Source: a virus (Duplodnaviria; Heunggongvirae; Uroviricota; Caudoviricetes). From it: a DNA stretch of 64,000 bases. Under the pieces are notes generated by a model. It did not search any database. It had not been told where the DNA came from and was given only the letters and a program-made list of their open reading frames with translations. The stretch lies in the IMG/VR virus record IMGVR_UViG_3300034157_000066; one strand, given 5' to 3'. Numbering within the stretch: the first letter of the stretch is position 1; each line of letters starts with the position of its first letter. Shown here in pieces: positions 1-64,000 of this stretch. Both the position numbers and the translations under genes were made by a program.

Positions 1-1
1 G

Positions 2-349
2 CCTAACACTACGGGATCTTCTTGGGGAGCGGTGACTACTACTGAAGAATCCCTTTGGTGCCTAGTTACCAATAACTTTCAAGATAGCTCATTACATCCT
101 AATCCTTGCCAAGAGTTTGGTCTTGAGATGGATTACTGGCCTGAACTTTTTTGTGGGTTTTCCAACTTGGATCAATACCGTAACTGGTTGTTTAATCCTT
201 ATTGGAGACGGGCATTTGCAGAACGTGGTGTAAAAATGGTTACTTACAAAGTTCCACGGGAAGAAGTAAAATTTGGTCGTAAACAAATCCTGTTTAATAA
301 AAGCATGGCGACGAAAATCAAAGAAGAATCTTTGTCTAATTACTTTTAA
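2..349 (+). CDS. 3' part of a hypothetical protein ORF entering from upstream of the window
   Basis: Frame open from position 2 with no stop until TAA at 347-349; next promoter (ggtataat ~381) follows. Confidence 0.45.
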   Translation, partial: PNTTGSSWGAVTTTEESLWCLVTNNFQDSSLHPNPCQEFGLEMDYWPELFCGFSNLDQYRNWLFNPYWRRAFAERGVKMVTYKVPREEVKFGRKQILFNKSMATKIKEESLSNYF

Positions 350-412
350 TTAAAAAAACTCATAAATGTATTTTTTGTGGTATAATCATTCAAATTATTG
401 AGGAATGCCAGA

Positions 413-901
413 ATGTCAAATTTTGAAGTCGGTGATGTGGTTATCAATCTGAATCAACTCCACCTTTGGAATAACACCTATTACGCTAACCGTTTTATTT
501 CAGCTATGCGGGAAACTGTGACGGCAGTGAATGGCGATCTATTTACCACTGATCGTAAGCAATCTTTGTCTGAACCGGTTTCTGATAAAAGCATGGACGC
601 TCAACGTATTTTCCGTCAAGAAGATGGCCGTTGCATTGCGGATTCCAGCAGCTTTCGCTATAACCTGACCAAACATCCAGAAAGCATTCTTTACCGTGTG
701 AATGCCTATTTCGACGCAGGTTACGAAAAATTCAAAGCGGACGACAAAGAAGCCATTAATGACATTGAAAATCAAATTGCAGTGCTTCAACAAAAATTGA
801 ATGATATCTATTCTGGTAATCGTCCACTGACATCCAAGCAAACAGTTCGGGAACACCATGACGAGTGTGTAAAGGCTGTTATGGCACAATTGAAAATCTG
901 A
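413..901 (+). CDS. hypothetical protein (162 aa)
   Basis: ATG preceded by RBS GAGGA and extended -10 tgGTATAAT; ORF track 398..901 trimmed to first ATG with RBS. Confidence 0.6.
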   Translation: MSNFEVGDVVINLNQLHLWNNTYYANRFISAMRETVTAVNGDLFTTDRKQSLSEPVSDKSMDAQRIFRQEDGRCIADSSSFRYNLTKHPESILYRVNAYFDAGYEKFKADDKEAINDIENQIAVLQQKLNDIYSGNRPLTSKQTVREHHDECVKAVMAQLKI

Positions 902-932
902 CGTTTGGAAACAAAGATGGTTTAAAAAAGCT

Positions 933-961
933 TTGACATCGATCTCTAATTATCGTATAAT
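933..961 (+). promoter_or_regulatory. consensus sigma70 promoter TTGACA-17bp-TATAAT
   Basis: TTGACA at 933-938, 17-bp spacer, TATAAT at 956-961; no protein-coding gene with RBS follows for ~300 nt. Confidence 0.6.
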
Positions 962-968
962 TGTTGCA

Positions 969-1300
969 TCCGATACGGGATCAATTCTGTTCTCGTATGG
1001 CACATTCTGTTGTCAATTTTTTTGACATTGGGAGCATTGGGAGGTCTAATGTGCAGACACCCATTTCGCTGGGATTGGCCTCGACCAGTGAGGACTGCAA
1101 GGGGGAAACGCTATTAACTTTCTTCGCTAGAAAGGATCGAAAGATTATGGTAAAAGTGTTCTGTTTGCGACAGCACTGCAATCTGACTCGCTCAGATTGT
1201 ATTAGAGAGATCCTTCGATGAAGTTTTCTTTAATACAATTTCAATGAATCAAAATAAACATAAACCCTTTTGGTGTGAGCCATTAGGGTTTTTTATTGTT
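969..1300 (+). ncRNA. candidate structured non-coding RNA (or long untranslated transcript) driven by consensus promoter
   Basis: GC-richer than flanks, several local hairpins (cctcgaccagtgagg, tgtcaatttttttgaca), only an RBS-less 86-aa ORF, ends at hairpin+T-run ~1265-1300. Confidence 0.35.
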
Positions 1301-1428
1301 CTTTTTTCTTTAAATCTTCTAAAAACCTGTTCTGGTGGATTTACAAACTTTGAATTTTCTGCTAAAATAAAGGATCAAATTTCATTTATGTTATTTTTGA
1401 AAAAACTTAGAAATGATTGAAAAAACTG

Positions 1429-1457
1429 TTGTCATGGATTGAGTTCGTTGGTATAAT
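1429..1457 (+). promoter_or_regulatory. sigma70-like promoter TTGTCA-17-TATAAT (extended -10) for paralog 1
   Basis: TTGTCA 1429-1434, tgGTATAAT 1449-1457, followed by conserved leader TACCCCACACAAACAGAGA. Confidence 0.6.
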
Positions 1458-1490
1458 TACCCCACACAAACAGAGACGGAGTTACACAAG

Positions 1491-1844
1491 ATGACCACTT
1501 CCAAAGTAGCAGTTGCGAACGCCGACCGCACTACCGAAGATCTGACCAATGCTCTTGAAAAACTTCGCCAGATGATGGTTGCTGACTACAACAGCGATGG
1601 TTACAACCTTGGCTATAATGTGGAATTTGAATTCCGTCAAAAATATGTTCGCCTTATTCACACCGATGGCAAAAGCAAAAGTGGTAGCTGTGCCGGGTGG
1701 ATTGTTATCGAACGTGACAATAAACAATTTGAGTTCGGTGCTTTGTTGAAATCTGCTGGTCGCCAAGGACCAGCTAAAAACTTCTCACGCGGCAATGTGT
1801 TTGACCTCGAAGGGAAGACCATTCGCTGGACTGGTATCCAGTAA
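1491..1844 (+). CDS. hypothetical protein, member 1 of tandem triplicated 117-121 aa family
   Basis: ORF with own promoter, conserved leader and CUUCGG terminator; paralogous to 1984..2334 and 2553..2918 (MTTS(K/Q)VAVANADRTTE...W(T/A)GIQ). Confidence 0.75.
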   Translation: MTTSKVAVANADRTTEDLTNALEKLRQMMVADYNSDGYNLGYNVEFEFRQKYVRLIHTDGKSKSGSCAGWIVIERDNKQFEFGALLKSAGRQGPAKNFSRGNVFDLEGKTIRWTGIQ

Positions 1845-1856
1845 CACTAACTATAG

Positions 1857-1881
1857 AAAAGGGGCTTCGGCCCTTTTTTTG
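1857..1881 (+). terminator. rho-independent terminator (GGGGCUUCGGCCCC + T-run)
   Basis: aaaaggggcttcggcccttttttt; CUUCGG tetraloop hairpin. Confidence 0.8.
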
Positions 1882-1983
1882 ATCTTTATTTTTATTATTT
1901 TTCATATAGTATCGAAAAATGTTGTTTTTGATGAAAAACGTTGTTATAATTACCCTACACAAACAGAGATGGAGTTACACAAG

Positions 1984-2334
1984 ATGACCACTTCCCAAGT
2001 AGCTGTTGCAAACGCCGACCGCACTACCGAAGAATTGACCGAAGGTCTTGAAAAGCTTCGTAAACTCATGATTGCGGACTATGATCGCACTGGTTTCAAC
2101 ATGGGTTATGACATTGAGTTTGAATTTGGATCGAAATACATCCGGGTTATTCACAACAATGGCCGTGGTAGCCGTAGCTGTTCAGGTTTTGTCTGCTGCG
2201 ACCGTAACCACAAAAAGTTCGAATTTGGTGCCTTGCTGAAAGACGCTGGCTGGAAGGCTCCGGCCATGAACAAGGCTCGCGGTAGTGTGTTTGCACTCGA
2301 AGGCAAAACGATTGCATGGACGGGCATCCAGTAA
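1984..2334 (+). CDS. hypothetical protein, member 2 of tandem triplicated family
   Basis: ORF track 1795..2334 trimmed to ATG that aligns with paralog 1 start and follows identical leader ...acacaagATG; own promoter tgTTATAAT ~1944-1952 and terminator 2347-2371. Confidence 0.75.
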   Translation: MTTSQVAVANADRTTEELTEGLEKLRKLMIADYDRTGFNMGYDIEFEFGSKYIRVIHNNGRGSRSCSGFVCCDRNHKKFEFGALLKDAGWKAPAMNKARGSVFALEGKTIAWTGIQ

Positions 2335-2346
2335 AACTGACCAGAT

Positions 2347-2371
2347 AAAAGGGGCTTCGGCCCTTTTTTTG
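2347..2371 (+). terminator. rho-independent terminator (CUUCGG hairpin)
   Basis: aaaaggggcttcggcccttttttt identical to 1857-1881. Confidence 0.8.
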
Positions 2372-2552
2372 ATCTTTTATTTTCATTAATTGGCTCTGTT
2401 GGCTTGCTTGGATCTCTTTTTTTATGGTAAAATTAAGGATCTTTTTCTAACTACTTATTCATAAAACATTTTAAAAATTTGACTAAAAATGTTGTTTTTG
2501 ATTATTTTCTTTGTTATAATTATCACACACAAACAGAGATGGAGTTACAGCG

Positions 2553-2918
2553 ATGAACACTTCCCAAGCAGTTGCAAAAGTAGTTACTCACGCTGACACC
2601 GAGAACAAAACTGTTGAAGAACTTCTTGAAGCAATGGAAACTCTTCGTCAAATCATGGTTGAAAACTATGGTGACAACTCAGGTCGTAATGAATATGATG
2701 TCTATTTCGAAGCTGGTTCCAAATACACTCGCCTCTACTACAAAACCAGTTGCCAACGCATGTGCCTTGGCTTTATCGTGAACACCAAGAGCCACAAGAA
2801 GTTCCCATTTGGCACGCTCTTGATGTCAGCCGGTTGGAAAGCACCAGCAGTCAATAAAGGGCGTGGCAACATCTTTAATCTTGAAGGTAAAACTGTTCAG
2901 TGGACAGGCATTCAATAA
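2553..2918 (+). CDS. hypothetical protein, member 3 (more diverged) of tandem triplicated family
   Basis: Promoter aaaatgttgtttttgatt...tgTTATAAT, leader cacacaaacagagatggagttacag, terminator aagggcttcggcccttttttg at 2941-2962. Confidence 0.75.
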   Translation: MNTSQAVAKVVTHADTENKTVEELLEAMETLRQIMVENYGDNSGRNEYDVYFEAGSKYTRLYYKTSCQRMCLGFIVNTKSHKKFPFGTLLMSAGWKAPAVNKGRGNIFNLEGKTVQWTGIQ

Positions 2919-2940
2919 TTCGAATGTCGCTAACAAAAGA

Positions 2941-2962
2941 AAGGGCTTCGGCCCTTTTTTGC
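2941..2962 (+). terminator. rho-independent terminator (CUUCGG hairpin)
   Basis: aagggcttcggcccttttttg. Confidence 0.75.
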
Positions 2963-3053
2963 TATCTTCTTTTTCATTATATCTATCATTGTTGAGCGAT
3001 TTATGATATTATAGTCCAAACATTTCGAGGTTTTTTAATTGAAAATTACAACA

Positions 3054-4277
3054 ATGATTGATGACATAGAAAAAATTCTAGAAGAATCATCAGAACGGCT
3101 AAATTTAAAGCAGATTAACACTAAAGAACAACCGTGCAAGGCTGATGCTGATAATCAATTTTCTTTTAGTTCGATGGGACTTAATGATAAAATTAAAATA
3201 TATTTAATTGCCCATAAAGATGTTAGTGTTGTCTATGATTTCTTAAAACTGTCACATAAGACAATTAAAAACATCGAAAAAGCTCGAAATTTCATTGCAA
3301 ATATTATTCCAGAAGAAACATCAGTTCAGCATATTATTAACAAAATACAAATTCATACTGATGACAAAATTGAACTCTCTATCATTGGTTGTGGGTGTAC
3401 AAGTTTTAGAGTGCTTCTTCGTGATGGCTTGGTATCATTTTCTATATCACACGTCAGCAATTCATATAGCAAGGAAACCTATAATTTTGAAAACTATGAT
3501 GATTTTGATGATTTAGTTAATACAGCCGTTAATAAAATCATTCCGTCTTTTATTGAAACCATAGGATTTTCATCAGGAGACAAAAACTCACCAGACGTTG
3601 TAGATTTTATTGAAAAAACAGCCGAACAAATGTTTTTTGAAAAAGAGTTAAACCCACTTTTCAATTATATTAAGCCAAATGAGCTGGTTCATTTAGTTTG
3701 TTCTGATTTAAATTTAAATTTGAATGATGTCATGCAGTCATTAAACTACAAAGAAAATGACTCTATGAAAAGTCTTAATATTCCTAATAATTTAACAACT
3801 ATGATATCTTCTATTGCTCAACATCTGGTTAATATTGATGGCATTAAATATAAATTTGATCAACTCATTAGCCTTATCATTCTTTATAATAATATTACTA
3901 ATAAAAAAGAAAAATTTTCAGTTACTTTTTATCCAGTGCAAAAGAAAGATTTCTTTAAAGGTAATTCTTTTAATCGGTCTTACTATGTACTTAATATCAG
4001 TGAAACATTAACAATTTACATTGGTCATAAACTAGGTGATGGTAAAAAAGATGACATAGCTTATTTAGATGATAGTGATGATTTTAAATTGTTCTCATTT
4101 GTTTATTTAAAAGACTTAATGAATTATGACTACTATGAATACTTAACTAACGATATTGATTATGTTTACAATGCTATTTTAACAGATCTTCGGTCTATTA
4201 TTAAAAAGGTTCTCTGCAAAGAGGATGACACTATTAGTTTCCGAGATCTTGAAGTTTATAAAATGGCTGTATTTTAA
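3054..4277 (+). CDS. hypothetical protein (~407 aa), very AT-rich, paralog of 4388..5611
   Basis: Long ORF; TTG at 3039 or ATG at 3054 possible; shares N-term (IYLIAH(K/E)DV...DFL(K/N)LS) and C-term (ND(I/L)DY(V/I)YN(A/V)ILT...(L/I)EV(Y/F)KMA) motifs with next gene. Confidence 0.6.
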   Translation: MIDDIEKILEESSERLNLKQINTKEQPCKADADNQFSFSSMGLNDKIKIYLIAHKDVSVVYDFLKLSHKTIKNIEKARNFIANIIPEETSVQHIINKIQIHTDDKIELSIIGCGCTSFRVLLRDGLVSFSISHVSNSYSKETYNFENYDDFDDLVNTAVNKIIPSFIETIGFSSGDKNSPDVVDFIEKTAEQMFFEKELNPLFNYIKPNELVHLVCSDLNLNLNDVMQSLNYKENDSMKSLNIPNNLTTMISSIAQHLVNIDGIKYKFDQLISLIILYNNITNKKEKFSVTFYPVQKKDFFKGNSFNRSYYVLNISETLTIYIGHKLGDGKKDDIAYLDDSDDFKLFSFVYLKDLMNYDYYEYLTNDIDYVYNAILTDLRSIIKKVLCKEDDTISFRDLEVYKMAVF

Positions 4278-4387
4278 AAATTAATAACATTTATTCTACC
4301 ATTACATCTAGACACCTTGATGTCTACAAGAGGCTTGTGGTATAATTCTCAATCTATTATTTATCTTAATTTTGACGTGAGGCGATA

Positions 4388-5611
4388 ATGAACATTAGTG
4401 AAAAAATCAATGAATTGGAAATCAATATTAAATCATTTATTGCGGAAAATAATCTTCCTGTTTTAATTCCAAATAATAATTATCGCATTTCTTTGGATGG
4501 CGAAAATCAATGCGTTTTTGCTCAGAGTGGTAATTCACATCTTTATTTGATTGCACATGAAGATGTTCAAATCATGGAAGATTTTCTTAACTTAAGCCCT
4601 AATACAGTTAACAAGATAAATAAAATTCGGGCTTTTATTCGTGATATGTATGATGACACCAATAATTTCAAACATAAACGGTTGAAAGTTAAAATTGATC
4701 CAGATCAAAGTGTTGAGTTTTCGATTATCGGCCTTGGACTTGGTGGTCTTAGAATTGAATTAAAAGCCACTGAGCTTGTTGTTTCTTGGATTTATGGCGA
4801 TAACGTTAGCGTCATTTATTCTCTCGATGATGACATTGAACAGAAAGTAAATGAAGCATTGGATCTTGTTATACCAACAATATTAACTAAGCTTGGATTT
4901 TTGAAATGCTCAGAACACTCAGAAGAAGTTATTGATTTTATGAATAAATCTACTGATGATTTAATTGTTGAACATTTTTCAAAATTTGGATTTGATTATA
5001 TTCATCAAAATGAATTGATTGCAAATGCATGTTCATCGACCAAAATTAGTTTGGATGACCTTAACAACTATAATAAAAAAAATGAAAAACCTAATCTTAT
5101 TAAAATACCCCATATGATGATGTCTATTTTACCAAAAATCATGAGTAATATTTCATCAGATATTTCAGTGCATTCAAAATTTAAACAACTCCTTAGTCTT
5201 ATTTATTTTTACGACTATTTAAAACCAACAAACTCAGAAGCTCTCTTGATTTTTAAAGAATATTCAAAATTTGATTTAGCCCCATCAGCTAGTTTTCAAT
5301 CTGGATATTTTACTCTTTTAATGGGTGGTCTTCTTAGACTTGATGTAGGGCACCAATTAAAACCAGATCCAGATGATGAAGAACATCTGTTTGATAGCCC
5401 AAGTGAAAATGGTTATGCCTATATGTTTGAAATTTATCTTTATGATGTAGAAGCACCTGATGCTTTTTACAAATACTTTTGTAATGACCTTGATTATATT
5501 TACAATGTTATATTGACTAAAGTTAGAAACTTAATTAATTCAGCTATCTTAAATGTCGATGAGCCACTTACAGCCAGACAAATTGAAGTTTTTAAAATGG
5601 CGACTGTTTAA
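4388..5611 (+). CDS. hypothetical protein (407 aa), paralog of 3054..4277
   Basis: Promoter gtggTATAAT ~4337-4346, RBS gtgaggcgataATG; paralogy to upstream gene. Confidence 0.65.
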   Translation: MNISEKINELEINIKSFIAENNLPVLIPNNNYRISLDGENQCVFAQSGNSHLYLIAHEDVQIMEDFLNLSPNTVNKINKIRAFIRDMYDDTNNFKHKRLKVKIDPDQSVEFSIIGLGLGGLRIELKATELVVSWIYGDNVSVIYSLDDDIEQKVNEALDLVIPTILTKLGFLKCSEHSEEVIDFMNKSTDDLIVEHFSKFGFDYIHQNELIANACSSTKISLDDLNNYNKKNEKPNLIKIPHMMMSILPKIMSNISSDISVHSKFKQLLSLIYFYDYLKPTNSEALLIFKEYSKFDLAPSASFQSGYFTLLMGGLLRLDVGHQLKPDPDDEEHLFDSPSENGYAYMFEIYLYDVEAPDAFYKYFCNDLDYIYNVILTKVRNLINSAILNVDEPLTARQIEVFKMATV

Positions 5612-5707
5612 CTGTTAACAAAATAACCAATCACAATTGTATTTTTTTGATTGTGATTGGTTTTCATTGATTGTATAATCATGGTTCAAATCAAAAGGAT
5701 TACAGAA

Positions 5708-6016
5708 ATGGCTGCTATTATTCGTCACTTGTTTGCAAATGAAGAAATGACTTGGCGAGCAAAATCGGTTTTTGGTGACATCGTTGAAGAAGCCTACCTT
5801 TGTTTCAACAAAGAAGATGATGGCGATAATTCTGTTTTTGAAGGCTATAATGATAAGCTGACACTCTCATTAGAAAACACACAACTTCTTCGTAATTGCC
5901 TCGATTCCGAGAAACCCATTGCTATCAAGTTCAAGAATGGTCGTATTGTTGAAATGGCTTCTCATGACATGTTGATGCTTGAACGTATTGACCAAGAGCC
6001 TTTGCTGGTGGTTTGA
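5708..6016 (+). CDS. hypothetical protein (102 aa)
   Basis: tgTATAAT at ~5672-5679, RBS aaaaggattacagaaATG; track ORF 5657 trimmed. Confidence 0.6.
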   Translation: MAAIIRHLFANEEMTWRAKSVFGDIVEEAYLCFNKEDDGDNSVFEGYNDKLTLSLENTQLLRNCLDSEKPIAIKFKNGRIVEMASHDMLMLERIDQEPLLVV

Positions 6017-6052
6017 TCTTTCTCTCAATGATGTATGTAGGCAATTTTTTTG

Positions 6053-6081
6053 TTTACATACGTTGTTTTTTACGCTATACT
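6053..6081 (+). promoter_or_regulatory. T4-early-like promoter gTTTACA-17-TATACT
   Basis: TTTACA 6053-6058, spacer 17, TATACT 6076-6081. Confidence 0.5.
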
Positions 6082-6087
6082 ACCTGT

Positions 6088-6320
6088 GAATTTTAGCACT
6101 TCTGCGAAAACTTATTGAGAAGTAATTTTTCGCAGTGGTGGCGGAATTCCACCTCGTTGGCAGAGGACTAATGTGAAGGGAGTTGGGGGCAGAACCCAAT
6201 GAAATGTCACAAGGACAATACACCTTGTGTAACTCTAATGAGACAAATTGCCTTGGCGACCCGCCAGTTAAACGCACCTGCGGAATCAGGTCGAGGGGTT
6301 GAAAATTATTAACAATCGTT
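6088..6320 (+). ncRNA. candidate structured RNA or long structured 5' leader of the next gene
   Basis: ~230 nt GC-richer non-coding stretch with multiple hairpins (ctgcgaaaa...ttttcgcag; ggtggcggaattccacc; cacaagg...ccttgtg); no RBS-bearing ORF; second promoter TATACT 6342-6347 follows. Confidence 0.35.
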
Positions 6321-6378
6321 GTCCTTGGATAGTGATTGTGTTATACTACATTACATTCAAAAAGTGGAGTATTCAAAC

Positions 6379-6693
6379 ATGTCTCAGTTGACCGAAATTG
6401 CAGAATTAGAAGACAAATCTGCATTGTCTTCATTGTTGTCGCAACCCGGTGTCTTAATTGATATTGATCGGTCAGGCAGTATCACAGCCGAGGAAATGGA
6501 ATCTTTTCTCAATGAACTATCAATGATTACTGCAGCTTCTGAAAAGAAAGATCGTTGGTTGAACTTTAGTCACAAACTCCGTAACAAAGGCAAAGAAATG
6601 AAACCTCGTGTTTGTAGTAAGCGAAACGAGATCCGTTTTAAGCTGACCGAAATTAATCCTAAATATGAGTTTATGTTTACGGATGGAGAATGA
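6379..6693 (+). CDS. hypothetical protein (104 aa)
   Basis: RBS aaaaagtggagtattcaaacATG; track ORF 6319 trimmed to RBS-supported ATG. Confidence 0.6.
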   Translation: MSQLTEIAELEDKSALSSLLSQPGVLIDIDRSGSITAEEMESFLNELSMITAASEKKDRWLNFSHKLRNKGKEMKPRVCSKRNEIRFKLTEINPKYEFMFTDGE

Positions 6694-6744
6694 ACTATAA
6701 GTTATAAAAAAAACCAGCTACTGCTGGTTTTTTATTGTCTTTAC

Positions 6745-7260
6745 TTATTTCAATTCATCATATGTTTTATTAATTAGTAATGTTGACGGCCCATATGAAC
6801 ATGATATTTCATATACTTTATCATAAAATGCAGGTCTTACTACAAGATGCATATCTCTTGTTGCATCTGCTGAAAATGTTCCTATGTTTTCTGCTGTCAA
6901 AAATTGAGTGTAATAAGTTCCATTATTTAGATGGACATCAATTAAAATAACTTGACTATATCTTGAAGACTTGTCTGCAAGCTCAGCAGATGTAGAAAAC
7001 CCGCCATCAGTTTTGTATCCAATGTTGTAATATATAATATCTGGATACTTCGATATCGTTGGATAACCATTCATCAACTCAGGTGTAGAGAAGTTTTCAG
7101 GACACTCTTCCGGTTCAGCAGGTGGAGTAGGTTCTGTACTTCCGCTATCTTTATCAATAAATGAAATGGGTTCAGGCAGTTTGAAATAATAACTATATTC
7201 AGCAAATGAACTTAATGGTAATAATGTTAGTAGTGCAACAGTAAATTTTATTAATCTCAT
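6745..7260 (-). CDS. secreted protein with signal peptide and Pro-rich segment (171 aa); member of AEY-x-I/V N-terminus family
   Basis: N-term MRLIKFTVALLTLLPLSSFA|EYSYYFKLPEP; own promoter on minus strand (TTGACT...TAAAAT in 7261-7320); low GC. Confidence 0.7.
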   Translation of the reverse strand: MRLIKFTVALLTLLPLSSFAEYSYYFKLPEPISFIDKDSGSTEPTPPAEPEECPENFSTPELMNGYPTISKYPDIIYYNIGYKTDGGFSTSAELADKSSRYSQVILIDVHLNNGTYYTQFLTAENIGTFSADATRDMHLVVRPAFYDKVYEISCSYGPSTLLINKTYDELK

Positions 7261-7323
7261 AATATTCTAATTGTTTTATATTATTTTATATATCAAAAAT
7301 ATTAAGTCAATTTCATTAGATAA

Positions 7324-7351
7324 TAAAAAACCAGCATTAGCTGGTTTTTTA
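7324..7351. terminator. bidirectional rho-independent terminator
   Basis: aaaaaaccagcattagctggtttttt with T/A runs on both sides; lies between convergent gene ends. Confidence 0.7.
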
Positions 7352-7361
7352 TCTACTTATT

Positions 7362-8396
7362 TTAGTTTTTTGATTTTACATAAATTTCTTTCAAGCTGCT
7401 CACATCAAAGTGTGGAGCGGTTGCATAAGAGAAGCTTGGACAAATTCTATTTGGTCCAACTATTCCATTACCACCACAAGGACCACCCGCACCATACACA
7501 GGCCACAATCCGAATGTGTCTGTCATATCAGTAGCTCTCTGACCCGGCCAACCAGCCGCTTCTGGATAGAGTGTTTTCGATCCGATAGATGTATTGACTG
7601 AGAAACCACCTGCAATGTTTTGCCCCTTGTTAAAGGTGTTGAATGTTTGCCAAGAACCAAACATACTAGTCCATGTTGCGTTAGCATTCTTCACCATCAT
7701 CGCAGAACTTATATTCACAGAACCACTTGGGATTACTGGATAGGCTGTTGTATCGTTTGAATAACTGAGTATTTTACCCGTTTTCATTGCCACATCTTGG
7801 AAGTTACGCTTAGCAGACCCAGCCGGTAATTGTGTCCAACGACCCACCAATATCCAGTTCCCTCCAGCAGTATTCATATCAACATAAGCTTTAGCTTTGT
7901 TTCCTAAACCATCAGTAATGTCATAAATGCCGCTTTGACCTGCCACTGGGTTCATGATCATTAGATAACTTGTAGATGTTCCTACAGCATTCTTGGTATT
8001 CGTTAAGTTGCTCAATTCTTTACCAGAGGCTTCATCGTTATACGCAACACCTTTATCACGAATTTCACCTGTTACAGCATTTTTTTCTTGCTTGATATAA
8101 CTTTCATATTTCATACCCTTACAGTTTGTTGCTGTTTGAGTGTAGGTTGTATTAATCAACTCATCGGCTGGTAATGGTGCCCAGTTTGTGCATCCGTATC
8201 TATATAATGGATCTTCTTTTGGTAAATCAACTAAACCTAATGACTTTGGAGTGATTTCTAACCACTCAACTTGTTTGAATTTTATTTCAACAGTCCCCAT
8301 TATCACTTCATATTTTGCATAGGATAATCCGCAAAAAAGAGCAATTGACGCCATTGATAATATTTTTATGTTTTTATTAGTTGTCTTCATATTCAT
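7362..8396 (-). CDS. secreted protein (344 aa) with one copy of Cys-containing ~50-aa repeat (GCTNW.P...QTATNCKG)
   Basis: Signal peptide MNMKTTNKNIKILSMASIALFCGLSYA|KYEV; minus-strand promoter TTGAAA-16-TATAAT in 8397-8460; shares repeat with 8515, 16311, 56048 proteins. Confidence 0.75.
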   Translation of the reverse strand: MNMKTTNKNIKILSMASIALFCGLSYAKYEVIMGTVEIKFKQVEWLEITPKSLGLVDLPKEDPLYRYGCTNWAPLPADELINTTYTQTATNCKGMKYESYIKQEKNAVTGEIRDKGVAYNDEASGKELSNLTNTKNAVGTSTSYLMIMNPVAGQSGIYDITDGLGNKAKAYVDMNTAGGNWILVGRWTQLPAGSAKRNFQDVAMKTGKILSYSNDTTAYPVIPSGSVNISSAMMVKNANATWTSMFGSWQTFNTFNKGQNIAGGFSVNTSIGSKTLYPEAAGWPGQRATDMTDTFGLWPVYGAGGPCGGNGIVGPNRICPSFSYATAPHFDVSSLKEIYVKSKN

Positions 8397-8460
8397 ACTT
8401 TGTTCTTATTATTTTAAGTATTATAATATTTTTATTGTATATTTCAAGTCTTATATAAAA

Positions 8461-8492
8461 ATAAAAGACCTTATGGCCTTTTTATTTTTTTA
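8461..8492. terminator. rho-independent terminator for minus-strand gene 8515..9222 (hairpin aaagaccttatggccttt)
   Basis: Hairpin flanked by A/T runs just downstream (minus sense) of stop. Confidence 0.65.
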
Positions 8493-8514
8493 ATGGTAAA
8501 TCCTCTCTTATCTC

Positions 8515-9222
8515 TTAAATAGCTATTCGACAGACTTGATAAGTTGATTGCTCTGCATTAACAAGTGGCCCCATATAATATCTGTATCCACCAGAAACTA
8601 CAGATGTAAGATTTGTATGGACAGGGTTGTCAAAGATTGTTGCACCTTTCCAATAAATTGCTGTACCCCATCCATATCCAAAATAATTGTCATATCCTAA
8701 ATAATAATAAGAATTATTACTATAATCACTATAATTGTGCCATTTATAGTCACATTCTGGTTGGGCTTTTGTTCCTGTATTTGTTCTGCTTGATGATACA
8801 ACAATGATTTGATCTTCTGTGGATTGTATTCCCTTGTATCTAATAGCTTTCGTTGTTGATTCTTGTTCTCGTTCCTGTATTGAACGTGTTTGTGATTGCT
8901 GACAATTTGTAGCTGTTTGATTGAAGGATTCTCCCAAATTTACAGTAGATGGTTCAGGTGACCAATTATTACACCCAGTAATTGCTCCACTATCAATCCA
9001 TTCACTATATTCTGGGCTGATTACCAACCAATTTTCAGAAGGTGTTTCTGGAATTGTTGGTACCTCTGGATCTGTGGGTGCTTCAGTGGTTGGTTTAAAT
9101 TGAATAGATCCTGATTGTATGTGTCCACCATTATTAGATTCAAGTGGGAAATTTAACATATATCCAGCTTGAATTATGTTTATTGATAGTGCTGCAAATG
9201 ACACAAGTATTATTCTTTTCAT
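8515..9222 (-). CDS. secreted protein (235 aa): signal peptide, Pro/Thr/Glu-rich linker, Cys-repeat, Cys-bounded aromatic-rich C-terminal domain ending YQVCRIAI
   Basis: MKRIILVSFAALSINIIQA|GYMLNFPLES; GCNNWSPEPS...QTATNCQQSQTRS.QEREQESTTKAIRYKG; own TATAAT promoter at ~9262. Confidence 0.75.
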   Translation of the reverse strand: MKRIILVSFAALSINIIQAGYMLNFPLESNNGGHIQSGSIQFKPTTEAPTDPEVPTIPETPSENWLVISPEYSEWIDSGAITGCNNWSPEPSTVNLGESFNQTATNCQQSQTRSIQEREQESTTKAIRYKGIQSTEDQIIVVSSSRTNTGTKAQPECDYKWHNYSDYSNNSYYYLGYDNYFGYGWGTAIYWKGATIFDNPVHTNLTSVVSGGYRYYMGPLVNAEQSTYQVCRIAI

Positions 9223-9403
9223 ATGTTATTGTTAGTTTGTTATATATTATAGTATCATGAAGTAACATATTTAAAAGCATTATGTCTTTATTTAATAAAT
9301 TGTATACATTTTAATTATATGTTTTCATAAATGAATTTTTATTGCTTATTTTTCTATTTCCTGTATAATATGCAATTATTAATTCAAATACAGGACACAT
9401 AAA

Positions 9404-9670
9404 ATGCCTCGCACATCAGAAGATGCTTTTCAAAATGGTCAACGTTACAGCATTTGTGATAACACTGGTTTTATTGAGGCTAATGCTAGCTTCATTTACC
9501 GTGGACACTTGATTTCCTTCTCGACTATCGGGTATAATAAACCCATTCAGCAGAACCATGTTTTGGTTATCGGTAGCAATGGTAACAGCGACATTATTAA
9601 AGAATTCGATAGCGTCGAGTCGGCCATCGTCAACATCAATAACTGGTTGAGCAACCATAATCCGAGCTAA
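9404..9670 (+). CDS. hypothetical protein (88 aa)
   Basis: Promoter ctgTATAAT ~9362-9370, ATG with A-rich leader. Confidence 0.55.
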   Translation: MPRTSEDAFQNGQRYSICDNTGFIEANASFIYRGHLISFSTIGYNKPIQQNHVLVIGSNGNSDIIKEFDSVESAIVNINNWLSNHNPS

Positions 9671-9699
9671 TCAGTAATCATTTTCTTAGGAGACTTATC

Positions 9700-10461
9700 A
9701 TGCTTCGTAACGTAACCATTCAGGGCAGATACATTGAAGGCACTTGGCTGCTTTTGGAATCATTCAATGAGTTGACTGAATACATGGAGTTCACTTCGGG
9801 CCGTGTGGTTCAGCAAATCACCCGCCTGTTGAGAAGCAAGGTCAGCCCTGAACGTTGGGATCACATGATTACTCGCACACCAGAAGGCAGTATATTGGCG
9901 GCTTCCATCATCTATTGCCAAGCCCACGGCAAAAGCCCATTGATTGAAATGGATGGAATCATTCAGCAAAAGTTTTTGAACATGGCTAATAATATTTCCC
10001 AAGGCAAAAAGCTTCTGGTTAACCCGTTGGGTGGTTATTGCTACATGACAGACGACATTTCCATTCTGTCGGAAGAAGCCTTTGAAACAGGCTTTCAGTT
10101 GACTTACACCATCAATGAAAACACTCAATACATCAATCTGGAAAATGATCCAGAACTTGAAGAACGCACACGTCAGTATTTGGGTGAACGAGATCCGAAT
10201 TACTCCTACATCTTGAACCTTCACAAGTTCAGTAAAGACGATTTGATCAAGGTGTTCACCGAATTCAAAGAAAATGGCGGTTCGATTGTTCATGTGTACA
10301 CCACAGGCACCAACGTGCCACAGATGTATGAATGCTTTGACGCAGCCAAAGAAGCTGGCTTGAATGACTTTGTTTTTGAATTCAATGCTGGAACTGAAAA
10401 CGGTATTGCAGAGTTCATCAGTCATATCAAACCTTTGTGCAATCTTACTTTGGTAGTGTGA
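9700..10461 (+). CDS. hypothetical protein (253 aa)
   Basis: RBS cttAGGAGActtatcATG; long ORF. Confidence 0.65.
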   Translation: MLRNVTIQGRYIEGTWLLLESFNELTEYMEFTSGRVVQQITRLLRSKVSPERWDHMITRTPEGSILAASIIYCQAHGKSPLIEMDGIIQQKFLNMANNISQGKKLLVNPLGGYCYMTDDISILSEEAFETGFQLTYTINENTQYINLENDPELEERTRQYLGERDPNYSYILNLHKFSKDDLIKVFTEFKENGGSIVHVYTTGTNVPQMYECFDAAKEAGLNDFVFEFNAGTENGIAEFISHIKPLCNLTLVV

Positions 10462-10520
10462 TAACGGAAAAATAACCCCTTCCTTGGGGTTTTATTAAAT
10501 TCAATTAGGAGTGACAGATA

Positions 10521-11108
10521 ATGACTATGACCGCTATTGAACTTCGCAAAGACCTCCTTATTTGGGTGGATCTTGAAACGACTGGCTTGGATATTGCTGA
10601 CAAGTTGTCGGGTGCTCAGTGTCATAAAATCCTTGAAGTCGGTATTCATATTACCGATTCGAAATTCAATATCATTGATGAAGGCTTTGAAGTGGTTATT
10701 CATCATGACGTTGAAGAAGCCAAAGCACTGGCAAATGATTACGTTCGCAATATGCACATCACCAGTGGCTTGTGGGATCGTGTTGACGCATCGCCTGTTT
10801 CGTTGGCCGAAGCAGAAAAAATGATTTTGGCTTATATCGCTCAATTCAACATCGCTCCGGGTTCCAGTCCAATTTGTGGTAACAGTGTTTCGCTGGATCG
10901 CAACTTTATCATGGCCCAAATGTCAACCTTTGCGAGCATCCTGCATTACCGCATCATTGACGTAAGCACTCTTAAAGAAATCGTGTGGCGTGTGAAACCA
11001 GAAGTGGGTATGATGGTTAAAAAGCAAGAAAAACATCGTGGACTTGAAGACATTAAAGAGTCCATTGCGGAATATAAAATTTATGAAGAGTTCTTTTTTG
11101 TAAAATAA
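10521..11108 (+). CDS. orn: oligoribonuclease (Orn, DEDDh 3'-5' exoribonuclease)
   Basis: WVDLETTGLD (Exo I), SPICGNSVSLDRNF (Exo II), HYRIIDVSTLKE...W.VKPE and C-terminal H/D motif closely match bacterial Orn; RBS ttAGGAGtgacagataATG; terminator 11143-11163. Confidence 0.8.
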   Translation: MTMTAIELRKDLLIWVDLETTGLDIADKLSGAQCHKILEVGIHITDSKFNIIDEGFEVVIHHDVEEAKALANDYVRNMHITSGLWDRVDASPVSLAEAEKMILAYIAQFNIAPGSSPICGNSVSLDRNFIMAQMSTFASILHYRIIDVSTLKEIVWRVKPEVGMMVKKQEKHRGLEDIKESIAEYKIYEEFFFVK

Positions 11109-11142
11109 CATAGAATTGTTTAAACTCTACAATACACCTTAA

Positions 11143-11163
11143 AACCTCTTCGGAGGTTTTTTC
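11143..11163 (+). terminator. rho-independent terminator (CUUCGG-type hairpin)
   Basis: aacctcttcggaggttttttc. Confidence 0.75.
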
Positions 11164-11241
11164 TATTCAGATGAATTAAATCCTTTTTTTTTGAAACCAT
11201 TTTGTGTTATACTCATTTCATAATTTAAAGAGGCTTTACCC

Positions 11242-11694
11242 ATGAAAGAACATCAAAACCTGATTACTGCTACCAACGTCTATGCTTGCATTGTAAACGT
11301 CAACAAACTGAAACGAGCATTGGAAGAAAGCCCCGAAGGCTTTATTGAACGCTTGACTTCTTTGCTGCCAGATACGGGTGAAGACTTGATTAAGGCTGAT
11401 CTGGAAGAAGTGTCTGAAGCCTATATCTCTGACCCTTGCAAAGAACATCTGCAAAACCTGATGGAATTCATCATGGAAATTGACCATGTAATCATTTTTG
11501 ATAAAGTGGCTCTTGAAACCACTGAACTCAACAAACTGGCTCAGTATGCTGCAGATACTTTTCTGGATGATGACTATCCACGAGAAACTGAACTGAGCAC
11601 TTCACGGGTTAATCAGCAAATGAAGGGCAATGAAGCTGCAATTAAAGCGGCTACTGCTGCCTTTGAGAAATCCCTTCGTGAAAAGTTCATGTAA
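11242..11694 (+). CDS. hypothetical acidic protein (150 aa)
   Basis: Promoter tgTTATACT ~11205, RBS aaagaggctttacccATG, terminator aaggtcacttcggtggccttttt ~11714. Confidence 0.65.
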   Translation: MKEHQNLITATNVYACIVNVNKLKRALEESPEGFIERLTSLLPDTGEDLIKADLEEVSEAYISDPCKEHLQNLMEFIMEIDHVIIFDKVALETTELNKLAQYAADTFLDDDYPRETELSTSRVNQQMKGNEAAIKAATAAFEKSLREKFM

Positions 11695-11804
11695 ATAAAT
11701 CATCAATGAAAAAAAGGTCACTTCGGTGGCCTTTTTGTTTCTTAAAAATGTTGTTTTTAATGATGGCTTTTGGTATAATAGCTTATCAACTCGATAGGTG
11801 ACTT

Positions 11805-12095
11805 ATGAGCCAAGTATACGAATTTCCACTGTTGACCGAATCTGAATACAACGCAATGTGCATCCTGCGTCAACAACAGTCCATCTCTATCGACAAGATT
11901 GAGGACAAATCGTATGTTGATTGCATGAACACCATCATTCCCGGTCGGAGTATTTTCAACAAACTGATTAAGAAAGATCTTTGTTATGAAACCATTGAAG
12001 ACCCGATGCCAGATGGCACCGAATTTACACCGTCTATTGACTTGACTGATAAAGGTGTGGCAATGTGCCATGAGCTTGAAAAATACATGAAATAG
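11805..12095 (+). CDS. hypothetical protein (96 aa)
   Basis: Promoter aaaatgttgtttttaatg...tgGTATAAT (11740-11778), RBS aggtgacttATG. Confidence 0.65.
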   Translation: MSQVYEFPLLTESEYNAMCILRQQQSISIDKIEDKSYVDCMNTIIPGRSIFNKLIKKDLCYETIEDPMPDGTEFTPSIDLTDKGVAMCHELEKYMK

Positions 12096-12204
12096 TGGAA
12101 TATTTTTCACTTTTAAAAAGTTTTTAAAAAATATCATTTTTGCTATTTACTTAATGTGTTTTTTGTTGTATAATAAAAGTCTAATAAACAAAGGTATTTA
12201 TATT

Positions 12205-12336
12205 ATGCAAGGTTCATTTGGTGACGCAACAGAACGTTTCCGTGGTGGCAAAAAACGTGACACAGAAAAAGCAAAAACTCATGAGCAAGACAAAAACTGG
12301 CGAAAGAAGCGTCGTGATCGTCACGTTAACGAATAA
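12205..12336 (+). CDS. small highly basic protein (43 aa), copy 1 of MQGSFGDA.ERFRGGKK family
   Basis: Promoter ttgTATAAT ~12167-12175; MQGSFGDATERFRGGKKRDTEKAKTHEQDKNWRKKRRDRHVNE; paralogs at 53796 and 60667. Confidence 0.65.
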   Translation: MQGSFGDATERFRGGKKRDTEKAKTHEQDKNWRKKRRDRHVNE

Positions 12337-12352
12337 CGAATTTTACAATTTT

Positions 12353-12425
12353 GGCTGTTTGTAGTTCAGTTGGCAGAACTCCGTCGAAAAACGGTAGTCG
12401 TGGGTTCGAATCCCATCATACAGCC
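12353..12425 (+). tRNA. tRNA-like element with canonical D- and T-arms but non-canonical anticodon arm (pseudo-tRNA or unusual tRNA)
   Basis: 73 nt; D-loop AGTTGGCA, T-arm GTGGG-TTCGAAT-CCCAT, acceptor ~6-7 bp with one T.T; anticodon region CCGT-CGAAAA-ACGG gives 4-bp stem + 6-nt loop (or 3 bp + 8 nt); followed by terminator gaccactttcgagtggttttttt. Confidence 0.5.
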
Positions 12426-12620
12426 TTTATACACTAAGACCACTTTCGAGTGGTTTTTTTATTGATTTTTTATATTATGTAATGATAATCATTCTCATTT
12501 TTTTATTGACTTGACTTATTGCTGTGTTACACTATTGAATACTTTTCTATCATTATGATAAAGAATACTAAACGAATATAGATTGCGTTTTTTGCATCTA
12601 GCTATTAGGAGAATTAAATA

Positions 12621-12932
12621 ATGAAAAAGATAATGTTTGCCTGTTTACTGGTCGTCCCATTAACATCTATTGCGGTGATTGCTAATACCACTGATGTCAT
12701 TAAATCCCGAAATGATCAGTTAGCCGAATTGGTTAAAGACTCATTTTACTCTGATGTGTCTCGTTTGAACTTGACGCCCGATCAATACACCACTATTGTT
12801 AGAAAAATCAGGACTACTAATGATGGGCTGACGACTGAAATTAAAGAAGTCCTTGATGATGACCAAAAAGATACATTTGAAACCATTATGGAAGAGAAAA
12901 AAGCATCTATGGGTGATAAAATAGGCTTTTAA
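12621..12932 (+). CDS. secreted small protein with signal peptide (103 aa)
   Basis: RBS ttAGGAGaattaaataATG; MKKIMFACLLVVPLTSIAVIA|NTTD. Confidence 0.65.
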   Translation: MKKIMFACLLVVPLTSIAVIANTTDVIKSRNDQLAELVKDSFYSDVSRLNLTPDQYTTIVRKIRTTNDGLTTEIKEVLDDDQKDTFETIMEEKKASMGDKIGF

Positions 12933-13119
12933 AATTTCAATAAATTTACTTACCTTAAAAAAGAAGCCTGCAATGGTTTCTTTTTATTTTACTTTTATAT
13001 AATTAATTTTTATAATAATATCTTTTTTTAGATTAATCATATATTTAAGAATCTCTCTTGCCTTTTTACTTTAATACTATTTAATAAGAAATAAACAGTT
13101 CATTAATTCTGAGGTAAAA

Positions 13120-14004
13120 ATGACAAAGAAATATATTTTAGTGCTAATTGCTCTATCCAGTTTAGGCACTATATCGCAAGCTGATTATCAAATTAGAATT
13201 CCAATTCAACAGGCAATCTCTTTCAAGGATGTTACTTCTGGGGGTGGATCAGGCGGTAGTGGCGGCAATGGTAATGGTGGCAGCAACGGTGGTGGTGGAT
13301 TAGTTTTTACTGACCCTACTATATTAGCTGCTTATGAGGAAAAGTGTGGAGCATTTCCTAACAAAATAAATCCGTTGGCTGATCCTATACGAGACTATGA
13401 CATTAGTTGTGGTGATTATTCAAATAGAGATCTTTCTGGTTATGTGCTTGATAAAACAGGTATGCTTTTTACTAATTTTGCAAATTCAATATTAGATGGA
13501 GCTATATTAGGTGATTCTAGCTTGGCTAACAGTAATCTATCAGGAGCATCCTTAATAGGTGCTCAGTTTACCGTAAATGGCGAAAGCACTACATTAACGA
13601 ATGCTGATATTAGTAATGCTAACTTAACAAATGCTTATATGAACAAATCATATTTAGAAAAAACTAATTTTACTGACTCTAATTTAACAGGTGCTGTATT
13701 AACTAACACTAGTTTTGTTGGTGCAAACTTGAAAAATGCTAACTTAACGAATACTAATTTTGACACTTCCTATGTTATTGATACGAATTTTACTAGTTCA
13801 AATTTTACAGGAGCCACATTAACTAATACTGCATTTATTAATACTAATTTTACTAACGCAAATTTGATTGGAGCTGATCTCAGCACCAGTGCGTTCAGCA
13901 ATGTTGATTTCACTAATATCTTGTATGATGCGACCACAAAATGGCCTTCATGGTACACACCACCACAATCTAGTAATGGATATCAGTTCACACCGCAATG
14001 GTAA
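13120..14004 (+). CDS. secreted pentapeptide-repeat protein (294 aa) with Gly-rich linker
   Basis: Signal peptide ...GTISQA|DYQIRIPIQQ (same AxY.I..P mature N-term as secreted family); GGGSGGSGGNGNGGSNGGGG; >20 tandem A(N/D)L(T/S)x pentapeptides (ANLTN, SNLTG, ANLKN, TNFTS, ADLST). Confidence 0.75.
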   Translation: MTKKYILVLIALSSLGTISQADYQIRIPIQQAISFKDVTSGGGSGGSGGNGNGGSNGGGGLVFTDPTILAAYEEKCGAFPNKINPLADPIRDYDISCGDYSNRDLSGYVLDKTGMLFTNFANSILDGAILGDSSLANSNLSGASLIGAQFTVNGESTTLTNADISNANLTNAYMNKSYLEKTNFTDSNLTGAVLTNTSFVGANLKNANLTNTNFDTSYVIDTNFTSSNFTGATLTNTAFINTNFTNANLIGADLSTSAFSNVDFTNILYDATTKWPSWYTPPQSSNGYQFTPQW

Positions 14005-14183
14005 GAAAAAGATTGACAAATTTGAAAAAGTGTTGTCTAAAACAACAACCAAAATGATTGAGATCTTCAATTATCAACCATTTTGAATAAGGCATTTTAA
14101 CCAAATGTCTTATTTTTTTGTCTTAAGTTGCGTTGTTGAACCTTTTGGGCTAAAATATTTTTAAATTAACATGGGACTTTCTA

Positions 14184-14639
14184 ATGATTTTAACTATCGA
14201 ACTTGTACCTAAATCTTGCTGGTTTTCTAACTTGCGAGATCACCTCACGGAAGCACAATGGAAAGAAGTCAAGCTTAGCACATTTAAGGCTGCAGATAAT
14301 CGTTGTGAAATCTGTCATGGTGTTGGGGATAAGTGGCCGGTAGAATGCCATGAGGTTTGGGAATATGACGATATCAATAAGGTACAGCGTCTGGCAAGAA
14401 CTGTTGCTCTTTGCCCATCATGTCATCAAGTTAAGCATATAGGTATGGCGATGGTTACTGGTCGTTACAATCATGCAAAATCACATTTCTCAGCTATCAA
14501 TAAAGTCCCTATGAGACAAGCAGAACGCTATATTGATAAAGCCTTCAACTTGTTTAATGACCGATCAAAGTTTGAATGGACACTAGACATTTCTTGGATT
14601 AACCAAAACTTCGGATTCACTATTAAAGAAAAACGTTAA
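14184..14639 (+). CDS. HNH-like zinc-finger endonuclease family protein (151 aa)
   Basis: CEICHG...ECHEVWEYDD.N...CPSCHQVKH arrangement (CxxC...H...N...CxxC-H) typical of HNH nucleases. Confidence 0.5.
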   Translation: MILTIELVPKSCWFSNLRDHLTEAQWKEVKLSTFKAADNRCEICHGVGDKWPVECHEVWEYDDINKVQRLARTVALCPSCHQVKHIGMAMVTGRYNHAKSHFSAINKVPMRQAERYIDKAFNLFNDRSKFEWTLDISWINQNFGFTIKEKR

Positions 14640-14701
14640 TATATTGACTTTTTAAAGACTTTAAATAAACTATAGTAATAACATTTTGGAGTATTAGTAT
14701 T

Positions 14702-14986
14702 ATGTTTTTTTCTTTATTTTTAATATCTTATTTGATAGCAAGTTTAACATTAAGTATCGTTTATTATGACTATTATGCTGCATTTTATTTGGTTGCTGTT
14801 AATCTTATCATGATGATATTAATTATGAAAGATAGAATCTTTGTTAATTTATACAAAAAATTAGAGAAAAAAGATCCTTCTATTTCAATAGGTCTAGGCA
14901 TTTTTCAGTGTGTCTACATGATTTTAATTTTGCCTATTCTTTTCTTTAAAATCATGACAAGTATTGTTTCATATTTTGTTTCTTGA
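14702..14986 (+). CDS. small hydrophobic membrane protein (94 aa)
   Basis: RBS ttGGAGtattagtattATG; two predicted TM segments; very AT-rich. Confidence 0.5.
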   Translation: MFFSLFLISYLIASLTLSIVYYDYYAAFYLVAVNLIMMILIMKDRIFVNLYKKLEKKDPSISIGLGIFQCVYMILILPILFFKIMTSIVSYFVS

Positions 14987-15067
14987 TTAAAAAAAAATAC
15001 GATATTGCTTGCCCCAAAATCATATTCTTGATAGAATAGTCTCATCAAAACCTAGAAGGTGATTGTT

Positions 15068-15301
15068 ATGACTATCCGTTCCCGTGAAGAAATGGCTCGA
15101 AAAGTTCAAATTGACCTCGGAGGTCAATCAGGAAATTCTTTTGCCCTTATGGCTATTGCCGAAAATATCGGTAAGCAACTGGGTGTTCCGAAAGATGAGC
15201 GTGATTCTATTACCAAGGACATGATGTCAAGTGACTACGAACATCTGGTTGCCACACTGGAAAAGCATTACGGTGATTATATCGACATTTACGAGGTGTA
15301 A
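15068..15301 (+). CDS. hypothetical protein (77 aa)
   Basis: RBS agAAGGTGattgttATG; track ORF 15059 trimmed. Confidence 0.6.
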   Translation: MTIRSREEMARKVQIDLGGQSGNSFALMAIAENIGKQLGVPKDERDSITKDMMSSDYEHLVATLEKHYGDYIDIYEV

Positions 15302-15400
15302 TCTATTTTTTAGTGTGGTTTTCACTTAAAAATGATAGCCACACTCATAAAACTCTGTTATAATACATCTACACAATCAGCAAGAGCAAGGATATAAATC

Positions 15401-15724
15401 ATGTTCCCTCATTCAATCGTCACTGCCGATGTCATCAAGGTTGACTACGACTCAGCTAAGTTCGTGGTTGATGGGAAAAATGGAAAAGAAGAAGTGGCTA
15501 CACGCTTTTTCTGCACCATCCTTGTTCGGGGTGGTTTCATCTTCCGCCATACCAGTCAACTGCTGGATGAGGTAACCGCCTCCAATGTCACCGAAAAGAT
15601 TTACTCCCATGTCTTCAATGACAAGGGCACTGTAAATATGAAATTTTGGCAAGAATACCAATCGACATCCAGCACGCCACTGCTTGAAAAAATGCAGCTT
15701 GAAGCTCATCTCGAAACAGCGTAA
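15401..15724 (+). CDS. hypothetical protein (107 aa)
   Basis: Promoter tgTTATAAT ~15355-15363, RBS caAGGAtataaatcATG. Confidence 0.6.
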   Translation: MFPHSIVTADVIKVDYDSAKFVVDGKNGKEEVATRFFCTILVRGGFIFRHTSQLLDEVTASNVTEKIYSHVFNDKGTVNMKFWQEYQSTSSTPLLEKMQLEAHLETA

Positions 15725-15776
15725 ACTACTACTTCTTTGGGAGTGTTAAACTCCCACATCTCTTTTAAGGATTACC

Positions 15777-16175
15777 ATGACACAAGTTACTCAGCTAGAA
15801 CGCGAAGTTATCTCCAGTATTGCAAAACTGGGCTATCGTTCAGTCAAGACCTCCGAAATTCACACCATTTCTGACATCATTAAAAAAGCACAAGTGAATG
15901 CCGTTCTGTTGAACTTGAAACGGAAAGGCATGGTTACTATTATGGTTGATGGCATTGCTTCTCTTACCGTCCAAGGGCTTAACTCTTTCAACACCAACTA
16001 TGGTGAGCAAGCCATTTCTGATGTTCAAAGTGCTCATAATGCTAAAATGCTCTTTGGTCGCCCGATGAGCCGTAATGAATTGACATTTGTGAACAAGTGC
16101 ATCGACATTCGTAATCAGGGTGTCAAAGTAGGTAAAACCATCAAAGGGATTAAGGTATGGCTCAACCGCCGTTAA
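15777..16175 (+). CDS. hypothetical protein (132 aa)
   Basis: RBS ttAAGGAttaccATG; terminator gagaagcttaggcttctttttttt ~16196-16220. Confidence 0.6.
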   Translation: MTQVTQLEREVISSIAKLGYRSVKTSEIHTISDIIKKAQVNAVLLNLKRKGMVTIMVDGIASLTVQGLNSFNTNYGEQAISDVQSAHNAKMLFGRPMSRNELTFVNKCIDIRNQGVKVGKTIKGIKVWLNRR

Positions 16176-16310
16176 TTTGACGGTTACTGTAAAAAAAGAG
16201 AAGCTTAGGCTTCTTTTTTTTGTACATTTTGTTTATACATTTTGTTAAGTCATATAATTGACACATATGAAATTACTTGTATTATAGTATTAACAATAAT
16301 AATAAAAATC

Positions 16311-17255
16311 ATGTACATTAAAAAATTGCTCTTAGTTCCTGCACTTTCATTGTTAGGAATGAATTCTTTCGCAGAATATCAAATACAATATCCAGATGTT
16401 CCCGTTATCTTTAAAGATCTTGGTAAATGGGTTCCGGCTAATCCTATAATCTCTACTTGGGTTAATGTAGGCACTCCACATGATTGTCAAAGTGCTTCGC
16501 CACTTGAGAACACACAACAACTGGGTTTGTCATATGAAAAAACATTTTCAGGCTGCAAACAAGCACAAGAAAGAACTGTAACTACTTCTGAAAAACAGAC
16601 GTTTACAGGTGCTGTTCGTAATCAAGTGAGCACAAAAGAAACACAAGTGTTAACTAATGCTAGTTATAAAGTTAATTCTATTGGAACTACTGATTTTGGT
16701 CAATGGTTACAAACTGCTCCAGTTTATACAGGTTGGGTAAATCTTGAATCTCCACATGATTGTACAAGTGCTATACCACTTGAAAATACACAAACACTTA
16801 ATTCAACTTATGTAAAAACATTTTCTGGTTGCACACAGTCACAGGAACGCACTGTCACAACTTCTGAAAAGAATACTGTTACAGGTGTTGTTCGTAACGT
16901 AGTTAATACTAAGGAAAATCAAGTTCTCACTAATGTAACTTATACTGCAAATGCAATAGGAACAAAGGTTGTTAAAGAATGTGGTTACTCAGCAGTCAGT
17001 GGACATGCTTACAGATGGTATGATATTGCCACTTATGATGGTTATACAACTACTTATGGAATGGGGTTACAATGGGATGGTTCTACTAAAATTGATACCA
17101 CAAACATTAGTAAGACTTACCCTAAAGCAGCAACTTTTGTGAATGGTGGTTATACTTATACTCGCGGTGCATTTAAAGAAAAAGGTTCACATTATGACGG
17201 TCTACGTTCATACTATTATTACTATGAAGTGTGTAGAGAACCAATTGCACCATAA
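16311..17255 (+). CDS. secreted protein (314 aa) with two tandem copies of Cys-repeat and Cys-bounded aromatic C-terminal domain (...YYYEVCREPIAP)
   Basis: Signal peptide MYIKKLLLVPALSLLGMNSFA|EYQIQYPDVP; two ~95% similar repeats (PHDC.SA.PLENTQ.L...KTFSGC.Q.QERTVTTSEK.T.TG.VRN.V.TKE.QVLTN); start chosen at ATG 16311 (weak RBS); terminator 17262-17290. Confidence 0.7.
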   Translation: MYIKKLLLVPALSLLGMNSFAEYQIQYPDVPVIFKDLGKWVPANPIISTWVNVGTPHDCQSASPLENTQQLGLSYEKTFSGCKQAQERTVTTSEKQTFTGAVRNQVSTKETQVLTNASYKVNSIGTTDFGQWLQTAPVYTGWVNLESPHDCTSAIPLENTQTLNSTYVKTFSGCTQSQERTVTTSEKNTVTGVVRNVVNTKENQVLTNVTYTANAIGTKVVKECGYSAVSGHAYRWYDIATYDGYTTTYGMGLQWDGSTKIDTTNISKTYPKAATFVNGGYTYTRGAFKEKGSHYDGLRSYYYYYEVCREPIAP

Positions 17256-17381
17256 TTGAAAAACAAAAAGAAGCTTCGGCTTCTTTTTTCTTGCTTAAAA
17301 TAAGATTTTTAGGTATAATGACCTTATTGAAATCCACTATAAATATTGCCGAAAGGCATACTTTTAAAACGGAATATTAAC

Positions 17382-17882
17382 ATGACAGAAACTACAGCAG
17401 AATATCAGAAAATCCGCAGTGATGTGCTCAGCCACCTTCGCCGGAAAGGTTACTACACCCAACCCAGTGTTCGGGCGTATCCTGTCACCATTCAAGTCCT
17501 TAAAGATTTGATTGCAGAACGATTGGTTACTGAGAATGAGCAATACACTGGTAGTCAACGGTTGTTTAATTCCACTGATCTGATGCCTTCGACGGTGGTG
17601 GTTCGTAAGCAGTTTGGTCAAAATCTCAAAGCTGGTAATTATTTTGGTCATTCTGGTGAGTTTGTTTCTGCTTTGAATGAACGCTTTGATGAAGTTAATA
17701 ACAAAAGCTTTTTAAAAGTGGGTGTTGTTGCCGCTGTTGAAGTCAAATACATACCTAAGAACTTATGGGAAAAGCTGATTGGTCATAAGACTGAGCAGGC
17801 TGTTTTCATTACTTTGAATGATGGTAAAATCATCAAAACATTTTACAACAACATTTACCAAGTTGTTCGCACTCACCCCTAA
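17382..17882 (+). CDS. hypothetical protein (166 aa)
   Basis: Promoter ggTATAAT ~17313-17320; ATG 17382 (track start 17346 is TTG). Confidence 0.55.
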   Translation: MTETTAEYQKIRSDVLSHLRRKGYYTQPSVRAYPVTIQVLKDLIAERLVTENEQYTGSQRLFNSTDLMPSTVVVRKQFGQNLKAGNYFGHSGEFVSALNERFDEVNNKSFLKVGVVAAVEVKYIPKNLWEKLIGHKTEQAVFITLNDGKIIKTFYNNIYQVVRTHP

Positions 17883-17949
17883 ATAAAAGACTTGCCTGAA
17901 AACAAGATTTTTGCTAATATAGCGTTATCAAAATCAAGGAGTTACAAAC

Positions 17950-18354
17950 ATGCATCCAGTAGACGCCCAACTCATTAAAGACCACGGCAATGTTTCCGAT
18001 GACTATGAGACTTGGGTTTCCAGTAACGGTGTCGATGACTTCGTTAAAACCGAATTTACGTGCGGCAATTGCTTCATGCTTGCTTTGGCACTCCACTACA
18101 AAACTCAGTGGCCTATCAAGGCTAAAATGATTGATGGTGATGTTGTTCACTGCTACGTTGTGAACCCAGACGGTAAAGCGGTTGATATTTACGGTGTCCG
18201 TCCTACTGAACAGGCTCCGACTCGTTATGACGCGGACTTGACAGAAGGCTTCACGGTTATCGACGCTCGCCCAGAAACGCCTTGGCCTTCGAACAAAGAC
18301 TACCAGTGGGCAGAAGAACTGGTAAGCAAGTTCCCGGCTCACTTCGGTCTGTAA
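17950..18354 (+). CDS. hypothetical protein (134 aa)
   Basis: RBS caAGGAGttacaaacATG; terminator gacgcctttcgaggcgttttttt ~18371-18393. Confidence 0.65.
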   Translation: MHPVDAQLIKDHGNVSDDYETWVSSNGVDDFVKTEFTCGNCFMLALALHYKTQWPIKAKMIDGDVVHCYVVNPDGKAVDIYGVRPTEQAPTRYDADLTEGFTVIDARPETPWPSNKDYQWAEELVSKFPAHFGL

Positions 18355-18483
18355 TTCAATTTGTCAAAAGACGCCTTTCGAGGCGTTTTTTTCCTCTAAC
18401 TCATCAAAATATTTAAAATAAGTGTTGTTCATCAGATTGTTATTCGGTATAATTCACACATTAACTAGAACGGAATAAATACT

Positions 18484-18768
18484 ATGCAAACCACTATCAA
18501 GTTCAAAGAAAACGCTGACCAAACCAAACTGAAATCTATCAAGGTTTCCAGCGACCAATTCCATGAAATGTCGGATACTCAGCAAATCATGGTAGACATT
18601 CGCCAGTTGGTATTGAAAACCGTTGATCAGACTGTTCCTGACTATGCTGATAAGTTGGTCATCGAAGACCTTGAAACGGCTGCAAACAAAATTCGTCTGC
18701 ACTTCGTTGATATGCGTCAATACATGCTTAAAGACGAAGATTTGGCTGACAATAGCGATTACCTGTAA
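18484..18768 (+). CDS. hypothetical protein (94 aa)
   Basis: Promoter cggTATAAT ~18444-18452. Confidence 0.55.
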   Translation: MQTTIKFKENADQTKLKSIKVSSDQFHEMSDTQQIMVDIRQLVLKTVDQTVPDYADKLVIEDLETAANKIRLHFVDMRQYMLKDEDLADNSDYL

Positions 18769-18805
18769 TCGCTTTTAACCCTCTCATTTTCTGTATAGGT
18801 GTACT

Positions 18806-19330
18806 ATGAATCAGCCAGATATTCAACTTGTCACATCCAAAATCACCATGCTCTTGAAGGTTGTTGAAAATATCCAAGGCGTTAGTCTGAAAGGGTGTTT
18901 CTTGGACATTGCTAAATTGCGTGGCTTTTTGGCTGACTCTGATTATTCCAGTGCGTTGTCTTATGTTATCCATACACAAGAAACCATCGCAAGTTTCAAA
19001 CCTCATTTGGACATTGTTCAGATTTTTGAAAAAATTGAACGATATCTTTTGATTAACCTGCTTTATTTTGAACGTTATTATCAACAAGATATGGCTTATA
19101 TTGTTATTGATACTTACGAAGCAGTTTCTCGTTACTCTCGAGAGTTCCAACTGGCAATGGAATATGAAGATACAGAGATTAAACGCAAAGCATTGAACGA
19201 AGTGATTGAAGGTCTTCAGGCCGATCCCTTCAAAGGCAGTGACATGATTATCACGTTGATTAATCTTCTTCTGGATTCCAACGAACGAGTAGGTCCACTG
19301 CTGAGCCGTGTTAATAAGGATTTAGCTTAA
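18806..19330 (+). CDS. hypothetical protein (174 aa)
   Basis: RBS tatAGGTGtactATG. Confidence 0.6.
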   Translation: MNQPDIQLVTSKITMLLKVVENIQGVSLKGCFLDIAKLRGFLADSDYSSALSYVIHTQETIASFKPHLDIVQIFEKIERYLLINLLYFERYYQQDMAYIVIDTYEAVSRYSREFQLAMEYEDTEIKRKALNEVIEGLQADPFKGSDMIITLINLLLDSNERVGPLLSRVNKDLA

Positions 19331-19436
19331 TATCATTGTCGAATAGATTGATTTTTTTATTCTAAAAACTTGTTTATGATAGGTGACAGTGTTATAATTG
19401 TCTCTCTTAAACGAAATCAACCAAGGATACAAGACC

Positions 19437-19664
19437 ATGAAAGAATTGACCTCCTTCGAATTCTACAAAGCCCGTCAAGAACTGCCAGTCGGTGCTTATC
19501 GCGTTATTGAAGAAGATGAAACTGTCAGTATTGCAGTGGTTGAATCTCACGATATTAAATGGTTTGACGAAGACGAATATCTTGAAATTGAACGCCGCGA
19601 ATGTGAAGATCGCATGTGGGCTAATGATGGCATGGACTTGATTTACGGCTGCGAAGAAGACTAA
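19437..19664 (+). CDS. hypothetical acidic protein (75 aa)
   Basis: Promoter tgTTATAAT 19391-19399; RBS ccAAGGATACaagaccATG; track ORF 19398 trimmed. Confidence 0.65.
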   Translation: MKELTSFEFYKARQELPVGAYRVIEEDETVSIAVVESHDIKWFDEDEYLEIERRECEDRMWANDGMDLIYGCEED

Positions 19665-19760
19665 TTTAAGAAACAAATTGAAAAAGCTCAGAAATGGGCT
19701 TTTTTTTCGTCTCTAATACTGCTATACTTGCGTTATCAAAACTTATTAAGGAAAACATTC

Positions 19761-20393
19761 ATGTCGCTTACTCAAATCATTGAAGCTGTTCAGGCATCTC
19801 AGAAAACCCAACAAGAAATCCGTTCACAGTTGCTGCCAGTTTCTGATGCTCAAACGGTGTTCTTTGATGATCAAGACACTACCATCTCTTTGCTGGAAAT
19901 AGCCGAATCCCTGAGTTGTTCGGATGATTCTGGTTTGTCTGATAAAGCTGTTGACATGCGTGATGAAATTGTCGCTTTGTTGAAAGCTTATAATGATGAA
20001 GTGGAAGAATGTGTTAAAGAAAATAGCACTTACAATGCCGGTATTCATGGCAAAGAACGTCTTGAAGTGCTGAACATGGAAAAAATTGTAGCGACTGCTC
20101 AAGAAAAAGCATTGACCATGAAAGTGCAAATCAACACCCTCAAATTTACAGATGAACACATGAAGGCGTTCCGCGAAATTTATTTCGAACTCGGTGTTAC
20201 TCACTTCTTGAAAGAAGAACTCCGTGATGTGATCTACTTCGACCCAAAAGTAAGCCCTTATCTGCGAGATCTTATTGCAGAACGCTTCTTGGTGCGGTTT
20301 CCTGACTATGTAAATCCAAAAGGTTATATGAATGTGACTTCCGTTGACTTCATTAACCACCTTGAACGTATTCAGAAGGCTGCTGTTAATTAA
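19761..20393 (+). CDS. hypothetical protein (210 aa); member of 4-gene family with (I/V)(Y/V)Y(F/Y)(D/N)P motif
   Basis: RBS ttAAGGAaaacattcATG; ...LG(V/F)THF....RD(V/I)IYFDP; related to 21320, 44997, 45778 products; terminator 20414-20440. Confidence 0.65.
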   Translation: MSLTQIIEAVQASQKTQQEIRSQLLPVSDAQTVFFDDQDTTISLLEIAESLSCSDDSGLSDKAVDMRDEIVALLKAYNDEVEECVKENSTYNAGIHGKERLEVLNMEKIVATAQEKALTMKVQINTLKFTDEHMKAFREIYFELGVTHFLKEELRDVIYFDPKVSPYLRDLIAERFLVRFPDYVNPKGYMNVTSVDFINHLERIQKAAVN

Positions 20394-20413
20394 AAGAATA
20401 CATGTATCAATTA

Positions 20414-20440
20414 AAGGGCTTCGGCCCTTTTTTTTATTTC
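20414..20440 (+). terminator. rho-independent terminator (CUUCGG hairpin)
   Basis: aagggcttcggcccttttttttat. Confidence 0.75.
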
Positions 20441-20479
20441 TAATTTATGGTATATTACACGTCTTAATGGGAGATTTTT

Positions 20480-20716
20480 ATGTCAAATAATGGTTGGACA
20501 GAGGTTGTTCCACAAGAAGTTGGTTCATATTACTTCTATGGTGATATTTCGTTTAAAAAAGATGATCCAAATTTTAAAGCAGAACTTTCAATTTTACACA
20601 TCCATAAAATTTCGAATGGCATCATGCATGTGATTGCGGGTCAGTTCTTTTTTCCTGATGACAACGGTGGTTATGGTTTGTTTAAAAAAGTTGATTTGGA
20701 TCTTCCAAAGTTGTAA
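20480..20716 (+). CDS. hypothetical protein (78 aa)
   Basis: Promoter tggTATATT ~20447, RBS tGGGAGatttttATG. Confidence 0.6.
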   Translation: MSNNGWTEVVPQEVGSYYFYGDISFKKDDPNFKAELSILHIHKISNGIMHVIAGQFFFPDDNGGYGLFKKVDLDLPKL

Positions 20717-20743
20717 GACGCATTTAACTTAGGAGTTATTGTT

Positions 20744-21238
20744 ATGTTAGAAGTCATTAAAAATTCTATGATTACAAGTTATTCAAGCATGTTAAAAACT
20801 CCTGATATGTCTTTGGTTATTGGCGATTTATCCAATAATGAGTTTGATATTGTTACTCTTGAAGAACTTTCCACGTTATTTGAAGAAGATAATGGTCAAG
20901 ACTTGATGTTAGGGCTATTTGATCACGCAGTTGCAACAGATGTATTTAAGTTGTTTACAAGTGAAACTTATTTGAACGCATTAGAAGGTTCGGGTGATTT
21001 GGTGTTTGTTGGTCGCTATCATTTGGGTGAGCAAGACCTTATTATTTGGTCTGAAACCAATGCTACTGGTCAGGAATTACTTTCAGAACAGTTTGAAGTT
21101 CTTCATGATTTTATCTATATTTCTAGTTTTTTTGTGAATAAAGCTATGTTGGATGATAAAACAAATGAATTCAATGATAATTTCATTGAATGCCCTCAAA
21201 TTAAAGAAGCTTTGTATAAAGTCATTCTTGACGAATAA
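20744..21238 (+). CDS. hypothetical acidic protein (164 aa)
   Basis: RBS ttAGGAGttattgttATG. Confidence 0.6.
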   Translation: MLEVIKNSMITSYSSMLKTPDMSLVIGDLSNNEFDIVTLEELSTLFEEDNGQDLMLGLFDHAVATDVFKLFTSETYLNALEGSGDLVFVGRYHLGEQDLIIWSETNATGQELLSEQFEVLHDFIYISSFFVNKAMLDDKTNEFNDNFIECPQIKEALYKVILDE

Positions 21239-21319
21239 TGGTAATTTGAAAAAAAGCTGTTTAAAAATCAATTTTTTGTGCTATAATAGCTTCACTTAAA
21301 TATAAACAGGATTTTCCAA

Positions 21320-21952
21320 ATGAACGCCCAAAAAGCTCAACAACTCGCCAAAGATACCGCAGTTAAAATTGATAACCTTCAAGACAATCGGCTTCCGGTT
21401 GTTGAAGTTTTGGATATTTATGCCGAAGATGGTTTTGTGATCGGGTCTGCAGAAATCCTTGAAGCTTTCACCAAGTTCAATACTCAAAACCTTCCGAAAC
21501 GAGTTGAAGAACTGAAAAAGTCGATTATTGCTTCCATGAACGAGATGAACAAGCTTGTTGAGGCAGAAAAGGCCAAAGTGACCTTGCATAACCAAAAGAT
21601 TGATTTGGAAGTGGGCAGCCTGACGGCCACTCTGTTGGACAACATCCGTGATGTGCCTGAAAGCCGATTGACTCGAAAACTTCGGATTGGTAAAAAAATC
21701 ATTTCAGAAGCGGATCAGCCACTTTTGAAAGAAGCTTATCGAAACCTTGGATTCAAACATATCTCCATTGAACCAATCAGTGACTATATCTACTTTGATC
21801 CAGAAGCTGATGAAATCCGTCAACCGTTTCTGAGAGAGTTTCATCGTCTGACTGATAACAAATATCCTTCACTCAGTCAGTATGTTCAATATGATAATTC
21901 TCGGATTGAAAATATGGATGTGCTGTTGCATGTGGTTGGACTGAACACCTAA
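21320..21952 (+). CDS. hypothetical protein (210 aa); 4-gene family member
   Basis: Promoter tgcTATAAT ~21281-21289; ...YRNLGFKHISIEPISDYIYFDPE...; terminator aaaggggcttctgctccttttt ~21970. Confidence 0.65.
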   Translation: MNAQKAQQLAKDTAVKIDNLQDNRLPVVEVLDIYAEDGFVIGSAEILEAFTKFNTQNLPKRVEELKKSIIASMNEMNKLVEAEKAKVTLHNQKIDLEVGSLTATLLDNIRDVPESRLTRKLRIGKKIISEADQPLLKEAYRNLGFKHISIEPISDYIYFDPEADEIRQPFLREFHRLTDNKYPSLSQYVQYDNSRIENMDVLLHVVGLNT

Positions 21953-22088
21953 TCAGTCATTATGTAGTAAAAGGGGCTTCTGCTCCTTTTTGCATTTTTC
22001 CGTAATATAATACAGTTTTTGTTGATAGTTTTTTGTGTTTGGTGTATAATCAGGTTTCTTTCTTAAAACATATTTTTTGGAGTTTCAC

Positions 22089-22613
22089 ATGGCTAATAAA
22101 ACAATCAAGGCAACATTGATTATCGAAGACAAAAACATTAGTGTTGACGAACTCAACGATCTGTTTTCCGGTGCGACCAACAAGATCAAAGGATTGAGCT
22201 TCTTGCTCAGGGATCAAGCCCACAAAGCAAATACGCTCTGTAAATATCTGTTGACGGCGATTAAGGATGATAAATCAGCCGCCATCGAAATTGACGAAAT
22301 CGACATGCCAAAGTCGCTGCCTGCCATTGTGAAGCTGGCCGCAAAAGTCGGTAACAAAATTGACCCTGCTGTTTACCGTGAACCCCACGATATTTTCTGC
22401 CGAGAGCTTGAAAAAGCAGATGTTGTTTATGTTTGCACTCATTTCTTGGGCATGAAACTGTTTGTCACTCGTATGGAAGATACGAAAGGCGAGCAAAAAG
22501 GGCGTCACAACAAAGAATGGCTCGAAAACTTTGTTGATATTAACTTCAACAAAGATCGTAAAGGCTTGTGCCTTGATGTAAGTGCGGTTTTCCTGAGTTC
22601 TCAACCCGAGTAA
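22089..22613 (+). CDS. hypothetical protein (174 aa)
   Basis: Promoter gtgTATAAT ~22043-22051, RBS tttGGAGtttcacATG; track ORF 22077 trimmed. Confidence 0.6.
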   Translation: MANKTIKATLIIEDKNISVDELNDLFSGATNKIKGLSFLLRDQAHKANTLCKYLLTAIKDDKSAAIEIDEIDMPKSLPAIVKLAAKVGNKIDPAVYREPHDIFCRELEKADVVYVCTHFLGMKLFVTRMEDTKGEQKGRHNKEWLENFVDINFNKDRKGLCLDVSAVFLSSQPE

Positions 22614-22687
22614 TTGGTTGACGATTTTTTCAAAAAACTGTATAATCAAGGAGATCTTCGGATCTCCTTTTTTTTGAGATTAAAATT

Positions 22688-23152
22688 ATGAACTTACAAC
22701 TTAGACACCGTTGTCTTCAGTTTGAAACGGAAGGGACTATTGTTTACGACCCCGACCGTGGAACCATGAAGAAAAACATTGAACATTGGGCTGTTATCAC
22801 GATAGAACCGGATATCGCGGCCTACTATCGCCATCAGTTTTATCAACGGTATGGTATCGAGTTGGATAAACCTAACTGGGATGTTCATTGCTCAGTGCTG
22901 AAAGGGTATACCAATACAGATACATCTAAGCCGTGGGGCTGGCTTGACCAACAACCTGTTGAACTGCATTACACCCATGAATTGTTCTGGAATGATTCGC
23001 ATGTGTGGATAAACTGTTATTCAGCCGAGTTTTTCAAAATTCGTGAATACTATAACGTGTTGGGCACAGACCAAGGCCATATCACTATTGGGAAGTTTAA
23101 GCATTATCAAAAAGACAGGCTAAAACCCTTCAAAAACTACGTTCCAGATTGA
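22688..23152 (+). CDS. putative 2H phosphoesterase family protein (154 aa), Acb1-like candidate
   Basis: Two H-x-S/T-x motifs (HCSVL at aa 67, HITIG at aa 131) spaced ~64 aa apart as in LigT/2H phosphoesterases; size matches ~150-aa phage 2H enzymes; promoter ctgTATAAT ~22641; terminator hairpin before it. Confidence 0.4.
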   Translation: MNLQLRHRCLQFETEGTIVYDPDRGTMKKNIEHWAVITIEPDIAAYYRHQFYQRYGIELDKPNWDVHCSVLKGYTNTDTSKPWGWLDQQPVELHYTHELFWNDSHVWINCYSAEFFKIREYYNVLGTDQGHITIGKFKHYQKDRLKPFKNYVPD

Positions 23153-23200
23153 TTTATTTCTAAGTTTTTGCTATAATCAAAGCCTACTTGGAGTGTTCCC

Positions 23201-23572
23201 ATGATCAAACAAATTAAAGACAGCGTTCCTAATGAACTCTCGGAAGAATACCTGTCTCCAAAATCTATTTTTCTGGCGGTCGCTTTGTGGCGAACGTTTG
23301 GCGGTGAAATCCAAATTCGCACGGAAGATGATTTGTCGATAAAAAATATCGAACATGCGTGGCTGTCTCTGGATGGTTGCCAAATCGACATTGATGGAGC
23401 TTATCCACCTATCGTAGCACTTGATGAAAGTGATGAAGACCTTGTGTTAGGTTTAGACGAAACCACGGCCCTTGAGTTTGTGAGAACACTCGTTGAAATC
23501 AGTGATAAAGAATGGGAAAAAGAAGTTAAAAAAGCCATTAAAATTGTTAAACGTTGCTATATTGAGGAATAA
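23201..23572 (+). CDS. hypothetical acidic protein (123 aa)
   Basis: Promoter tgcTATAAT ~23170-23178, RBS ttGGAGtgttcccATG. Confidence 0.6.
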   Translation: MIKQIKDSVPNELSEEYLSPKSIFLAVALWRTFGGEIQIRTEDDLSIKNIEHAWLSLDGCQIDIDGAYPPIVALDESDEDLVLGLDETTALEFVRTLVEISDKEWEKEVKKAIKIVKRCYIEE

Positions 23573-23574
23573 AA

Positions 23575-23997
23575 ATGATCATTCTTTTGCAAATTATGCT
23601 GTTGCGATTGTTCATTTTCATGAAGTTGAAAACAGAGGTCGAGTTTTCATACTTGAACACTGATTTTTTCAGGCGAGTAGGTTGTCGGATTAAATTTAAC
23701 AGAACAACCAGCCAACCTGTTATTCATCCTTCATCTGGCAAGGTGTTGTATTATAAATATGATCATAACTCCTTGACGATTACTCTTTTTAAAGGTGGCA
23801 TGGTGGTTGACCACTGGAAAGGTGATAAATTGTATACTTATCACAGTGTTGACTTCCAGTCATTGAACTCATCAAGTGCTTTTGTTAAAATTAGATACAT
23901 GAGTTCGTTTTATGTAAAATTTGTGGAAACGATTTTACACACCATGCAAAAAAAAGATGAAAAAGTGCTTGAACTCGATGTAAAAAATTCTGTATAA
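23575..23997 (+). CDS. hypothetical protein with N-terminal hydrophobic segment (140 aa)
   Basis: RBS GAGGAataaaaATG overlapping upstream stop (coupled). Confidence 0.5.
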   Translation: MIILLQIMLLRLFIFMKLKTEVEFSYLNTDFFRRVGCRIKFNRTTSQPVIHPSSGKVLYYKYDHNSLTITLFKGGMVVDHWKGDKLYTYHSVDFQSLNSSSAFVKIRYMSSFYVKFVETILHTMQKKDEKVLELDVKNSV

Positions 23998-24132
23998 TAA
24001 CCACTCACTTGGGCTGAAAAGCCCTTCGTATAAAGCTTCATCGCAAGTGCTAAGTAGCAGAGAACAATAACAAAACCTGCCTATTGAATACGACAAAACT
24101 GCCGATATTTATTCTCAGACAGGAGATTCACC

Positions 24133-24285
24133 ATGCTTAAAACCAAACGTATGCTTTTATTATTCCTTGCCTTGGGCTTTACTGGGGGTGGGGATCACCA
24201 TCAACACCATGACCGATCACCTTCGCAATCTAAGGTTCGTCGGTGGTCTTCACTGCACTACAAAAACAAACATTCGCAGCATTAA
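24133..24285 (+). CDS. small secreted/His-rich peptide (50 aa), not in ORF track
   Basis: Strong RBS acAGGAGAttcaccATG; MLKTKRMLLLFLALGFTGGGDHHQHHDRSPSQSKVRRWSSLHYKNKHSQH. Confidence 0.45.
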   Translation: MLKTKRMLLLFLALGFTGGGDHHQHHDRSPSQSKVRRWSSLHYKNKHSQH

Positions 24286-24337
24286 ATCTAATTTTTCTGT
24301 TGTATCTAAGCCAAATACTTGGTATAATTAACCCATC

Positions 24338-24379
24338 GAAGCAGCAAGGGGCGAGCAACCCAATAAGCCTTTCCCCTTG
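24338..24379 (+). promoter_or_regulatory. conserved structured 5'-leader motif (copy A) upstream of lipoprotein gene
   Basis: gaagcagcaaggggcgagcaacccaataagcctttccccttg: 7-bp stem caagggg/ccccttg with 22-nt loop; near-identical copy at 53712-53753. Confidence 0.5.
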
Positions 24380-24422
24380 CGATTGCTCATTCGACCTTAA
24401 TTGAAACGAGAAGGATACGACC

Positions 24423-24761
24423 ATGAAAGTAATGAAAATTGTTTTTGCTGCTGTTGCCCTTGTAATGATGACTGGCTGCATGTCAACCTCTCAGTATGGC
24501 TCCTACAAAGAACGTCAAATTGAACGCAAGTGCATCGTGAATGCTGACAAACAAGCTCAAAATGCCTACATTCGCCGTCAAACTGATGTTCGGTTTGCAG
24601 ACTCTCAGAAGGAAGCCATGCGAGCTAACCAAATGTTTCAGAAAAAGATTGCCAGTATTGAAACCAGCAAAGACCGTTGTTTATCCAATGGTCAGCGTCG
24701 GGTCTTTGAAGAACAGCTTCGCCGCACGACTAACCGCATGTATAACCGTAGCTACTACTGA
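24423..24761 (+). CDS. putative lipoprotein (112 aa)
   Basis: MKVMKIVFAAVALVMMTGC lipobox-like; RBS gAAGGATACgaccATG; ~100-nt structured leader from tggTATAAT ~24320. Confidence 0.6.
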   Translation: MKVMKIVFAAVALVMMTGCMSTSQYGSYKERQIERKCIVNADKQAQNAYIRRQTDVRFADSQKEAMRANQMFQKKIASIETSKDRCLSNGQRRVFEEQLRRTTNRMYNRSYY

Positions 24762-24856
24762 CAGTAGACAGCTTAAAAAAAGCCCGCCAAGTGCGGGTTT
24801 TTTGTTTATCTTTTTTAAGTTTTATGGTATAATTTGACAAATTTTGGAGGTTAATC

Positions 24857-25156
24857 ATGCCTTATCATACTGCAGCACCTACCAAAGCCGTTATTCATGA
24901 ATCCTATAAACTGGTTTTTGAAGCTAATGGCTATACCGCTTATGAGTGGAGTGGTCGCCTATTCCTTTATCGTAAAGGTCTTTCGTTGGCTCAACTGGTT
25001 AATGGTTTTGAAAGCTTGAAGAAAAGTTATCGAAATAGCTTTGAAATCTGGATCGACAAAGTGAAAGAAAAGGATCTCGCCAAAATTGAAAGCATTAAGG
25101 CTGATATGGCGTTGATGATTAAAGATTGCGAAACCATTTTGGATGTTCATTCTTAA
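24857..25156 (+). CDS. hypothetical protein (99 aa)
   Basis: Promoter tggTATAAT ~24824, RBS ttGGAGGttaatcATG. Confidence 0.65.
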   Translation: MPYHTAAPTKAVIHESYKLVFEANGYTAYEWSGRLFLYRKGLSLAQLVNGFESLKKSYRNSFEIWIDKVKEKDLAKIESIKADMALMIKDCETILDVHS

Positions 25157-25234
25157 TCATTTTTAAGGTTTTATTGTCTTTTAATCAGATAACGTGTATA
25201 ATTCATTCATTAATTGATTTGAAGGCGATTAGAA

Positions 25235-25645
25235 ATGCTCACAGTTAAAGACATTCGTAGTATTTACCCAGCTAAAATAGCTTACACAGAACATAATATG
25301 ATTCGTGCAAACATTGCATTGGATTTTATGTGGGAAGAACGCTGTGCTGAGCGTGGGGTTAACTACAATGGTGATCGGTCTGGTAGCTGTAAGTTTGCCG
25401 CTTTGCTCTCTCGTAGCCTGTTCGGTGGCCGTTTAGTGGGCAATCAAGAGCATGTTTTCACTGTCAGTGGTTGTGACATTATCGATCTCAACATTGTTCA
25501 AAAAGACGTGATTGACTTAAATCATTTGGCTCATGTTCGACTTGATCAAGAGTTGATCCATAAAGATTATCGAGATGCCTTGACTTCATGCCTGCCCCGT
25601 GTCCATAAATGGGAACAATGGGTGTTGGATGGTTTGAAGAAATAA
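25235..25645 (+). CDS. hypothetical protein (136 aa)
   Basis: Promoter gtgTATAAT ~25194-25202. Confidence 0.55.
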   Translation: MLTVKDIRSIYPAKIAYTEHNMIRANIALDFMWEERCAERGVNYNGDRSGSCKFAALLSRSLFGGRLVGNQEHVFTVSGCDIIDLNIVQKDVIDLNHLAHVRLDQELIHKDYRDALTSCLPRVHKWEQWVLDGLKK

Positions 25646-25709
25646 CTAGACTATAATCCAGTTTTTTGGTAAAATACACCTATCATAACGACATAAAGGA
25701 TACGCCACC

Positions 25710-26264
25710 ATGACTCAGGTTAAAATCAATTTGAACAATGCGAAAGATGCTCAGTCAGCCGTTAATGCTGTGTTGTCTATTCAGTTGAAACTGGAAAAAA
25801 TTGTAGCGGCACTGCAGCATACCAATGCTACTCCTGACTACAAATACCTGATCAATTATATGGTTGGCCCAGTTGGTATGGCTATCTCGGTTAGTTCAAC
25901 CGAGTTGACAGAAGAAGGTTGCCACTTGGGTAATCGTTTGGCGGATGCTGGTGTTTTGGAACTCAAACATGAGAAACCTTACGCTGAAATTTCGACGGCA
26001 ACGCTTGATTACATGATTGATGAACACATGAAAAACAATACGCTGGTTATTAAAGGTTCTGATATTCGTTATTACCCAAAAGAACCTGTCAAAAACCAAC
26101 GTTGGGCCACATTGACTGATGATGTTAAAATCATCGTGACCAAGCTGGAACTGACTAATGAAGATCATCAGGAATTCCGTGAACGTCAAATGAAAGAAGC
26201 TCTTGCTGCTGTTGCAAAGCTTGGTTACACCATTGATGAAACCGGGACACTGGTCGTTGTTTAA
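25710..26264 (+). CDS. hypothetical protein (184 aa); distant paralog of 39301..39876
   Basis: RBS AAGGATACgccaccATG; shared block L.IKGSD(I/V)R(Y/F)..K........W..LTD.V.I(I/V)VT(K/R)L; terminator aaggccgactagttcggtcttttttt ~26285. Confidence 0.65.
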   Translation: MTQVKINLNNAKDAQSAVNAVLSIQLKLEKIVAALQHTNATPDYKYLINYMVGPVGMAISVSSTELTEEGCHLGNRLADAGVLELKHEKPYAEISTATLDYMIDEHMKNNTLVIKGSDIRYYPKEPVKNQRWATLTDDVKIIVTKLELTNEDHQEFRERQMKEALAAVAKLGYTIDETGTLVVV

Positions 26265-26433
26265 AACAGTTGAACGATACAAAAAGGCCGACTAGTTCGG
26301 TCTTTTTTTTGTCTATAAAAAATCTATAATTACAGAATGTTATTTTAAAACGGAATTATGACGACATTAAAAAAATCATGTTGTTTATTTTTTGTATTTG
26401 TTATATAATTTGGAAAATTGGAGACTTTAAAAT

Positions 26434-27000
26434 ATGTGTATATCCATTAGAAAAATTGGGCTTGGTTATGATGTTCAGTCAGTTTACAAAGAAAAGCTAG
26501 CTGACAATTATAATTATAAATCTTTGCCCAAAAACAAGATGTTTCATAATTTTTTTACGCTGGATCGTGAAAATGTTCGATTTGTTATTGGATCTGACAG
26601 CAACAATGGCATTTCTATGATGGCTTATACGGAATCTGTTGACACCAATAAGATTAATGACATTTATGTGCGTTATCTGGAATTATTCTTCAAAAATAAA
26701 TACGACCCAATGCCAGAACATGCTAGAAAATCTATGTCCTCTGATAAGGATATTACTATTTTGAATGGTGCTAGTGATTCATCAGGTGATATGGTAATTC
26801 TAGGCACAATGCTTGATCCTAAAGATCCTGAAAAAACGGTTTGGATGGCTATTTTACTTTCTCCAATAAGATTAGGATATAGAGTTCCTACCAGAACGCA
26901 ATACAGTCGTACATCTTCTGGTGATAAATCTAGCTCGATAGACCTTTGGGATGTAATTGGCACAGCCGGGACAGTGGCAGGGCTTTTTAGTTTGTTCTAA
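26434..27000 (+). CDS. hypothetical protein with C-terminal hydrophobic tail (188 aa)
   Basis: RBS aattGGAGActttaaaatATG; promoter ttaTATAAT ~26402. Confidence 0.55.
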   Translation: MCISIRKIGLGYDVQSVYKEKLADNYNYKSLPKNKMFHNFFTLDRENVRFVIGSDSNNGISMMAYTESVDTNKINDIYVRYLELFFKNKYDPMPEHARKSMSSDKDITILNGASDSSGDMVILGTMLDPKDPEKTVWMAILLSPIRLGYRVPTRTQYSRTSSGDKSSSIDLWDVIGTAGTVAGLFSLF

Positions 27001-27018
27001 TTGTTAAATTTTAAGCAC

Positions 27019-27050
27019 AAAAAAAGGTGTCCTAAGACACCTTTTCTTTT
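27019..27050. terminator. bidirectional terminator (ggtgtcctaagacacc hairpin with A-run 5' and T-run 3')
   Basis: cacaaaaaaaggtgtcctaagacaccttttctttttc sits between convergent 26434..27000 (+) and 27067..27189 (-). Confidence 0.7.
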
Positions 27051-27066
27051 TCAACTTACCGGAGAA

Positions 27067-27189
27067 TTACATCTCCTTGAGGTAAGCACGCTTATCGCGT
27101 TTGTTTTTGTCTTTGCGTTTTTTGTCTACATGAGTAGCCGCCTTATTGACGGTGTTCATGTGTTTCGCTACGAAGTTTTGAATTTGCAT
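27067..27189 (-). CDS. tiny highly basic protein (40 aa) on minus strand, not in ORF track
   Basis: Perfect RBS GAGGTGAtaccATG on minus strand; MQIQNFVAKHMNTVNKAATHVDKKRKDKNKRDKRAYLKEM; ends at bidirectional terminator. Confidence 0.5.
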   Translation of the reverse strand: MQIQNFVAKHMNTVNKAATHVDKKRKDKNKRDKRAYLKEM

Positions 27190-27357
27190 GGTATCACCTC
27201 AATAAGTTTTGTTTGGTTGTTTTGTTTCAGTGGGATTATTATACCAACATTTTAGGATTTTGAAAAGTGTTTTTTGATTTATTTTTTAAAAAAACTCCTT
27301 TTTATCTTGGATGTTCTTTGCTATAATAGCTGAAATCATTAAGTAAAGGGCTTCAAC

Positions 27358-27525
27358 ATGGCAGTTTGCAAATGTGTTAAATGTGGTGGCAAAGATGAAG
27401 CTGTTATTTGCAACAAAATGGTAGCCTTGCGGGGTGCGGTTTACCTGCAAGACAACTTCAATATTGGTGTCTTTGTTGTGGCTATTGTCTTGTGTGTGTG
27501 CGGACTTCTTGGCGTATTTAGCTAA
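27358..27525 (+). CDS. small Cys-rich membrane peptide (55 aa), not in ORF track
   Basis: Promoter tgcTATAAT ~27320-27328, RBS taAAGGGcttcaacATG; MAVCKCVKCGGKDEAVICNKM...hydrophobic C-term. Confidence 0.45.
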   Translation: MAVCKCVKCGGKDEAVICNKMVALRGAVYLQDNFNIGVFVVAIVLCVCGLLGVFS

Positions 27526-27587
27526 TTTTACGTTGACTTAAAAATTAGTTTTCTGTATACTCAACTTTCAACTTTTGGAGTTCTACC

Positions 27588-28094
27588 ATGCTGACTGCCA
27601 TTAAAGAAAAAGTATTCCTGACCTTTCAAACACTGTTTCCTGCTGAAATCTATCAGATGTCGCAAGCTGCAGTGAAAGCCGCTGATCAAGAACGGCGTGA
27701 ACGTGAAAACGCCTTTGAACATGTTGTCTTTCAAGAATTGGTTAACAAACCCGTTATTGCTGTGGGCAATGACTGGTCTAATCCGGTTATCGGCATCGGG
27801 CTTGAAGTTCAAGGCGTTTCCAAGGCTAATCGGCCCCACCTTGTCATCAAAGACTATGTGTCTGGTGAAGAAGTCATGCCATACGGTGCTGTGATGGAAT
27901 ACAATGAAACTCGTTTTGACGCCATCATGAAACTGACCCCGGCTGAAATAACCAGTCTGGTTTATCGTTATTCTACCCCGCAAACTGTGCGTGAGGATCA
28001 GAAAGATAAACGCGATTCGCGGGAAGTCATTCTTCAAAAACTGACTACCAATGGTTTCTTTGACGCTATCGCCGTTGTTAAGGCCGATGAATAA
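27588..28094 (+). CDS. hypothetical protein (168 aa)
   Basis: Promoter ctgTATACT ~27553, RBS ttttGGAGttctaccATG, terminator 28095-28115. Confidence 0.65.
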   Translation: MLTAIKEKVFLTFQTLFPAEIYQMSQAAVKAADQERRERENAFEHVVFQELVNKPVIAVGNDWSNPVIGIGLEVQGVSKANRPHLVIKDYVSGEEVMPYGAVMEYNETRFDAIMKLTPAEITSLVYRYSTPQTVREDQKDKRDSREVILQKLTTNGFFDAIAVVKADE

Positions 28095-28115
28095 GACCGC
28101 TTCGGCGGTTTTTTC
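28095..28115 (+). terminator. rho-independent terminator (CUUCGG hairpin)
   Basis: gaccgcttcggcggttttttc. Confidence 0.75.
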
Positions 28116-28198
28116 ATTTTAATGCAAAATGTTGTTGTCAAAAATGATATTTTCCATTATAATCTGTTCATCAAAACACATCATCAAGGATTAAAAAA

Positions 28199-28516
28199 AT
28201 GCCTTTCAACTTTGAAAAAAAGCCTTTGGTCTACGTCTCTGACACCCTGACCAGCACGAAACGTGTTTGGGTTAATTGCACGACTTCGATGCTTTTCAAG
28301 CAAGGTGAAGCTTCGGCACTGCTGAAATCTCAGTTCTATGCACTGGACTGCATTTCTTGCTGGGGTGGTCGTGATAAGGTGGACGAGCAATGTTCTGATG
28401 GTTCGCTGACTTCTTCGTGGGAAGTCCCCGCCGAGTTTGTTCCTGCCATGCAGCATATGATCATGAAATTCAAATGGGAAGAAGAAAACTTCTTCTTGAA
28501 AGCTGATAAAAGCTGA
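28199..28516 (+). CDS. hypothetical protein (105 aa)
   Basis: Promoter aaaatgttgttgtcaaaaatg...ccatTATAAT, RBS caAGGAttaaaaaaATG; terminator aagccctcttcggaggttttttt ~28530. Confidence 0.65.
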   Translation: MPFNFEKKPLVYVSDTLTSTKRVWVNCTTSMLFKQGEASALLKSQFYALDCISCWGGRDKVDEQCSDGSLTSSWEVPAEFVPAMQHMIMKFKWEEENFFLKADKS

Positions 28517-28576
28517 AAAAATTCAATAAAAGCCCTCTTCGGAGGTTTTTTTGATTATCATACAGGAGAACTTGCT

Positions 28577-28768
28577 ATGAATGTATGGACCGATGAACAC
28601 CCAACAGAACCCGGTTATTACTGGATAAAACGTGCTGTGACTGGTAGTAAAGATATTGTTTACCTGACCAAAGAAAGGCTTGTTCTTGAAGTCGGTAGTC
28701 GTAAACCAATCTCATCTTATTACGACATTAAAGCATGGGGTTCTAAAGTCGATGAACCAGATGAATAA
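28577..28768 (+). CDS. hypothetical protein (63 aa)
   Basis: RBS acAGGAGAacttgctATG. Confidence 0.6.
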   Translation: MNVWTDEHPTEPGYYWIKRAVTGSKDIVYLTKERLVLEVGSRKPISSYYDIKAWGSKVDEPDE

Positions 28769-28887
28769 TCATCCATTTTTTTTAAATAAGAAAGACTACA
28801 GCTATTTTTCATTTAAAAATGAGTTTTTTGTTGTAATTTGCCTCATTCTTTGTTAAAATAAACAAACGAAATTAGGAATTACCGACA

Positions 28888-29286
28888 ATGTTTACTAACG
28901 AATTTTTAAATAGCCCGATGGGACAAGCTGCAATGGATTACGCCGAACAGGTGTATGCGTCCAGCTATAAGGCCGAAGAATTCACCCTCGCCCAAAACCC
29001 AGAAATGCTTGATGAGCTGGTTTCTTATCACATGGAACCAGTTTACAAGCATCAACCGGCTGACCCCTTGTTTTTGGATGATGATGAGTTTTTTGACTCG
29101 CCTGACAGCCCAGACTTGGAAATCATCCATGAAGGAATGAGCCGTGAAGAAGCCGAGGCAATGGCAAAGGTTTCGACCTATGTTTGGCTCGTTAACTACA
29201 AGGGCGAAGGGGAAGGTTTCATTCTCAAAGAACTGGCATCAAAACTGAGCCGTTACAATGGTAAATGGAACTACTCAGAAGATTGA
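28888..29286 (+). CDS. hypothetical acidic protein (132 aa)
   Basis: RBS ttAGGAattaccgacaATG. Confidence 0.55.
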   Translation: MFTNEFLNSPMGQAAMDYAEQVYASSYKAEEFTLAQNPEMLDELVSYHMEPVYKHQPADPLFLDDDEFFDSPDSPDLEIIHEGMSREEAEAMAKVSTYVWLVNYKGEGEGFILKELASKLSRYNGKWNYSED

Positions 29287-29397
29287 AATCAGATTTAAAG
29301 ACAGCAATCTAGTAATAGGTTGCTTTTTTTTGCAAAAAAAATATTCCTAAAAAAGCTTTGTTATGTTATAATCGACAAAATTTAAAGGATATCAACC

Positions 29398-29976
29398 ATG
29401 AATGAACATTCAGTTTTGAATACGAAAGATGAACAGTTGGCTCAAGAAGTCGGTATTGCGGTAGCTCGCACTATGTTCAAAGACCACCAGAACACTAAAT
29501 ATCAGTCATTCTTGTTCTCTTGGAAGACGCATGGCAGTATAGTGGCTGAAATGGCATCGGGCAAACTGTTTATTTATTTCCGCTCTATTCCAGCGAACTA
29601 TGTAGCTTTGCAAGCTATCACGGCAGACGCCGCACTTAATGAATGGAATAAATTGGTCAGTAATTCACCCGACTCGTTGCCTGTTGCTGTTTTCACCGTT
29701 GACGAAATTGTGGAGCAATCAAAACAGTATTTCCATCGTTTCTACGAAACCCTTGAAATTGAATTCGCACGGAAATACACGCAAGAACATACAAAAGCTA
29801 ATGACCTTGACTGGAAGGTTGTTTTCAATCATTTGCACACGCCGCTTTATGTGTATAACAAAGGCATTGAGAAACTGGAAGAGATTGTGCGATATAAAGG
29901 TTTTTCAGTAGAAGAATCTGACACTATTTTCCAAAACGTGCGGCCTTATTTGAAGCGTCTTTACATTGAAGATTAA
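29398..29976 (+). CDS. hypothetical protein (192 aa)
   Basis: Promoter tgTTATAAT ~29360-29368, RBS aAAGGATAtcaaccATG; terminator aagacctagcttcggctaggtttttt 29984-30010. Confidence 0.65.
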   Translation: MNEHSVLNTKDEQLAQEVGIAVARTMFKDHQNTKYQSFLFSWKTHGSIVAEMASGKLFIYFRSIPANYVALQAITADAALNEWNKLVSNSPDSLPVAVFTVDEIVEQSKQYFHRFYETLEIEFARKYTQEHTKANDLDWKVVFNHLHTPLYVYNKGIEKLEEIVRYKGFSVEESDTIFQNVRPYLKRLYIED

Positions 29977-30070
29977 AAAAAGACCTAGCTTCGGCTAGGT
30001 TTTTTGTTTTAATGTTTGCGTATTTTTCAGTTTTTTGATATCATTGCTCTCTACATTACAGAGGATACAC

Positions 30071-30511
30071 ATGATGGGCGTAGGCAAATATTCTCCAACT
30101 GTCAGCACTTCCTACCGTAAAGATCAAGATTGGTATGAAAAAAATGGCGGCGGTTTTAGCAATGGTAAAAACCCTGATTCCGATTACGATGATGATGGAT
30201 ACGATTCGTATGGCTATAATGCCGATGGTCGTGACCGTGCGGGTCATCATGAAAATGATTATTCTTCTAGTTTTGAATGGAATGGTAATTCAGAATGTTA
30301 CCCACTGCATGAGGATGTGCAATCGGAATGGGGTTGTCGTTGTATTCTTGCTATGCGTAAGGCCCGTGAAGAAGCTGCTACTAATCCAGAAATGCAAGAA
30401 GCCTTCCGTCAGCTTGCAGAAGTTCAAGACATTCTCCGAAAAGCTGCTGAGATTGAGCGTGGATTGAAAGCCGATATTACTAAGGCTTATCCTGACCTTC
30501 TGCTCGATTGA
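30071..30511 (+). CDS. hypothetical Asp/Gly/Tyr-rich protein (146 aa), paralog A
   Basis: RBS aGAGGATACacATG; track ORF 30035 trimmed; paralog of 30622..31194. Confidence 0.65.
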   Translation: MMGVGKYSPTVSTSYRKDQDWYEKNGGGFSNGKNPDSDYDDDGYDSYGYNADGRDRAGHHENDYSSSFEWNGNSECYPLHEDVQSEWGCRCILAMRKAREEAATNPEMQEAFRQLAEVQDILRKAAEIERGLKADITKAYPDLLLD

Positions 30512-30621
30512 TTTTGTCAATACGATTAAAGACCTAGCTTCGGCTAGGTTTTTTTGTTTTAATGGTTGCTTATTTTTCAGTTTTTTGATAGTATATAATT
30601 CTAATTAAAGAGGATACACAC

Positions 30622-31194
30622 ATGGGCGTTGGAAAATATTCCCCAACTGTTAGCCGCTCTTACAGTCAAGACCAAGAATGGTTTGAGAAAAACGGCGGTG
30701 GCTTTGGTAATGGTCTGATGCCAGAATCTCAATTTGATAATCAGGGTTATGATTCGTATGGCTATTCCGGTTATACTGAACTTGATCGGGCTGGTTACAG
30801 TGAGAATGATTACCTGAATGATTCTTATGGTGATGACCAACGTGGTATCTATGACCGTGTTCGTGACTTGTGGGATCATTACAATGTGCCCACCATTCTC
30901 GACATGGCGATGATTGTTGCTACAAAAGTTGAAAATGACAAGCTTTTCGCCTTTAACCATGCGAAAATGGTAACGGTTATCAATATCTATGAAGCCGCCA
31001 ACACAGCCAAACACCAGTTGGATCAAACCTTCAAAATGGGAGCTGGTGCCGAAGGTAACGAAATGTATCAAAAAGAGTTCAAAGAATTTTTCAATGAAGT
31101 CGCCAAAAACATTGCCGAACACAGTGTTTTCTTGGAAGAGTTTTATGATAAATTCCTGACAGATTTCATCCAGCTTCAAAAGGCTTTTAAATAG
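30622..31194 (+). CDS. hypothetical protein (190 aa), paralog B
   Basis: RBS aGAGGATACacacATG; shared N-terminal 60 aa with 30071 product. Confidence 0.7.
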   Translation: MGVGKYSPTVSRSYSQDQEWFEKNGGGFGNGLMPESQFDNQGYDSYGYSGYTELDRAGYSENDYLNDSYGDDQRGIYDRVRDLWDHYNVPTILDMAMIVATKVENDKLFAFNHAKMVTVINIYEAANTAKHQLDQTFKMGAGAEGNEMYQKEFKEFFNEVAKNIAEHSVFLEEFYDKFLTDFIQLQKAFK

Positions 31195-31268
31195 CCAAAT
31201 ACGTTAAAAATGTTTGTTATGTCTCACAAAGAATGCTATAATCAATTTTCAATTTAAGAGGTGTTACC

Positions 31269-31502
31269 ATGAAAAGCCAACTTCAAGAAGACCAAGCAGA
31301 ATCGCAATCGACCAACACTGTTGAAGCCAAAGCGGTTGCCATGCTGATGGCTCGCAATGAGCGTCTTACTTCCCTGTTGGGTTGCCTTGTCGAAAGCATT
31401 ACTACCGACACCGAAGGTAAAGAAATCAGTGAACAACTGAAAGCTGACCTTGATCTGGCTAACCAGACGCTTGATGAGTATGAACAAACCCCGCTTTATT
31501 AA
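31269..31502 (+). CDS. hypothetical acidic protein (77 aa)
   Basis: Promoter tgcTATAAT ~31232-31240, RBS aAGAGGTGttaccATG. Confidence 0.65.
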   Translation: MKSQLQEDQAESQSTNTVEAKAVAMLMARNERLTSLLGCLVESITTDTEGKEISEQLKADLDLANQTLDEYEQTPLY

Positions 31503-31580
31503 TAAATAAAGCTTGTTTTAAAAGGTAATATTTGCTACACTTGCTTTTCACTAATCTAAACTAAATAAGGATACACATCA

Positions 31581-32435
31581 ATGCTTAAAAAGATTTTTGC
31601 TTCTCTTGTTCTTCTGGCATCAGTTGCCCTCAGTGGGTGTTCTGAAACCGTAGACGCTGGTTTTGTTGGTGTTGTTGAAAAACATCCCTACGTTGGTCCG
31701 GGTGGTGTAGAGAAAGAATTTTACAAAGGTGGTGATCGCTACTATATCTCGCCAACCTCCATCATGCACCGCTATGACATTAAACCTATTCAGAAAGAAG
31801 AAGCGTTTAATGACTTGGCAACCATTAACTCGACTCCGGTAGACTTTAAAGCGGTGGTTCGTTATGAAATCATTCCTGAAAAAGCTTACATCTACCATGA
31901 AAGCTTTGGTAATGCGATGTATGATAATAACTTGAAAAAAGACTTTCAAAACATGCTTCGTGACTTTGCTCGAAAACACACTGTGAAGCAACTCACTACA
32001 GAACAGACAGTGACTGACGCAGGTGAAGACGATGTTTACAAGAAAATGGTTGACATTGTTGTAGCAAAAGGCATTCCGGTTCGAATTTTGGCTGTAACTA
32101 TCGGTGCAATTATGCCACCCGATGAAGTTCTTGCAGAAACTGCTCGGACAGAAGCTCAAATTCAACGTGCATTAACTGAAATTGAACGAGCATCTGCTGA
32201 AACTCAGCGAAAAGAAGCTGAAACCAACAAAGCTGCTGCTGACAATGAATACATGAGCAAAATGAAAATGACACCTGAGCAATACTTGCGAGGTCGTGAA
32301 ATTGATAACCAGCGTGAAATTGTTGAAACGGTCAAAAAGAAAGATAACGTCAACATGTTGATTGTCTTGGGTGGTGGTGGTTCCCTTCCACAAGGGGTAA
32401 CAGTTCCACAGCCAATCGTTCAACCAAAGCAGTAA
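31581..32435 (+). CDS. SPFH/band-7 (prohibitin/HflK-like) domain lipoprotein (284 aa)
   Basis: Lipobox LSGC; TVDAGFVGVVEK start typical of SPFH domain entry; C-terminal Ala/Glu/Gln-rich coiled-coil; terminator aaaggccaactagtggccttttttg ~32447-32475. Confidence 0.5.
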   Translation: MLKKIFASLVLLASVALSGCSETVDAGFVGVVEKHPYVGPGGVEKEFYKGGDRYYISPTSIMHRYDIKPIQKEEAFNDLATINSTPVDFKAVVRYEIIPEKAYIYHESFGNAMYDNNLKKDFQNMLRDFARKHTVKQLTTEQTVTDAGEDDVYKKMVDIVVAKGIPVRILAVTIGAIMPPDEVLAETARTEAQIQRALTEIERASAETQRKEAETNKAAADNEYMSKMKMTPEQYLRGREIDNQREIVETVKKKDNVNMLIVLGGGGSLPQGVTVPQPIVQPKQ

Positions 32436-32492
32436 ATAAGCAATAAGAAAAAAGGCCAACTAGTGGCCTTTTTTGTTGTCTTTAATTAAGTA

Positions 32493-32960
32493 TTAAAGGT
32501 TAGGGTAGCGGCATATTTTATAGTAGTTATACTTGGTATCAGCTCTATTAAATGCTCCTAATACATAAGTGTATTGACCAGCAATAAATGGGAAATATTT
32601 ATTTTGAGTATATACACTGTCTATAACTATTGTGTTAGTCCATTTAATATATCTAATCATGCCTATTGGATAAGGTGTTGATGTATTAAATGTCATTGCA
32701 TAGTTAGAACTTTCTGAATAGTTTTGGCATGTATACCCTGCCCTATCTTCGTCCTTTGGTGGCACTGGCGGTTCAGGAATTACAGGGACTTCTGGCTCAG
32801 GCGGTATTGGTGGTGTTTCTGGATTTGTAGGCGGTTTGATCTTTGAAAATACGATGTCACCTTCATTTAAGTGAGCTTTTGGATGAATGACCACTTGATA
32901 ACTTGCATTCGCTATTGTTGTTACAGCCAATAAAGAGGCTATCATTATTATTTTTTTCAT
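32493..32960 (-). CDS. secreted protein (155 aa): signal peptide, Pro-rich linker, Cys-bounded aromatic C-terminal domain (...YYKICRYPNL)
   Basis: MKKIIMIASLLAVTTIANA|SYQVVIHPKA; PPTNPETPPIPPEPEVPVIPEPPVPP; own minus-strand promoter tgtatTATAAT ~32975-32990; C-term aligns with 8515/16311/56048 C-termini. Confidence 0.7.
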   Translation of the reverse strand: MKKIIMIASLLAVTTIANASYQVVIHPKAHLNEGDIVFSKIKPPTNPETPPIPPEPEVPVIPEPPVPPKDEDRAGYTCQNYSESSNYAMTFNTSTPYPIGMIRYIKWTNTIVIDSVYTQNKYFPFIAGQYTYVLGAFNRADTKYNYYKICRYPNL

Positions 32961-33110
32961 ATTTTATTTTTATTGTTCTTAATATTATAATACATCTATT
33001 TAATAAAATAACAACATAGCCAGTAATTACGGAAGTTTTTCTAAAAAAATATTGTCATTTTTCAGTTTTTGTTGTATAATTATTCCACACTTATGTTGAG
33101 AGGATTTACC

Positions 33111-33365
33111 ATGACTACCGTTCAAACTCCAAAAGAAAGCGTGATTGAAGAAGCTACTGACATGATCGACCGTGTTCTTGCTGACGCTCGGGCTAAACTG
33201 CTGAAAGCTGTTGAATGTGGTGCCCTGAACATCACCGAAGATACCTCGACACACATTGCCCTTGGTAAAGTTGTTGCCAAAGCTGTTTTGCTGGATGCTA
33301 TCGACAATCAGTTGACTTTGGGTAAACGTGATAAAGAAGTCAAGAACCTTCGCAGCCAGATTTAA
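33111..33365 (+). CDS. hypothetical protein (84 aa)
   Basis: Promoter ttgTATAAT ~33072-33080, RBS ttGAGAGGAtttaccATG; terminator aagcaggctttcggggctgcttttttt. Confidence 0.65.
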   Translation: MTTVQTPKESVIEEATDMIDRVLADARAKLLKAVECGALNITEDTSTHIALGKVVAKAVLLDAIDNQLTLGKRDKEVKNLRSQI

Positions 33366-33492
33366 GCAGTAGCGACGTTCAAAAAAGCAGGCTTTCGGGG
33401 CTGCTTTTTTTTGACTTAAAATAAGATAAATGTTGTTTTTGTTTTTCATCCTTGTTATAATTGCTCCATCAAAACCAAAGGGGTTTACCATC

Positions 33493-33771
33493 ATGTCTAT
33501 CACTACTGTAACCGTCACTTTTAAAGTCGATACTGTTCTTCGTGACGATACCACTGACTTCTTTCATTTGGACGCTGAAATCCATCATAAGAATGTTTAT
33601 GAGTTTCAGGTGCTGAGCTATGACAAAGACCGTAAACTGTGTGTGGCGGAACTCTACTTGCACAGTGCAGTAGACGAAAGCAAACTGCCAACCCTTTTCG
33701 ATGGTTCCCGACTGTCGGTTAGCGTGGATTGCCGCGAAGTTGAATACTCAGGTTTGACGATTGCTGCATAA
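33493..33771 (+). CDS. hypothetical protein (92 aa)
   Basis: Promoter aaatgttgtttttg...tgTTATAAT 33428-33468, RBS aAAGGGGtttaccatcATG. Confidence 0.65.
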   Translation: MSITTVTVTFKVDTVLRDDTTDFFHLDAEIHHKNVYEFQVLSYDKDRKLCVAELYLHSAVDESKLPTLFDGSRLSVSVDCREVEYSGLTIAA

Positions 33772-33836
33772 GGTCAACAAGGTTATTAATCAGCAGTCCT
33801 TCTGGGCTGCTTTTTCTTTTTTTAAGGAGTTCACAG

Positions 33837-34019
33837 ATGTTAAAAGAAGATCTTTATCACTGGCAAGACACCCCAGAAGAAATGCAAAAATGCGACGAAG
33901 TATTCGAAAAATTTAACGCGGCTGGTTTGCTGGATGATTTGAAATACATCATTGATAAACGCATGGCAGACGCCCGTTCAGAAGAAGCGTATAATAATGC
34001 GAATTTTTCCGAAACGTAA
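33837..34019 (+). CDS. hypothetical protein (60 aa)
   Basis: RBS ttAAGGAGttcacagATG. Confidence 0.55.
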   Translation: MLKEDLYHWQDTPEEMQKCDEVFEKFNAAGLLDDLKYIIDKRMADARSEEAYNNANFSET

Positions 34020-34134
34020 CAAGCAATCATCTTCAAGAAATTTGTAGATATTTTTCAATAATCTGTTTTTTGACTTGCCTTCACTGCTGTATTTCGATAT
34101 AATAGCCCAACTCAAACCAGTAGAGATTTGAACC

Positions 34135-35256
34135 ATGTCCAGCATCTTCCCGCGTATTGAAACCCTTGATGATATGCTTCCTCACATCAAAGACCGTGCC
34201 TATATTTCTGTTAATAAACAGGATAACGGTGCCAACATCGTTTGCTATAACATCAGCAACGGCGACTCTTTCAACACTCCGGTTGAAAAGGAAGCTCGCG
34301 GTATTACCTTTGACGACAACGGTAAAATCCTGTCGCGTCCATTGCACAAATTCTTCAACTTGGCAGAGCGTGCAGAAGTCCAACCAGCCGTTTTGGATTG
34401 GAACACGATGGTCGCCGGGTTTGATAAAATGGATGGCTCCATGATTACCACAGGGCTGTTCAACGGCGAATTTTTTGCTAAGTCCAAGAAGTCTTTCAAA
34501 TCGGATGTGGCTGTTTCTGCAGAAAGTTTTGTGTCTCGTAACCAGAAATACTACGAGTTCACCAAATATTGCTCTCAGGCCCAACTGACCCCTATTTTTG
34601 AATTCACTTCGCCAAAACATCGTATCGTTTTGCGTTATGACGAAGACAACATGACACTTCTTCATGTTCGTCACAACATCACAGGCGATTACTTAATGCC
34701 TGCTGACAAAGACCAACTGGCGTTGTTGTTTGATATTCCTGTTAACAAGCCACTGTTTGGTGAAGAATTTGATTTGGCTGCTTTATTGAAGTCGCTGAAC
34801 ACTGTTGAAGGGATTGAAGGCTACGTTATTCAGTTCGTTAACGGTAACATGATCAAAATCAAAACCAAATGGTATATGAACCTCCATCATGCGGTTAGCT
34901 TTGTTCGTGAACGTGATATTGCTCGGTTGGTGGTTGAAGAAAAACTTGATGATTATATCGCTTATTTGTCGCTGAACTCGCCAACGGCTGATTTGAGTGA
35001 GATTTATCGAATCAATGACGCTATCAAAGCTTCGATTGAAGCGTTGTCGAAAGAAGTTGATGATATTGCTGCTGAATTCCAAGGTGTTGATGTGAAAACT
35101 GCAGCAATTCAGCTTAAAGGCCATAAACACTTTGGTTTTGTTATGGGTGCAATTCGTGGTCACAAAAACGACTACCTGTATCACTACTCTAAAAACCATC
35201 TGGTGGATTGGTCGTTGGAACAAATTGAGCTTGGCGACTTGTCAGCTCCGGTTTAA
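34135..35256 (+). CDS. rnlA: RNA ligase 1 family (T4 RnlA-like) paralog A, 373 aa
   Basis: KxDG adenylation motif (FDKMDGSM), RGITFD.NG...RP..KFFNL, EGYV.QF..G...KIKT.WY.NLHH blocks; same length (373-374 aa) as T4 Rnl1; promoter cgaTATAAT ~34096-34104; terminator aagccctgcacttgcggggcttttt ~35270. Confidence 0.8.
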   Translation: MSSIFPRIETLDDMLPHIKDRAYISVNKQDNGANIVCYNISNGDSFNTPVEKEARGITFDDNGKILSRPLHKFFNLAERAEVQPAVLDWNTMVAGFDKMDGSMITTGLFNGEFFAKSKKSFKSDVAVSAESFVSRNQKYYEFTKYCSQAQLTPIFEFTSPKHRIVLRYDEDNMTLLHVRHNITGDYLMPADKDQLALLFDIPVNKPLFGEEFDLAALLKSLNTVEGIEGYVIQFVNGNMIKIKTKWYMNLHHAVSFVRERDIARLVVEEKLDDYIAYLSLNSPTADLSEIYRINDAIKASIEALSKEVDDIAAEFQGVDVKTAAIQLKGHKHFGFVMGAIRGHKNDYLYHYSKNHLVDWSLEQIELGDLSAPV

Positions 35257-35373
35257 ATCAGTATGAAGAAAGAAGCCCTGCACTTGCGGGGCTTTTTAAT
35301 AATAATCTATTTTTTGGTTGTTAATATTTAGTGTTTGATGTATAATCAATCCATCAAAACAGAGGTTTATCTC

Positions 35374-35757
35374 ATGACAACCATCCGCGATAAAGCAGCT
35401 AACGTAGACATCACCAGCAAAGGCTTTCTTGATTTTACTGCCCCATTCCGAAAAGGTCAGCATTCTGTTATTTGCTGGTCTTTGGTCGAAGATGGTTCTT
35501 GTGGCATAGAGGAAACCATTGCTTGTCCACCTAATTTTCAACTGGTGGCTATGATGTTTCCAGACGTTTCGGCGGTTGTTATGATGGAGTTGGCTCAAAA
35601 ACTGCGTAGCTTTTTCAACTCTTGGTGGATAACCGAAGAACCTGAAGCTTATGCAGAGCCGCCACGAAACTATTCGCGTTTTTCTGCAACCATTGAATAC
35701 ACTCGCCTTTACGCTTTCTATCTTGAACAGAAAGAGGCGATGGACGTAAAAGCGTAA
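35374..35757 (+). CDS. hypothetical protein (127 aa) between the two RNA ligases
   Basis: Promoter gatgTATAAT ~35338-35347, RBS acAGAGGtttatctcATG. Confidence 0.6.
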   Translation: MTTIRDKAANVDITSKGFLDFTAPFRKGQHSVICWSLVEDGSCGIEETIACPPNFQLVAMMFPDVSAVVMMELAQKLRSFFNSWWITEEPEAYAEPPRNYSRFSATIEYTRLYAFYLEQKEAMDVKA

Positions 35758-35848
35758 ATATCACAACAAAAGGCAGTCTTTGACTGTCTTTTTCATTGTT
35801 TGAAAACAATATTTCATGTATAATCCACTGATTAACACAGAGGTTTCT

Positions 35849-36166
35849 ATGACTAAATTTCGAATTGCTTATGACCCAGAAAATGGTGTTTCAACCCCAG
35901 ATGGAGTGTGTGTTGCTATTGTTGACGAGCTGATTTCTCTTCGTCAGTTTGGAGATGTGACTTACACCACTGCTACGGCCACTGTTATCACTGCATTCCG
36001 GTTGGCTGCGGCTGAAAAGAAAATCAGCGTTGACGATATTGTCTTTGTTTTTGATGGGTCTGATGTCACAATGGACAACAAATTTGAACTGTCGGCTTGG
36101 CCTAAACAGGGCGACATTCAAGGCAACATGCTTGGAAAAATCATGCAAGCACGAAAAAAAGTTTGA
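35849..36166 (+). CDS. hypothetical protein (105 aa); paralog of 54270..54584
   Basis: Promoter atgTATAAT ~35817-35825, RBS acAGAGGtttctATG; shared YDP..GV.T.DG...and FRLA...K.(L/I)S..DIV blocks. Confidence 0.65.
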   Translation: MTKFRIAYDPENGVSTPDGVCVAIVDELISLRQFGDVTYTTATATVITAFRLAAAEKKISVDDIVFVFDGSDVTMDNKFELSAWPKQGDIQGNMLGKIMQARKKV

Positions 36167-36222
36167 ATTAAAAATCAGTTTTTGATATAATCAATTCAGA
36201 CAATTTAATCGTGGAGATTCAC

Positions 36223-37344
36223 ATGACTTATCAACAAGAACTGTATGCCCAACTGATGAACCTGTTGGTGACGAATCCGGGGTCGTTCAAATACCGTGAT
36301 GAAACCTCGGCAGTAGACGGCGGGACTTACCGTGTCTTCAACTATGACATTCCAAAGCACTCCGAATTCAAACTTCCGGGTGCTAAGGATTGCCGTGGGG
36401 TCATGTTCTACATGGGCGGTGATGATCCAGTGCTGGTTGCATTGCCTATGCAGAAATTTTTCTCGCTCGGTGAAACCCCAGAGACTCAAAAGATCAAGCC
36501 AGAAGAAGCGGATCATGCTTACTTGAAGCCGGACGGTTCCTTGCTGACCAGCTATATCTCGCCGGTTAACAATACGCTTTACTACAAGAGCAAAAAGAAG
36601 CCAACTTTTGCCGATTATGACCTTGTTGAAAAGTCTATCAGCCCTGAATTGCACGCTGACATTGAACGGTTGACCCGCACAGGTGTTTCTGTTGACTTGG
36701 AATTGACCACGCCCAAAAACCGCGTGTTCATTGAATACACTGATTACGCTGTTCATATCCTAAAAGCCCGTGATATGAGCACTGGTGCTTATGTTGATAT
36801 TCGTTCGGCTGAATTCGCTGCCAAATACCCGGTTATTGCGGCCCATTTGGTGAAACGTATCCCTATCAATGAACTCAACGTCAATGACCCTGAGATTGAG
36901 GGTTATGTGGTTGAATTTGGCACTGACATGTATAAGGTGAAGACAATTCCTTACCTGAAAATGTCGGCAGTTGTCAACATTCAGGATCGGTCGAAGGAAC
37001 GTCAGGTTATTTATGAAGCAACACTTCACGAAATTCTGGATGAAATCCGTTCGTTGTATCACTACCGGACGCACAGCGACAACTTCCCACTGGCTGAAAT
37101 TCTGGCTCGCTTGGATGAAGTAGAAGACTATGCACGTAAAAGCTACCATTACCTTGTTCGCACGGTCGATAGCTTCCACAATGAGCATAAAGGTCTGGAA
37201 CGTGGCGATTACGCTCGTAAAGCCAAAGAAGTGGCTCCATTGCTTCTGTCGGTGTTGATGAGCAAGTTTTCGGGTGATGAGATTGATTACAAACAAGCTG
37301 CTATCATGGTATTTGCTCGTAAACAAGTGCCTATTCCCGAGTAA
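36223..37344 (+). CDS. rnlA: RNA ligase 1 family (T4 RnlA-like) paralog B, 373 aa
   Basis: GGTYRVFNYD...CRGVMF, MQKFFSLGETPE, YLKPDGSLLTSY (KxDG), EGYVVEFGTDMYKVKT, EHKGLERGDYARKAK closely parallel T4 Rnl1 blocks; promoter ttgaTATAAT ~36183-36192; terminator aacggccctagtcttctagggcttttttat ~37353. Confidence 0.85.
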   Translation: MTYQQELYAQLMNLLVTNPGSFKYRDETSAVDGGTYRVFNYDIPKHSEFKLPGAKDCRGVMFYMGGDDPVLVALPMQKFFSLGETPETQKIKPEEADHAYLKPDGSLLTSYISPVNNTLYYKSKKKPTFADYDLVEKSISPELHADIERLTRTGVSVDLELTTPKNRVFIEYTDYAVHILKARDMSTGAYVDIRSAEFAAKYPVIAAHLVKRIPINELNVNDPEIEGYVVEFGTDMYKVKTIPYLKMSAVVNIQDRSKERQVIYEATLHEILDEIRSLYHYRTHSDNFPLAEILARLDEVEDYARKSYHYLVRTVDSFHNEHKGLERGDYARKAKEVAPLLLSVLMSKFSGDEIDYKQAAIMVFARKQVPIPE

Positions 37345-37473
37345 GTGACTGTTTAATAAAACGGCCCTAGTCTTCTAGGGCTTTTTTATTTCTATTAAAA
37401 AATAGCTTTACGAAAATTATGTTTTTTGCTATAATTCAACTGTTGAAACATACATACTACTCAGGAGCTGAAA

Positions 37474-37761
37474 ATGCCATTCACTGCAAGCATTGTTAAC
37501 CGTCATGGTTACGCCCATGCTTTCTGCAAATCCAGCCACGGCCATTACTACATGGGTGGCCCGAAAACTGCAGAAGTGGTTTTTCAAACGGTAAAAGAGT
37601 TCAATGATTTTGTTGAACATCTGGAACATTTGACGGTTGAAGACCCGCGTGTTTCTCAGTATGACCTTGATGTGTTTGGTTTTGTTAAAGGTCGTGTTCA
37701 ATTTGATTTGATTACACCGAAAACCGCTAGACCACCAGCACCCATTCATAAACTTAAATAA
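37474..37761 (+). CDS. hypothetical protein (95 aa)
   Basis: Promoter tgcTATAAT ~37422-37430, RBS tcAGGAGctgaaaATG. Confidence 0.65.
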   Translation: MPFTASIVNRHGYAHAFCKSSHGHYYMGGPKTAEVVFQTVKEFNDFVEHLEHLTVEDPRVSQYDLDVFGFVKGRVQFDLITPKTARPPAPIHKLK

Positions 37762-37774
37762 TATTGGAGTTGTC

Positions 37775-38086
37775 ATGAAAAAATTACTGTGCTTTTTGGC
37801 TGTACCCTTTTTGCTAACAGGTTGTTTGGATGAATTAAAAACGTCCGAAGCTTCACAGGTAAGCACTGCGAATACAATCAAGTATCAAAAGGAAATTGAT
37901 ATTGCTCGGGATAACGGCCCGCAAGATATTGTTTGTAGCTCAGGTGGTGTTGTTACCTATAAGCACGAAAATGTTATCTTGTATCGTAGCATTTATTCAG
38001 ATACTAGAAACATTGATGTCTATGAACAAGACACTACTGAGAAAGTTGTTGTTTCTGGGGACTGCACCATTCGCCCACATAAGTAA
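37775..38086 (+). CDS. small lipoprotein (103 aa), paralog 1 (Llp/superinfection-exclusion-like candidate)
   Basis: MKKLLCFLAVPFLLTGC lipobox; RBS ttGGAGttgtcATG; mature part with 2 Cys (DIVCSSGGVVTY...DCTIRPHK). Confidence 0.7.
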   Translation: MKKLLCFLAVPFLLTGCLDELKTSEASQVSTANTIKYQKEIDIARDNGPQDIVCSSGGVVTYKHENVILYRSIYSDTRNIDVYEQDTTEKVVVSGDCTIRPHK

Positions 38087-38127
38087 CACATATTTTCGTT
38101 TATTTAGAACAAATTATTGGAGACTTT

Positions 38128-38421
38128 ATGAAAAAAATATTAGTTGGATTAGCTCTTTCATTGGCACTGTCAGGTTGTGATCGTGTACAACCCGCTGCTG
38201 TAGATCCTCAAAACAGGGTTATCAGTTATGAACGCGAATATGGCCCGAAAGATATCATTTGCCATTCTGGTTCAGTGGTGACTTATGATCACAAAAATGT
38301 CATTATTTATCAAAATATTCAGCATAATTCTACCATTCTCGATGTTTATGAGAATGATACTCATGAAAAGATTGGTTTGCCAGTGGCTCAATGTATTTGG
38401 CGACCTCACAAGCAAAGTTAA
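38128..38421 (+). CDS. small lipoprotein (97 aa), paralog 2
   Basis: MKKILVGLALSLALSGC lipobox; RBS attGGAGActttATG; aligns with 37775 product (DIICHSGSVVTY...QCIWRPHK); terminator aaagccgctttcgagcggtttttt. Confidence 0.7.
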   Translation: MKKILVGLALSLALSGCDRVQPAAVDPQNRVISYEREYGPKDIICHSGSVVTYDHKNVIIYQNIQHNSTILDVYENDTHEKIGLPVAQCIWRPHKQS

Positions 38422-38515
38422 CTGTTGAAAAAGCCGCTTTCGAGCGGTTTTTTGTTGTCTAATTGTTGATAAATCTGTATAATAACGATATAGATAAATC
38501 CATGAGGCTACGCGA

Positions 38516-39193
38516 ATGAAACTGACTCACGCTGAAATCATTGTTAAACGCATCATGTTGACTAGTCCGCTTACGTCAAAAAGTCGTTTGTCCGTATTGT
38601 CTCATATTCTTTTGCGTGAGCCTTTCGCACAGTGGGGTGCTGATGGGTGTGTTCATATTCACAAAGTAAAAGACACCAATCCTCGAAAAGCAGTCATGTC
38701 CATGCCGGATCATTTGGTGAAACCGCTTGACATTGACAAGGAAATTCAGAAAATGATGCCTGATTACTATGAGGCTCGATTGGTAGAGCGTGAACTTGAA
38801 ATCATGCAATATGCCTTCATGGAAAAGAACATTGATATTTATGCCAAAAAGAACCTGTCGCATCAACCCGGATTGAAAGCAGAAGTATTGACTGCCAATG
38901 CCAGCAATGCTCTCATTTTTAGTATCCCTGACAATGTTGAAGCCAGTTGGAAAAAAGCTGCTCTGGAAGTGGTTGACGCTATTATCTTGGCGTTGCGGGA
39001 AGAAAAATTTATTACTCGCAACCTTAAAGGTGAAAAAAATGACCCGTTGAAAGCTGAAAACTGGCGAATGGGGTATTGGGCTAGCATGTATGAAAAATTT
39101 CACAACGTTCGTGAAAAACTTTCTCCACCCGTTTCCAATCGTGCGGTTCTCGATATATCGGCAATGTGGGATTCGGTTGTAAATCCGAAATAA
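38516..39193 (+). CDS. hypothetical protein (225 aa)
   Basis: Promoter ctgTATAAT ~38474-38482; terminator gaccgctttcgagtggttttttt ~39215. Confidence 0.6.
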   Translation: MKLTHAEIIVKRIMLTSPLTSKSRLSVLSHILLREPFAQWGADGCVHIHKVKDTNPRKAVMSMPDHLVKPLDIDKEIQKMMPDYYEARLVERELEIMQYAFMEKNIDIYAKKNLSHQPGLKAEVLTANASNALIFSIPDNVEASWKKAALEVVDAIILALREEKFITRNLKGEKNDPLKAENWRMGYWASMYEKFHNVREKLSPPVSNRAVLDISAMWDSVVNPK

Positions 39194-39300
39194 AAACAGT
39201 TCAAACCATTAAAAGACCGCTTTCGAGTGGTTTTTTTATTGTGAAAAACTCATATTTGTTGTATAATAGCTGCATCTTAACTCGAACAGGTAAATGAAAA

Positions 39301-39876
39301 ATGTCTACTATCAATGTTGGTAAACTCTCTGAAATCAAATCCAGCTCCGAATTGAAACGCAAGCTTGAACAAATCAAGTCTGGCATCAAAATGGCCGTAA
39401 GCCAGTTGGAAAAGACTGCAGTGGTTGTTCCACAAGAATACCTGTTCACGTTCCGCATGGGTCACAAAATTTTCACCGTTGTTCCTAACACGGAAGAACT
39501 TTCCAAAGGCACCTTCGACTTGGGCCAACAGCTTAAAAAACTGGAACTGGCTGACTTCCAAAAAGTCAATCTGCTGGTTGAGCTGGAATCTGTTTCGTTG
39601 AACGACCGCATGAACAGCATGAAATCGGATGTGTTGACCATTAAAGGCAGCGATGTTCGTTTTCGTGCAAAACACATCATCAAGCCAGCACAACCCGGCC
39701 AAGAACACCTGAACGCATGGTCGAATTTGACTGATGTTGTTTCGATTGTTGTTACTCGCCTTCCAGAAAATCCAGAAGTGCGTGTTCAAGCCGAATTGGC
39801 ACACTTGAAAGACGTTATTGAAAATTCGAGCCTTTTCGCAGTAGATAAAGATGAAAATCTTTTGATTAAACTGTAA
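39301..39876 (+). CDS. hypothetical protein (191 aa); distant paralog of 25710..26264
   Basis: Promoter ttgTATAAT ~39258-39266; shared L.IKGSDVRF block. Confidence 0.6.
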   Translation: MSTINVGKLSEIKSSSELKRKLEQIKSGIKMAVSQLEKTAVVVPQEYLFTFRMGHKIFTVVPNTEELSKGTFDLGQQLKKLELADFQKVNLLVELESVSLNDRMNSMKSDVLTIKGSDVRFRAKHIIKPAQPGQEHLNAWSNLTDVVSIVVTRLPENPEVRVQAELAHLKDVIENSSLFAVDKDENLLIKL

Positions 39877-39948
39877 AAAAAGCTTGTCCAAATAAGAGTT
39901 TTTCGGTATACTACACCCATCAAATCAACGAAGTGAAGGAAATCAAAA

Positions 39949-40569
39949 ATGACTAAGACTACTGTTCTCAACCACTCCGCAATGTCCGCTAAGCTGCGTA
40001 GCATCTTCACCGCCAACAAAGATATGAAGGCTGTTTCGAAAATGCTCACCCAAGAATTCACCCTGTCGAAAACCGAAGTGCCAAACGTCATGACACTCAC
40101 CATGAAAAACGGTGAAACTCAATCGGTTACCATCATCGACAACCGTTTTGCAGTCATCAGCTACGCCAAGCCGAAGGGTGCGAAGGCCAGCACGATTTTC
40201 CTGAACAAATCGACGCCTATCACTTCGATGAAAGCCAGCAAAGTGGTTGTGGTTGACCTCGAAGAACGCACTGTCGAAAACGGCGACTCGTTCGTAGGCT
40301 TCTCGCTGAAAAACGGCGGCAACGTGCCAGTTGACTTCCTGTTGGGTAGCTCGCTGGAACTGGTCGCTGTTCGTAACTACATCAACCACACTCAACTCTA
40401 TGTTGCCACACTTGACAACAAAGTGCTGGTAGCCGATAACATCAAAGCAGTTCGTGCCTTCATCAACGCCGAAGTAAAAGTGGTTGTTGACGCTTTCGCA
40501 CCACGCGAAATGGAAGCCTTCGAAGCCGACCTGACCACTGCTCTGGAAGGTTCGGTAGCGACTGCTTAA
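39949..40569 (+). CDS. hypothetical protein (206 aa)
   Basis: Promoter cggTATACT ~39905-39913, RBS gaAGGAaatcaaaaATG; higher GC and biased codon usage suggest high expression; terminator aagcccttgaccagttcaggggcttttttc. Confidence 0.65.
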   Translation: MTKTTVLNHSAMSAKLRSIFTANKDMKAVSKMLTQEFTLSKTEVPNVMTLTMKNGETQSVTIIDNRFAVISYAKPKGAKASTIFLNKSTPITSMKASKVVVVDLEERTVENGDSFVGFSLKNGGNVPVDFLLGSSLELVAVRNYINHTQLYVATLDNKVLVADNIKAVRAFINAEVKVVVDAFAPREMEAFEADLTTALEGSVATA

Positions 40570-40697
40570 CCTTTCGAAGTAATCAAAAGCCCTTGACCAG
40601 TTCAGGGGCTTTTTTCATTCAAAAATAAGTTTTTTGTTGCCTTTAACGGCTATTTTTGATATACTTATCGCAACTTAAAATGAATGAGGATTTTACA

Positions 40698-41570
40698 ATG
40701 TTCCATACCAACGGAAACCGTCGCCCAAACCCTGTTCTGTCCATTGTGATCAATCATCATGGTAAAAGCTTCAATGAAGTGGTTCGTTTTGTAAATGGCT
40801 ATTTCAGTGAGGTTAAAAACAGTCGCGTTTCCATGCTGTTGGATAAAAAGGTTTTTGCACAGGCACTGTATCCGCTGAAAACAGTGAACCGTATTGAGTG
40901 GAAATCGGTTGAAGACACTTACAAAAGTGAAGGTAACTACACTTTGTTCAACATCACCAAAACAGCCACTAAACATGAGGCTCTGTTGAATATCTACATC
41001 ATCCCACAAGAAATGTTGCTGGAAATGCCAAAGCAAAAGGACACTAACTTTGAAGCTACGATGAATCCTGATTTTGTCGTGGAAGAAAAACGTCTTAGCC
41101 AAGGCCCGGTCATTACCGTTTTCACGACCGAAGACATTGATGGTGTTCATTACTTCAAAAGCCAGACAGAAGCCCTGTATTACGTCAAAGGCAATCAGTC
41201 TGCACTGTCTACTGTTGATGTTATTTGTGTCGGTGATGAATACTTTGAAGTGAAGGCTAAATTGCCCGCTTTCAAAGCCGTCAATGTCAATGAGCATAAA
41301 CTGTTTGCTTTCGTGCCACACAAGGCACCAAAAGACCAGACAATGTTTTCGGCCAGTGTTGACCGTGCTGATCGAAATGTCTTCACTCATGACGTGGATA
41401 GCTTCGAAGATGGCCTTTACAAAGTTCAAGGTAGCTTGACTGGGGCGGTTCTGGTTGAAACTTTGACCAGCAAAATCAAATCCAGCACTCGCAAAGCTTA
41501 CTTCTTGAAATATGGTTCGGATGAATACAAAAAAGTAGTGGCTGAAATGCCAATGGTTACGACTGTTTAA
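40698..41570 (+). CDS. hypothetical protein (290 aa)
   Basis: RBS atGAGGAttttacaATG; track ORF 40656 trimmed; terminator aagacctagcgataggtctttttttt. Confidence 0.6.
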   Translation: MFHTNGNRRPNPVLSIVINHHGKSFNEVVRFVNGYFSEVKNSRVSMLLDKKVFAQALYPLKTVNRIEWKSVEDTYKSEGNYTLFNITKTATKHEALLNIYIIPQEMLLEMPKQKDTNFEATMNPDFVVEEKRLSQGPVITVFTTEDIDGVHYFKSQTEALYYVKGNQSALSTVDVICVGDEYFEVKAKLPAFKAVNVNEHKLFAFVPHKAPKDQTMFSASVDRADRNVFTHDVDSFEDGLYKVQGSLTGAVLVETLTSKIKSSTRKAYFLKYGSDEYKKVVAEMPMVTTV

Positions 41571-41685
41571 TCATTCAAAACTATTAGAAAAGACCTAGCG
41601 ATAGGTCTTTTTTTTATTCTATAAAAAATCGACAACTCTTCATTTATTTGTTATAATTACAGTCAATTAAAAGCGAGAAAATATC

Positions 41686-42105
41686 ATGTCAAATCAAGCA
41701 GCAGCGACTATCCTAATGCCAGAAAGTGGACAACAATGGAAATGTGTTGAAGAATTTGATTTTTTGAACACTTCAATTCCGTTCACTGTTCTTGATGTAA
41801 CTGACAATGTGGTCTACTTCACTCCAGACAAAATACACTTTAAAGACGGTGCTTTTTACAATGAAATTACCATTCACAATGCTTATGGCACAACGTGTTT
41901 TTCAATGGAACCTTTTACATACAGAAAGGGCATTCCAAGCAAAATTTTGTACAAGCCTTTAAATTTTCGAAAACTTCGGCTGGATTTGTTCTTAAATGAA
42001 TTTCAGCGTGCTCCAGATGTAGTCAATGTTGTAGATAGTCACAAACCTTCGGGTTTTCTGTCTTCATGGTTTTCTAAACTCAAATCCAAAATATCAGCTA
42101 TTTGA
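41686..42105 (+). CDS. hypothetical protein (139 aa)
   Basis: Promoter tgTTATAAT ~41649-41657. Confidence 0.55.
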   Translation: MSNQAAATILMPESGQQWKCVEEFDFLNTSIPFTVLDVTDNVVYFTPDKIHFKDGAFYNEITIHNAYGTTCFSMEPFTYRKGIPSKILYKPLNFRKLRLDLFLNEFQRAPDVVNVVDSHKPSGFLSSWFSKLKSKISAI

Positions 42106-42198
42106 AAATTAAATAGCAACATCATCCTTCATTTTTATCGACACTTAGACCTTTTTTTGGTATAATTGAGGTTATCCAATAATGTCTAGGTGTTTCCT

Positions 42199-42975
42199 AT
42201 GTCTATCAAACCAAAAGCTCTCTATGACTTGTTTTTTAAAGAACACTACATTCCTTTAAGTGAAACTATTGTTCGCTTGAACATGTTGGCTAACTTTATT
42301 GAAAAGCAGCCGGGAACACTGGCTTTCAATAAAGCCCACATGACCAATGACGACACGACTGATCGTAAAGAAAGCCTTGATAACTGCAGCATTGTTGAGT
42401 GGGCAGCACAAGACCCGTCTTTCAACTCTATTGGCCTTTGGATGACTTCAAAGGAAAGCAAGCATGACCGTGATTTCGTTCTGACACCTTATCCACATTT
42501 TAAAACTTTCTATAAGCTCACCTATGCACCGGGAGCAACTACACAAAAAGAAGCAGACGCTGAGCATGATAAATTTTTCCCTATGGCCGTCTTCTTTGGT
42601 TTGCATCCAGCCGTTTATAAATACCTATTTTCTTCTCTTAACTATGAGTATGATTTTGGTATTTTCAAATACACTATTATTCACTGGTTGAAATCTCTTG
42701 ATATTCCAGAATTTTATTGGTCTACTTTGAATTTGGAGACGACTAACAAATATTTCCGTTTTGGCCCAATGGATATGGTGAAACGTATTCGACATTTTGT
42801 CAGTATTCTGGAACAATCACCATTGACCAGCACTTATGAAGCTACCTATAACATGCTGGATACCTCAGAAGGTCAGCTTGAAACAGAAGCTAATCGAATT
42901 TCTGTGAAAATTCACCACTTTATTAAAAAGATGTCGATTTTTAACTTTTTGGCTAACTTTTCAAAATCTGCTTGA
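42199..42975 (+). CDS. hypothetical protein (258 aa)
   Basis: Promoter tggTATAAT ~42159-42167, RBS ctAGGTGtttcctATG. Confidence 0.6.
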   Translation: MSIKPKALYDLFFKEHYIPLSETIVRLNMLANFIEKQPGTLAFNKAHMTNDDTTDRKESLDNCSIVEWAAQDPSFNSIGLWMTSKESKHDRDFVLTPYPHFKTFYKLTYAPGATTQKEADAEHDKFFPMAVFFGLHPAVYKYLFSSLNYEYDFGIFKYTIIHWLKSLDIPEFYWSTLNLETTNKYFRFGPMDMVKRIRHFVSILEQSPLTSTYEATYNMLDTSEGQLETEANRISVKIHHFIKKMSIFNFLANFSKSA

Positions 42976-43039
42976 TTAAAATCTAATTTTTGAGGTATAA
43001 TTCAGTATCTCATTAATTCATTACAGTTGAGGAATCATC

Positions 43040-43513
43040 ATGTATCTTGAAGAATCGAACGCCGCTCCAGCAAAACGTCCCATGTCGGTAAAAAAGACAA
43101 TGCCTGTTGTTGCAAAACAAGAACCAACACCAGAAGAAATGGCGGTTGCCTTTTTTGACCATTTTGGTTCACTCAATCTGCAAGAGTTTTTTAGTCATAA
43201 TGATTTGTTTAACGTCCGTGAAGTCATTCGTGAAGTCATGAACATTGAATCCTTTCAACTCGATCCAGAAGAGACAGGCTACAACAACCTTCCAAAAAAA
43301 GGTTTTCGCTTTGCTTATTTCCCTAATTATCTGTATGACGAAAAAAATCCACATAGTTTTGACCCCGCAACCACTGAACTGGTTGAAGCATGGGCTAAAC
43401 GCCATGATTATTTCTTCTATGTTGATGATGCGTATGCGTATATCGGCATTCCAGAAGACATGTTCCCTATGCCTTATTTCAGCAAGTTTAAGACGGCTTT
43501 TGAAGACGCTTAA
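43040..43513 (+). CDS. hypothetical protein (157 aa)
   Basis: Promoter gagGTATAAT ~42993-43002, RBS ttGAGGAatcatcATG. Confidence 0.65.
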   Translation: MYLEESNAAPAKRPMSVKKTMPVVAKQEPTPEEMAVAFFDHFGSLNLQEFFSHNDLFNVREVIREVMNIESFQLDPEETGYNNLPKKGFRFAYFPNYLYDEKNPHSFDPATTELVEAWAKRHDYFFYVDDAYAYIGIPEDMFPMPYFSKFKTAFEDA

Positions 43514-43593
43514 AAGGCAGTTTTCTCAAATAAGAAATGACATCCTTGTAAAAATGGGGTATACTTACCCCATTAATCAAATAGGTGATTATC

Positions 43594-43860
43594 ATGGTTG
43601 ATCGACATATTGTACCAAAAGATGCTTTGGAACTGATCACTACACAGAAGACCGTGCCCGCTGGATCTACTATTGTCATTCTCGCCAGTGACGTTCTGGC
43701 ATTGCGTGAAAAACTGGGGTTTTTTGAAATCATTGCAAAAGAACACCGTGACCTGTTGCAACGCCTTCGCTATTCGGATAATGATGAAGGTGATCGTGAT
43801 GCGGATCGTGCCCGCGAAACCATTCGTGTAATAAATGTGAAATTAGCTCAAAAAGTTTAA
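43594..43860 (+). CDS. hypothetical protein (88 aa)
   Basis: RBS atAGGTGAttatcATG; track ORF 43585 trimmed. Confidence 0.6.
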   Translation: MVDRHIVPKDALELITTQKTVPAGSTIVILASDVLALREKLGFFEIIAKEHRDLLQRLRYSDNDEGDRDADRARETIRVINVKLAQKV

Positions 43861-43932
43861 AATCCCCTTGTAAATGTGGTTTTTGATTGATATAATTACC
43901 CCACACAAACAGATACCTAAGAGGTTATCAAC

Positions 43933-44292
43933 ATGGCTACTCTTCAACAGTTGAAGAACAAAGAAATGTCCTACAACGAAACCAACAAAGACCAATTTCA
44001 CCGTGCCGGTAAAAAAGCACTGAAAGAACTGGCTGTGAAGCTGAATCTTCCAGCAGGTGGTTTTGAAGTTCGCAGTAACAAAGGTGGCATTGCCGTTTCG
44101 GGTGAAGTCACCCTGCACAGCGAAAGCCTGTATGTTCAAATCTCCGACTCTTCTTCGGGTCGTGGCCTGCAGGTTCTGTTCCGCACTTGCAAAGGTATGA
44201 AAGACTACTCTGGTGGTCAAAACAACTTTGCTGACATCGACCGCTTCGAATCGGAAGCTTTTGTTGAGCAACTGAAAAAAATGGCCGCATAA
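43933..44292 (+). CDS. hypothetical protein (119 aa) with the same conserved leader as the triplicated family
   Basis: Promoter ttgaTATAAT + leader TACCCCACACAAACAGA (43893-43918), RBS ctAAGAGGttatcaacATG; terminator gacccggacttggttccgggttttttat. Confidence 0.65.
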   Translation: MATLQQLKNKEMSYNETNKDQFHRAGKKALKELAVKLNLPAGGFEVRSNKGGIAVSGEVTLHSESLYVQISDSSSGRGLQVLFRTCKGMKDYSGGQNNFADIDRFESEAFVEQLKKMAA

Positions 44293-44467
44293 CCAAACGG
44301 TCTACCAAAGACCCGGACTTGGTTCCGGGTTTTTTATTTCTTAAATTTGTCTCAATTGTCAAGCCTTAAATCTAGAATAAATGTCATTTTTATTTGATAA
44401 ATTGCTTGTCGATTTATCCATACGCTGTTATAATAATCCCACTTAACCCAATCAAGGAAACAAAAAC

Positions 44468-44872
44468 ATGAAAGCATCTACTCTCTCCATTCTCATCGGT
44501 GCCTTGATCGCAGCCGTTCACCAGCTCGATAAAAACATGGCGTTGTTGGACAGCGTTACCGGCTTCGACACTGTTGACCAAGAAGCCAATGGCCGTTTGG
44601 CTAACAAGCACAAGTCCACAATCACCCGTCTTGACGGCCTCGTTTGCGACATGCGTGCCGCTGACCTTGATGGTGAACGTTCGGTTCGTCTTGACCCAAT
44701 GCAACTGCATAGCGTTAACCGGGCAGTGGCTGAACACATTGCCGAACTGGAAAAAGCAATGTCCTACTTCTGCCAAATGAAAGAAGCTGAATTTACCGTT
44801 CGCTCTTTCCAAGATAAAATCGAAGACCTGCATATGGCTGTGTTCCAAGCCAATAGCTGGGGCATTCGCTAA
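44468..44872 (+). CDS. hypothetical protein with N-terminal hydrophobic segment (134 aa)
   Basis: Promoter ctgTTATAAT ~44427-44436, RBS caAGGAaacaaaaacATG. Confidence 0.6.
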   Translation: MKASTLSILIGALIAAVHQLDKNMALLDSVTGFDTVDQEANGRLANKHKSTITRLDGLVCDMRAADLDGERSVRLDPMQLHSVNRAVAEHIAELEKAMSYFCQMKEAEFTVRSFQDKIEDLHMAVFQANSWGIR

Positions 44873-44996
44873 CCCATAGCGATAAGTCATTGAAAAGGCA
44901 TTCCAGCGATGGGGTGCCTTTTTTGCTTTCAATAAATGTTGTTTTTGTCTTCGGATAATGTTACAATGTCGGCACGATTAAAGAATCTTTCAACTT

Positions 44997-45653
44997 ATGG
45001 TGAACTTGATGAATCTGACTTATGAAGAACTTCAAACTTTGACCACTGCCTACAAATCAGCGAAAGAAGAATTGGGTAAAAAATTGGTGAGCTTGCCTGC
45101 AAGCACAAAAGTCTATAACCCAGCTACTCAGACAGAATCGAGCCTCTTTGACATTCTTCGTGCTATGAATGACGATGTTATGCCAGAAGAAGTAAAACCC
45201 GCTCATGAAGCCGCTCTACAAGCTTTGTTGACCTTTCAAAACCTCATGAATGAAAAGATTTATGAAGCCAAGGCCAACAACTACACGGTAAGCATGGCTA
45301 TTCGAAACTTGCATTCGGAATACCTTAAAGCTACTGCTATTCCAGAACGTTTGCTTTCAGCCGTCTTGTTGGTTAACAAGAAAAATATTGCAGAAGCCGA
45401 CCACTCTATTCTGGTGGATATTTATAAATCCTTGGGACTGACGCATTACTCCACCCATACTGCCCGTGACATCGTATATTACAATCCAGCCCAGCTTGAT
45501 TTGGACGGTTTGAAAAATATGGTTGTCATGAATTCACCTTCACTGTTTCAACACAATTACCCCAACTTTTGGGATAACATGACGGGTGAATACGTTGATG
45601 CGGACCCTTTGACGGCTTGTATGTTGATGGTTTTTAATGCACGAAAAGCTTAA
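44997..45653 (+). CDS. hypothetical protein (~215 aa); 4-gene family member
   Basis: ...LLVNKKNIAEADHSILVDIYKSLGLTHYSTHTARDIVYYNP... parallels 45778 product; start (44997 vs 45013) uncertain. Confidence 0.55.
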   Translation: MVNLMNLTYEELQTLTTAYKSAKEELGKKLVSLPASTKVYNPATQTESSLFDILRAMNDDVMPEEVKPAHEAALQALLTFQNLMNEKIYEAKANNYTVSMAIRNLHSEYLKATAIPERLLSAVLLVNKKNIAEADHSILVDIYKSLGLTHYSTHTARDIVYYNPAQLDLDGLKNMVVMNSPSLFQHNYPNFWDNMTGEYVDADPLTACMLMVFNARKA

Positions 45654-45777
45654 CGTCCACAATATAGGCATTCCAGCATTGGAGTGCCTTTTTCTTTTTT
45701 ATAATGTTGTTTTTGTAGTGGTTCAATGCTATAATAGCTCATTAGTTTAATCATCAAACCTACTTAGGGTGACAAAA

Positions 45778-46425
45778 ATGACATTGACTGTTGAAGACGT
45801 AAAAAAACTGACGGCTGATTTTCAAGCAGCAAAGCAAGAACTGCAAGCAAAAATTCAACGTGCCCCTGACTCTCCTGATATTTGGGATGAAGATCATGAA
45901 GAAAGTTCCTCATTGGCTGATCTGGTTCGTGGTTTGAATACAAGTTCCATGCCGCCTGCTGCATTGGCAATGCAAGAACAGCTTATTGCTGACCTTGAAG
46001 TTTTCGGTAACGCTATCAATAGCAAAATTTCCGAAGTTTCAATTCATAACACCCGTATTCAGCTTGAAATTGAAAAGCTGACCAAAGACTTCTTGGCCGC
46101 TATTCGCGTTCCTGAGAGCGATTTGGGAGCCGCATTGCTCATCAACAAGAAAATCATCGACCCTCTTGATTATGAGGCTCTGGTGTCGGTGTATCGTGAG
46201 CTGGGCTTTACCAACTTTGAAATCAAAGCTCAAAAAGACATTGTGTATTACAACCCAGACATTAAGCATTTCAACACCTTGAAGGACGAAATCTTCGAGG
46301 CTTTCCCGAAAGACTTTCGTAAAAAATATCCAACATTCTTGAACTTTATTCAAAACAGTATTGTCCGCACCAATCCTGTTTATGGGCATGGACTCATTCA
46401 AGTAATGGAAGCACGCCAAGTATAA
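45778..46425 (+). CDS. hypothetical protein (215 aa); 4-gene family member, tandem to 44997
   Basis: Promoter aatgttgtttttgtag...tgcTATAAT, RBS tAGGGTGAcaaaaATG; ...LLINKKIIDPLDYEALVSVYRELGFTNFEIKAQKDIVYYNP... Confidence 0.65.
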   Translation: MTLTVEDVKKLTADFQAAKQELQAKIQRAPDSPDIWDEDHEESSSLADLVRGLNTSSMPPAALAMQEQLIADLEVFGNAINSKISEVSIHNTRIQLEIEKLTKDFLAAIRVPESDLGAALLINKKIIDPLDYEALVSVYRELGFTNFEIKAQKDIVYYNPDIKHFNTLKDEIFEAFPKDFRKKYPTFLNFIQNSIVRTNPVYGHGLIQVMEARQV

Positions 46426-46561
46426 AAAAACCCAGTTGACGAAAGGGCAGTCCAGCGATGGAGTGCCTTTTTTGTTTATACAGCATTTAAAAATCAGCTT
46501 CTATTCTTTATTTACAGGCACAAAAAAACCGGAGTCACCCGGCTTTTCATTTCTGATGTAT

Positions 46562-46819
46562 TTAGCTTTTTACTTCGAAAAATGGTTCACGTTCGACCAG
46601 ATCAGTCATTTGGCGTTTCAGTGTTTTGCCATAATGCTTCCATGCTTCTAGTCCGCGATTAGCTATACGGTAAGCGTTATACGTGTTAACACCATACCAT
46701 TCACCGTTTTCATACCGATACCAGCTTTCACAATATTGAAAGTCTGCACTTTCAGGAGCGTAGTGTGTGGTACCAGAAGGAGCTTCATGCCAAGGAATTT
46801 CTTTTATGGGTGCGTTCAT
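46562..46819 (-). CDS. hypothetical Trp/Tyr-rich protein (85 aa) on minus strand
   Basis: Own minus-strand promoter (tatTATAAT ~46845) and terminator (ccgggtgactccggttttttt, 46520-46555 minus sense). Confidence 0.55.
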   Translation of the reverse strand: MNAPIKEIPWHEAPSGTTHYAPESADFQYCESWYRYENGEWYGVNTYNAYRIANRGLEAWKHYGKTLKRQMTDLVEREPFFEVKS

Positions 46820-46962
46820 TGTTAAGATTCCATTATGTAGTTTTGGATATCTATTATAATACTATTGATACAAAATAACAAGCCTTCATAACCTTGACAA
46901 AATCTTGATTTTGAACATTTTCAATGGTATAATTACGCCATATCTTACAGAGAGCAATCATC

Positions 46963-47394
46963 ATGTCGAACCCAACCATTTCAATGTCCAAAGTTGAAGA
47001 TGATATTTCTAAAATTGTCGCATCAATCCGTGAACGCATCAATGTTCCGGGTTACGCTTACCCAGCGATCACTGAAAAGCTCAATCTCAAAGCTTACTCT
47101 GCTGATTTGGCGTTTCTTTCTGAAATCTTGAAACATTCAGAAGTTTATTTTAACCGCGATTCTGAACTGTTTTACATGGCAGTTGCTCGCCCAAGTTGGG
47201 AAAAAGCCCCTGCATGGGCCAACTTCTTGACGGGTAGTAAAGATGGGTTTTGGTGCTGGCATGAGAAAAAACCGACGTTTCAGGCGTTTGATATGTTCAA
47301 CCCTGTTGCTCGTATGAAGTCAATTGATACTGGATTGAGCAATCCAATGTGGGGACGTGAAATTTTCGAACGACCTGCAAAGGTTGACGCATGA
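46963..47394 (+). CDS. hypothetical protein (143 aa)
   Basis: Promoter tggTATAAT ~46926-46934; stop overlaps next start (ATGA). Confidence 0.6.
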   Translation: MSNPTISMSKVEDDISKIVASIRERINVPGYAYPAITEKLNLKAYSADLAFLSEILKHSEVYFNRDSELFYMAVARPSWEKAPAWANFLTGSKDGFWCWHEKKPTFQAFDMFNPVARMKSIDTGLSNPMWGREIFERPAKVDA

Positions 47395-47816
47395 CTGCTT
47401 TGAATGTAGGTGATATTTTCGAGTATCACCAATTTAGCGATTCTTATATTGCGTTTGTCGCTAAGGATGAACGCATTGTTCTTTTTAAACCGGCTACAAC
47501 TTATAGCAAGTATTACTTGAAGTATTGTGCAGCATTAACAGAAGCTAGCCATGCCGAAGTTATTAAAGATCCTAAGTTTAAAAAATGTCACTTGGACAAT
47601 ATGCCGGATGATTTTAAAGCCTGCTATGCACAAGAGTTCTCGACATTGAAAAAAGGATCGAAAGTTGACTTCAATTATCGTGGAACCATTATTTCTGGTG
47701 TTGTTGTTCAGCGTCATACATTAGTGATGGCGAAATTTTCTCTTAATTCAACCATCATTCATATCACGGCAGAACCTTATCTTTTCACTCAGAAAACTGA
47801 TTTATGTGTAGCATGA
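47391..47816 (+). CDS. hypothetical protein (141 aa), translationally coupled to 46963..47394
   Basis: ATGA start/stop overlap. Confidence 0.55.
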   Translation: MTALNVGDIFEYHQFSDSYIAFVAKDERIVLFKPATTYSKYYLKYCAALTEASHAEVIKDPKFKKCHLDNMPDDFKACYAQEFSTLKKGSKVDFNYRGTIISGVVVQRHTLVMAKFSLNSTIIHITAEPYLFTQKTDLCVA

Positions 47817-47871
47817 AACTTCGGTTTCTGTTACAATAGATTTAACATCAATAGAACAAGGCAACGCCATC

Positions 47872-48366
47872 ATGAAATCATTCAAAAAAGACGAAAAAAT
47901 TCCCGGTTGTGGTTATTTCTTTGTGCGTGAACGTGGTGTTGATGGTATTCATGCTTTCGAAAAGCACCGTCGCCTTCGTGTCTTTTTTCATAAAGGTTTA
48001 TCTTGTGTAACGCCTAATTGCCAGAATGTGGGTAATCGGTTGATTTTTTCCCGTGATAGCCAAGGTGGTGGACATTGGGACTTGTTTACTGACGATATGG
48101 TTTTGATGACTATTGACCATATTACTGCCAAGAAAAATGGCGGTAGCAATGAACTTGAAAACCTTCAGCCTATGTGCTGCCACTGTAACACTACGAAAGG
48201 CCATCAGGTTATCACGTTGGATGAACTGGCTGTCCAAATGCTCGATTTTGAGGCAAGGATGGAAGCTAAAAAGCAAAAAAAACGTGAACGTCGAGATCCT
48301 GTTGTCATTGCAAGAAAAAGAGAAGAACGGAAGAAAAAACGCGAAATGGTTGCCGAAGCAGCTTAA
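47872..48366 (+). CDS. HNH endonuclease (164 aa), likely free-standing homing-type
   Basis: Canonical HNH core DHITAKKNGGSNELENLQPMCCHCNTTKGH plus upstream Cys pair; Lys/Arg/Glu-rich C-tail; terminator aaagccgccttcttggcggtttttt. Confidence 0.8.
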   Translation: MKSFKKDEKIPGCGYFFVRERGVDGIHAFEKHRRLRVFFHKGLSCVTPNCQNVGNRLIFSRDSQGGGHWDLFTDDMVLMTIDHITAKKNGGSNELENLQPMCCHCNTTKGHQVITLDELAVQMLDFEARMEAKKQKKRERRDPVVIARKREERKKKREMVAEAA

Positions 48367-48455
48367 AAAAACACTATTAAAAGCCGCCTTCTTGGCGGTT
48401 TTTTGTTTCATTAAACTTAATTTTGTGCTATAATTACGCCAAATTAGGAGGATTT

Positions 48456-49262
48456 ATGGCTATCAGCAATCCCATTACCGCAACGAAAAAATACTTTTCA
48501 GACAAGATTGATAGTTTCTATATCAATGCTCTCTGTCCTGTCAATAATCGTTTGGCTTGGTTTATGCGGGATATGATGAGAGCCACACCTGACCGAAAAA
48601 CGTGGAATCGTTTCTTTGTCGATAGCGATTATGATTTACTTCGTCATGCTGGTGAGGATATTGGCATTCTGGCCGAAGATTACAATGCTGTAATGGTGTT
48701 TAACGAAAACTATGTTAAATCCCTTAAAATCAGTTATCCTGAGCAATTCTTGGATTTGAGCAATCAAGTGCTGCAAGTCGCTTATATGGCTGCTTATTTC
48801 TATCCCGCCAGTAAAAATGAAGCCGTTATGATGCATAATTCAATCGGCCTTATTCAAAGTAAAAAAGGCACTTTGCAACACGATTACGAATTTCAACATA
48901 ATAGTAACTATAAAAATAATAATTTTGAACAACGCACCCAAATTTTAAAACGAAAAGGCCATGATGATATTTTCATTTGCCGTTTTGAAGTCGGTTCGAT
49001 TTACGAACATGAAAAAGTCAGTGTGTTTGTGGGTTATGATAATGAAAACTTGTATTATAATTATCACCCAAGTGAGTCTGGCTCTGTTTTTACAATAACG
49101 CCTATGAAAACTGATGAATTGATGACTAAATTTAAAGTTGTCAGTCGGGATGAACTTTTTAAAAATCTGACTGTCGATTTGATTGGTTTTATGACTGGCG
49201 TGAAACCTGCGACCATTCCAACTCAGCGTGATAAGCTTCTTTTAGACATGATTGAAATATAA
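48456..49262 (+). CDS. hypothetical protein (268 aa)
   Basis: Promoter gtgcTATAAT ~48424-48433, RBS ttAGGAGGatttATG. Confidence 0.65.
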   Translation: MAISNPITATKKYFSDKIDSFYINALCPVNNRLAWFMRDMMRATPDRKTWNRFFVDSDYDLLRHAGEDIGILAEDYNAVMVFNENYVKSLKISYPEQFLDLSNQVLQVAYMAAYFYPASKNEAVMMHNSIGLIQSKKGTLQHDYEFQHNSNYKNNNFEQRTQILKRKGHDDIFICRFEVGSIYEHEKVSVFVGYDNENLYYNYHPSESGSVFTITPMKTDELMTKFKVVSRDELFKNLTVDLIGFMTGVKPATIPTQRDKLLLDMIEI

Positions 49263-49332
49263 ATCATAGAAAATTATTGCCAAAACATGGTTTTTTGGTG
49301 TATAATAGCTTATCAATCAGGAGTTATATCGT

Positions 49333-49536
49333 ATGACCAACAAAACAGTTAAACGCGAAGGTATTGTCCATATCACCCCAGATGGCAAAATTGCTCCTGT
49401 TAAGTTTTCTGTTTCCAGTGATCTTCATTTTGATTTTCCGCGTGGTGGTTTTGGTGGGCATGTTGATGATGAACCCTTTGTGATTCCCGTTCAACGAGAA
49501 TTTAAAGAAGAACGAAGAGTCTTCCTTCCCCAGTAA
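49333..49536 (+). CDS. hypothetical protein (67 aa)
   Basis: Promoter gtgTATAAT ~49297-49305, RBS cAGGAGttatatcgtATG. Confidence 0.55.
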   Translation: MTNKTVKREGIVHITPDGKIAPVKFSVSSDLHFDFPRGGFGGHVDDEPFVIPVQREFKEERRVFLPQ

Positions 49537-49594
49537 AATTCAGTTATAATACCGCTATTCGCAAGACATTAAATGACCAAGGAGTTCCACCTTT

Positions 49595-50197
49595 ATGACC
49601 ATTCCAGTATTCAATATCAAAGAAATCATTTCTCATGTTAAGCGTTCCTTTATGCAAGTGGAACAGGTGAAAGGCTCCTATGAGAGTATTTTTGGCGGCA
49701 CCAAAGAAATCGATCATTATGTGCTCACTAAACCGTCAGCCATCTGCCTGACCCTGTATGACAAGGCGACTGATGAATTCGTTTTCGTGAAGCAATTCCG
49801 CATGGGTGCCTTCAAACATCCTGACGAAACTGATGCTTGGGTTATCGAGCCTGTGGCCGGTCATATCGACCCGAAAGAAGACCCCCTGCTGGCCGCTCAG
49901 CGTGAAGGTGAAGAAGAAACCAATATGCTGATCAAGTTGGAAGACATTCGTTACCTGTGCAAAGGCTACACCAGTGCTGGTATTTCCAACGAAATGCACC
50001 ACACCTACTTTGCCTATGTGGACTCTTCGAGCTTCGACCTGAACCGTTCGCATGGTATTGATGATGAAGACATTCAAATCATCAAAATCAGTCGTGAAGA
50101 TACCATGAAGATGATTGAAAGTGGCGAAATTCGCACTTGCAGTGCTATCATCGGTGTTTCACTGGCAATTGCAAAAGGTTTGGTGCCAGCACAATAA
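49595..50197 (+). CDS. Nudix hydrolase (ADP-ribose/nucleoside diphosphate pyrophosphatase-like), 200 aa
   Basis: Nudix box GHIDPKEDPLLAAQREGEEETNM (Gx5Ex7REUxEExGU pattern); FVKQFRMGAF resembles NudF/NudE substrate-binding stretch; RBS ccAAGGAGttccacctttATG. Confidence 0.75.
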   Translation: MTIPVFNIKEIISHVKRSFMQVEQVKGSYESIFGGTKEIDHYVLTKPSAICLTLYDKATDEFVFVKQFRMGAFKHPDETDAWVIEPVAGHIDPKEDPLLAAQREGEEETNMLIKLEDIRYLCKGYTSAGISNEMHHTYFAYVDSSSFDLNRSHGIDDEDIQIIKISREDTMKMIESGEIRTCSAIIGVSLAIAKGLVPAQ

Positions 50198-50262
50198 AAG
50201 CTTTCAATATCAAGGTCTTTGTTGTATAATGAAGACCTTCCCACCTTGTAGGAGTTTACACC

Positions 50263-50487
50263 ATGAGCCAGCCTGTTCACGCTAACGTTCCTGACAAAAT
50301 GAGCATCCCACAAATCCTGCGTATGCATCAAGCCGGTGGTGTTTTGCACAGTGAACCTGCTTTTCCAACCAAAGACCTGTTGGTGGATACGCCAGAAGCT
50401 CAACTTCTTGCCAGCTTGTGGGACGACTTCAATAAAGCTAAAAAAGCTCTTGAAGCAAAAATTGCAGAGCTTTCTGCCACCGTTTAA
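50263..50487 (+). CDS. hypothetical protein (74 aa)
   Basis: Promoter ttgTATAAT ~50222-50230, RBS tAGGAGtttacaccATG; terminator ggcctatcgcttgataggctttttttt. Confidence 0.65.
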   Translation: MSQPVHANVPDKMSIPQILRMHQAGGVLHSEPAFPTKDLLVDTPEAQLLASLWDDFNKAKKALEAKIAELSATV

Positions 50488-50587
50488 AACTAACATTTTT
50501 TCATGGCCTATCGCTTGATAGGCTTTTTTTTGTTTTTAATTCGTGTTATAATGATTGCCTAATTTGATAAACCATTTGGAGTTTGAT

Positions 50588-51031
50588 ATGAGTAAGATTC
50601 TTGTTGTAGGTGCTGACGCCGATATCGTTGAACTGCTGAAAGCAAAACTTCCAGAACACGAATTCGTTACCGAAAATTCTGGGTCGATGGCTATGCTTAT
50701 GGTTAATCTCAATGATAAAAAGATTTCAGTTACTGAGGTTGAGCATGTTCTTGTTCACGAAATCCATGAAGCTCACGAACGCATCAAACAAGAAACAGCC
50801 CGTGTTAACAAAATCCTTATTGTTGATGATGGTGTTGTAAACTTTGCTCCACTCATGTTGAGTCTTTGTGAACAACCTATGAATTCGGGAGATGTTGAGC
50901 GAATTCTGATTCATGAAATGCACGAGGCTTTTAACATGCCAATTATCGCTCATGTCAACGATCTATCAGCTCGTTATTACCATGCTTACACCAAACCTTA
51001 TGGAAAGCATCACCGTAACAAACCTTTTTGA
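50588..51031 (+). CDS. hypothetical protein with internal duplication (147 aa)
   Basis: RBS tttGGAGtttgatATG; repeats VEHVLVHEIHEAHERI / VERILIHEMHEAFNMPI; track ORF 50555 trimmed. Confidence 0.6.
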   Translation: MSKILVVGADADIVELLKAKLPEHEFVTENSGSMAMLMVNLNDKKISVTEVEHVLVHEIHEAHERIKQETARVNKILIVDDGVVNFAPLMLSLCEQPMNSGDVERILIHEMHEAFNMPIIAHVNDLSARYYHAYTKPYGKHHRNKPF

Positions 51032-51085
51032 CTTTCAATCAGGTAGCTGTTATACTGCACACCACACAAATACAGGGGACATCCT

Positions 51086-51370
51086 ATGATTATTACGATG
51101 GCAGGCGATGTGAAACATGCAATCAAAGTTACTCGCTTGCATGATTGCTGGGGTGTCCGTTGCTTTACGAATGGCACGTTGAACCAAGAAATTCGTGTCC
51201 ACTGTAAAGAAGACATCGGCGTGGCTGCAGCAGAAATGCTTCGTTTTGAAGACAAGTGCGGTAATATTTCTGAACATGCGGCCTGTGCTCGGGAACGCTT
51301 TTTTAAAGCCGATGGTGCCAACTATCGCACTTACAAGAAGCCTCATCGAGAAATCACGATTACAAAATAA
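51086..51370 (+). CDS. hypothetical Cys-rich protein (94 aa)
   Basis: RBS acAGGGGAcatcctATG; terminator 51388-51410. Confidence 0.6.
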   Translation: MIITMAGDVKHAIKVTRLHDCWGVRCFTNGTLNQEIRVHCKEDIGVAAAEMLRFEDKCGNISEHAACARERFFKADGANYRTYKKPHREITITK

Positions 51371-51387
51371 TAAAACATCTATCAAAA

Positions 51388-51410
51388 GACCCGCTTCGGC
51401 GGGTTTTTTG
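51388..51410 (+). terminator. rho-independent terminator (CUUCGG hairpin)
   Basis: gacccgcttcggcgggttttttg. Confidence 0.75.
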
Positions 51411-51475
51411 TTGTCTATTATTTGACTTATTATGCTTTTGTGCGAGGATATATGAAATTTATTTAGGAGTTTTAT

Positions 51476-52246
51476 ATGTCTGAGCATAAACCTGACCTTA
51501 CGGGGCAAGAAAATGTTGAATCTACACTTGTTCAAAAATTAATTGCAGTGCTAGTGTCCATTGTTTTAGTGCCATTGGCACTCTATTATATAACACTGAC
51601 TGTAATGAACATGATTAATCATAAAATAGCCATTAGTGCTGGTTACACGTATGCTGATTTGTTTCAACCGGGGGATTATTCATTCAACATGATAGCATTA
51701 ATGTTTTTCTTTACTTATTTTACGTTCGTAGTCGCAACTGTTTTATCTTGGATTAAACGTGATAATTTAAAAAAATCAATAATCATGACTATTCTTTCCT
51801 TGATACCTGCACTTTTCTTTGTTTATAATTATCAGAATACAGATGAATACATGTATCAACCTATTAGTGAACTTTATGAAAAATTAGTGTTGGCTAATCC
51901 AACTTTTGCAAAATCAGATATTGGATTACAGTTTTCAAAGGCTTTAACTACTCATGATTATGCATCATTGAAGAAGATCACTAATAATATGGATTCTTTA
52001 AAACCTATGGACTTTAAATTTAACAAAATATCAGAAGTTGTTCATTTACTCCCATTAAATAAATCAGTTGATTCTTTTAATAATATGACAAAAAATACAA
52101 ATGCTTTTATTTCTGTTGCTGATTATAAGAACTTCTATAATGATCTGTTAGTTGAATTTAAAGCCAGTGATATTGCAAGTAAAAAAGAGTTTATTTACTT
52201 GATTGATTCGATTAATCCTGATAGGTTTTATTTTACATTACCATAA
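51476..52246 (+). CDS. polytopic membrane protein (256 aa), very AT-rich
   Basis: RBS ttAGGAGttttatATG; several hydrophobic helices; terminator aaaggccacatatgtggcttttttt ~52250. Confidence 0.6.
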   Translation: MSEHKPDLTGQENVESTLVQKLIAVLVSIVLVPLALYYITLTVMNMINHKIAISAGYTYADLFQPGDYSFNMIALMFFFTYFTFVVATVLSWIKRDNLKKSIIMTILSLIPALFFVYNYQNTDEYMYQPISELYEKLVLANPTFAKSDIGLQFSKALTTHDYASLKKITNNMDSLKPMDFKFNKISEVVHLLPLNKSVDSFNNMTKNTNAFISVADYKNFYNDLLVEFKASDIASKKEFIYLIDSINPDRFYFTLP

Positions 52247-52419
52247 GACAAAAGGCCACATATGTGGCTTTTTTTATGCTTATTAGTTTTTTATAGACGA
52301 AAAAAAAGAGGCATTCAGCCTCTCCCAAAAAGAAGATAGGACTCCTTTTGTGCGGTAAGTGTTCCCTCGTAGCTTACCAGACTACGAAGATCTACCATGT
52401 CGGCAGAGGCTCTGAAAAA

Positions 52420-52629
52420 CTACTTAGCTACTCGGGCGTGCTTCAAAAAGAGCCATTTTGGTTCTTCTTTTACATTGCCCACATGATCAGCAAATACAGC
52501 TTTCCCATCTTTAACCCATATGAAGGTCAGGTTTACAAAAAATCCAAAACGAGCAATCGGATGGCCGATGTTAAAATTGTCTAACATTTCTTCAGTTATC
52601 GAATGTTCGTTTACTTTATTCTTTGCCAT
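52420..52629 (-). CDS. hypothetical protein (69 aa) on minus strand
   Basis: Minus-strand RBS AAGAGGtttttatcATG and promoter taggTATAAT; terminator (minus sense) gaggctgaatgcctcttttttttc at ~52290-52330; track ORF 52686 trimmed. Confidence 0.5.
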   Translation of the reverse strand: MAKNKVNEHSITEEMLDNFNIGHPIARFGFFVNLTFIWVKDGKAVFADHVGNVKEEPKWLFLKHARVAK

Positions 52630-52696
52630 GATAAAAACCTCTTTGGTTTGTGAGGCTATTATACCTAACACTTGAAGCAAAAACAAGATTTTTCTA

Positions 52697-52858
52697 TTAC
52701 TTTTGAAGCTTTTTAGAATCTATCTGGGTGATCGCTTCGCTTTTTATATCACTTGTTTTTGAGCTGTCTTCAGCCATAACACCAGTGCCAAACAATCCCA
52801 TAAACACGCTTAAAACCAATCCAGTCATTTCTTTTTTCACGTTTTCTTTCTTCATCAT
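52697..52858 (-). CDS. small membrane protein (53 aa) on minus strand, not in ORF track
   Basis: MMKKENVKKEMTGLVLSVFMGLFGTGVMAEDSSK...; RBS aaaAGGtaatATG; upstream TATACT promoter-like box. Confidence 0.35.
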   Translation of the reverse strand: MMKKENVKKEMTGLVLSVFMGLFGTGVMAEDSSKTSDIKSEAITQIDSKKLQK

Positions 52859-53007
52859 ATTACCTTTTATATTGTTAGCTTGCTATCTAATTTATAAGTA
52901 TACTCCTGTTATTTTTGATTGCAAGTGATTGATTTGTGAATGTTTTCGTTGAAAAATTGAGAAAAAAGTGCTATAATTGACACTTCAAACAACGGAGAAT
53001 CATCATT

Positions 53008-53199
53008 ATGCCACTCGCCCCGAACCCTAATCCAGTTGAAGAAGTATTTGGTATCTGCCCCGGCTGTAACACTCAGATCGAGGCTCATGAAGTGATTCAT
53101 TGCATTTGCCGTTGTGGTGACCAAGATGCGGATGTTTATGATCGCATGGCCGAAGAGATGGATGCAAAAGAAGCTCTCGACAAACAAAAACCCGAATAA
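53008..53199 (+). CDS. small zinc-ribbon-like protein (63 aa)
   Basis: Promoter gtgcTATAAT ~52970, RBS acGGAGaatcatcattATG; CPGC...CICRC. Confidence 0.6.
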   Translation: MPLAPNPNPVEEVFGICPGCNTQIEAHEVIHCICRCGDQDADVYDRMAEEMDAKEALDKQKPE

Positions 53200-53330
53200 T
53201 AGGAAATTGATATAGCAAGGAATTGAAAGAGCTTGACGTTTTTTCAGTTCTTTGCTAATATCACTCCCGTTAACGTTCTGTAGTCGAATACCTCAAGCTT
53301 TCGTTTAGATTGTCAACTGAGGATACTATT

Positions 53331-53597
53331 ATGACCAAAACAGAACTGATTCACCTGCTGCAAACTGATGTTGATGTACGTTCGGCTGTTACCGAACTGT
53401 TGAAAGAATCCATTGTTGATATGATGGAGGCTGATGTTGAGTTAAGGGCGGCTGTTGTGTCCATTGTCAAAGAAGATGTGTCGTTTGAGCTTAGTTGCTC
53501 GGATTACTATGATTACGATTACTCTGGTTATCGAATCGCACTTTCTCTTGATGGTTCAGAAGTGTCATCAGACTCTTTCACTGTAAAAAGTTCGTAA
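53331..53597 (+). CDS. hypothetical acidic protein (88 aa)
   Basis: RBS ctGAGGATACtattATG; terminator aagccccagcgatggggcttttttg. Confidence 0.6.
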   Translation: MTKTELIHLLQTDVDVRSAVTELLKESIVDMMEADVELRAAVVSIVKEDVSFELSCSDYYDYDYSGYRIALSLDGSEVSSDSFTVKSS

Positions 53598-53711
53598 TAT
53601 TAAGCCCCAGCGATGGGGCTTTTTTGTTTCTAAATTTTATTTTTTTATAGAATTGGTTTTTGATAGAAAAAGCTTGTTTTTGATTTCTGCTTTTGATATA
53701 CTAACCACGTT

Positions 53712-53753
53712 GAAGCAGCAAGAGGCGAGCAAACCAGTAAGTCTTTCCCCTTG
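53712..53753 (+). promoter_or_regulatory. conserved structured 5'-leader motif (copy B) upstream of small basic protein gene
   Basis: gaagcagcaagaggcgagcaaaccagtaagtctttccccttg; ~85% identical to 24338-24379; follows promoter ttgaTATACT. Confidence 0.5.
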
Positions 53754-53795
53754 TTAATGCTTACTCATCATAATCAGTTAAAAAGGATACAAAAC

Positions 53796-53930
53796 ATGCA
53801 AGGTTCTTTCGGTGACGCAGTAGAACGTTTTCGCGGCGGCAAGAAAAAAGACAATGAACAAGCAAAGTTCCACAAAAAAGATAACGAGTTTCGGAATAAA
53901 CGCCGGAATCGTCATCAAGACGCAGAGTAA
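53796..53930 (+). CDS. small highly basic protein (44 aa), copy 2 of MQGSFGDA.ERFRGGKK family
   Basis: RBS aAAGGATACaaaacATG; MQGSFGDAVERFRGGKKKDNEQAKFHKKDNEFRNKRRNRHQDAE; terminator gcaaagcagtagccagtctactgctttcttgc. Confidence 0.65.
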   Translation: MQGSFGDAVERFRGGKKKDNEQAKFHKKDNEFRNKRRNRHQDAE

Positions 53931-53999
53931 TCAACCAGCAAAGCAGTAGCCAGTCTACTGCTTTCTTGCTAAAGTCTTTCTTTAACGAGGTTTGTCATC

Positions 54000-54248
54000 A
54001 TGAAAAATCAATCAGAAAGTGGGCTTGGTAATCAGAAATATCTTAAAATTGCCTTGACCTTTTTGGCAAGTATCTTGATTTTATCCACTGCGGCTGGTGT
54101 TGTTTATCACATTTGGTTGGGCACTCACCTTGTGGCCGTTGCTTTGAGTATTGTTTTGGTGGTAGAAGCTTTGGCCGTGTGCTACTGTAATGCCATTGTT
54201 CAATTGTTTAAGACGTTGGATAACGTTAACGACCTTATCAGCGATTAA
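54000..54248 (+). CDS. small membrane protein (82 aa)
   Basis: Two hydrophobic helices; ATG after terminator region. Confidence 0.5.
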   Translation: MKNQSESGLGNQKYLKIALTFLASILILSTAAGVVYHIWLGTHLVAVALSIVLVVEALAVCYCNAIVQLFKTLDNVNDLISD

Positions 54249-54269
54249 GCCTATTATTTGAGGAAATTT

Positions 54270-54584
54270 ATGTTGAAAATTCCACCCGGAACACGAATCC
54301 TTCTGGTCTATGATCCAGTTCATGGTGTTCCGACATCTGATGGTCTAGCTGCTGAATTTGTGGCGGATATTGTTGAAAGTAATGATGATCAGTTGATTTA
54401 CACATCCAGTTCGCTGGTTATTGATTATTTCCGATTGGCTGTCTTCAAGAAAGAGTTGTCGCCAAACGATATTGTCATTCGTTTTAATGATAAGGAAATT
54501 CTTCTTACGAAGGAAGGCCGATTTTCTGAGTGTCCAGTTGGTTTTTGCGACTATATGGAAAACATTCTTATGCAGTTGATTTAA
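54270..54584 (+). CDS. hypothetical protein (104 aa); paralog of 35849..36166
   Basis: RBS ttGAGGAaatttATG; track ORF 54258 trimmed; YDPVHGVPTSDG / FRLAVFKKELSPNDIV blocks. Confidence 0.6.
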   Translation: MLKIPPGTRILLVYDPVHGVPTSDGLAAEFVADIVESNDDQLIYTSSSLVIDYFRLAVFKKELSPNDIVIRFNDKEILLTKEGRFSECPVGFCDYMENILMQLI

Positions 54585-54667
54585 TTCATCAAAAATGAGT
54601 TTTTACTTTACTCAACAAGGCGATTTTGATATAATACAGACAAATCAGTTAGCCTTGGTATCTCATC

Positions 54668-55057
54668 ATGAAGACCAACAATCAGACAATCCTTAATGCC
54701 ATTGTAGAACGCTGTAAAGAGCGTAAGGCTTCTGCCTATACAGAACGCTTGACTGTGAATGGCGTCGAGTATGCCTACATGTCTGAGGTCGATCCACATT
54801 GTGATGAGCCTATGGGCGATGAGCGTGTTTGGACAATTACGTTTGTTGCAGTGAAACCCGGTTATTTTTTCATTTATCATTTGGATGGCGAGCGGTTTTG
54901 TGTTGAGCCTGAACTCGACAAACCTTACCAATTCAATTTTACTGAGCTTCACGCTTTGTTGAAAAAGAAAAATGTTAAACATTTTGATAATGAAAGTATT
55001 TGGGATAATGAGATTGAACCAGATAAAAAACTGGCTTGCATTTTCACTATTGGTTAA
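54668..55057 (+). CDS. hypothetical protein (129 aa)
   Basis: Promoter ttgaTATAAT ~54635-54644. Confidence 0.55.
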   Translation: MKTNNQTILNAIVERCKERKASAYTERLTVNGVEYAYMSEVDPHCDEPMGDERVWTITFVAVKPGYFFIYHLDGERFCVEPELDKPYQFNFTELHALLKKKNVKHFDNESIWDNEIEPDKKLACIFTIG

Positions 55058-55088
55058 TTATTAAGAAAAATAATCGGAGTTTGAACTA

Positions 55089-55421
55089 ATGAAAACTAAT
55101 GCACCATTTAATTTAACTATTAAATTCATGCAATATGGAGTTAATCCAGAAGCTGATCAATATGTTCATCAATGTTATTTTAATGCTGATGGCTCTATTG
55201 TAAAGCTTTCCCCTGACATGTCTGATCGGCCTGATGAAATCTTCTTTGCAGTCGAAACAAAACATGGTTGGAAAAAGATTGAAAATCGTGATTTGGTTGT
55301 ATTAGAAAATGGTAAACCTTATGTATATCCGCTGGCTCTTTTTTTGTCAAATCCACCTGTGGTATATGAAACACCTAAATCTAAAAGTTACGGCCTTTTT
55401 GGTTTGGTTATCGTGGATTAG
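55089..55421 (+). CDS. hypothetical protein (110 aa), tandem paralog A
   Basis: RBS atcGGAGtttgaactaATG; ...QYGVNPEADQYVHQCYFNADGSIVK...FFAVETKHGWKKIENRDLVVLENGKPYVYP. Confidence 0.6.
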   Translation: MKTNAPFNLTIKFMQYGVNPEADQYVHQCYFNADGSIVKLSPDMSDRPDEIFFAVETKHGWKKIENRDLVVLENGKPYVYPLALFLSNPPVVYETPKSKSYGLFGLVIVD

Positions 55422-55490
55422 TCGATCAATATTTTTACAAAAAATAAAGTTTATGTTATAATCGTTATCACAATTTATATGAGAGACATT

Positions 55491-55772
55491 ATGAAGAATT
55501 ATAAAAGTAAAGAAATTGTTGAATGTCAAGCCTTTCAGTATGGCACTGACCCAGAAGCTGCAGAACATGTTCATCAATGCTATATGGGCTATGAAAACAA
55601 AGTTGTCAAGGTTCCCGGTGATATGATGGGAACACCTAAAAATGCATTTTTCGGTGTGAAAACTAATGATGGCTGGCAACGCATTGAAGACGGTGACTTT
55701 GTTGTCCTGAAAAATGGCGAAAAACTGGTGGTGCCTTACTCGGTATTCAAACTCACTTTCTCGGAAGTTTAA
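55491..55772 (+). CDS. hypothetical protein (93 aa), tandem paralog B
   Basis: Promoter tgTTATAAT 55454-55462, RBS tGAGAGAcattATG; ...QYGTDPEAAEHVHQCYMGYENKVVK...FFGVKTNDGWQRIEDGDFVVLKNGEKLVVP. Confidence 0.6.
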   Translation: MKNYKSKEIVECQAFQYGTDPEAAEHVHQCYMGYENKVVKVPGDMMGTPKNAFFGVKTNDGWQRIEDGDFVVLKNGEKLVVPYSVFKLTFSEV

Positions 55773-55797
55773 AAAATCCTTTTTTGGAGTTGAAATT

Positions 55798-55968
55798 ATG
55801 CAAGGTTATATGGTTTATGCGTGGGATCAGTATTATCCGACAACCGCTGACAAGCAAGTGAAAGGTGTTTTTCTTGACGAAGTAAAGGCAGAAGCCTTGA
55901 AAAAGGAACTTGAGTCATCAGGTCATTACAACTACGTTGAATGCGAGCCTATTCCTATCATTGAATAA
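55798..55968 (+). CDS. hypothetical protein (56 aa)
   Basis: RBS tttGGAGttgaaattATG; track ORF 55714 trimmed; terminator aaaccccattcttggggttttg. Confidence 0.5.
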   Translation: MQGYMVYAWDQYYPTTADKQVKGVFLDEVKAEALKKELESSGHYNYVECEPIPIIE

Positions 55969-56047
55969 GATCTCAGCTAACTTCGATCATATTAGGATAT
56001 GAATAACAAAACCCCATTCTTGGGGTTTTGTTTGTGTGTTATATAGT

Positions 56048-56914
56048 TTAGTTAACTTGGCAAACTTGATATCCGCCTGATTGATATGGCCCACGTCTGT
56101 ATAGTTTACCATCAGTTCCTCTTACATCTGGATAGTTAGTTAAGTAGTCTGGATTGACATAATTTCTATATACAACATTACCTTGCCATAAAACAGTTAA
56201 TTCTGTAATGTAACCTTCATCTTCTTGATAACCCCATTCATAAGAACTCCATGCGAAGTTACATACTGTCGCTGGTTTTGTTCCAATACTTGTTCTGGTT
56301 GATGTGGTTGTAATGGATTGATTTTCAATAGTCGATGATCCTACATTTCTTATCACATTTGTGGTTGTTTCTTGTTCACGATTTTGTTTGCTACGAGTTT
56401 GAGGTTGCTTACAATCCGTTGCAGTTTGTGTGAATGATTGACCAGATGTGACCGTTGATGTGGCTGGACTCCAGTTCGTGCAGCTTGTTACAGCCCCACT
56501 ATTAACCCATGTTGTGACATCAGCAGCAATCGCCACCCATGTTTCTAATGTGCCTACAGCACTCCGTGTTTGAGTTGTGTTAATACTTTGGGATTCATTG
56601 TAAGGATTTCCAATGTTACGAATACTGCCTGAAACATTATCAACTTCTCGATCTTGCACTGTTCTGGTTTGATCTTGCTTACAGTCGTTTGCTGTTTGTG
56701 TAAACGTATTTCCGATGGTTATTGCAGATACTGCAGGACTCCAATTTAAACATGAATGCACACTTCCTGTGTTTTCCCAATCGCCATACAATGGAGAATT
56801 TGCAGTCCAACTGGCAAATCTTACTGGTTCATCTAAGTTAAATTTAACAATATATTCAGCTTGTATTATGCCACCAGCTAATGCCAGCGTTAATGATAGT
56901 AATGTTTTTTTCAT
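56048..56914 (-). CDS. secreted protein (288 aa) with two Cys-repeats and Cys-bounded aromatic C-terminal domain (...GGYQVCQVN)
   Basis: Signal peptide MKKTLLSLTLALAGGIIQA|EYIVKFNLDEP; repeats C.NWSP..S....G..FTQTA.DCKQ.QTR..Q.RE.....IRN.G twice; lone minus-strand gene in AT-rich intergenic context. Confidence 0.75.
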   Translation of the reverse strand: MKKTLLSLTLALAGGIIQAEYIVKFNLDEPVRFASWTANSPLYGDWENTGSVHSCLNWSPAVSAITIGNTFTQTANDCKQDQTRTVQDREVDNVSGSIRNIGNPYNESQSINTTQTRSAVGTLETWVAIAADVTTWVNSGAVTSCTNWSPATSTVTSGQSFTQTATDCKQPQTRSKQNREQETTTNVIRNVGSSTIENQSITTTSTRTSIGTKPATVCNFAWSSYEWGYQEDEGYITELTVLWQGNVVYRNYVNPDYLTNYPDVRGTDGKLYRRGPYQSGGYQVCQVN

Positions 56915-57177
56915 AAATATTTTATTATTTTTTTATATTTTAACATACAATAATATAAATGGAAGATATTAAACTAAAAAAAACTTTTAATTTTGCTTAA
57001 TTAACAATATAATTATGTGTATTTTACATATATTTATTTTGTAATATTGAGTTGAATGTTGTAATTTTATTGTTACCTATTTTAATGGGATGCTGTCAGC
57101 AATATCCTTAGATGATATTTTTGCTTTTGTCAATTTATAATTCATATAACTATTTGAAAAATAAGCTAAAAAAGTTC

Positions 57178-57206
57178 TTGACCTTAACAGTGATTTTCTC
57201 TATAAT
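57178..57206 (+). promoter_or_regulatory. promoter TTGACC-17-TATAAT driving the tRNA cluster, followed by conserved TACCCCA leader
   Basis: TTGACC 57178-57183, TATAAT 57201-57206; no ORF follows; tRNAs downstream. Confidence 0.55.
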
Positions 57207-57368
57207 TACCCCATCAAGACGAAACGGAGAAACAAACATCTTGCCAGAATAAACCAGCACTTCTTATAAGCAGCTTGTTTTGGAATAATAACTTCGGTTA
57301 CCAATATAGCTTGTAAGTATGGAACACTACTCGGTGCAGATATAAATAGAGTAGTCCATATCATATTA

Positions 57369-57454
57369 AGCCCGAGTGGTGAAATGGTAGACACGGGAGA
57401 CTTAAAATCTCCTTCTCGTGAGGGAGTGCCGGTTCGAGTCCGGCCTCGGGCACC
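57369..57454 (+). tRNA. tRNA-Leu (anticodon UAA), type II with long variable arm, CCA encoded
   Basis: Acceptor GCCCGAG/CTCGGGC, D-loop, anticodon stem GGAGA/TCTCC with loop CTTAAAA, long variable arm, T-arm GCCGG-TTCGAGT-CCGGC, discriminator A + CCA. Confidence 0.85.
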
Positions 57455-57721
57455 AAATTAAAAGTTGCACAATGTTCTTGAATGGCTTAAAATAGCCTAA
57501 CTTTAATCAGATGGAGATAAACAGAGATTTTCGTAGGTTGGCATCCTGCGAATTCAAGCAGAACCAAAGACCTTTGGTAGACAAATAAATCCAAAGTAGG
57601 GGCTTCGATAAAGAGATTAGAAGTCGCTTGGAATAGATTGCTAGGTATTTATATTTTAAAATAGAGAATATATAATTGAGGATACTGGGTGGTTTAGACA
57701 TGTTTCTAAGCCACCAACCAC
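57455..57721 (+). ncRNA. inter-tRNA spacer with hairpins; possible small stable RNA or processing signals (cf. small RNAs in the T4 tRNA cluster)
   Basis: 265-nt non-coding spacer; hairpin ggtggtttagacatgtttctaagccacc immediately 5' of tRNA-Met. Confidence 0.25.
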
Positions 57722-57798
57722 GGGACTTTAGCTCAGTTGGTTAGAGCGTCCGACTCATAATCGGCAGGTCGTAGGTTCAAGTCCTACAAGTCCCACCA
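57722..57798 (+). tRNA. tRNA with CAU anticodon (Met, or Ile2 if lysidinylated), CCA encoded
   Basis: Acceptor GGGACTT/AAGTCCC, D-arm GCTC-AGTTGGTTA-GAGC, anticodon loop CTCATAA, T-arm GTAGG-TTCAAGT-CCTAC, ACCA 3' end. Confidence 0.85.
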
Positions 57799-57907
57799 AA
57801 TTGAAAACAACATTAACCACCAGATAATCTAATCGAGTGCCCGAGGTGAACTACCGATGCAGCGATAACCTTAACCTAAATCAGAGAATTTAATTAAGAT
57901 GATAATA

Positions 57908-57934
57908 AAAACCCCGTTTATACGGGGTTTTTTG
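57908..57934 (+). terminator. rho-independent terminator ending tRNA transcription unit
   Basis: aaaaccccgtttatacggggttttttg. Confidence 0.75.
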
Positions 57935-58008
57935 TTTCTACAATATAATATCTTTACATTAATTGCTTTTTTTGTTATCATAACACCATTCAAAAAAGGA
58001 ACATTTCT

Positions 58009-58338
58009 ATGACCAACACTATTGAAGAATCGTCTCGCTATCAAACATTTGTAGACCGTGCAGTAGGCAATTTTTCGGATTATGAGAAGAATCTGAAAGG
58101 TGATGGTTCTTTTCAATATTCTGACCAAGTAATTGAACTTCTTCAACTGTCCAATAAAATGAATGGAAACTTGTTGGTTTATTTGTTTGGTAAACAACTT
58201 GGACATCATTTGGCTGAGAAGTTTGTGATTGAGTGCCGTCGCAACTTGCTTGAATTCTTCAATTGTATTGACAGTCAGTATCGTTTTTTTATCTTGCACG
58301 AACTTAAAAACAACAAACATCTGTTTGCTTATTGCTAG
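58009..58338 (+). CDS. hypothetical protein (109 aa)
   Basis: RBS aaAAGGAacatttctATG. Confidence 0.6.
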   Translation: MTNTIEESSRYQTFVDRAVGNFSDYEKNLKGDGSFQYSDQVIELLQLSNKMNGNLLVYLFGKQLGHHLAEKFVIECRRNLLEFFNCIDSQYRFFILHELKNNKHLFAYC

Positions 58339-58365
58339 TCTATCATTTAAAGAGGCTATATTTCC

Positions 58366-58542
58366 ATGCACGAAGAAATTCGAAAGACCTATTACCGTAA
58401 GCGTGCTGATGGCAGTATGGGTTATGCGGAAATCAGCAGTTATAGCTATCCCGATCAGGATCGTTTCCTTCAAGCCTGTTATTTTTTTGAAGCTGATGGC
58501 TATTATGAATCCTTTGAAGCCGCTCAAGACGCCAATGATTAA
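58366..58542 (+). CDS. hypothetical protein (58 aa), not in ORF track
   Basis: RBS aAAGAGGctatatttccATG; MHEEIRKTYYRKRADGSMGYAEISSYSYPDQDRFLQACYFFEADGYYESFEAAQDAND; terminator aagccgccaatatggcggtttttt follows. Confidence 0.5.
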   Translation: MHEEIRKTYYRKRADGSMGYAEISSYSYPDQDRFLQACYFFEADGYYESFEAAQDAND

Positions 58543-58642
58543 TCTGTTTTTTGTTGTTATTAAGCCGCCAATATGGCGGTTTTTTATTGCCCATTCTTTT
58601 GTTTTTTGCTATAATAAGTCATCAACCAAAGACAGGTTTATC

Positions 58643-59113
58643 ATGATTTCTATCGAACTGTATCCTAATCCAGCCGAAAACCCAGAGATTGTAAAACTGG
58701 TGTTTCAATCCATGCGGAATAAATACACTGCAGATTCAGATCCTGCTGGATTGACATTTAAAGAGGTTCGGTCGATTATCACCACTCACCCTGTTACTGT
58801 CATCAAAGATGGTGATAAAATTGTGGGTATTGTTAACGTCAATGAAGTTCACTTTTCGCTCAAAAATAGATTGGGTTTAGAACATGAGTATTTCAACCTT
58901 GGCATGATTTATATTGCGAAAAAAGAACGTGGTAATGGCTATGCCAGTCAGGTAGTTGAACATTTCCTTAAAATTCACAAAAACCTTATTTACATTGTTC
59001 ATGAAAGCAATAAAGCAAGCAATAAAATTGCCGTAAAATATTTCAAATTCTTTAAACAGCAAGGATCTTTCAGATCATTTGAACCCTATAACGTTTATAA
59101 GATAGAACAATAA
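58643..59113 (+). CDS. GNAT-family N-acetyltransferase-like protein (156 aa)
   Basis: Promoter ttgcTATAAT ~58603-58612, RBS aaAGACAGGtttatcATG; motif-A-like IAKKERGNGYASQVVEHFLK; track ORF 58229..59113 N-terminal 138 codons rejected. Confidence 0.5.
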   Translation: MISIELYPNPAENPEIVKLVFQSMRNKYTADSDPAGLTFKEVRSIITTHPVTVIKDGDKIVGIVNVNEVHFSLKNRLGLEHEYFNLGMIYIAKKERGNGYASQVVEHFLKIHKNLIYIVHESNKASNKIAVKYFKFFKQQGSFRSFEPYNVYKIEQ

Positions 59114-59216
59114 TCTGTAAAAAAATAGTGAACAATAATCCGGCCTAGTTGTCGGATTTTTTGCTTCAGTTTGAATAAATGTGCTATAATCCAAGAATAA
59201 TTTTAGAGGTGTTATC

Positions 59217-59825
59217 ATGACCGATCTCATTATTCCTGACCATGTGTTGGCGTCAGCAAAAGATTTTTTAGAACAAGAAACCTTTTTCTTTCAGAGTCGT
59301 GTGAGTGCTGTTTTTAAGCCGATGAAAATGGTTTATGATGATGTTGGCTGTTATTGTGTCATTGCCATGCCTAATGGTGATGAGCGATTTTTTGATAGTT
59401 ATCCATCCCTGAACCAAGTTGTTCGACATAGAGTTCCTATTTCCATAAAAGAAGGCAAAAAAAGAATTCCTTATGCTATTGATTTGAATGCTATCAATAG
59501 TTCAATCAAACTGAATCATAGAAATCTTTATCGCAATAATTTGTGGTTTGAGTTTACTGGTAATGATTTAAATAAGGTCATACTTAATCAATCTATTACA
59601 CCAGATGGTTCAGAGGATGTTAGGTACTTGTTATATTCTGATGAGTTGAGCAGTCAGTTTAAGTTAAATGAAAGCAACAGTGCTGCTTTTTATGTTTTCA
59701 ATCATTTAATGACGCATACTCAGTTGAAAGAGATTTTGCCAGAAGATAACTACTTTTCACAGTTTAAACATTTTGTAAAAACAGACAGTTCTCATATTGA
59801 ACTTTTAAAGATGTATGCAATTTAA
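59217..59825 (+). CDS. hypothetical protein (202 aa)
   Basis: Promoter gtgcTATAAT ~59181-59190, RBS tAGAGGTGttatcATG. Confidence 0.65.
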   Translation: MTDLIIPDHVLASAKDFLEQETFFFQSRVSAVFKPMKMVYDDVGCYCVIAMPNGDERFFDSYPSLNQVVRHRVPISIKEGKKRIPYAIDLNAINSSIKLNHRNLYRNNLWFEFTGNDLNKVILNQSITPDGSEDVRYLLYSDELSSQFKLNESNSAAFYVFNHLMTHTQLKEILPEDNYFSQFKHFVKTDSSHIELLKMYAI

Positions 59826-59869
59826 CAATAACACGTTACAAAAAATCATAAATTATATAGGAGAACTTT

Positions 59870-60127
59870 ATGAGTAAACCGCTTTATATTTTAGTCACTG
59901 ATGGTGGTGATGGCAGTTATAGCACTTCGTTTACGTTGGATTCTGATCTCATTAAACGGCTTGAAATTGCGGCGGAGAAGGGTTTGATGGAGCATCCACA
60001 TGCTGGTTATGATGGTGATGGCTTCCATTATGACACTATTCAGGTGCCTGATGATGCAACATATGAATCATTAGATATTTCATTTGTTTTGAGTGATGAT
60101 GCCGCAGATAAATTTGACAATCTTTGA
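59870..60127 (+). CDS. hypothetical acidic protein (85 aa)
   Basis: RBS atAGGAGAactttATG; terminator aaccgtcctagtgacggttttt. Confidence 0.6.
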   Translation: MSKPLYILVTDGGDGSYSTSFTLDSDLIKRLEIAAEKGLMEHPHAGYDGDGFHYDTIQVPDDATYESLDISFVLSDDAADKFDNL

Positions 60128-60228
60128 TATTTATAACTTTTCACCAATTAACCGTCCTAGTGACGGTTTTTATTGCTTCTAAATTCAGTTTTATGGTATA
60201 ATCAATTTCCACAATCGGAGGTTTAAAC

Positions 60229-60417
60229 ATGATTTTTACACCACATGCTCAGATTTACGTTAATGGACTTGGTGCATGGTTTCGCATTATTGATCAAACT
60301 GATGATAAGGTGCGGTTGGTTAACTCGGATGGTTACGCAAAGTGGGAAAGTAAAGCTGAAATCGAATCGTTGATGGAAAAGGATGAACCTTCTCTTTGCA
60401 CTGATGGTGATCTATAA
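60229..60417 (+). CDS. hypothetical protein (62 aa)
   Basis: Promoter tggTATAAT ~60195-60203, RBS atcGGAGGtttaaacATG. Confidence 0.6.
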   Translation: MIFTPHAQIYVNGLGAWFRIIDQTDDKVRLVNSDGYAKWESKAEIESLMEKDEPSLCTDGDL

Positions 60418-60554
60418 TGTGCAAGCCTTTTGAGTGGTTCTCAGTGGAAGCTTTTCCATTGTGGTTTGTGGGCACGATGGGCTTTTGTATGCTGCTTTTC
60501 ATGGTAGCTTCGATGGTTGAACATCATGTTAAATATGAACGAGTAGTGGGTTAA
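60417..60554 (+). CDS. possible small hydrophobic peptide (45 aa) coupled to upstream gene
   Basis: TAATG stop/start overlap; MCKPFEWFSVEAFPLWFVGTMGFCMLLFMVASMVEHHVKYERVVG. Confidence 0.3.
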   Translation: MCKPFEWFSVEAFPLWFVGTMGFCMLLFMVASMVEHHVKYERVVG

Positions 60555-60666
60555 GTTGTTTTGAAGGTTTTTGAAAAAAAATGATTGACCGATAAACCGC
60601 TTCTTGATATACTTATCCCATCAAAACGAAACAACACAAACAAACTAATAGGTTAGGAGATACAAA

Positions 60667-60801
60667 ATGCAAGGCTCTTTCGGTGACGCAGTAGAACGTT
60701 TTCGCGGTGGCAAGAAAAAAGACAATGAACAAGCGAAGTATCACAAAAAAGATAACGAGTTTCGGAAGCGTCGCCGTAATCGTCATCAAGACGCAGAGTA
60801 A
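60667..60801 (+). CDS. small highly basic protein (44 aa), copy 3 of MQGSFGDA.ERFRGGKK family
   Basis: Promoter cttgaTATACT ~60603-60613, RBS ttAGGAGAtacaaaATG; MQGSFGDAVERFRGGKKKDNEQAKYHKKDNEFRKRRRNRHQDAE; terminator aaggcatccgaaagggtgccttttttg. Confidence 0.65.
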   Translation: MQGSFGDAVERFRGGKKKDNEQAKYHKKDNEFRKRRRNRHQDAE

Positions 60802-60914
60802 AATCCTGTAAAAAAGGCATCCGAAAGGGTGCCTTTTTTGTTTCCGTTATAAAAATAGATTGCTTTAAAATCTGTTTTTTGTTATACTGTCACATCAATC
60901 AAAAAAGGTGACTT

Positions 60915-61295
60915 ATGAAAAATGTTATTGTTTTTCAACCAAGCTTTGGAAAAGAAGAACGTAAAATTTACGAACTGAACGCCGAAGGCAAGTTTTATGG
61001 TTCACTTCTTGATCCGGGAACTGGTTTTTCGTGGCAGAAAGTCGCTGATAATATCAATGGTTTTCATTTTTTTGATTCGGTTGATGAAGCTCAACTGTAT
61101 ATCAAAGAAAAACACGCGGGGGTTGTTGAAAAGTCAGAAGCTGATGTGTTTTGCCCTAAATGTAATCGCGGTTATATGGCGTGTGACCATTCAGATTTAG
61201 AAGTTTTTTGGTCGTATAAAAAAACATGTGCCTGTGACCATACATTCAAAATTGAAGGTCGCCAAATCATCTTGTATAACGTAGTGTCAGATTAG
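60915..61295 (+). CDS. hypothetical protein with C-terminal Cys4 zinc-ribbon-like motif (126 aa)
   Basis: Promoter tgTTATACT ~60879, RBS aaAAGGTGActtATG; CPKC...C.CDH. Confidence 0.6.
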   Translation: MKNVIVFQPSFGKEERKIYELNAEGKFYGSLLDPGTGFSWQKVADNINGFHFFDSVDEAQLYIKEKHAGVVEKSEADVFCPKCNRGYMACDHSDLEVFWSYKKTCACDHTFKIEGRQIILYNVVSD

Positions 61296-61320
61296 TTTCA
61301 TTAAAATAGGAGAAAAGATC

Positions 61321-61674
61321 ATGACGAAGAAAAAAGTAAAAGAACCCGACATTGACCAAAAATCACCAGATTTTATTGCCTTTGTGAAGCAGTTTAACTA
61401 CCGCATGAGCAAGGATAAGAAATCTTTCTACATGGAAGCCACCAGTTCTTGCATTGCTGATGAGGCTGTTGCGAAACCTCCACATTATGAAATCACGTTG
61501 GTGTTGTTTCCTGATAGTTCGTTGACAACTTTTTTGGCAATTGCGGAAGAAATTTACAACAAGGGCCAGTCTTGCATGGATGAAATTCACGACTACTACG
61601 ACACTCACTATCCAGAATATTCTTTCCAAATCACCTTTGTTGATTTGTATCGAATTTATTTAAAACATCAATAA
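61321..61674 (+). CDS. hypothetical protein (117 aa)
   Basis: RBS atAGGAGAaaagatcATG. Confidence 0.6.
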   Translation: MTKKKVKEPDIDQKSPDFIAFVKQFNYRMSKDKKSFYMEATSSCIADEAVAKPPHYEITLVLFPDSSLTTFLAIAEEIYNKGQSCMDEIHDYYDTHYPEYSFQITFVDLYRIYLKHQ

Positions 61675-61756
61675 AAACAAGTTTTTCCATAAATCATTGG
61701 TAAGTGGCTCAGTATTTTGCTATACTGCAGTCACTTAACCAAATCGAGTGATCATC

Positions 61757-62014
61757 ATGAATAACGTTCAGCAGCCAGCCTTTGAAACGACTGTAACCAA
61801 CAAAGAACAGTTGGTCAATCTTCTTGAACGAAACCGTGTTACATGCGTTGACCAGATGGGTGCTCTGTTCGATTTTATCGAATCAAGCAAATGGTCTACC
61901 TCTTTTCATATAAAAGCCTTCTGGGTTTATTCGACTATTCATGTCCATATGACCAATGCTGATGGCTTGATTATAGGTTTTGTAGAACGTAAACCTGCCC
62001 AACAAAATCTTTAA
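61757..62014 (+). CDS. hypothetical protein (85 aa)
   Basis: Promoter ttgcTATACT ~61716-61725; track ORF 61748 trimmed. Confidence 0.5.
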   Translation: MNNVQQPAFETTVTNKEQLVNLLERNRVTCVDQMGALFDFIESSKWSTSFHIKAFWVYSTIHVHMTNADGLIIGFVERKPAQQNL

Positions 62015-62180
62015 TTGATTACTTATTGACTTATTTAATTTACTTGTTATATTGTTAATAACTGTTCCTCGACAGGTAATTGGGTAAAACAAAAAGAGAT
62101 CTTCTGATCTCTTTTTTGTTGCCTAAAATTCTTATTTTTGATATAATGAACGCCTATTCTAATGAAATGATTGGTGATTT

Positions 62181-62387
62181 ATGAAAATTATTCAAACAAT
62201 CAAAAATTTCTTCATTGAACTTAATCGTGTTTCCACCCACAACATCGCTTACGAAGCTTTGGAGCATATCAGAAAGCACAAAGAAATCATGGCTAACGGC
62301 ACACCAGAAGAAAAGAAAGCAGCTCGCTTGAAAAAGCGAGTTGAAACCAAGGCACGACTCAAATGTTATCGCAATATGAGTGCTTAA
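62181..62387 (+). CDS. hypothetical basic protein (68 aa)
   Basis: Promoter ttgaTATAAT ~62139-62148, RBS ttGGTGAtttATG; preceded by terminator aaagagatcttctgatctctttttt. Confidence 0.55.
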   Translation: MKIIQTIKNFFIELNRVSTHNIAYEALEHIRKHKEIMANGTPEEKKAARLKKRVETKARLKCYRNMSA

Positions 62388-62462
62388 ATTTAAAAAACAT
62401 TGATAATGTGTTCATTTTTTGATATAATGGACACCTTCCCAAACAGAATAAGGTAACAGAAA

Positions 62463-62630
62463 ATGAAAGAAGTATGCAAAGAAGATGGTGTAATGTCCCC
62501 AGACTTCATGGCGGCAGTGGCGGCTGGTGCAGAAGTTCAAATCAATACTGAAACAGTTGTGGGTTGGATTACTGTTTCCGGTTCTGATCTGGAATTCCGT
62601 AATAGCCTCGAATATCGCATTAAACCATAA
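62463..62630 (+). CDS. hypothetical protein (55 aa), not in ORF track
   Basis: Promoter ttgaTATAAT ~62420-62429, RBS aAAGGTaacagaaaATG. Confidence 0.45.
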   Translation: MKEVCKEDGVMSPDFMAAVAAGAEVQINTETVVGWITVSGSDLEFRNSLEYRIKP

Positions 62631-62655
62631 TCAATAACGGTTGAGGCAAAAAAAA

Positions 62656-62865
62656 ATGATCTCAGTAAATGACAAAGTGGCAATAGGAAAAAATTCATCT
62701 TGCCTTGTTATTGGTCAAATTTGTAAAATCATTCGTGTAACGGATATCCATAGTGGATCTTTGCTTTATACCGTTGAAGGTATATGTGTTGATGATGACA
62801 ATCCACCACATTACACCCGCACCTATGTATCTAGGTGCGAAATAACCAAAATAATTGGTGACTAG
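62656..62865 (+). CDS. hypothetical protein (69 aa)
   Basis: RBS ttGAGGcaaaaaaaaATG; terminator-like hairpin ~62920-62945. Confidence 0.5.
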   Translation: MISVNDKVAIGKNSSCLVIGQICKIIRVTDIHSGSLLYTVEGICVDDDNPPHYTRTYVSRCEITKIIGD

Positions 62866-63013
62866 TTATTTAGTCCGCAATTTGTGATTGCATGTTTTCA
62901 TTCATGCAATCCAACACCAAACCTGCAGAGATGCGGGTTTTTTATTGTCAAAACATAGCTTTTCGATCACCGATGTGGTATAATCAACTTTCAAAACCAA
63001 TCGAGACATTCTC

Positions 63014-63457
63014 ATGAAAAAAGTACCAGCATCTACCCTCCTGACAGCTCTCAACAATACGAGTGAATATTCTTACCCGGATATCATTCCCATTATTCAA
63101 GAAATTAAGAATGCACGGAGTCAAATTGGTGAGAAGCAACTGATTATTGAGATTAATACTGATGACGATTTTTTTGTCAATGGTGAATACTCTTACAGAG
63201 GCGTTTTTCCTATTGGCAATAGTTTTGTTTGTCAGGTTTACCTTAACGCCATCAATGGACTTACTTTCAGCCCGTTGAAAGGTAAAGAATATAAGTTGGA
63301 GCGTTTTCTTGAATTTATCCGTCAACTTTCGGTTATTTCAGACCTTGAGCAATCAGGCCGTGCTGAAACGGGTGGTAATCAAACACTTGAAGCCTACGTT
63401 CATACTCCTTCCAAAGTAATCCACTTTGGTTCTGTTGTCATTGACTTGGAAGCATAA
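63014..63457 (+). CDS. hypothetical protein (147 aa)
   Basis: Promoter gtggTATAAT ~62975-62984. Confidence 0.55.
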   Translation: MKKVPASTLLTALNNTSEYSYPDIIPIIQEIKNARSQIGEKQLIIEINTDDDFFVNGEYSYRGVFPIGNSFVCQVYLNAINGLTFSPLKGKEYKLERFLEFIRQLSVISDLEQSGRAETGGNQTLEAYVHTPSKVIHFGSVVIDLEA

Positions 63458-63482
63458 CGTCAATAATTAATAGGTGATTTTA

Positions 63483-63695
63483 ATGACTATTCCACTTTTT
63501 TCATACTTTCATGCCGAAACGGGTATTCTAACCACTCAGCAAGCCCCTTACATTGAGGATGGCTGGTATATTGAATCGCATCCTGACGGTCAGTTCAAGG
63601 TGTTTGAAATTCCACAGTATGGCGGTGGAAGCTGCGAACAAGGGGAATTCACTTCGTTTCAACTGGCTTATGAATTTGCCTTGGCGTTGACTTAA
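63483..63695 (+). CDS. hypothetical protein (70 aa)
   Basis: RBS tAGGTGAttttaATG; track ORF 63474 trimmed. Confidence 0.55.
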   Translation: MTIPLFSYFHAETGILTTQQAPYIEDGWYIESHPDGQFKVFEIPQYGGGSCEQGEFTSFQLAYEFALALT

Positions 63696-63940
63696 ATTTA
63701 ATTGAAAGGTCTTGCTTTTTTCATGACCTTTTGTTATAGTTATTAAGTCGGCCTTTGAGCCATGTTCCACGGTGTAGGCGTTCTCCTATGACTCAACATT
63801 GACGAGTGTTGTTTAGTTTCCCTTTGAGGCAGTTAGAAGACGGTTTTGACTACACAGAAAGAGATCTTCGGATCTCTTTTTTTGTTGGTCATTTTTAATT
63901 TTTATGGTATAATCATGACCTATCTTAAAGGATTAGAACC

Positions 63941-64000
63941 ATGTCCAGTATTGCTAATTTTGTCGATTTCGGTTGTGACAAACTGAATGCACTGGCGTTG
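63941..64000 (+). CDS. 5' end of a gene running off the window (partial)
   Basis: Promoter tggTATAAT ~63906-63914, RBS aaAGGAttagaaccATG; preceded by terminator aaagagatcttcggatctcttttttt. Confidence 0.45.
   Translation, partial: MSSIANFVDFGCDKLNALAL

Follow-up and report, generated by a model that had tools for sequence, protein, structure and literature searches.

Three neighboring genes on the minus strand of a viral DNA record encode proteins that combine a signal peptide-like N-terminus, a short tag beginning with x-Tyr, and a C-terminal head that differs from one protein to the next. A tentative reading, to which we give a little under even weight, is that the three proteins are exported stalk-and-head glycan binders carried on accessory cassettes, with a tag that may serve in docking to, or export by way of, the tip of a type IV pilus.

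Organization of the seven proteins

The DNA is IMG/VR record IMGVR_UViG_3300034157_000066. The whole stretch of 64,000 nucleotides is referred to as the window, and features are given by window position. Seven proteins are compared here, lettered A (6745), B (7362), C (8515), D (13120), E (16311), F (32493) and G (56048), and the protein of gene G was modelled as the family representative. As the initial annotation had described, genes A, B and C are minus-strand open reading frames within a plus-strand block. The genes and their parts are as follows.

6745–7260, minus strand: gene A, 171 aa; signal peptide, tag, linker, orphan domain
7260–7201, minus strand: gene A signal peptide, aa 1–20
7200–7150, minus strand: gene A tag EYSYYFKLPEPISFIDK, aa 21–37
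7149–7105, minus strand: gene A Pro/Thr/Glu linker, aa 38–52
7104–6748, minus strand: gene A orphan domain, aa 53–171; stalk repeat absent
7362–8396, minus strand: gene B, 344 aa; signal peptide, tag, diverged stalk repeat, lectin-like head
8396–8316, minus strand: gene B signal peptide, aa 1–27
8315–8265, minus strand: gene B short tag KYEVIMGTVEIKFKQVE, aa 28–44
8264–7977, minus strand: gene B single diverged stalk repeat, aa 45–140
7976–7365, minus strand: gene B fibrinogen/intelectin-like head, aa 141–344
8515–9222, minus strand: gene C, 235 aa; signal peptide, tag, linker, one stalk repeat, aromatic C-terminal domain
9222–9166, minus strand: gene C signal peptide, aa 1–19
9165–9091, minus strand: gene C long tag GYMLNFPLESNNGGHIQSGSIQFKP, aa 20–44
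9090–9037, minus strand: gene C Pro/Thr/Glu linker, aa 45–62
9036–8767, minus strand: gene C single stalk repeat, aa 63–152
8766–8518, minus strand: gene C Cys-bounded aromatic C-terminal domain, aa 153–235
13120–14004, plus strand: gene D; signal peptide, tag DYQIRIPIQQAISFKD, Gly-rich linker, pentapeptide-repeat domain
16311–17255, plus strand: gene E; signal peptide, tag, two stalk repeats, aromatic Cys C-terminal domain
32493–32960, minus strand: gene F; signal peptide, tag, Pro-rich linker, aromatic Cys C-terminal domain; repeat absent
32448–32474: bidirectional terminator of gene F
56048–56914, minus strand: gene G; signal peptide, tag, two stalk repeats, aromatic Cys C-terminal domain
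56005–56032: terminator-like hairpin of gene G

The proteins appear to share one plan, in which a cleavable signal peptide is followed by the tag, often by a flexible Pro/Thr/Glu linker, and then by a stalk and a variable C-terminal head. An N-terminus with the n, h and c regions of a signal peptide, ending in small-x-small and followed by x-Tyr, is found in seven of the seven proteins with a home-made heuristic. By this prediction, the signal peptides and the shared mature N-terminus claimed initially hold for the entire set. B was considered as a lipoprotein and rejected, since the Cys residue in its h-region lacks a lipobox and is missing in the orthologs. Linkers rich in Pro, Thr and Glu, which had also been noted, occur in A, C and F, and the linker of D is Gly-rich.

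The tag is 15–28 residues long and starts with x-Tyr, with the pattern Y-x-hydrophobic-x-hydrophobic-P-L ... I-x-F. The same tag is present in more than 60 bacterial homologs, and the Tyr is conserved in 62. An HMM trained solely on the tags of the bacterial homologs (no window sequence was included) recognizes C (9.6e-11), G (1.3e-4) and D (1.4e-3), and weakly E (0.74); A, B and F are not reached by this HMM. In the structural models the tag region has low confidence (pLDDT 47–63), and in the model of B it is a low-confidence hairpin. The tag is common to proteins with unrelated bodies (A, D and F), and flexible linkers come after it. It is probably best explained as a separate module; alternatively, it could be no more than a cap at the N-terminal end of the stalk. 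Its identification as a TonB box or as a chaperone-usher donor strand was dropped, as the likeness was one of pattern only and the context gave no support.

Stalk and heads

Sequence comparison shows paralogy between C and G (5e-40), E and G (4e-35), B and G (5e-12), and F and E (2e-6). The Cys-containing repeat had been assigned to A, B, C, E and G; the analysis places it in B, C, E and G, and A lacks it. Its length also had to be revised: the period is about 90 residues (Trp35 to Trp125 in G), and the 50 or so residues originally described are the conserved core. The proteins of the window have zero to two such modules in the stalk, each modelled as a β-hairpin ribbon with one Cys pair. AlphaFold models the repeat of about 90 residues with confidence (pLDDT 89), as long β-hairpins with one conserved Cys pair per module. 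The Cys pairs of G (Cys54/Cys77, Cys144/Cys167 and Cys217/Cys284) are invariant or nearly so in 33–42 homologs. The repeat is a real module with conserved Cys positions.

The best structural matches to the repeat are the SasG/G5 stalks, although the resemblance is weak. The E-G5 repeats of SasG and Aap are single-layer β-sheet stalks of Gram-positive adhesins. Like these and the G5 stalks, the repeats may form long, thin β-ribbon modules in tandem, with a putative terminal binding domain and a variable number of repeats. No window protein has a Pfam match to G5 at E ≤ 1. The TSP1-type Pfam model has no match on the repeat of the window proteins, and distant homologs do match it (P0202 with 30.4 bits, cut-off 27; P0131 with 20.8 bits). 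A fold search of BFVD gave nothing at E ≤ 0.001, and no PDB chain was matched by sequence with G, B, A or the family profile.

The heads of the three antisense proteins differ: that of B is lectin-like, that of C is probably a Cys-bounded, aromatic-rich β domain, and that of A is an orphan domain. A Cys-bounded aromatic domain with the ending Y-x-[VI]-C had been claimed for four proteins, and is found in C, E, F and G.

The head of B is probably a fibrinogen/intelectin-like lectin domain, and among its nearest known counterparts are the fibrinogen-related lectin domains of ficolins and intelectins. Residues 143–344 are homologous to gp217 of the Pseudomonas jumbo phage PaBG (33% identity; tblastn 2e-24; hhalign E 2e-45), which is annotated as a 'putative fibrinogen domain-like containing protein' and located in a tail-fiber cluster. 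The core motif YCDM...GGGW of the head corresponds to AYVDMNTAGGNWILVGRW, and its M, GG, W and R-W positions are invariant in 13 sequences. The Cys residue of the motif is replaced by Val in B and kept in gp217. Against NCBIfam NF040941 ('fibrinogen-like YCDxxxxGGGW domain') the head of B scores 23.3 bits, below the cut-off of 30, and B has no Pfam match to PF00147. PaBG gp217 scores 18.6 bits against a cut-off of 22 in the curated-family test (PF00147 or NF040941). There are differences between the two proteins. PaBG gp217 consists of the head only, without the signal peptide, tag or stalk of B, and its gene adjoins those of a long tail fiber and an adhesin.

D is a pentapeptide-repeat protein (PF00805, 8e-28, 96 bits against a cut-off of 20.2). 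For A, the homolog search found only A itself, and scans of Pfam, PHROGs, NCBIfam and PADLOC were empty. As A matched itself alone, it yielded neither a family nor a model, and it is tied to the set by its predicted signal peptide and tag only. The statement that the family is not a recognized one thus stands in part. The head of B is lectin-like, with a homolog in a tail-fiber cluster, whereas the repeat and the aromatic C-terminal domain have no match in Pfam, PHROGs, NCBIfam, PADLOC or, by sequence, the PDB, and constitute a family without an entry.

Cassettes and distribution of the family

The initial annotation gave each of the three antisense genes its own promoter and terminator. This layout agrees with matches to -35/-10 and hairpin/T-run patterns, which are listed here with the segments that are gained or lost as units.

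9246–9275, minus strand: promoter-like site for C, TTTAAA-18-TATAAT, 10/12 (consensus pattern match)
8420–8447, minus strand: promoter-like site for B, TTGAAA-16-TATAAT, 11/12 (consensus pattern match)
7283–7310, minus strand: promoter-like site for A, TTGACT-16-TAAAAT, 10/12 (consensus pattern match)
8463–8482, minus strand: terminator-like hairpin and T-run after C
7323–7352: palindromic, bidirectional terminator-like hairpin after B; stem common with the terminator after A
6708–6733: bidirectional terminator-like hairpin after A; also ends the convergent plus-strand gene 6319–6693
8456–9391: C cassette as an indel unit (blastn breakpoints)
6756–7324: A cassette as an indel unit, missing from relative L003 (blastn breakpoints)

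The best minus-strand -35/-10 matches of A, B and C are located 24–30 nt upstream of the respective starts. In the AT-rich DNA of the window, promoter-like sites are not above chance (21 found, 18 expected), and terminator-like sites are (6 found, 2.2 expected).

Relatives of the window differ in these segments. One with 96% identical DNA (L011) lacks the C cassette, with clean boundaries. A second (L003, about 81% identical) lacks both 8456–9385, the C cassette, and the A cassette, again with clean boundaries. The A cassette lies between direct repeats of 44 nt (6697–6740 and 7318–7360, 89% identical) that correspond to the two terminators. A, B and C are best explained as three accessory cassettes of the "moron" type, putatively transcribed independently. 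As in phage morons, each has its own promoter-like and terminator-like sites and is antisense between its neighbors, and the presence of A and C varies among otherwise collinear, nearly identical relatives. Phage morons are autonomous insertions of promoter, gene and terminator that are expressed from a repressed prophage.

With the profile of the repeat family, 867 representative clusters are recovered, and a single protein can have as many as about 25 repeats. The family is concentrated on megaplasmids and islands of Pseudomonas and Vibrio and is abundant on MPF_I megaplasmids; pMPPla107 carries 22 copies. Among the carriers are Pseudomonas of clinical origin or associated with plants, Vibrio from shrimp and oyster, and low-GC bacteria of about 1.5–1.9 Mb. 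Elsewhere in the family there are F5/8-C, LRR and Big_1 heads, and subtilase and chitinase-N domains occur as well. No match was found with G by tblastn in 50,697 phage records, with the family in a scan of IMG/VR, or with positions 6000–10000 by megablast against phages. Judged by these searches, the family is not phage-specific. The passages found in the papers on pMPPla107 and PaBG give no description of it.

The description of the element as a virulent phage is unproven, and a syntenic relative sits inside a metagenomic contig of 1.86 Mb. The window was also considered as a megaplasmid like pMPPla107. This assignment was dropped: its RNA ligase is closer to phage relatives (42%) than to plasmid ones (28% or less), and several window ORFs match PHROGs.

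Possible functions of the tag and heads

After export and disulfide formation, the heads would bind surface glycans, and the shared tag would direct docking or export. As its partner, the strongest candidate is a PilV-type pilin at the tip of a type IV pilus, by analogy with the export signals that TcpF and CofJ have at their N-termini. TcpF of V. cholerae and CofJ of ETEC are exoproteins that depend on type IVb pili. Each has a flexible N-terminal signal, containing a critical aromatic residue, that binds the minor pilin at the pilus tip (PMC9565799, PMC10120004). The segment alone is enough for export, and its target is the pilin trimer (PMC9565799, PMC10120004, PMC6048534).

In both systems a Sec signal peptide is followed by a flexible mature N-terminus with a conserved aromatic residue. 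In both, a gene is found beside that of a minor (tip) pilin, though here this is seen only for homologs of the window proteins. A low-GC bacterial contig (L050) has one operon with a PilV-like prepilin gene followed by three tagged secreted genes. The prepilin, at 7237–8937 of the contig, has the sequence G|LSLFE and a Shufflon_N match (1.4e-6), and over its C-terminus it shares 38% identity with an annotated PilV tip adhesin. P. entomophila (L007) has a PilV-like gene of 77% identity, with a tagged family gene 60 bp downstream. The two loci carry the same module and are therefore not independent cases. On IncP-2 megaplasmids a prepilin/Shufflon_N gene is immediately upstream of a family gene, a linkage kept across the plasmid family; the family member there has a signal peptide and no x-Tyr tag.

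There are several differences, however, from TcpF and CofJ. A prepilin motif scan of the 64-kb window found no pilin gene, and a neighboring pilin is present at only 3 of about 40 family loci. The N-terminal region of the PilV of the P. entomophila type has no match in plasmids, including pMPPla107, and this PilV is thus not the partner on pMPPla107. The PDB contains the structures of CofJ and TcpF, and searches of it were empty, with no sequence or fold similarity to the family. A single exoprotein is exported in the known systems, compared to many cargoes with one tag here, and the putative partner is a PilV-like pilin instead of TcpB or CofB. Docking at the pilus tip, which draws on this analogy, is possible but doubtful.

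If docking occurs, the element may add adhesive heads to the pili of its host or cap them, with altered adhesion or the exclusion of pilus-dependent competitors as the effect. A more specific proposal, which we regard as somewhat unlikely, is that the x-Tyr tag works as a movable address, by which a repertoire of mobile-element proteins would be loaded onto PilV-type pilus tips and out of the cell. The element of the window would then give host pili lectin heads, or cap them against rival phages and plasmids. Such a system would parallel the shufflon, but act in trans, be built of cassettes and serve many cargoes. It would resemble the PilV shufflon adhesins of IncI-type thin pili in placing interchangeable binding heads at the tip of a conjugative or type IV pilus. 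The variation would arise from separate secreted proteins in trans, in contrast to DNA inversion within pilV.

Receptor masking or superinfection exclusion, suggested in the initial annotation along with a decoy role, may take place without any pilus. Proteins in the periplasm or on the outer membrane would bind LPS, capsule or protein receptors and block phages, conjugation partners or bacteriocins, with the tag as the anchor to an envelope component. We consider this rather unlikely. The signal peptides and lectin-like heads are consistent with it, and the head of B, as the homolog of a gene in a phage tail-fiber cluster, may bind a phage receptor. Cassettes that have their own promoters and vary among close relatives are often seen for exclusion genes, and the megaplasmids with multiple copies need protection as well. 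On the other hand, there is no membrane anchor or lipobox, and no known exclusion or defense protein is similar; none of the seven proteins matched the exclusion or defense models in PADLOC, PHROGs or Pfam (for example Imm, Sp and Llp). Long, rigid stalks, with as many as 25 or so repeats, fit projection from the surface better than action in the periplasm, and the adjacency to PilV-like genes is left unexplained.

The eukaryote-like heads (fibrinogen-like, discoidin and LRR) and TSP1-like stalk bring to mind conversion genes directed at a eukaryotic partner or surface, for attachment to animal, plant or protist glycans. The F5/8-C, LRR and Big_1 heads elsewhere in the family, the weak TSP1_2 matches on the stalk, the resemblance to stalks of Gram-positive surface adhesins and the range of carriers (plant-associated and clinical Pseudomonas, shrimp and oyster Vibrio, and the low-GC bacteria of about 1.5–1.9 Mb) all point in this direction. 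However, a cell-wall or outer-membrane anchor is not evident, and the closest relative of the head of B is in a phage that targets bacteria. We consider this role unlikely.

Soluble lectins, freed from the periplasm at lysis, would coat debris or neighboring cells, and thereby spare progeny virions or block competitors. Disulfide-stabilized folds fit an extracellular life, the head of B is like a phage receptor-binding module, and T4-type accessory genes are found in the context. The same family is, however, abundant on non-lytic plasmids and islands and missing from isolated phages and IMG/VR, the conserved tag is given no role, and lytic growth of the element would have to be assumed. We judge such a release improbable.

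It is very improbable that the proteins are virion fibers or decorations with the conserved N-terminal segment as a virion anchor and not an export tag: a conserved N-terminus, repeat shaft and variable C-terminal head are the classic layout of a fiber, and gp217 is in the tail-fiber cluster of PaBG, but every member has a canonical signal peptide, the family is mainly on plasmids without virions, gp217 is a head only, without signal peptide, tag or stalk, and the genes are isolated antisense cassettes amid accessory genes.

If the basic reading of A, B and C as exported stalk-and-head glycan binders holds, they belong to an unannotated extracellular family of 867 representative clusters, with a new stalk module and exchangeable heads of the lectin type, present in many copies on mobile elements of Pseudomonas, Vibrio and other bacteria. 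It would account for a large block of "hypothetical proteins" on megaplasmids of clinical and agricultural relevance. The homology of the head of B to a gene of a tail-fiber cluster ties these secreted proteins to the receptor-binding modules of phages. Should the tag be a docking signal for the pilus tip, secretion dependent on type IV pili, with two examples of one cargo each so far, would become a general system with many cargoes that mobile elements exploit, and a transferable export tag would be gained.

Three probably exported proteins on the minus strand

Genes A, B and C are located on the minus strand, within a block in which nearly all other credible genes have the opposite orientation, on the plus strand, in agreement with the initial annotation. 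Each gene is flanked by matches to a promoter and a terminator of its own, as had been proposed.

Genes and predicted signals of the cluster
8515-9222, minus strand: gene C, ORF of 235 aa
9275..9246, minus strand: promoter-like site of C, TTTAAA-18-TATAAT
8482..8463, minus strand: hairpin and T-run after the stop codon of C
7362-8396, minus strand: gene B, ORF of 344 aa
8447..8420, minus strand: promoter-like site of B, TTGAAA-16-TATAAT
7323-7352: hairpin and T-run after the stop codon of B
6745-7260, minus strand: gene A, ORF of 171 aa
7310..7283, minus strand: promoter-like site of A, TTGACT-16-TAAAAT
6708-6733: hairpin and T-run after the stop codon of A

The three promoter-like sites are among the best sigma-70-like matches of the strand, 24-30 nt before each start codon. 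As a class, such sites are not above chance in this AT-rich DNA (21, versus 18 expected from shuffles), and the argument for promoters therefore rests on position, not on number. Terminator-like sites do exceed expectation (6 versus 2.2). The stem AAACCAGC/GCTGGTTT is common to the terminators after A and B, and this pattern occurs twice in the window, with none expected. Genes F (32493) and G (56048), both on the minus strand, have terminators of the same kind.

In all seven proteins (A-C, D at 13120, E at 16311, F and G), a basic n-region, a hydrophobic core and a small-x-small site are followed at once by x-Tyr.

Predicted cleavage-site junctions (slash, cleavage site)
A: FA/EY
B: YA/KY
C: QA/GY
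D: QA/DY
E: FA/EY
F: NA/SY
G: QA/EY

We infer from these sequence features that the seven proteins are probably exported. The x-Tyr is absent from five other signal-peptide-like proteins of the window, four with a lipobox-like Cys (24423-24761, 31581-32435, 37775-38086 and 38128-38421), the fifth being ORF 12621-12932. One of the four is an SPFH/Band_7 protein (PHROG 200 'lipoprotein').

After the cleavage site, the tag reads Y-x-hydrophobic-x-hydrophobic-P-L...I-x-F, with an inserted ..GG.LP.GSI.I in the long form (for example in C). The same tag is found in 62 bacterial and metagenomic homologues. HMMs built from the tags of homologues alone, searched against all window ORFs, matched C (9.6e-11, long form), G (1.3e-4), D (1.4e-3) and, weakly, E (0.74), with the correct position in all; A, B and F were below significance in this search. 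The key residues are kept in orthologues from the related contigs L003 and L017. The tag is the sole feature that D has in common with the family. In A, D and F, a flexible linker rich in Pro/Thr/Glu or Gly joins it to an unrelated body, and the tag thus behaves as a separate module. D (13120-14004, 294 aa) and its L003 orthologue (5556-6320, 254 aa) differ by a clean 40-residue repeat block.

The stalk repeat and the head of B

The paralogy covers C and G (5e-40), E and G (4e-35), and C and E (1e-18). B has only the repeat in common with its paralogues (5e-12), F only the C-terminal domain (2e-6), and A and D only the N-terminus. The repeat had been assigned to all three genes of the cluster, which holds for B and C but not for A. 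A search for hidden further family copies in the window found none. The length of the repeat, first put at ~50 aa, is ~90 aa from the spacing of W35 and W125 in G, with (near-)invariant positions W, C-x-N-W-x-P, F-x-Q-x-A-x-x-C-x-Q-x-Q-x-R-x-x-Q-x-R-E and R...G-T. The Cys-bounded, aromatic-rich C-terminal domain closes with Y-x-[VI]-C in C, E, F and G, the same number of proteins as originally counted.

The AlphaFold2 model of G, built with 42 sequences, is all-beta (mean pLDDT 89), and each repeat folds into a long hairpin whose strands span 16-23 residues. For the signal peptide and tag, pLDDT is only 50-63. We take the repeat to be a stalk module in the form of a thin, elongated beta-ribbon that has a conserved Cys pair; this shape is well supported. 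No Pfam domain was found on the repeat in the 127 relatives of G in a 90%-clustered collection. Weak matches to Pfam TSP1_2 (thrombospondin type-1 repeat, TSR) in two distant homologues, at residues 733-765 of P0202 (30.4 bits, above cut-off) and 310-337 of P0131 (20.8 bits), hint at a remote link of the bacterial module to TSRs. Homology of the repeat to G5 or TSR domains is not supported.

In the head of B, AYVDM..GGNW.L..RW is kept in 13 of 13 B-type sequences. The NCBIfam bacterial fibrinogen-like model matches B at 4.9e-5, below the model's cut-off. The only phage match of any of the proteins is gp217 of the Pseudomonas jumbo phage PaBG ("putative fibrinogen domain-like"), which is 33% identical to the head of B (2e-24; hhalign probability 100%, E 2e-45). 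PaBG gp217 consists of the head only and has no signal peptide; it adjoins gp216 (adhesin) and gp215, which the PaBG structural proteome names as long tail fibre (PMC7412058). By sequence comparison, B joins the stalk and tag to a head type known from a phage tail-fibre gene cluster. This resemblance is the best evidence that the heads may bind cell-surface glycans.

Distribution, cassettes and the nature of the element

Among 1.84 billion representative clusters, the family profile matches 867 at E <= 1e-3 and 652 at <= 1e-10. The longest proteins reach 3,073 aa with ~25 matched stretches, and further heads or fusion partners include F5/8-C, LRR, Big_1, subtilase and chitinase-N domains. Carriers include the Pseudomonas megaplasmids pMPCFBP13716 and pMPPla107 (22 places, one of them encoding a 981-aa protein with about ten repeats), pQBR103, IncP-2-type P. 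aeruginosa megaplasmids (gene annotated "Ig-like domain-containing"), 13 Vibrio plasmids (9-14 places each in those listed), and a low-GC island of P. shirazensis that also encodes a serine recombinase and a replicase. The family was absent from the 50,697 phage records and IMG/VR searched. The seven proteins have no above-threshold match in PHROGs, NCBIfam or PADLOC families, and PDB sequence searches with G, B, A and the family profile gave no match. The family is undescribed, but some of its parts fall in known classes (the lectin head of B, the pentapeptide repeat of D, and stalk-like repeats).

A ~125-aa unannotated protein without a signal peptide is conserved at four unrelated loci, where its gene closely precedes family genes; in L007 (P. 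entomophila 6C6) it is upstream of a PilV-like gene.

Positions of the ~125-aa protein
L001, 9487-9858
L007, 857-1234
L023, 629-1012
L026, 718-1092

A low-GC bacterium (L004/L047; contig Ga0247725_1000001, 1,539,155 bp, GC 0.26-0.32) has a B-type protein (54% identical) adjoining an RND efflux operon. A relative of window ORF 43933-44292 (45% identical) is also present, and this bacterium may have some relation to the host lineage.

C-B-A is present in two metagenomic contigs (L009 and L010) that are 98.7% identical to the window. A third (L011, 96% identical) is missing exactly 8456-9391, the whole C cassette, promoter and terminator included. L003 (~81% identical, otherwise collinear) is without both 8456-9385 (C) and 6756-7324 (A), and retains B with 89% amino-acid identity. 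The 44-nt direct repeats that bracket A (6697-6740 and 7318-7360) are the two terminators. Gain and loss of this kind is what autonomous accessory ("moron"-type) insertions show. L003 also has two tandem ~410-aa paralogues without family match (window 3039-4277 and 4388-5611) and three tandem ~120-aa paralogues spanning 1491-2918 (1491-1844, within 1795-2334, and 2553-2918).

The predicted gene content is in keeping with an accessory region from a large phage, T4-like or jumbo. Two RnlA-type ligase genes are located ~1 kb apart.

RNA ligase genes of the window
34135-35256: RnlA-type RNA ligase, PHROG 562, 6e-73
36211-37344: RnlA-type RNA ligase, PHROG 562, 1.5e-46

The closest relatives of the ligases are in phages (only 42%, Ralstonia jumbo phage RsoM2USA), compared to 28% or less in plasmids. 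The window also carries an HNH endonuclease, an endonuclease VII-like gene, a DexA-like exonuclease, NUDIX and GNAT genes, an SPFH lipoprotein and two or three tRNA genes, and ~90% of its ORFs are without a match in Pfam. A T4 Y00F-family gene is present in the upstream flank of L003 and L009. The tRNA-Leu (57370-57455) and tRNA-Met (57722-57798) genes adjoin G, and ARAGORN reports a tRNA-like gene with undetermined anticodon at 12355-12425.

The initial reading as a virulent phage is only one candidate. No virion gene was seen in the window, and L017, collinear with 45-63.7 kb (50-80% amino-acid identity), sits at 776-793 kb of a 1,859,102-bp JGI contig (Ga0308158_10000001), with two more family loci (L018 and L044) up to 175 kb away. 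A contig from another study (L052; ENA k141_522346, 1,843,594 bp) contains a collinear stretch of 33 genes without a Pfam hit. Instead of being a free phage, the element may be a prophage or belong to a giant replicon.

A possible pilus-tip role for the tag

To our knowledge, an address at a shared mature N-terminus has been well studied only in TcpF/CofJ, as the export signal for type IVb pili. There, a flexible stretch at the N-terminus, in which one aromatic residue is critical, binds to the tip pilin trimer; it suffices for the export of a foreign protein, and its sequence varies between systems (PMC9565799; PMC10120004). Its resemblance to the tag is functional, not homologous. By analogy, the shared tag would be a docking signal for a pilus tip, which is the leading explanation, if a doubtful one.

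Operons of a PilV-like pilin with tagged secreted genes
L050, 7237-10648: pilin and three tagged genes
L007, 1469-3885: pilin and one tagged gene

L050 is a 91-kb bacterial contig (GC 0.33) from the same metagenome series as the closest relatives of the window. Its 566-aa type IV prepilin-like gene (leader motif G/LSLFE) matches Pfam Shufflon_N (1.4e-6, above cut-off). The C-terminus has 38% identity to an annotated PilV tip adhesin, with a further resemblance to phage tail fibres. The three long-tag secreted genes follow directly (gaps <=28 bp, one 4-bp overlap), with an aromatic C-terminal domain, an LRR head, and repeat plus C-terminal domain (P0119), respectively. In L007 (GC 0.53), the tagged family gene follows the PilV-like gene after 60 bp. 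The two PilV-like proteins are 77% identical over the first 401 residues and then diverge (constant N-terminus, variable C-terminus); this likeness despite the difference in GC suggests recent horizontal transfer, and the two loci represent the same module. In the IncP-2 megaplasmids, a different prepilin/Shufflon_N gene is immediately upstream of the family gene, a linkage kept across the plasmid family, including a member with a 73%-identical pilin. The family protein there has a signal peptide, and the x-Tyr tag is absent. A neighbouring pilin is found at only 3 of ~40 family loci, no pilin gene is present within the 64-kb window, and the L007-type PilV is absent from pMPPla107.

Overall, the initial observation is real, with corrections. 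The best-supported reading is that of exported stalk-and-head binding proteins, encoded by variable accessory cassettes of mobile elements.

Follow-up and report, generated by a model that had tools for sequence, protein, structure and literature searches.

The window, a 64,000-nucleotide stretch of DNA from a tailed virus of the Caudoviricetes, carries at positions 12146-12464 a compact cassette composed of a promoter, an open reading frame (ORF) for a basic protein of 43 amino acids, a 70-nt tRNA-shaped element and a terminator (Table 1), all of which lie where the first-pass annotation had placed them. Transcription of the cassette probably starts near 12181, and the promoter region (12130-12175) hardly varies among the window, the related contigs L011-L018 and a further relative, L023. 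In paralogues and relatives, the place of the Shine-Dalgarno-like motif is taken by AGGAG or AGGAT. No promoter-like or terminator-like site was found between the small ORF and the tRNA-like element, which, together with the conserved promoter, supports the earlier proposal that a non-canonical tRNA-like element is co-transcribed with the small ORF. Terminator-like sites numbered three against an expectation of 0.4; the terminator stem is conserved, and its loop differs between two "alleles" that are described below. The minimum-energy fold of 12337-12466 consists of the cloverleaf and the terminator (z = -2.1), while the fold of the whole 286-nt transcript was uninformative (z = 0.01). Two previously reported lengths depend on how the ends are counted: the 17-nt spacer is correct to G-1, the distance from the stop codon being 16 nt to G-2 and 18 nt to position 1, and the 73 nt given for the element include G-2, G-1 and C74 in addition to the 70 nt from position 1 to the discriminator.

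Table 1. Features of the cassette and paralogues of the small gene (window coordinates).
Feature	Position	Strand	Basis or remark
Sigma-70-type promoter, TTTACT-17-TATAAT	12146..12174	+	10/12 matches; best promoter-like site of the region
Shine-Dalgarno-like AAAGG	12190..12194	+	10 nt 5' of ATG; read from sequence
Gene for the 43-aa basic protein, first of three paralogous copies, MQGSFGDATERFRGGKKRDTEKAKTHEQDKNWRKKRRDRHVNE	12205..12336	+	ORF
Spacer, stop codon to element	12337..12352	+	Poorly conserved
G-2 and G-1, able to pair with C74 and C73	12353..12354	+	Sequence; predicted fold
tRNA-like gene, position 1 to discriminator C73	12355..12424	+	ARAGORN; Rfam tRNA
Acceptor stem strands	12355-12361 / 12417-12423	+	7 bp, one U5.U68 mismatch
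U8 A9	12362-12363	+	
D-arm GTTC/AGTTGGCA/GAAC	12364-12379	+	
Nucleotide 26	12380	+	
Miniature anticodon arm, stem CCGT/ACGG (4 bp), 6-nt loop CGAAAA	12381..12394 (loop 12385-12390)	+	Infernal, ARAGORN
Variable loop	12395-12399	+	
T-arm GTGGG/TTCGAAT/CCCAT	12400-12416	+	
Discriminator C73	12424	+	
3' trailer CTTTATACACT	12425..12435	+	No CCA encoded; 9-10/10 positions conserved vs L011-L018
Intrinsic terminator, 9-bp stem, 4-nt loop, T-run	12436..12464	+	Hairpin at 12436-12457, then T-run
Paralogue 2 of small basic-protein gene	53796..53930	+	Own hairpin 3', no tRNA-like element
Paralogue 3 of small basic-protein gene	60667..60801	+	Own promoter (60585-60613) and terminator, no tRNA-like element

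The small gene occurs three times in the window, and only one copy is accompanied by the tRNA-like element. A profile search with its product recovered 24 representative clusters, and 17 residues are invariant across 17 sequences. The AlphaFold model is a single long helix spanning residues 5-39 (pLDDT 72), and the protein had no match in Pfam, PHROG, NCBIfam or the PDB.

The body of the element is that of a tRNA. Infernal aligned 12355-12424 to the full Rfam tRNA model (RF00005, positions 1-71) with 44.2 bits (E = 3.9e-06 in the 64-kb window), above the gathering score of 29 and below the scores of the tRNA-Met (74.2) and tRNA-Leu (59.6) of the same window, and it placed a 3-nt deletion relative to the model that is confined to the anticodon arm. 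ARAGORN reported 12355-12425 as a "tRNA-???" with a 2-nt anticodon. Neither program called a canonical tRNA; such a call would have overturned the first-pass fold. Reading of the sequence revealed a complete set of tertiary-contact nucleotides (U8, A14, G15, G18, G19, A21, G46, C48, U54, U55, C56, A58 and the G53-C61 pair), and in the predicted fold G-2, G-1 and C74 can extend the acceptor helix to 9 bp. CCA is encoded by the canonical tRNA-Leu and tRNA-Met of the window, but not by the element. Matches to the Trp-leader and isrK models over the element were discarded, being sub-threshold and resting on the terminator.

What departs from a tRNA is the anticodon arm. In place of the canonical 5-bp stem and 7-nt loop there is a 4-bp stem with a 6-nt loop that contains GAAA, and as a result of this reduction the element has neither the U-turn nucleotide U33 nor an anticodon. 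An expanded loop had been suggested earlier; the arm is instead contracted, being one base pair and one loop nucleotide short. The miniature arm is identical in eight of the nine element-bearing sequences, the ninth (L014) having one A fewer.

Several features connect the body to tRNA-His. When the element was compared by blastn with 50,697 phage records, the longest matches were overwhelmingly annotated as tRNA-His. Phage tRNA-His(GUG) genes, for example those of Aeromonas phage Ah1, T4-like Escherichia/Shigella phages and the IMG/VR contig UViG_3300031994_000001, share with it the D-arm GTTC/AGTTGG(C/T)A/GAAC, the variable loop TAGTC, the T-arm GTGGGTTCGAATCCCA and C73. In the tRNA-His(GUG) of the 413-kb phage contig the D-arm and variable loop are identical to those of the element, the T-arm is near-identical and G-1 is also present. 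In the element G-1 (G12354) and C73 (C12424) are conserved in all nine sequences, and G-1:C73 is the bacterial HisRS identity pair (PMC9976931). Mini- and microhelices with this pair are charged by HisRS, and its transplantation confers histidine acceptance (PMC9976931). Unlike these tRNAs, which have a 17-nt GUG anticodon arm, the element carries an unrelated 14-nt hairpin with no GTG anywhere in it; it also lacks an encoded CCA, and its acceptor stem differs in sequence and has the U.U mismatch. The assignment is further tempered by a tRNA-Thr (L025) that ties with tRNA-His when the anticodon arm is ignored and only bodies are compared, by the tRNA-His of phage Ah1, a body relative of the element with no encoded G-1, and by the roughly 1-in-5 chance of an accidental G-1 alone. 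From these sequence comparisons, we describe the body as tRNA-His-like.

The same element is present in eight independent metagenome contigs from eight independent samples, all belonging to a sister lineage (L011-L018), a recurrence far beyond chance. Between the window and these contigs 1-3 of 70-73 nt of the element differ, an identity of 96-99%, compared to 75-80% for flanking genes and 56-73% for intergenic DNA, and Fisher tests separated it from both the coding flanks (p = 1.6e-06 to 5.5e-05) and intergenic DNA (p = 1.1e-06 to 4.9e-05). The four substitutions seen in the element fall at positions 17, 21, 44 and 59, all of them unpaired; as unpaired positions make up 30 of the 70, four substitutions would all land on them with a probability of (30/70)^4 = 0.034. 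Across all element-bearing sequences, which represent two closely related lineages, no stem contained a compensatory change and there was no covariation. The spacer upstream (12337-12352) is only 56-62% identical and has a 4-nt indel, with identity returning from TTTTGG (12349) onwards. Within L011-L018, in contrast, the element diverges by 2.0% and its flanks by 1.6-3.1%, that is, equally fast, and the element block is present as two alleles in nearly identical backgrounds. Because of this within-group rate and the two block alleles, part of the similarity between lineages could reflect exchange of the block rather than constraint.

Other relatives show what may stand at this site. In L023, which is orthologous and an equally close relative, the element is cleanly absent and the peptide gene is kept. 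In L019/L020 the corresponding position, 3' of a paralogue of the small gene, is taken by a canonical tRNA-Arg(UCU) with a score of 71 bits, which shows that expressed tRNA genes are indeed hosted by the transcription unit of the small gene. Two further candidates were rejected, namely a D-arm-like motif 3' of the small gene in L032/L035, which was not tRNA-like by Rfam, and a "tRNA-???" in L025, considered as a second family member, which is degenerate (32 bits) with several broken pairs.

Wider searches returned little. An exact scan for the element gave no match in viral contigs, and a pattern left free in arm length recovered only a tRNA-His from viral contigs, and the same contig together with a tRNA-Thr from metagenomes. 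A short-arm pattern had no match in viral contigs or in 185k reference genomes, and a full-length body pattern had none in the reference genomes, so that these scans yielded neither further short-arm relatives nor a cellular ancestor. In addition, cultured phages contained no megablast match to 10500-14500, and IMG/VR searches with the neighbouring 96-aa, 150-aa and 103-aa gene products found nothing.

On balance, we lean towards the view that selection maintains the element as a gene for a tRNA mimic that does not decode and that descends from a phage tRNA-His. As judged from its sequence, the mimic may be cut out of the small gene's transcript and is putatively chargeable with histidine. After co-transcription with the small gene, host RNase P would cut on the 5' side of the element, probably leaving G-1, and the trailer would be trimmed and CCA added. 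Such processing would free a stable RNA of about 71-75 nt and would part the small mRNA from its terminator hairpin. Since the element cannot pair with codons, it would exert its effect at the acceptor end and elbow. Possible roles are that of a competitor for HisRS or of a substrate, the latter implying histidylation, or else that of a competitor or decoy for another factor that binds tRNA bodies, for example an enzyme of tRNA processing or modification, or a defence or toxin protein directed at tRNAs. The case for charging is weakened by the unencoded CCA and by the G-2:C74 pair, which could shift RNase P cleavage.

The main alternative, which we consider rather unlikely, is that the element is a recently inactivated tRNA-His pseudogene whose anticodon arm was destroyed by a small rearrangement, its conservation being due to a block of about 115 bp (element, trailer and terminator) that is young or has been recombined among co-infecting relatives. 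Consistent with this, the block has a rate no lower than that of its flanks within L011-L018 and occurs as two alleles in almost identical backgrounds, L023 is cleanly without it, the loop varies in length in L014, CCA is not encoded, and degenerate relics such as the L025 "tRNA-???" do occur in phage tRNA clusters. However, 1-3 differences in 70 nt contrast with about 15-20 expected from the flanks, and the conserved block ends where the RNA and the terminator end, with the diverged 16-nt spacer immediately upstream, rather than forming part of a long recombination tract. There is no damage to stem pairs or tertiary nucleotides beyond the anticodon arm, and what stands in place of that arm is a clean hairpin with no sequence kinship to a His anticodon arm, hence not the product of a simple 3-nt deletion. 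Of the two marks of a pseudogene, a neutral rate and damage to stems or tertiary contacts, the element thus lacks the second, and its rate equals that of the flanks in the within-group comparison only. The pseudo-tRNA envisaged in the first-pass annotation, in the sense of a decaying relic, is therefore disfavoured by an element that is so much more similar between lineages than its surroundings; on these alignments it does not look like decay and appears to be maintained, within a narrow lineage.

A second possibility is that the element is a purely cis-acting processing signal, its tRNA shape recruiting RNase P, together with RNase E or Z, and so fixing the half-life of the small-protein mRNA and where its 3' end lies, with the released RNA being functionless, a bacterial analogue of MALAT1-mascRNA processing. 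The location of the element inside the 3' UTR, 5' of the terminator, would suit such a role, the preserved parts are exactly the ones on which RNase P depends (acceptor arm, T arm and elbow, with no need of the anticodon arm), and the presence of the element at one of three paralogues would fit copy-specific tuning of expression. We nevertheless regard a signal of this kind as distinctly improbable. Conservation is as strong in the miniature arm, the G-1/C73 pair and the variable loop as in the determinants for RNase P, the tRNA-Arg at the same position in L019 clearly serves as a tRNA and not as an mRNA signal, and an mRNA deprived of its terminator hairpin would be destabilised with no clear benefit.

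The two remaining readings are each very improbable. An unorthodox decoder, whose loop has six members (C-GAA-AA, Phe-type, no U33) or eight on a 3-bp stem and which reads doublets or quadruplets or promotes frameshifting or recoding in phage genes, would accord with the 2-base anticodon of ARAGORN, a possible Infernal alignment as U33-CGA-A37-A38, the conserved loop sequence and the compatibility of 4-bp anticodon stems with decoding in some eukaryotic tRNA-Trp, but the 6-nt reading has no U-turn nucleotide, the arm is one base pair short, the L014 loop has 5 nt, and a His-type acceptor with a Phe- or Ser-type anticodon would miscode. A search of the full-text literature did not find a 6-membered anticodon loop, and matches to "shortened anticodon" concerned neither such a loop nor a phage. 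A dedicated ribonucleoprotein of the 43-aa peptide and the tRNA-like RNA, as suggested by the first-pass annotation, would draw on their co-transcription, on the very basic and predicted all-helical nature of the peptide, on the proximity of all three window copies to genes for a tRNA or tRNA-like RNA (no more than 3.6 kb away; post-hoc P ~0.012) and on the L019 paralogue that is followed by tRNA-Arg, but two of the three window copies and most homologues elsewhere have no adjacent tRNA (many of the homologue contexts examined being paralogous, not orthologous), the L023 orthologue persists without the element, and the peptide matches no known RNA-binding family. Binding of the element by this member of a multi-copy family consequently found no support, and the basic peptide is a neighbour of the element, not a demonstrated partner.

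We also compared the element with known tRNA-like RNAs. One precedent, mascRNA, is a non-decoding cloverleaf with an undersized anticodon loop that tRNA-processing enzymes excise from a longer transcript, at whose 3' end it lies; it is a nuclear RNA of eukaryotes and was reported not to be aminoacylated. Its release from MALAT1 is carried out by RNase P (PMC9976931). The element bears no sequence relationship to mascRNA, and differs in that its host transcript is a phage mRNA and in having the HisRS identity pair, but its 3' UTR position and its intact acceptor, T-arm and elbow are compatible with excision of this type, for which RNase P cleavage would be the presumed step. The genomes of some plant RNA viruses end in 3' tRNA-like structures that accept histidine, in which an N-1:N73 pair is recognised by HisRS (PMC9976931). 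Like the mimic proposed here, these are viral, non-decoding tRNA mimics; they are, however, pseudoknotted termini of RNA genomes with roles in replication, whereas the element is a DNA-phage gene with an ordinary cloverleaf.

The non-coding YrlA RNAs, or bacterial Y RNA module, mimic the acceptor, D and T arms of tRNA without an anticodon (RF02553; PMC4201824), and RNAs of this type are present in some phages and tied to RNA repair (PMC4201824). YrlA is topologically permuted, its ends being located in a Ro-binding stem at the place of the anticodon stem, whereas the element has ordinary tRNA topology. RF02553 had no match at E <= 1, either in 12100-12600 or across the whole window, and no TROVE domain, the mark of a Ro60/Rsr gene, was detected among 36 window ORFs scanned against Pfam. 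As for RNA repair, two Rnl1 ligases are encoded in the window. The tRNA-like domain of tmRNA is likewise a mimic that lacks an anticodon arm and whose charging depends on the acceptor stem; compared to tmRNA, the element has G-C and not G.U at 3:70, a full D-arm and no mRNA-like domain, and ARAGORN found no tmRNA.

Two further comparisons concern a bacterium and a phage. The pseudo-tRNA "tRNA-Other" of Bacillus cereus is derived from a tRNA and fails the rules for an anticodon, and Curtobacterium phage Parvaparticeps carries at 12099-12165 an independent tRNA-like element (GenBank "tRNA-OTHER") that, as here, combines a full body with a stubbed anticodon arm and has its identity located in the acceptor, in that case the AlaRS determinant G3.U70 with A73. 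The Curtobacterium element and, presumably, the B. cereus RNA have isotype bodies different from that of our element, with homology limited to generic tRNA motifs, and the Curtobacterium element had no relatives in the phage collection and is a singleton. Phages might encode a class of chargeable anticodon-less tRNAs in which acceptor-stem identity is kept (His, Ala) above a stub arm, a generalisation that we offer tentatively and think unlikely to hold. If it does, such RNAs would be charged by a host synthetase and never enter decoding, and could serve as non-ribosomal aminoacyl donors, as titrators of synthetases or EF-Tu, or as decoys against tRNA-directed immune nucleases or toxins.

Should the element turn out to be a young relic instead, the finding would be an ordinary one. 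The locus further shows the transcription unit of this multi-copy gene for a tiny basic protein to be a recurrent landing place for tRNA genes in this group of very large uncultivated phages. Discussions of phage tRNA genes usually stop at two uses, codon supplementation and the replacement of tRNAs that host defences have cut, and an intact tRNA body with a stub anticodon arm is unfit for either purpose. The retained G-1:C73 pair makes charging of the element by host HisRS directly testable with standard assays. If it is expressed, the element suggests that a large phage uses the tRNA shape for something other than translation.

The locus forms a putative transcription unit (12146-12464), in which one promoter precedes the gene for a 43-aa basic protein, a tRNA-shaped element and an intrinsic terminator (see table), and a site scan of the plus strand found no promoter- or terminator-like site between the small-gene promoter and the element. 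The first-pass annotation had described this arrangement accurately, and all of its parts were located.

Coordinates of the transcription unit and of other features in the window
Feature	Position	Strand	Basis or remark
Promoter TTTACT-17-TATAAT	12146-12174	+	Promoter scan
43-aa ORF, small-gene copy 1	12205-12336	+	AAAGG precedes; carries the element
Spacer, stop codon to element		+	16 nt
tRNA-shaped element	12355-12425 (ARAGORN); 12355-12424 (Rfam tRNA)	+	
Trailer	12425-12435	+	11 nt, AU-rich
Intrinsic terminator	12436-12457	+	Terminator scan
Small-gene copy 2	53796-53930		Without element
Small-gene copy 3	60667-60801		Without element
Phage-encoded oligoribonuclease	10521-11108		NCBIfam equivalog NF003765, 197 bits (cut-off 106)
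Pentapeptide-repeat protein	13120-14004		Hydrophobic signal-like N-terminus, glycine-rich linker
HNH endonucleases (2)	14184-14639; 47872-48366		One is phrog_5200 (E = 1.5e-48), 1.7 kb downstream of the element
T4 RnlA-type (Rnl1) RNA ligases, tandem paralogues	34135-35256; 36211-37344		TIGR02308, E ~1e-43 each, under equivalog cut-off
tRNA-Met(CAU)	57722-57798		
rimP leader (gammaproteobacterial), sub-threshold	57878-57973		31.8 bits (gathering score 47)

The non-canonical tRNA shape proposed in the first-pass annotation was upheld by the predictors, with ARAGORN reporting a 'tRNA-???' with a 2-base anticodon and the Rfam tRNA model scoring 44.2 bits, above its gathering score of 29. The acceptor stem (CTGTTTG/CATACAG) has a single mismatch, U5.U68 in standard tRNA numbering, the D-arm reads GTTC-AGTTGGCA-GAAC, the variable loop TAGTC and the T-arm GTGGG-TTCGAAT-CCCAT, and all tRNA core nucleotides are kept (U8, A14, G15:C48, G18, G19, A21, G46, G53-C61, U54, U55, C56 and A58). 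The sole abnormal part is the anticodon arm (CCGT/ACGG with loop CGAAAA), which spans 14 nt compared to 17 in tRNA and takes up the whole score deficit in the Infernal alignment; its loop contains GAAA and, in the 6-nt reading, lacks U33. Although the element exceeds the Rfam threshold, it is not a canonical tRNA because of this arm. In the predicted fold, G12354 (G-1) and G12353 (G-2) can pair with C12424 and C12425, giving an acceptor helix of up to 9 bp. CCA is not encoded, whereas the tRNA-Leu and tRNA-Met of the window both encode it. Two other classes were rejected: YrlA, with no RF02553 match at E <= 1 in the whole window, no permuted topology in the element and no TROVE gene among 36 window ORFs scanned against Pfam, and tmRNA, of which ARAGORN found none.

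Pattern scans of 185,579 reference bacterial and archaeal genomes returned no tRNA, full-length or short-armed, with the body of the element, which points to a phage tRNA lineage. Scanning IMG/VR with free arm length recovered one full-length tRNA, a tRNA-His(GUG) on a 413-kb contig, whose D-arm and variable loop are identical to those of the element, whose T-arm is near-identical and in which G-1 and C73 are present; the metagenome pattern scan additionally gave a tRNA-Thr, which ties with this tRNA-His in a body-only comparison. We regard blastn against 50,697 annotated phage genomes as a less biased test of ancestry, and here the longest matches, which spanned the D-arm to the T-arm, were overwhelmingly to annotated tRNA-His genes of Aeromonas, Escherichia, Shigella and Erwinia myoviruses. 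Of three tRNA-His features, the element has the G-1:C73 pair and the tRNA-His-like body but no GUG anticodon. Given the phage tRNA-His body matches together with G-1 and C73, and an arm sequence that upon alignment was unrelated to His anticodon arms, we conclude that the element probably derives from a tRNA-His in which the anticodon arm was replaced, not merely nicked.

Genomic contexts were retrieved through homologues of the small protein, and the same element was found in all eight metagenome contigs of a sister lineage (L011-L018), which come from eight different samples and share with the window the order oligoribonuclease, 150-aa gene, small ORF and 103-aa gene. Between the window and these contigs the element is 96-99% identical (1-3 differences in 73 nt), compared to 75-80% for the flanking genes, 86-89% for the small ORF, 56-62% with a 4-nt indel for the spacer just 5' of the element and 69-73% for the downstream intergenic region (Fisher's test gave p = 1.6e-06 to 5.5e-05 for coding flanks, with comparable values for intergenic DNA). 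All four substitutions in the element (positions 17, 21, 44 and 59) are unpaired, which has a chance of 0.034 with 30 of 70 positions unpaired, and the mini-arm is identical in eight of the nine sequences, being one A short in L014. Since the element is so much more similar than its flanks and changes at unpaired sites, it appears to behave unlike a decaying pseudogene, which disfavours the pseudo-tRNA suggested earlier. Within the sister lineage, however, element and flanks have diverged at the same pace (2.0% for the element, 1.6-3.1% for the flanks), and two alleles of the element-plus-terminator block are found in backgrounds that hardly differ, so that block exchange among relatives may contribute to the similarity; we consider a young or exchanged pseudogene block unlikely, if still worth weighing. 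The element is cleanly absent from L023, an equally close and syntenic relative. Compensatory changes, for which a comparison of related loci had been proposed, were found in no stem across the window and the eight contigs; G in place of U at position 44 in three contigs puts U.G where U.U stood at 26:44, which is not evidence of covariation because this site is normally non-Watson-Crick.

When the window and the sister contigs are compared, the trailer and terminator (12426-12464) fall into two alleles that differ in the terminator loop (TTTCGA or TTCAGA) and in the presence of an extra T. Which allele occurs does not follow the element variants or the near-identical flanks, and this shuffling suggests very local recombination.

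RNase P recognizes the acceptor/T-arm stack and the elbow, both of which are intact in the element. The element also has a G-1:C73 pair, but no decodable anticodon arm. We propose that the small gene and the element would be made as one transcript, from which RNase P would excise the element RNA through this stack and elbow; the AU-rich trailer would be trimmed, CCA added, and the processed RNA could act as a HisRS substrate or competitor. Such a role is plausible since bacterial HisRS identity resides in G-1, C73 and, to a lesser degree, the anticodon, and HisRS charges mini- and microhelices with G-1:C73 (PMC9976931). Because the element cannot decode, any function would be exerted through its acceptor end and elbow. 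We lean towards a maintained, non-decoding tRNA mimic, for which actual histidylation has about an even chance; its partner might be HisRS, an enzyme of processing or modification, or a defence protein directed at tRNA. Closest in mode of working are mascRNA, an excised tRNA-like RNA, and His-accepting viral tRNA-like structures, although the element is a member of neither. An RNase P site that works in cis alone, tuning the small mRNA in the manner of MALAT1-mascRNA, would draw on the same intact stack and elbow, and we hold it to be improbable, while an unorthodox decoder is highly improbable for an element with such an arm.

An independent and unrelated parallel is provided by a 'tRNA-OTHER' of Curtobacterium phage Parvaparticeps (MZ357096.1 12099-12165; L041 695-761; 41 bits with Rfam tRNA), in which the acceptor, D and T arms are complete, a 12-nt stub stands for the anticodon arm and the AlaRS identity set (G3.U70 with A73) is present. 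This element combines a stub arm with acceptor-located identity and is suggestive only, since it is a singleton with no relatives in the phage collection. Another 'tRNA-???' call by ARAGORN, on contig L025 (1215-1287, minus strand), has a 6-nt loop (AATGG-ATTTTA-CCATT) and adjoins a normal tRNA-Thr(UGU); it scores only 32 bits, pairing is broken in more than one of its stems, and we rejected it as a supporting parallel because it resembles a tRNA in decay.

The 43-aa protein itself is real and conserved, with 17 residues invariant across 17 sequences. When 1.8 billion proteins were searched with a profile, only 24 representative clusters of this basic, 43-44 aa family (MQGSFGDA[TV]ERFRGGKK...RH...) emerged; searches of Pfam, PHROG, NCBIfam and PDB gave no matches, and structure prediction yielded a single long basic helix. 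The three window copies form separate transcription units with individual promoters and terminators, and only copy 1 is followed by the element. Many homologue loci have a bare terminator or run on into the next gene; they are contexts of other paralogues, and we therefore rejected them as element-less orthologues of copy 1. On contigs L019 and L020 (6001-6220) the arrangement of the window recurs with an ordinary tRNA as its tRNA part, the stop codon of a paralogue being followed after 8 nt by a canonical tRNA-Arg(UCU) with CCA (71 bits) and a terminator, whereas the closest paralogues have a terminator only. From these two cases, a tRNA gene has entered the gap between small-gene stop codon and terminator at least twice, and the unit is probably a platform from which tRNA genes are expressed. 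Such a platform would account for co-transcription without a dedicated peptide-RNA complex. The earlier suggestion that the basic peptide binds the element found no support, as one of three window copies carries it and a tRNA-Arg occupies the same gap elsewhere, and a dedicated peptide-RNA particle is very doubtful. Each of the three window copies has a tRNA-type gene no more than 3.6 kb away (copy/tRNA positions 12270/12390, 53863/57412 and 60734/57760; post-hoc simulation P ~0.012), a weak hint that the family may be loosely linked to tRNA genes. On five other contigs (L001, L019, L027-L029), tRNAs also lie 1-5 kb from the small gene.

The window is gene-dense (35-40% GC), with numerous short ORFs that could not be annotated, and encodes two T4 RnlA-type RNA ligases, an oligoribonuclease, HNH endonucleases and three tRNA-type genes. 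Megablast found no cultured-phage DNA match to 10500-14500, the element locus. We treat the window as part of what is probably a very large uncultivated phage genome because its protein matches lead to large myoviruses and jumbo phages and the contigs that carry relatives measure 254 kb, 498 kb and 1.84 Mb. Rnl1 is a tRNA-repair ligase family, and the closest phage relative of the window ligases is Ralstonia jumbo phage RsoM2USA (42% identity). The oligoribonuclease gene lies 1.2 kb upstream of the element, a synteny kept in L011-L015. Directly after tRNA-Met(CAU) stands the sub-threshold rimP-leader match, resembling the bacterial metY-rimP arrangement, which may hint at the host or reflect capture of host DNA. 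The 1.84-Mb contig (L006; ENA ERZ27281805 k141_522346, 1,843,594 bp) carries phage-like small-gene arrays including two basic-protein gene copies (5091-5225 and 6101-6235); it may have arisen by misassembly or as a concatemer, or else represent an integrated element or a phage genome of exceptional size. On another contig, L007, a gene for a PAS-domain methyl-accepting chemotaxis protein (7354-8673, minus strand) sits inside an array of otherwise phage-like small genes.

Taken together, the element is a real, non-canonical gene derived from tRNA-His and apparently maintained, and what speaks for a function is its conservation in a narrow lineage. The small gene is notable as a tiny gene that is repeated and strongly signalled in very large phages. 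The category of tRNA-like non-coding RNA is already known; this member is odd and open to direct test.

Follow-up and report, generated by a model that had tools for sequence, protein, structure and literature searches.

The gene at positions 13120 to 14004 (+ strand) of the 64,000-nucleotide stretch of phage DNA that was analysed (the window) was found to encode, from an ATG start, a complete pentapeptide-repeat protein (PRP) of 294 amino acids plus stop. In the reading that we favour, to which we give an even chance, it is a phage-made, Sec-exported PRP whose place of action is the cell envelope, where it forms a tethered rigid rod, and not a cytoplasmic gyrase or DNA mimic. The new element is the architecture: an N-terminal tag, a 23-residue Gly tether, a cap with Cys76 and Cys97, and a rod whose length varies by whole coils. 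In the mechanism proposed below, the steps of transcription, export, disulfide formation and mature architecture rest on sequence and structure evidence, and the use of the tag as an address, of the helix as a spacer and the biological role are what we infer from them. Features are on the + strand unless marked otherwise.

The gene is real and constrained, because its coding sequence evolves under purifying selection (dN/dS of 0.16-0.31 in comparison with three orthologs) and syntenic orthologs were found in at least five strains (related metagenomic phages); the coding sequence is identical in L015 and L016. It also has its own predicted promoter downstream of the terminator of its neighbour. 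A terminator-like hairpin (positions 12958 to 12985; an 11-pair stem, then a T-run) closes the upstream gene, and it is followed by a sigma-70-like promoter, TTTACT-17-TATAAT (12988 to 13016), which with 10 of 12 matches scores above all other candidates of the region. In five orthologous loci its two hexamers are invariant or nearly so; the synonymous sites of the coding sequence are near saturation. A Shine-Dalgarno sequence, GAGG (13111 to 13114), lies 5 nt 5′ of the ATG and is kept in four of the five loci. A 5′ UTR structure that would hide it was predicted and was rejected, since not one of its pairs covaries and the covariation term is unfavourable. Downstream of the gene, a possible weak intrinsic terminator was spotted by eye (AAGGCATTT-TAACC-AAATGTCTT followed by T7; 14089 to 14119), which a terminator scan did not call, its G-C pairs being too few.

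The upstream neighbour (12621 to 12932) encodes a secreted, probably helical protein of 103 aa with a signal-peptide-like N-terminus and its own terminator, and is directly 5′ of the PRP gene in L001, L002, L004, L005 and L014-L016. Its 20 homologs come from metagenomic data only, and those looked up are on contigs of the window phage. The idea that it is a CpxP/Spy-like protein, raised by an LTPDQ motif, was dropped, as Pfam gave nothing in its favour with a threshold as lax as E≤10.

The first-pass annotation had claimed a signal peptide, and all the classical features of a cleavable Sec signal were found in residues 1-21 (MTKKYILVLIALSSLGTISQA; 13120 to 13182), namely n, h and c regions and agreement with the -3/-1 rule, and are kept across the aligned orthologs. 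The N-terminus reads MTKKYILVLIALSSLGTISQA followed by DYQ, with the cut site between SQA and DY. As in substrates of Sec and SPase I, which have a charged n-region, a core of 10-15 residues and small side chains in positions -3 and -1, the n-region carries K3 and K4, the hydrophobic core is 13-14 residues long (YILVLIALSSLGT), and the site is surrounded by Ser (-3), Ala (-1) and Asp (+1). In each of the seven tag-bearing paralogs of the window, position -1 holds a small residue and position -3 one that the rule allows. By these sequence rules and their conservation, a Sec-type signal cleaved after Ala21 is predicted.

The mature protein would begin with a 16-residue tag (residues 22-37, DYQIRIPIQQAISFKD; 13183 to 13230), an amphipathic two-strand motif recognised by comparison with paralogs and homologs. 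With its sequence of DYQIRIPIQQAISF, the mature N-terminus can be aligned to the tag family, in which the pattern is xYxhxhP...hxF. The earlier observation that this N-terminus is that of a secreted family held up well: a signal peptide followed by xYx[IVL]x[hydrophobic] was found in seven ORFs of the window and in none of 40 shuffles of it. Y+2 and F+14 are invariant in the seven window paralogs, and the divergent ortholog P0001 retains the key positions (Y2, hydrophobic residues at 4, 6 and 8, P7, I12 and F14), other positions of its tag having changed. The motif also occurs in Pseudomonas and metagenomic homologs, and about 85 uncharacterised proteins (from metagenomes, Pseudomonas islands and one megaplasmid) carry it. 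Past residue ~38, no similarity of the PRP protein to the tag family was found, so that the tag alone is common to both, and the fusion of tag and PRP was seen only in the clade of the window phage. AlphaFold left the tag undocked both in the PRP model (pLDDT <50) and in a paralog model (~60-68), although such low confidence is also expected from the shallow alignment of five sequences.

Between the tag and the body is a Gly/Ser/Asn-rich tether, read from the sequence as flexible (residues 38-60; 13231 to 13299). The Gly-rich linker of the first-pass annotation, GGGSGGSGGNGNGGSNGGGG, is present verbatim as residues 41-60. Among the orthologs the tether is 13 to 23 residues long, with a pLDDT of ~30, and one strain has the variant N50S.

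The other tag proteins of the window carry different cargos. The paralog at 16311 to 17255 shares the signal peptide and tag and continues with Trp/Cys-containing repeats and a C-terminal Cys domain. That at 56048 to 56914 (- strand) has 86 homologs and repeats modelled as elongated beta rods (pLDDT 88.9); its cargo resembles the G5-E regions of SasG/Aap so weakly (E ~0.01-0.02) that a firm fold identity was rejected. Sequence comparison added four more, all on the - strand: one with a long form of the tag and then a Pro/Glu/Thr-rich linker (8515 to 9222), one with a further distinct C-terminal region (7362 to 8396), a 171-aa protein with an unrelated cargo (6745 to 7260), and a 155-aa protein with a Pro-rich linker and the C-terminal domain of the family (32493 to 32960). 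Across these cargos, tag and body are joined by a long flexible tether that is kept in kind, either Gly-rich or Pro-rich.

The possibility that the tag is a passive remnant of an export cassette was weighed against its reading as an address. Under this alternative, the signal peptide and tag are a recycled cassette, recombination having put the PRP segment behind the 5′ end of a secreted gene; the tag would have no docking role, and the protein would stay unattached in the periplasm or be released, with the beta-helix or the ends as its only active parts. Several ortholog pairs show far less synonymous divergence in the signal peptide and tag than elsewhere in the gene (e.g., dS of 0.14-0.25 vs >1), as could be expected after a recent recombination or gene conversion at the 5′ end, and both the lack of structure of the tag in the models and the highly mosaic nature of the region between strains fit as well. 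However, Y+2 and F+14 are invariant in paralogs that are only 19-31% identical to the PRP in the N-terminal ~60 residues, distant Pseudomonas homologs still have the motif, and in the diverged P0001 it is the motif positions in particular that persist. A tether conserved in kind across cargos would also be hard to understand if the tag were without function, and we consider the cassette explanation unlikely.

The tether leads into an N-terminal cap (residues 61-102; 13300 to 13425) that was modelled with pLDDT 71-87 and contains a helix at residues 66-76. C76 and C97, the sole cysteines of the protein, flank this cap and are invariant in five orthologs. An exhaustive phmmer search with residues 61-125 against 1.84 billion representatives found no credible relatives outside the phage orthologs. 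Matches of the cap to multi-repeat Ig proteins (Big_9/He_PIG) were spurious, arising from a short TDP..PN[KR]..DPI.D pattern summed over repeats, and were rejected because the model has a helix in the cap.

The body of the protein is a pentapeptide-repeat beta-helix (residues 103-271; 13426 to 13932) of 33 repeats in about eight coils, assigned from Pfam, AlphaFold and PDB matches. Both the Pfam search and the structure prediction that the first-pass annotation had proposed came out in its favour: PF00805 matched with E=8.4e-28 (96 bits, cut-off 20.2), PF13599 with E=4e-16 and PF13576 with E=3e-12, the last two also above their own cut-offs, and AlphaFold predicted a right-handed quadrilateral beta-helix with pLDDT 88-98 over residues 100-268, for which the top PDB matches in Foldseek were all PRP structures. 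The tandem A(N/D)LxX pentapeptides were thus correctly recognised, but their number, put at ~25, was too low; the register runs through residues 103-152, is interrupted by a 4-residue bulge at 153-156, and resumes at 157-271. Of the 22 repeats in the uninterrupted block, 19 have L or F at the centre and 20 have A, T or S at i-2, and i-1 is mostly N. The suggestion of a periplasmic beta-helix scaffold agrees with this predicted fold and with the features of the Sec signal. Pfam matches to CfAFP (antifreeze) and to the SV2 luminal domain were below cut-off and were set aside as generic beta-solenoid/PRP similarity.

The repeats are closed by a terminal cap motif, hxYDxxTxWPxxhxP (residues 267-282, ILYDATTKWPSWYTPP; 13918 to 13965), which is the most conserved region among the orthologs (87%). 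Because the same motif closes the repeat blocks of the unrelated PRPs P0007, P0014, P0022, P0058 and P0105, and is hence generic, a special role for the entire conserved C-terminus was partly rejected. It is followed by a family-specific aromatic tail (residues 283-294, QSSNGYQFTPQW; 13966 to 14001), kept in five of five orthologs, in which the pLDDT drops to 43-55. The tail lacks charged residues, and the net charge over residues 266-294 is 0. For cap plus tail, dN/dS was 0.07-0.22 vs the window sequence and reached 0.40 when the other orthologs were compared with one another.

The rod differs in length between strains. A 40-residue segment, exactly two coils (13699 to 13818), is present in the window strain and missing from the orthologs P0001-P0003 (alignment gap columns 194-233), and nucleotide alignments of other strains to the gene break within the repeats. 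The shortest ortholog, P0004, has ~22 repeats fewer, but its signal peptide is also frameshifted at an A-run, so that this gene may be in decay and no proof of tunable length. Neither near nor protein-level relatives were found in GenBank phages, where tblastn was possibly blunted by low-complexity masking, and a scan of IMG/VR with the ortholog alignment gave no confirmed relative.

Another explanation, which we regard as quite improbable, is that the protein is a phage copy of a YjbI-type PRP, sitting at the outer-membrane/LPS layer, silencing the envelope-stress two-component systems of the host and altering the composition of the outer membrane. YjbI of Caulobacter (PerA, CCNA_01968) is a 183-aa protein with two conserved Cys pairs flanking its beta-helix and a function that depends on a charged, Lys-containing C-terminal tail, and it is described as a sentinel at the outer membrane, where it damps envelope-stress signalling and has control over antibiotic susceptibility (PMC12864828). 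The Sec signal, quadrilateral beta-helix and N-terminal Cys pair of the phage PRP are three of the descriptors of YjbI, and Rfr32 (2g0y), called a YjbI ortholog (PMC12864828), is among the fold matches, with a TM of 0.69 over its length. In contrast, the phage PRP has one Cys pair (at the N-terminal end only) and not two, its tail is aromatic and net-neutral and not Lys-rich, and acidic patches are absent. Moreover, its sequence profile prefers cyanobacterial PRPs of a generic kind (HetL, 1e-19) over Rfr32 (7e-9), and no tag or Gly tether is described for the shorter YjbI.

The surface of the helix was examined with respect to DNA mimicry. Qnr, MfpA, AlbG and McbG are cytoplasmic proteins with a C-terminal helix for dimerisation and an anionic, DNA-like surface. 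By residue counts, residues 157-271 of the phage PRP contain 8 residues that are acidic and 3 that are basic, dispersed among the four faces, and Asn, Thr and Ser dominate the surface. An acidic stripe, as in a DNA mimic or a Ca-binding face, was sought on the helix and not found. A conserved binding face on the helix was not found either: the i+1 outward position is invariant in 1 of 13 cases and no face is preferentially kept. The model lacks a C-terminal helix after the repeats, its sole helix being that at residues 66-76. The earlier suggestion of a mimic is unsupported, because the helix surface is uncharged and rich in N, T and S without an acidic stripe. In the corresponding rival, the protein would be a DNA mimic of the cytoplasm like Qnr, MfpA and AlbG, either protecting or inhibiting DNA gyrase, and the hydrophobic N-terminus would be a non-functional signal. 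Although the fold is that of QnrB1, MfpA, AlbG and EfsQnr and the overall pI is acidic (4.1), the canonical signal peptide is kept in the orthologs and common to the whole secreted family, the Cys pair is conserved, charges are sparse, and MfpA and Qnr have the weakest sequence affinity among the PDB PRP matches; we hold this explanation to be very improbable.

The window has the gene content of a phage-like genome, with two T4 RnlA-type RNA ligases, an HNH endonuclease, tRNAs and dense small ORFs without family matches, and a syntenic contig carries a T4 Y00F family gene. Tail fibres and tail spikes often contain beta-helices, and there is a very weak PHROG tail-fibre match (phrog_28766, E=0.074), but a virion component (a fibre or decoration protein with the beta-helix as a structural rod) is hardly credible given the Sec signal peptide, the early-type promoter, neighbours that are small early-region-like genes, the HNH endonuclease and an exonuclease and not structural genes, and the presence of the tag family on non-phage plasmids and islands. 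The homologs of the paralogs hint at Pseudomonas as a possible host. No partner gene common to the phage and the Pseudomonas islands was found among the neighbouring genes; therefore, any partner of the tag is more likely a host component.

In the favoured reading, that of a tethered envelope rod, the gene would be transcribed alone from its conserved sigma-70-type promoter, probably early in infection, and the 21-residue signal peptide would route the protein through Sec before being removed after Ala21. In the oxidising periplasm, Cys76 and Cys97 would staple the N-terminal cap. The predicted mature protein would consist of the 16-residue amphipathic tag, the ~23-residue Gly/Ser/Asn tether, an 8-coil quadrilateral beta-helix ~40 Å long with an uncharged Asn/Thr/Ser surface, the generic PRP end-cap and the 12-residue aromatic tail. 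The tag may be an address, as it heads 6 other secreted proteins of the window phage and ~85 others, each with a different, mostly rod-like cargo; unstructured alone, it would most likely dock on a host envelope component by beta-strand addition. The beta-helix would be a stiff spacer or shield, its length tuned between strains in whole coils. The most probable role is modification of the envelope of the infected cell, which could take the form of exclusion of other phages or bacteriocins, or of damping envelope-stress signalling like the outer-membrane YjbI. A more far-reaching proposal, which we put forward as doubtful, is that the tag is an undescribed envelope address of mobile elements, which by Gly or Pro tethers is joined to interchangeable rod cargos (the PRP helix being one) and parks them by beta-strand addition on one host envelope machine (e.g., a TonB/Tol, Bam/Lpt or secretin component), where the rods would block competing phages, bacteriocins or DNA.

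Secreted PRPs have only just had a first function assigned, that of YjbI, and a phage-encoded exported PRP would be a natural probe of how a beta-helix acts in the envelope. The tag matters more than the PRP. It marks no fewer than seven secreted proteins of a single phage, and dozens more that are encoded on mobile elements of Pseudomonas. If the tag is a host-envelope address, these would amount to a modular mobile-element toolkit to remodel or defend the cell surface, and the tag would be usable as a handle for protein targeting within the periplasm; if it is inert, the PRP is one more uncharacterised accessory gene in the hyperplastic region of a phage.

The first-pass annotation had regarded an exported PRP in a phage as unusual. 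As to export, this does not agree with the literature or with the PDB matches: signal-peptide PRPs (sPRP/YjbI) are a conserved class localised to the outer membrane (PMC12864828), and the matches include the lumenal Rfr32 and TL15 and the periplasmic IcmE/DotG. YjbI/PerA and Rfr32 (Cyanothece/Crocosphaera, PDB 2G0Y/2F3L) share with the phage PRP the combination of export signal, fold and N-terminal cysteines already described, and, as is predicted for it, they act outside the cytoplasm, so that YjbI-type proteins are unable to target gyrase. Besides the differences in cysteines, tail, acidic patches, tag and tether, the phage PRP is longer (33 repeats), is phage-encoded and has no specific sequence affinity to them. 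The thylakoid-lumen PRPs (Arabidopsis TL15/At2g44920, PDB 3N90; Cyanothece Rfr23, 2O6W) match by fold and sequence and are likewise exported with small cap elements, but are much shorter, belong to another compartment and have no tag or tether. Qnr, MfpA, AlbG and McbG share the Pfam family and fold, whereas the phage PRP differs from Qnr, MfpA and AlbG in its signal peptide, in having no C-terminal dimerisation helix in the model and in having no anionic surface. IcmE/DotG of the Legionella Dot/Icm type IV secretion system has a periplasmic structural pentapeptide region (E=2.6e-10); in contrast to the phage PRP, it is a 1048-aa machine subunit, with no homology beyond the repeats.

Among phage proteins, too, PRPs are common: ~30 BFVD viral models and several PHROG families matched, and the P22-like orf232 and Listeria phage CKA15_017 have been reported. 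These and other phage PRPs (PHROGs 15350, 923, 7713, 12514 and 31265; that of Pseudomonas phage tabernarius) are often located in early regions, but none is reported with a signal peptide, tag or Gly tether. Between phages L and ST64T, PRP repeat number differs by single 15-bp units. At the N-terminus, the closest counterpart is the Pseudomonas tag family (e.g., P. shirazensis WLF18_08095, P. helleri GHO40_19155, pMPCFBP13716), which has no Pfam entry. It has the identical arrangement of signal peptide and xYxhxhP...hxF, is borne on mobile elements and has rod-like, beta-rich bodies; its cargo consists of ~85-residue Trp/Cys repeats (W..C.NWSP...F.Q.A.DC.Q.Q.R) and a C-terminal Cys domain, whereas the phage PRP has neither and carries the pentapeptide-repeat helix in their place.

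The pentapeptide-repeat protein (PRP) is encoded by a clean open reading frame of 294 codons (13120-14004, plus strand), with a Shine-Dalgarno GAGG 5 nt 5′ of the ATG. Its N terminus (residues 1-21, MTKKYILVLIALSSLGTISQA) has two Lys residues, a hydrophobic core of 13-14 residues, Ser at −3 and Ala at −1, and is strongly indicated to be a classical Sec signal. This predicted signal peptide is followed by a mature N-terminal tag (residues 22-37, DYQIRIPIQQAISFKD) and a tether of Gly, Ser and Asn (residues 38-60), inside which the exact Gly-rich string quoted in the first-pass annotation was found. The non-repeat N-cap (residues 61-102) contains C76 and C97, the sole cysteines of the protein; a conserved Cys pair is typical of proteins folding in an oxidising compartment. 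The repeat block (residues 103-271) consists of 33 pentapeptides, more than the approximately 25 originally counted, with a single 4-residue bulge at 153-156, and the protein ends in ILYDATTKWPSWYTPPQSSNGYQFTPQW. The pentapeptide identity proposed at first pass was borne out by a Pfam search, in which PF00805 was significant (E=8.4e-28) and PF13599 and PF13576 were likewise above the cut-offs.

An AlphaFold2 model, for which the five-sequence ortholog alignment was the input, had pLDDT values of 88-98 over residues 100-268 and the β-bridge pattern of a four-sided solenoid, the quadrilateral β-helix that had been anticipated. The sole helix in this model is at 66-76 in the N-terminal cap, a C-terminal helix is absent, and residues 1-58 are disordered. 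Both a β-helix with an N-cap bearing a conserved Cys pair and the disorder of the tag and tether are strongly indicated. The top Foldseek matches in the PDB were all pentapeptide-repeat structures, including designed consensus solenoids, HetL, Np275/276, AlbG, QnrB1 and MfpA, as well as lumenal Rfr32 (2g0y) and plant TL15 (3n90). A sequence profile compared to the PDB gave the same picture, with the addition of periplasmic IcmE/DotG, and neither search revealed a special affinity of the PRP to the Qnr/MfpA or Rfr32/YjbI branch.

The mature protein has a pI of 4.1 and a net charge of −11. A surface of the DNA-mimic type was nevertheless not recovered: just 8 acidic and 3 basic side chains occur between residues 157 and 271, distributed over all four faces, and their placement revealed no acidic stripe. 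Outward helix positions are mainly Asn, Thr and Ser; the outward i+1 position was invariant in 1 of 13 columns among the four full-length orthologs, and no helix face was preferentially conserved among them.

Relatives that match the PRP beyond generic repeats numbered only four (P0001-P0004) among 5.8 billion clusters, all of them in synteny on metagenomic contigs from related strains. The same 294-aa gene was also found on three more contigs, which match the window at 99.6-100% identity; a single N50S change occurs in the linker. Pairwise dN/dS values were 0.16-0.31 for the gene overall and, in some pairs, down to 0.07-0.08 for the C-terminal cap and tail, with synonymous sites near saturation. 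The segment of highest conservation among the orthologs is ILYDATTKWPSWYTPP, which was ruled out as family-specific because hxYDxxTxWPxxhxP also terminates the repeat blocks of unrelated PRPs; only the last 12 residues of the C terminus are specific to this family. An exhaustive search found no credible relatives of the N-cap elsewhere, matches to Ig-domain proteins being rejected as repeat-inflated. The window copy is longer than P0001-P0003 by exactly 40 residues, or two full coils, and strain-to-strain nucleotide alignments break within the repeats. Ortholog P0004 has about 22 repeats fewer, and an extra A in the A-run of its signal peptide (9968-10010 of locus L005) causes a frameshift, so that the called gene starts from an internal TTG. 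The copy may be decaying, or the extra A may be an assembly error in the homopolymer.

The PRP gene is positioned after the terminator of the upstream gene and is preceded by a sigma-70-like promoter, TTTACT-17-TATAAT, with 10 of 12 matches, the best of the region. In the 187-nt intergenic region (12933-13119), both hexamers and much else are invariant in five loci (mean identity 86%), and independent transcription is strongly indicated at the sequence level. It was also observed that this region, which has long invariant runs in the five strains, is far more conserved than the synonymous sites of the PRP gene, and that an invariant UUGCCUU within it could pair with the Shine-Dalgarno sequence. 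No covariation for this pairing was found in the five strains, and a putative regulatory RNA structure upstream of the gene is only a lead.

That the window is from a phage is well supported. It contains two paralogous T4 RnlA-type RNA ligase genes (34135-35256 and 36211-37344, plus strand) with about 1 kb between them, genes for an HNH endonuclease and an exonuclease, three tRNAs and dozens of small same-strand ORFs lacking family matches; a T4 Y00F family gene is present on a syntenic contig. The best GenBank match of the RNA ligases, to the jumbo Ralstonia phage RsoM2USA, was only 42%, so cultured phages represent this lineage poorly. The tRNA at 12355-12424 (plus strand) is Rfam-confirmed (44 bits), was assigned no anticodon by ARAGORN, and is followed by a terminator-like hairpin (12436-12457). 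In all strains examined, the PRP gene is immediately preceded by a gene for a 103-aa protein with a predicted signal peptide (12621-12932, plus strand), which has 20 homologs in metagenomic data only, those looked up being on contigs of the window phage. The JGI label 'RNA processing factor Prp31' on two of these homologs looks spurious. An LTPDQ motif in the 103-aa protein is reminiscent of CpxP/Spy, a likeness for which Pfam gave no support. Directly 3′ of the PRP gene, and kept there in all strains, is the HNH endonuclease gene (14184-14639, plus strand; phrog_5200, E=1.5e-48), which may contribute to mosaicism around the PRP gene. Tandem genes at 3039-4277 and 4388-5611 (plus strand) encode two paralogs, each of roughly 410 aa, which are 30% identical over their full length and had no PHROG or Pfam matches.

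The claim that the PRP shares its mature N terminus with a secreted family held up well. Seven window ORFs have a signal peptide, a small-x-small cleavage motif and xYx[IVL]x[hydrophobic](P)...[IV]xF, with Tyr +2 and Phe at about +14 invariant, and the pattern occurred in 0 of 40 shuffled windows. The other six ORFs are at 6745-7260, 7362-8396, 8515-9222, 32493-32960 and 56048-56914 (minus strand) and 16311-17255 (plus strand). The PRP has no similarity to these six proteins beyond the tag, and five of them contain Trp/Cys-containing repeats of about 85 residues and/or a C-terminal Cys domain. This Trp/Cys family has 86 homologs, with neither a Pfam domain nor a name, including members in Pseudomonas shirazensis, P. 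helleri, P. luteola, P. entomophila and a Hafnia metagenome-assembled genome, and two copies on a 971-kb P. fluorescens megaplasmid. Thirteen homologs were retrieved, and most of those that have an intact N terminus carry the same tag in the same place. In a long form, a Gly-containing insertion separates the two halves of the tag, as would be expected of a β-hairpin with a variable turn. The Pseudomonas genes are at the edge of mobile islands, adjoining Replicase/PriCT_1, recombinase, KfrA and SSB genes, and no neighbour genes are common to these islands and the window. In a P. helleri island (L009, 2082-2297), a 71-aa ORF with little beyond a signal peptide and the long-form tag was observed about 4 kb upstream of a full-length family member; it could represent a fragment of a gene or else a minimal protein with the tag alone. 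The tag is carried by at least four different cargos, joined directly or via Gly-rich or Pro-rich linkers, and one paralog was modelled (pLDDT 88.9) as long β-hairpin rods with a weak likeness to SasG/Aap G5-E stalks.

Four predicted lipoproteins with lipobox-Cys motifs are also encoded (24423-24761, 31581-32435, 37775-38086 and 38128-38421, plus strand), one matching phrog_200 'lipoprotein' and one having Asp at +2 after the Cys. Taken with the seven tag-bearing proteins, they indicate that proteins destined for the envelope are a major investment of this phage. We propose a model in which the tag would serve as an address: in every tag-bearing protein it would dock, probably through strand addition, onto one and the same component of the host envelope. 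The PRP helix would be a rigid, polar spacer or shield that resists proteases, with its length adjusted in whole coils. The purpose would be modification of the infected cell's envelope, for competitor exclusion or envelope-stress modulation; the early, periplasm-facing Imm and Sp proteins of T4 are the classical analogues of such a role. We give this tethered envelope rod, as a whole, an even chance of being correct, and far less credence to any specific target. Alternatively, the PRP might have been fitted with a recycled export cassette in which the tag is inert, which we consider unlikely. The tag is unstructured and undocked in the paralog model, as in the PRP model; in the diverged ortholog P0001 (GYEIRIPMHSSIVF), changes at other positions of the tag spare those of the motif.

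The first-pass annotation regarded an exported PRP in a phage as unusual. In fact, secreted PRPs form a conserved class (sPRP/YjbI, alias PerA), defined by three features: a Sec signal, two Cys pairs that flank the helix, and a C-terminal tail that is charged. Its members reside at the outer membrane, where two envelope-stress systems are silenced by them, and have been linked to sensitivity towards a contact-dependent bacteriocin; Rfr32 (2G0Y) is treated as an ortholog (Costafrolaz et al., PMC12864828). The PRP resembles YjbI in its predicted Sec signal, N-terminal Cys pair and probable compartment. Of the three features that define YjbI it lacks two, having neither a second Cys pair nor a charged tail. 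Therefore, it is not classed here with YjbI, and a YjbI-like role as an outer-membrane sentinel appears less probable still than an inert tag. A cytoplasmic gyrase mimic is very improbable, because the cytoplasmic location, dimerisation helix and anionic surface of Qnr/MfpA are all lacking from the PRP. We give equally little weight to a virion component.

PRPs are also common among viruses: some 30 BFVD models and five PHROG families match, and phage examples such as the P22-like orf232 and Listeria phage CKA15_017 have been reported. The matched viral PRPs, orf232 and CKA15_017 have neither a known function nor a reported export signal. The observation made at first pass is confirmed and its interpretation partly supported; the PRP alone is not as surprising as first assumed, and the shared tag is the most informative lead. 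This tag, which heads interchangeable rod-like cargos in both the phage and the mobile elements of Pseudomonas, is uncharacterised and directly testable. The novelty resides in the combination of parts: a PRP that is borne by a phage, is predicted to be exported, and has a Gly tether and a putative address tag of mobile elements.
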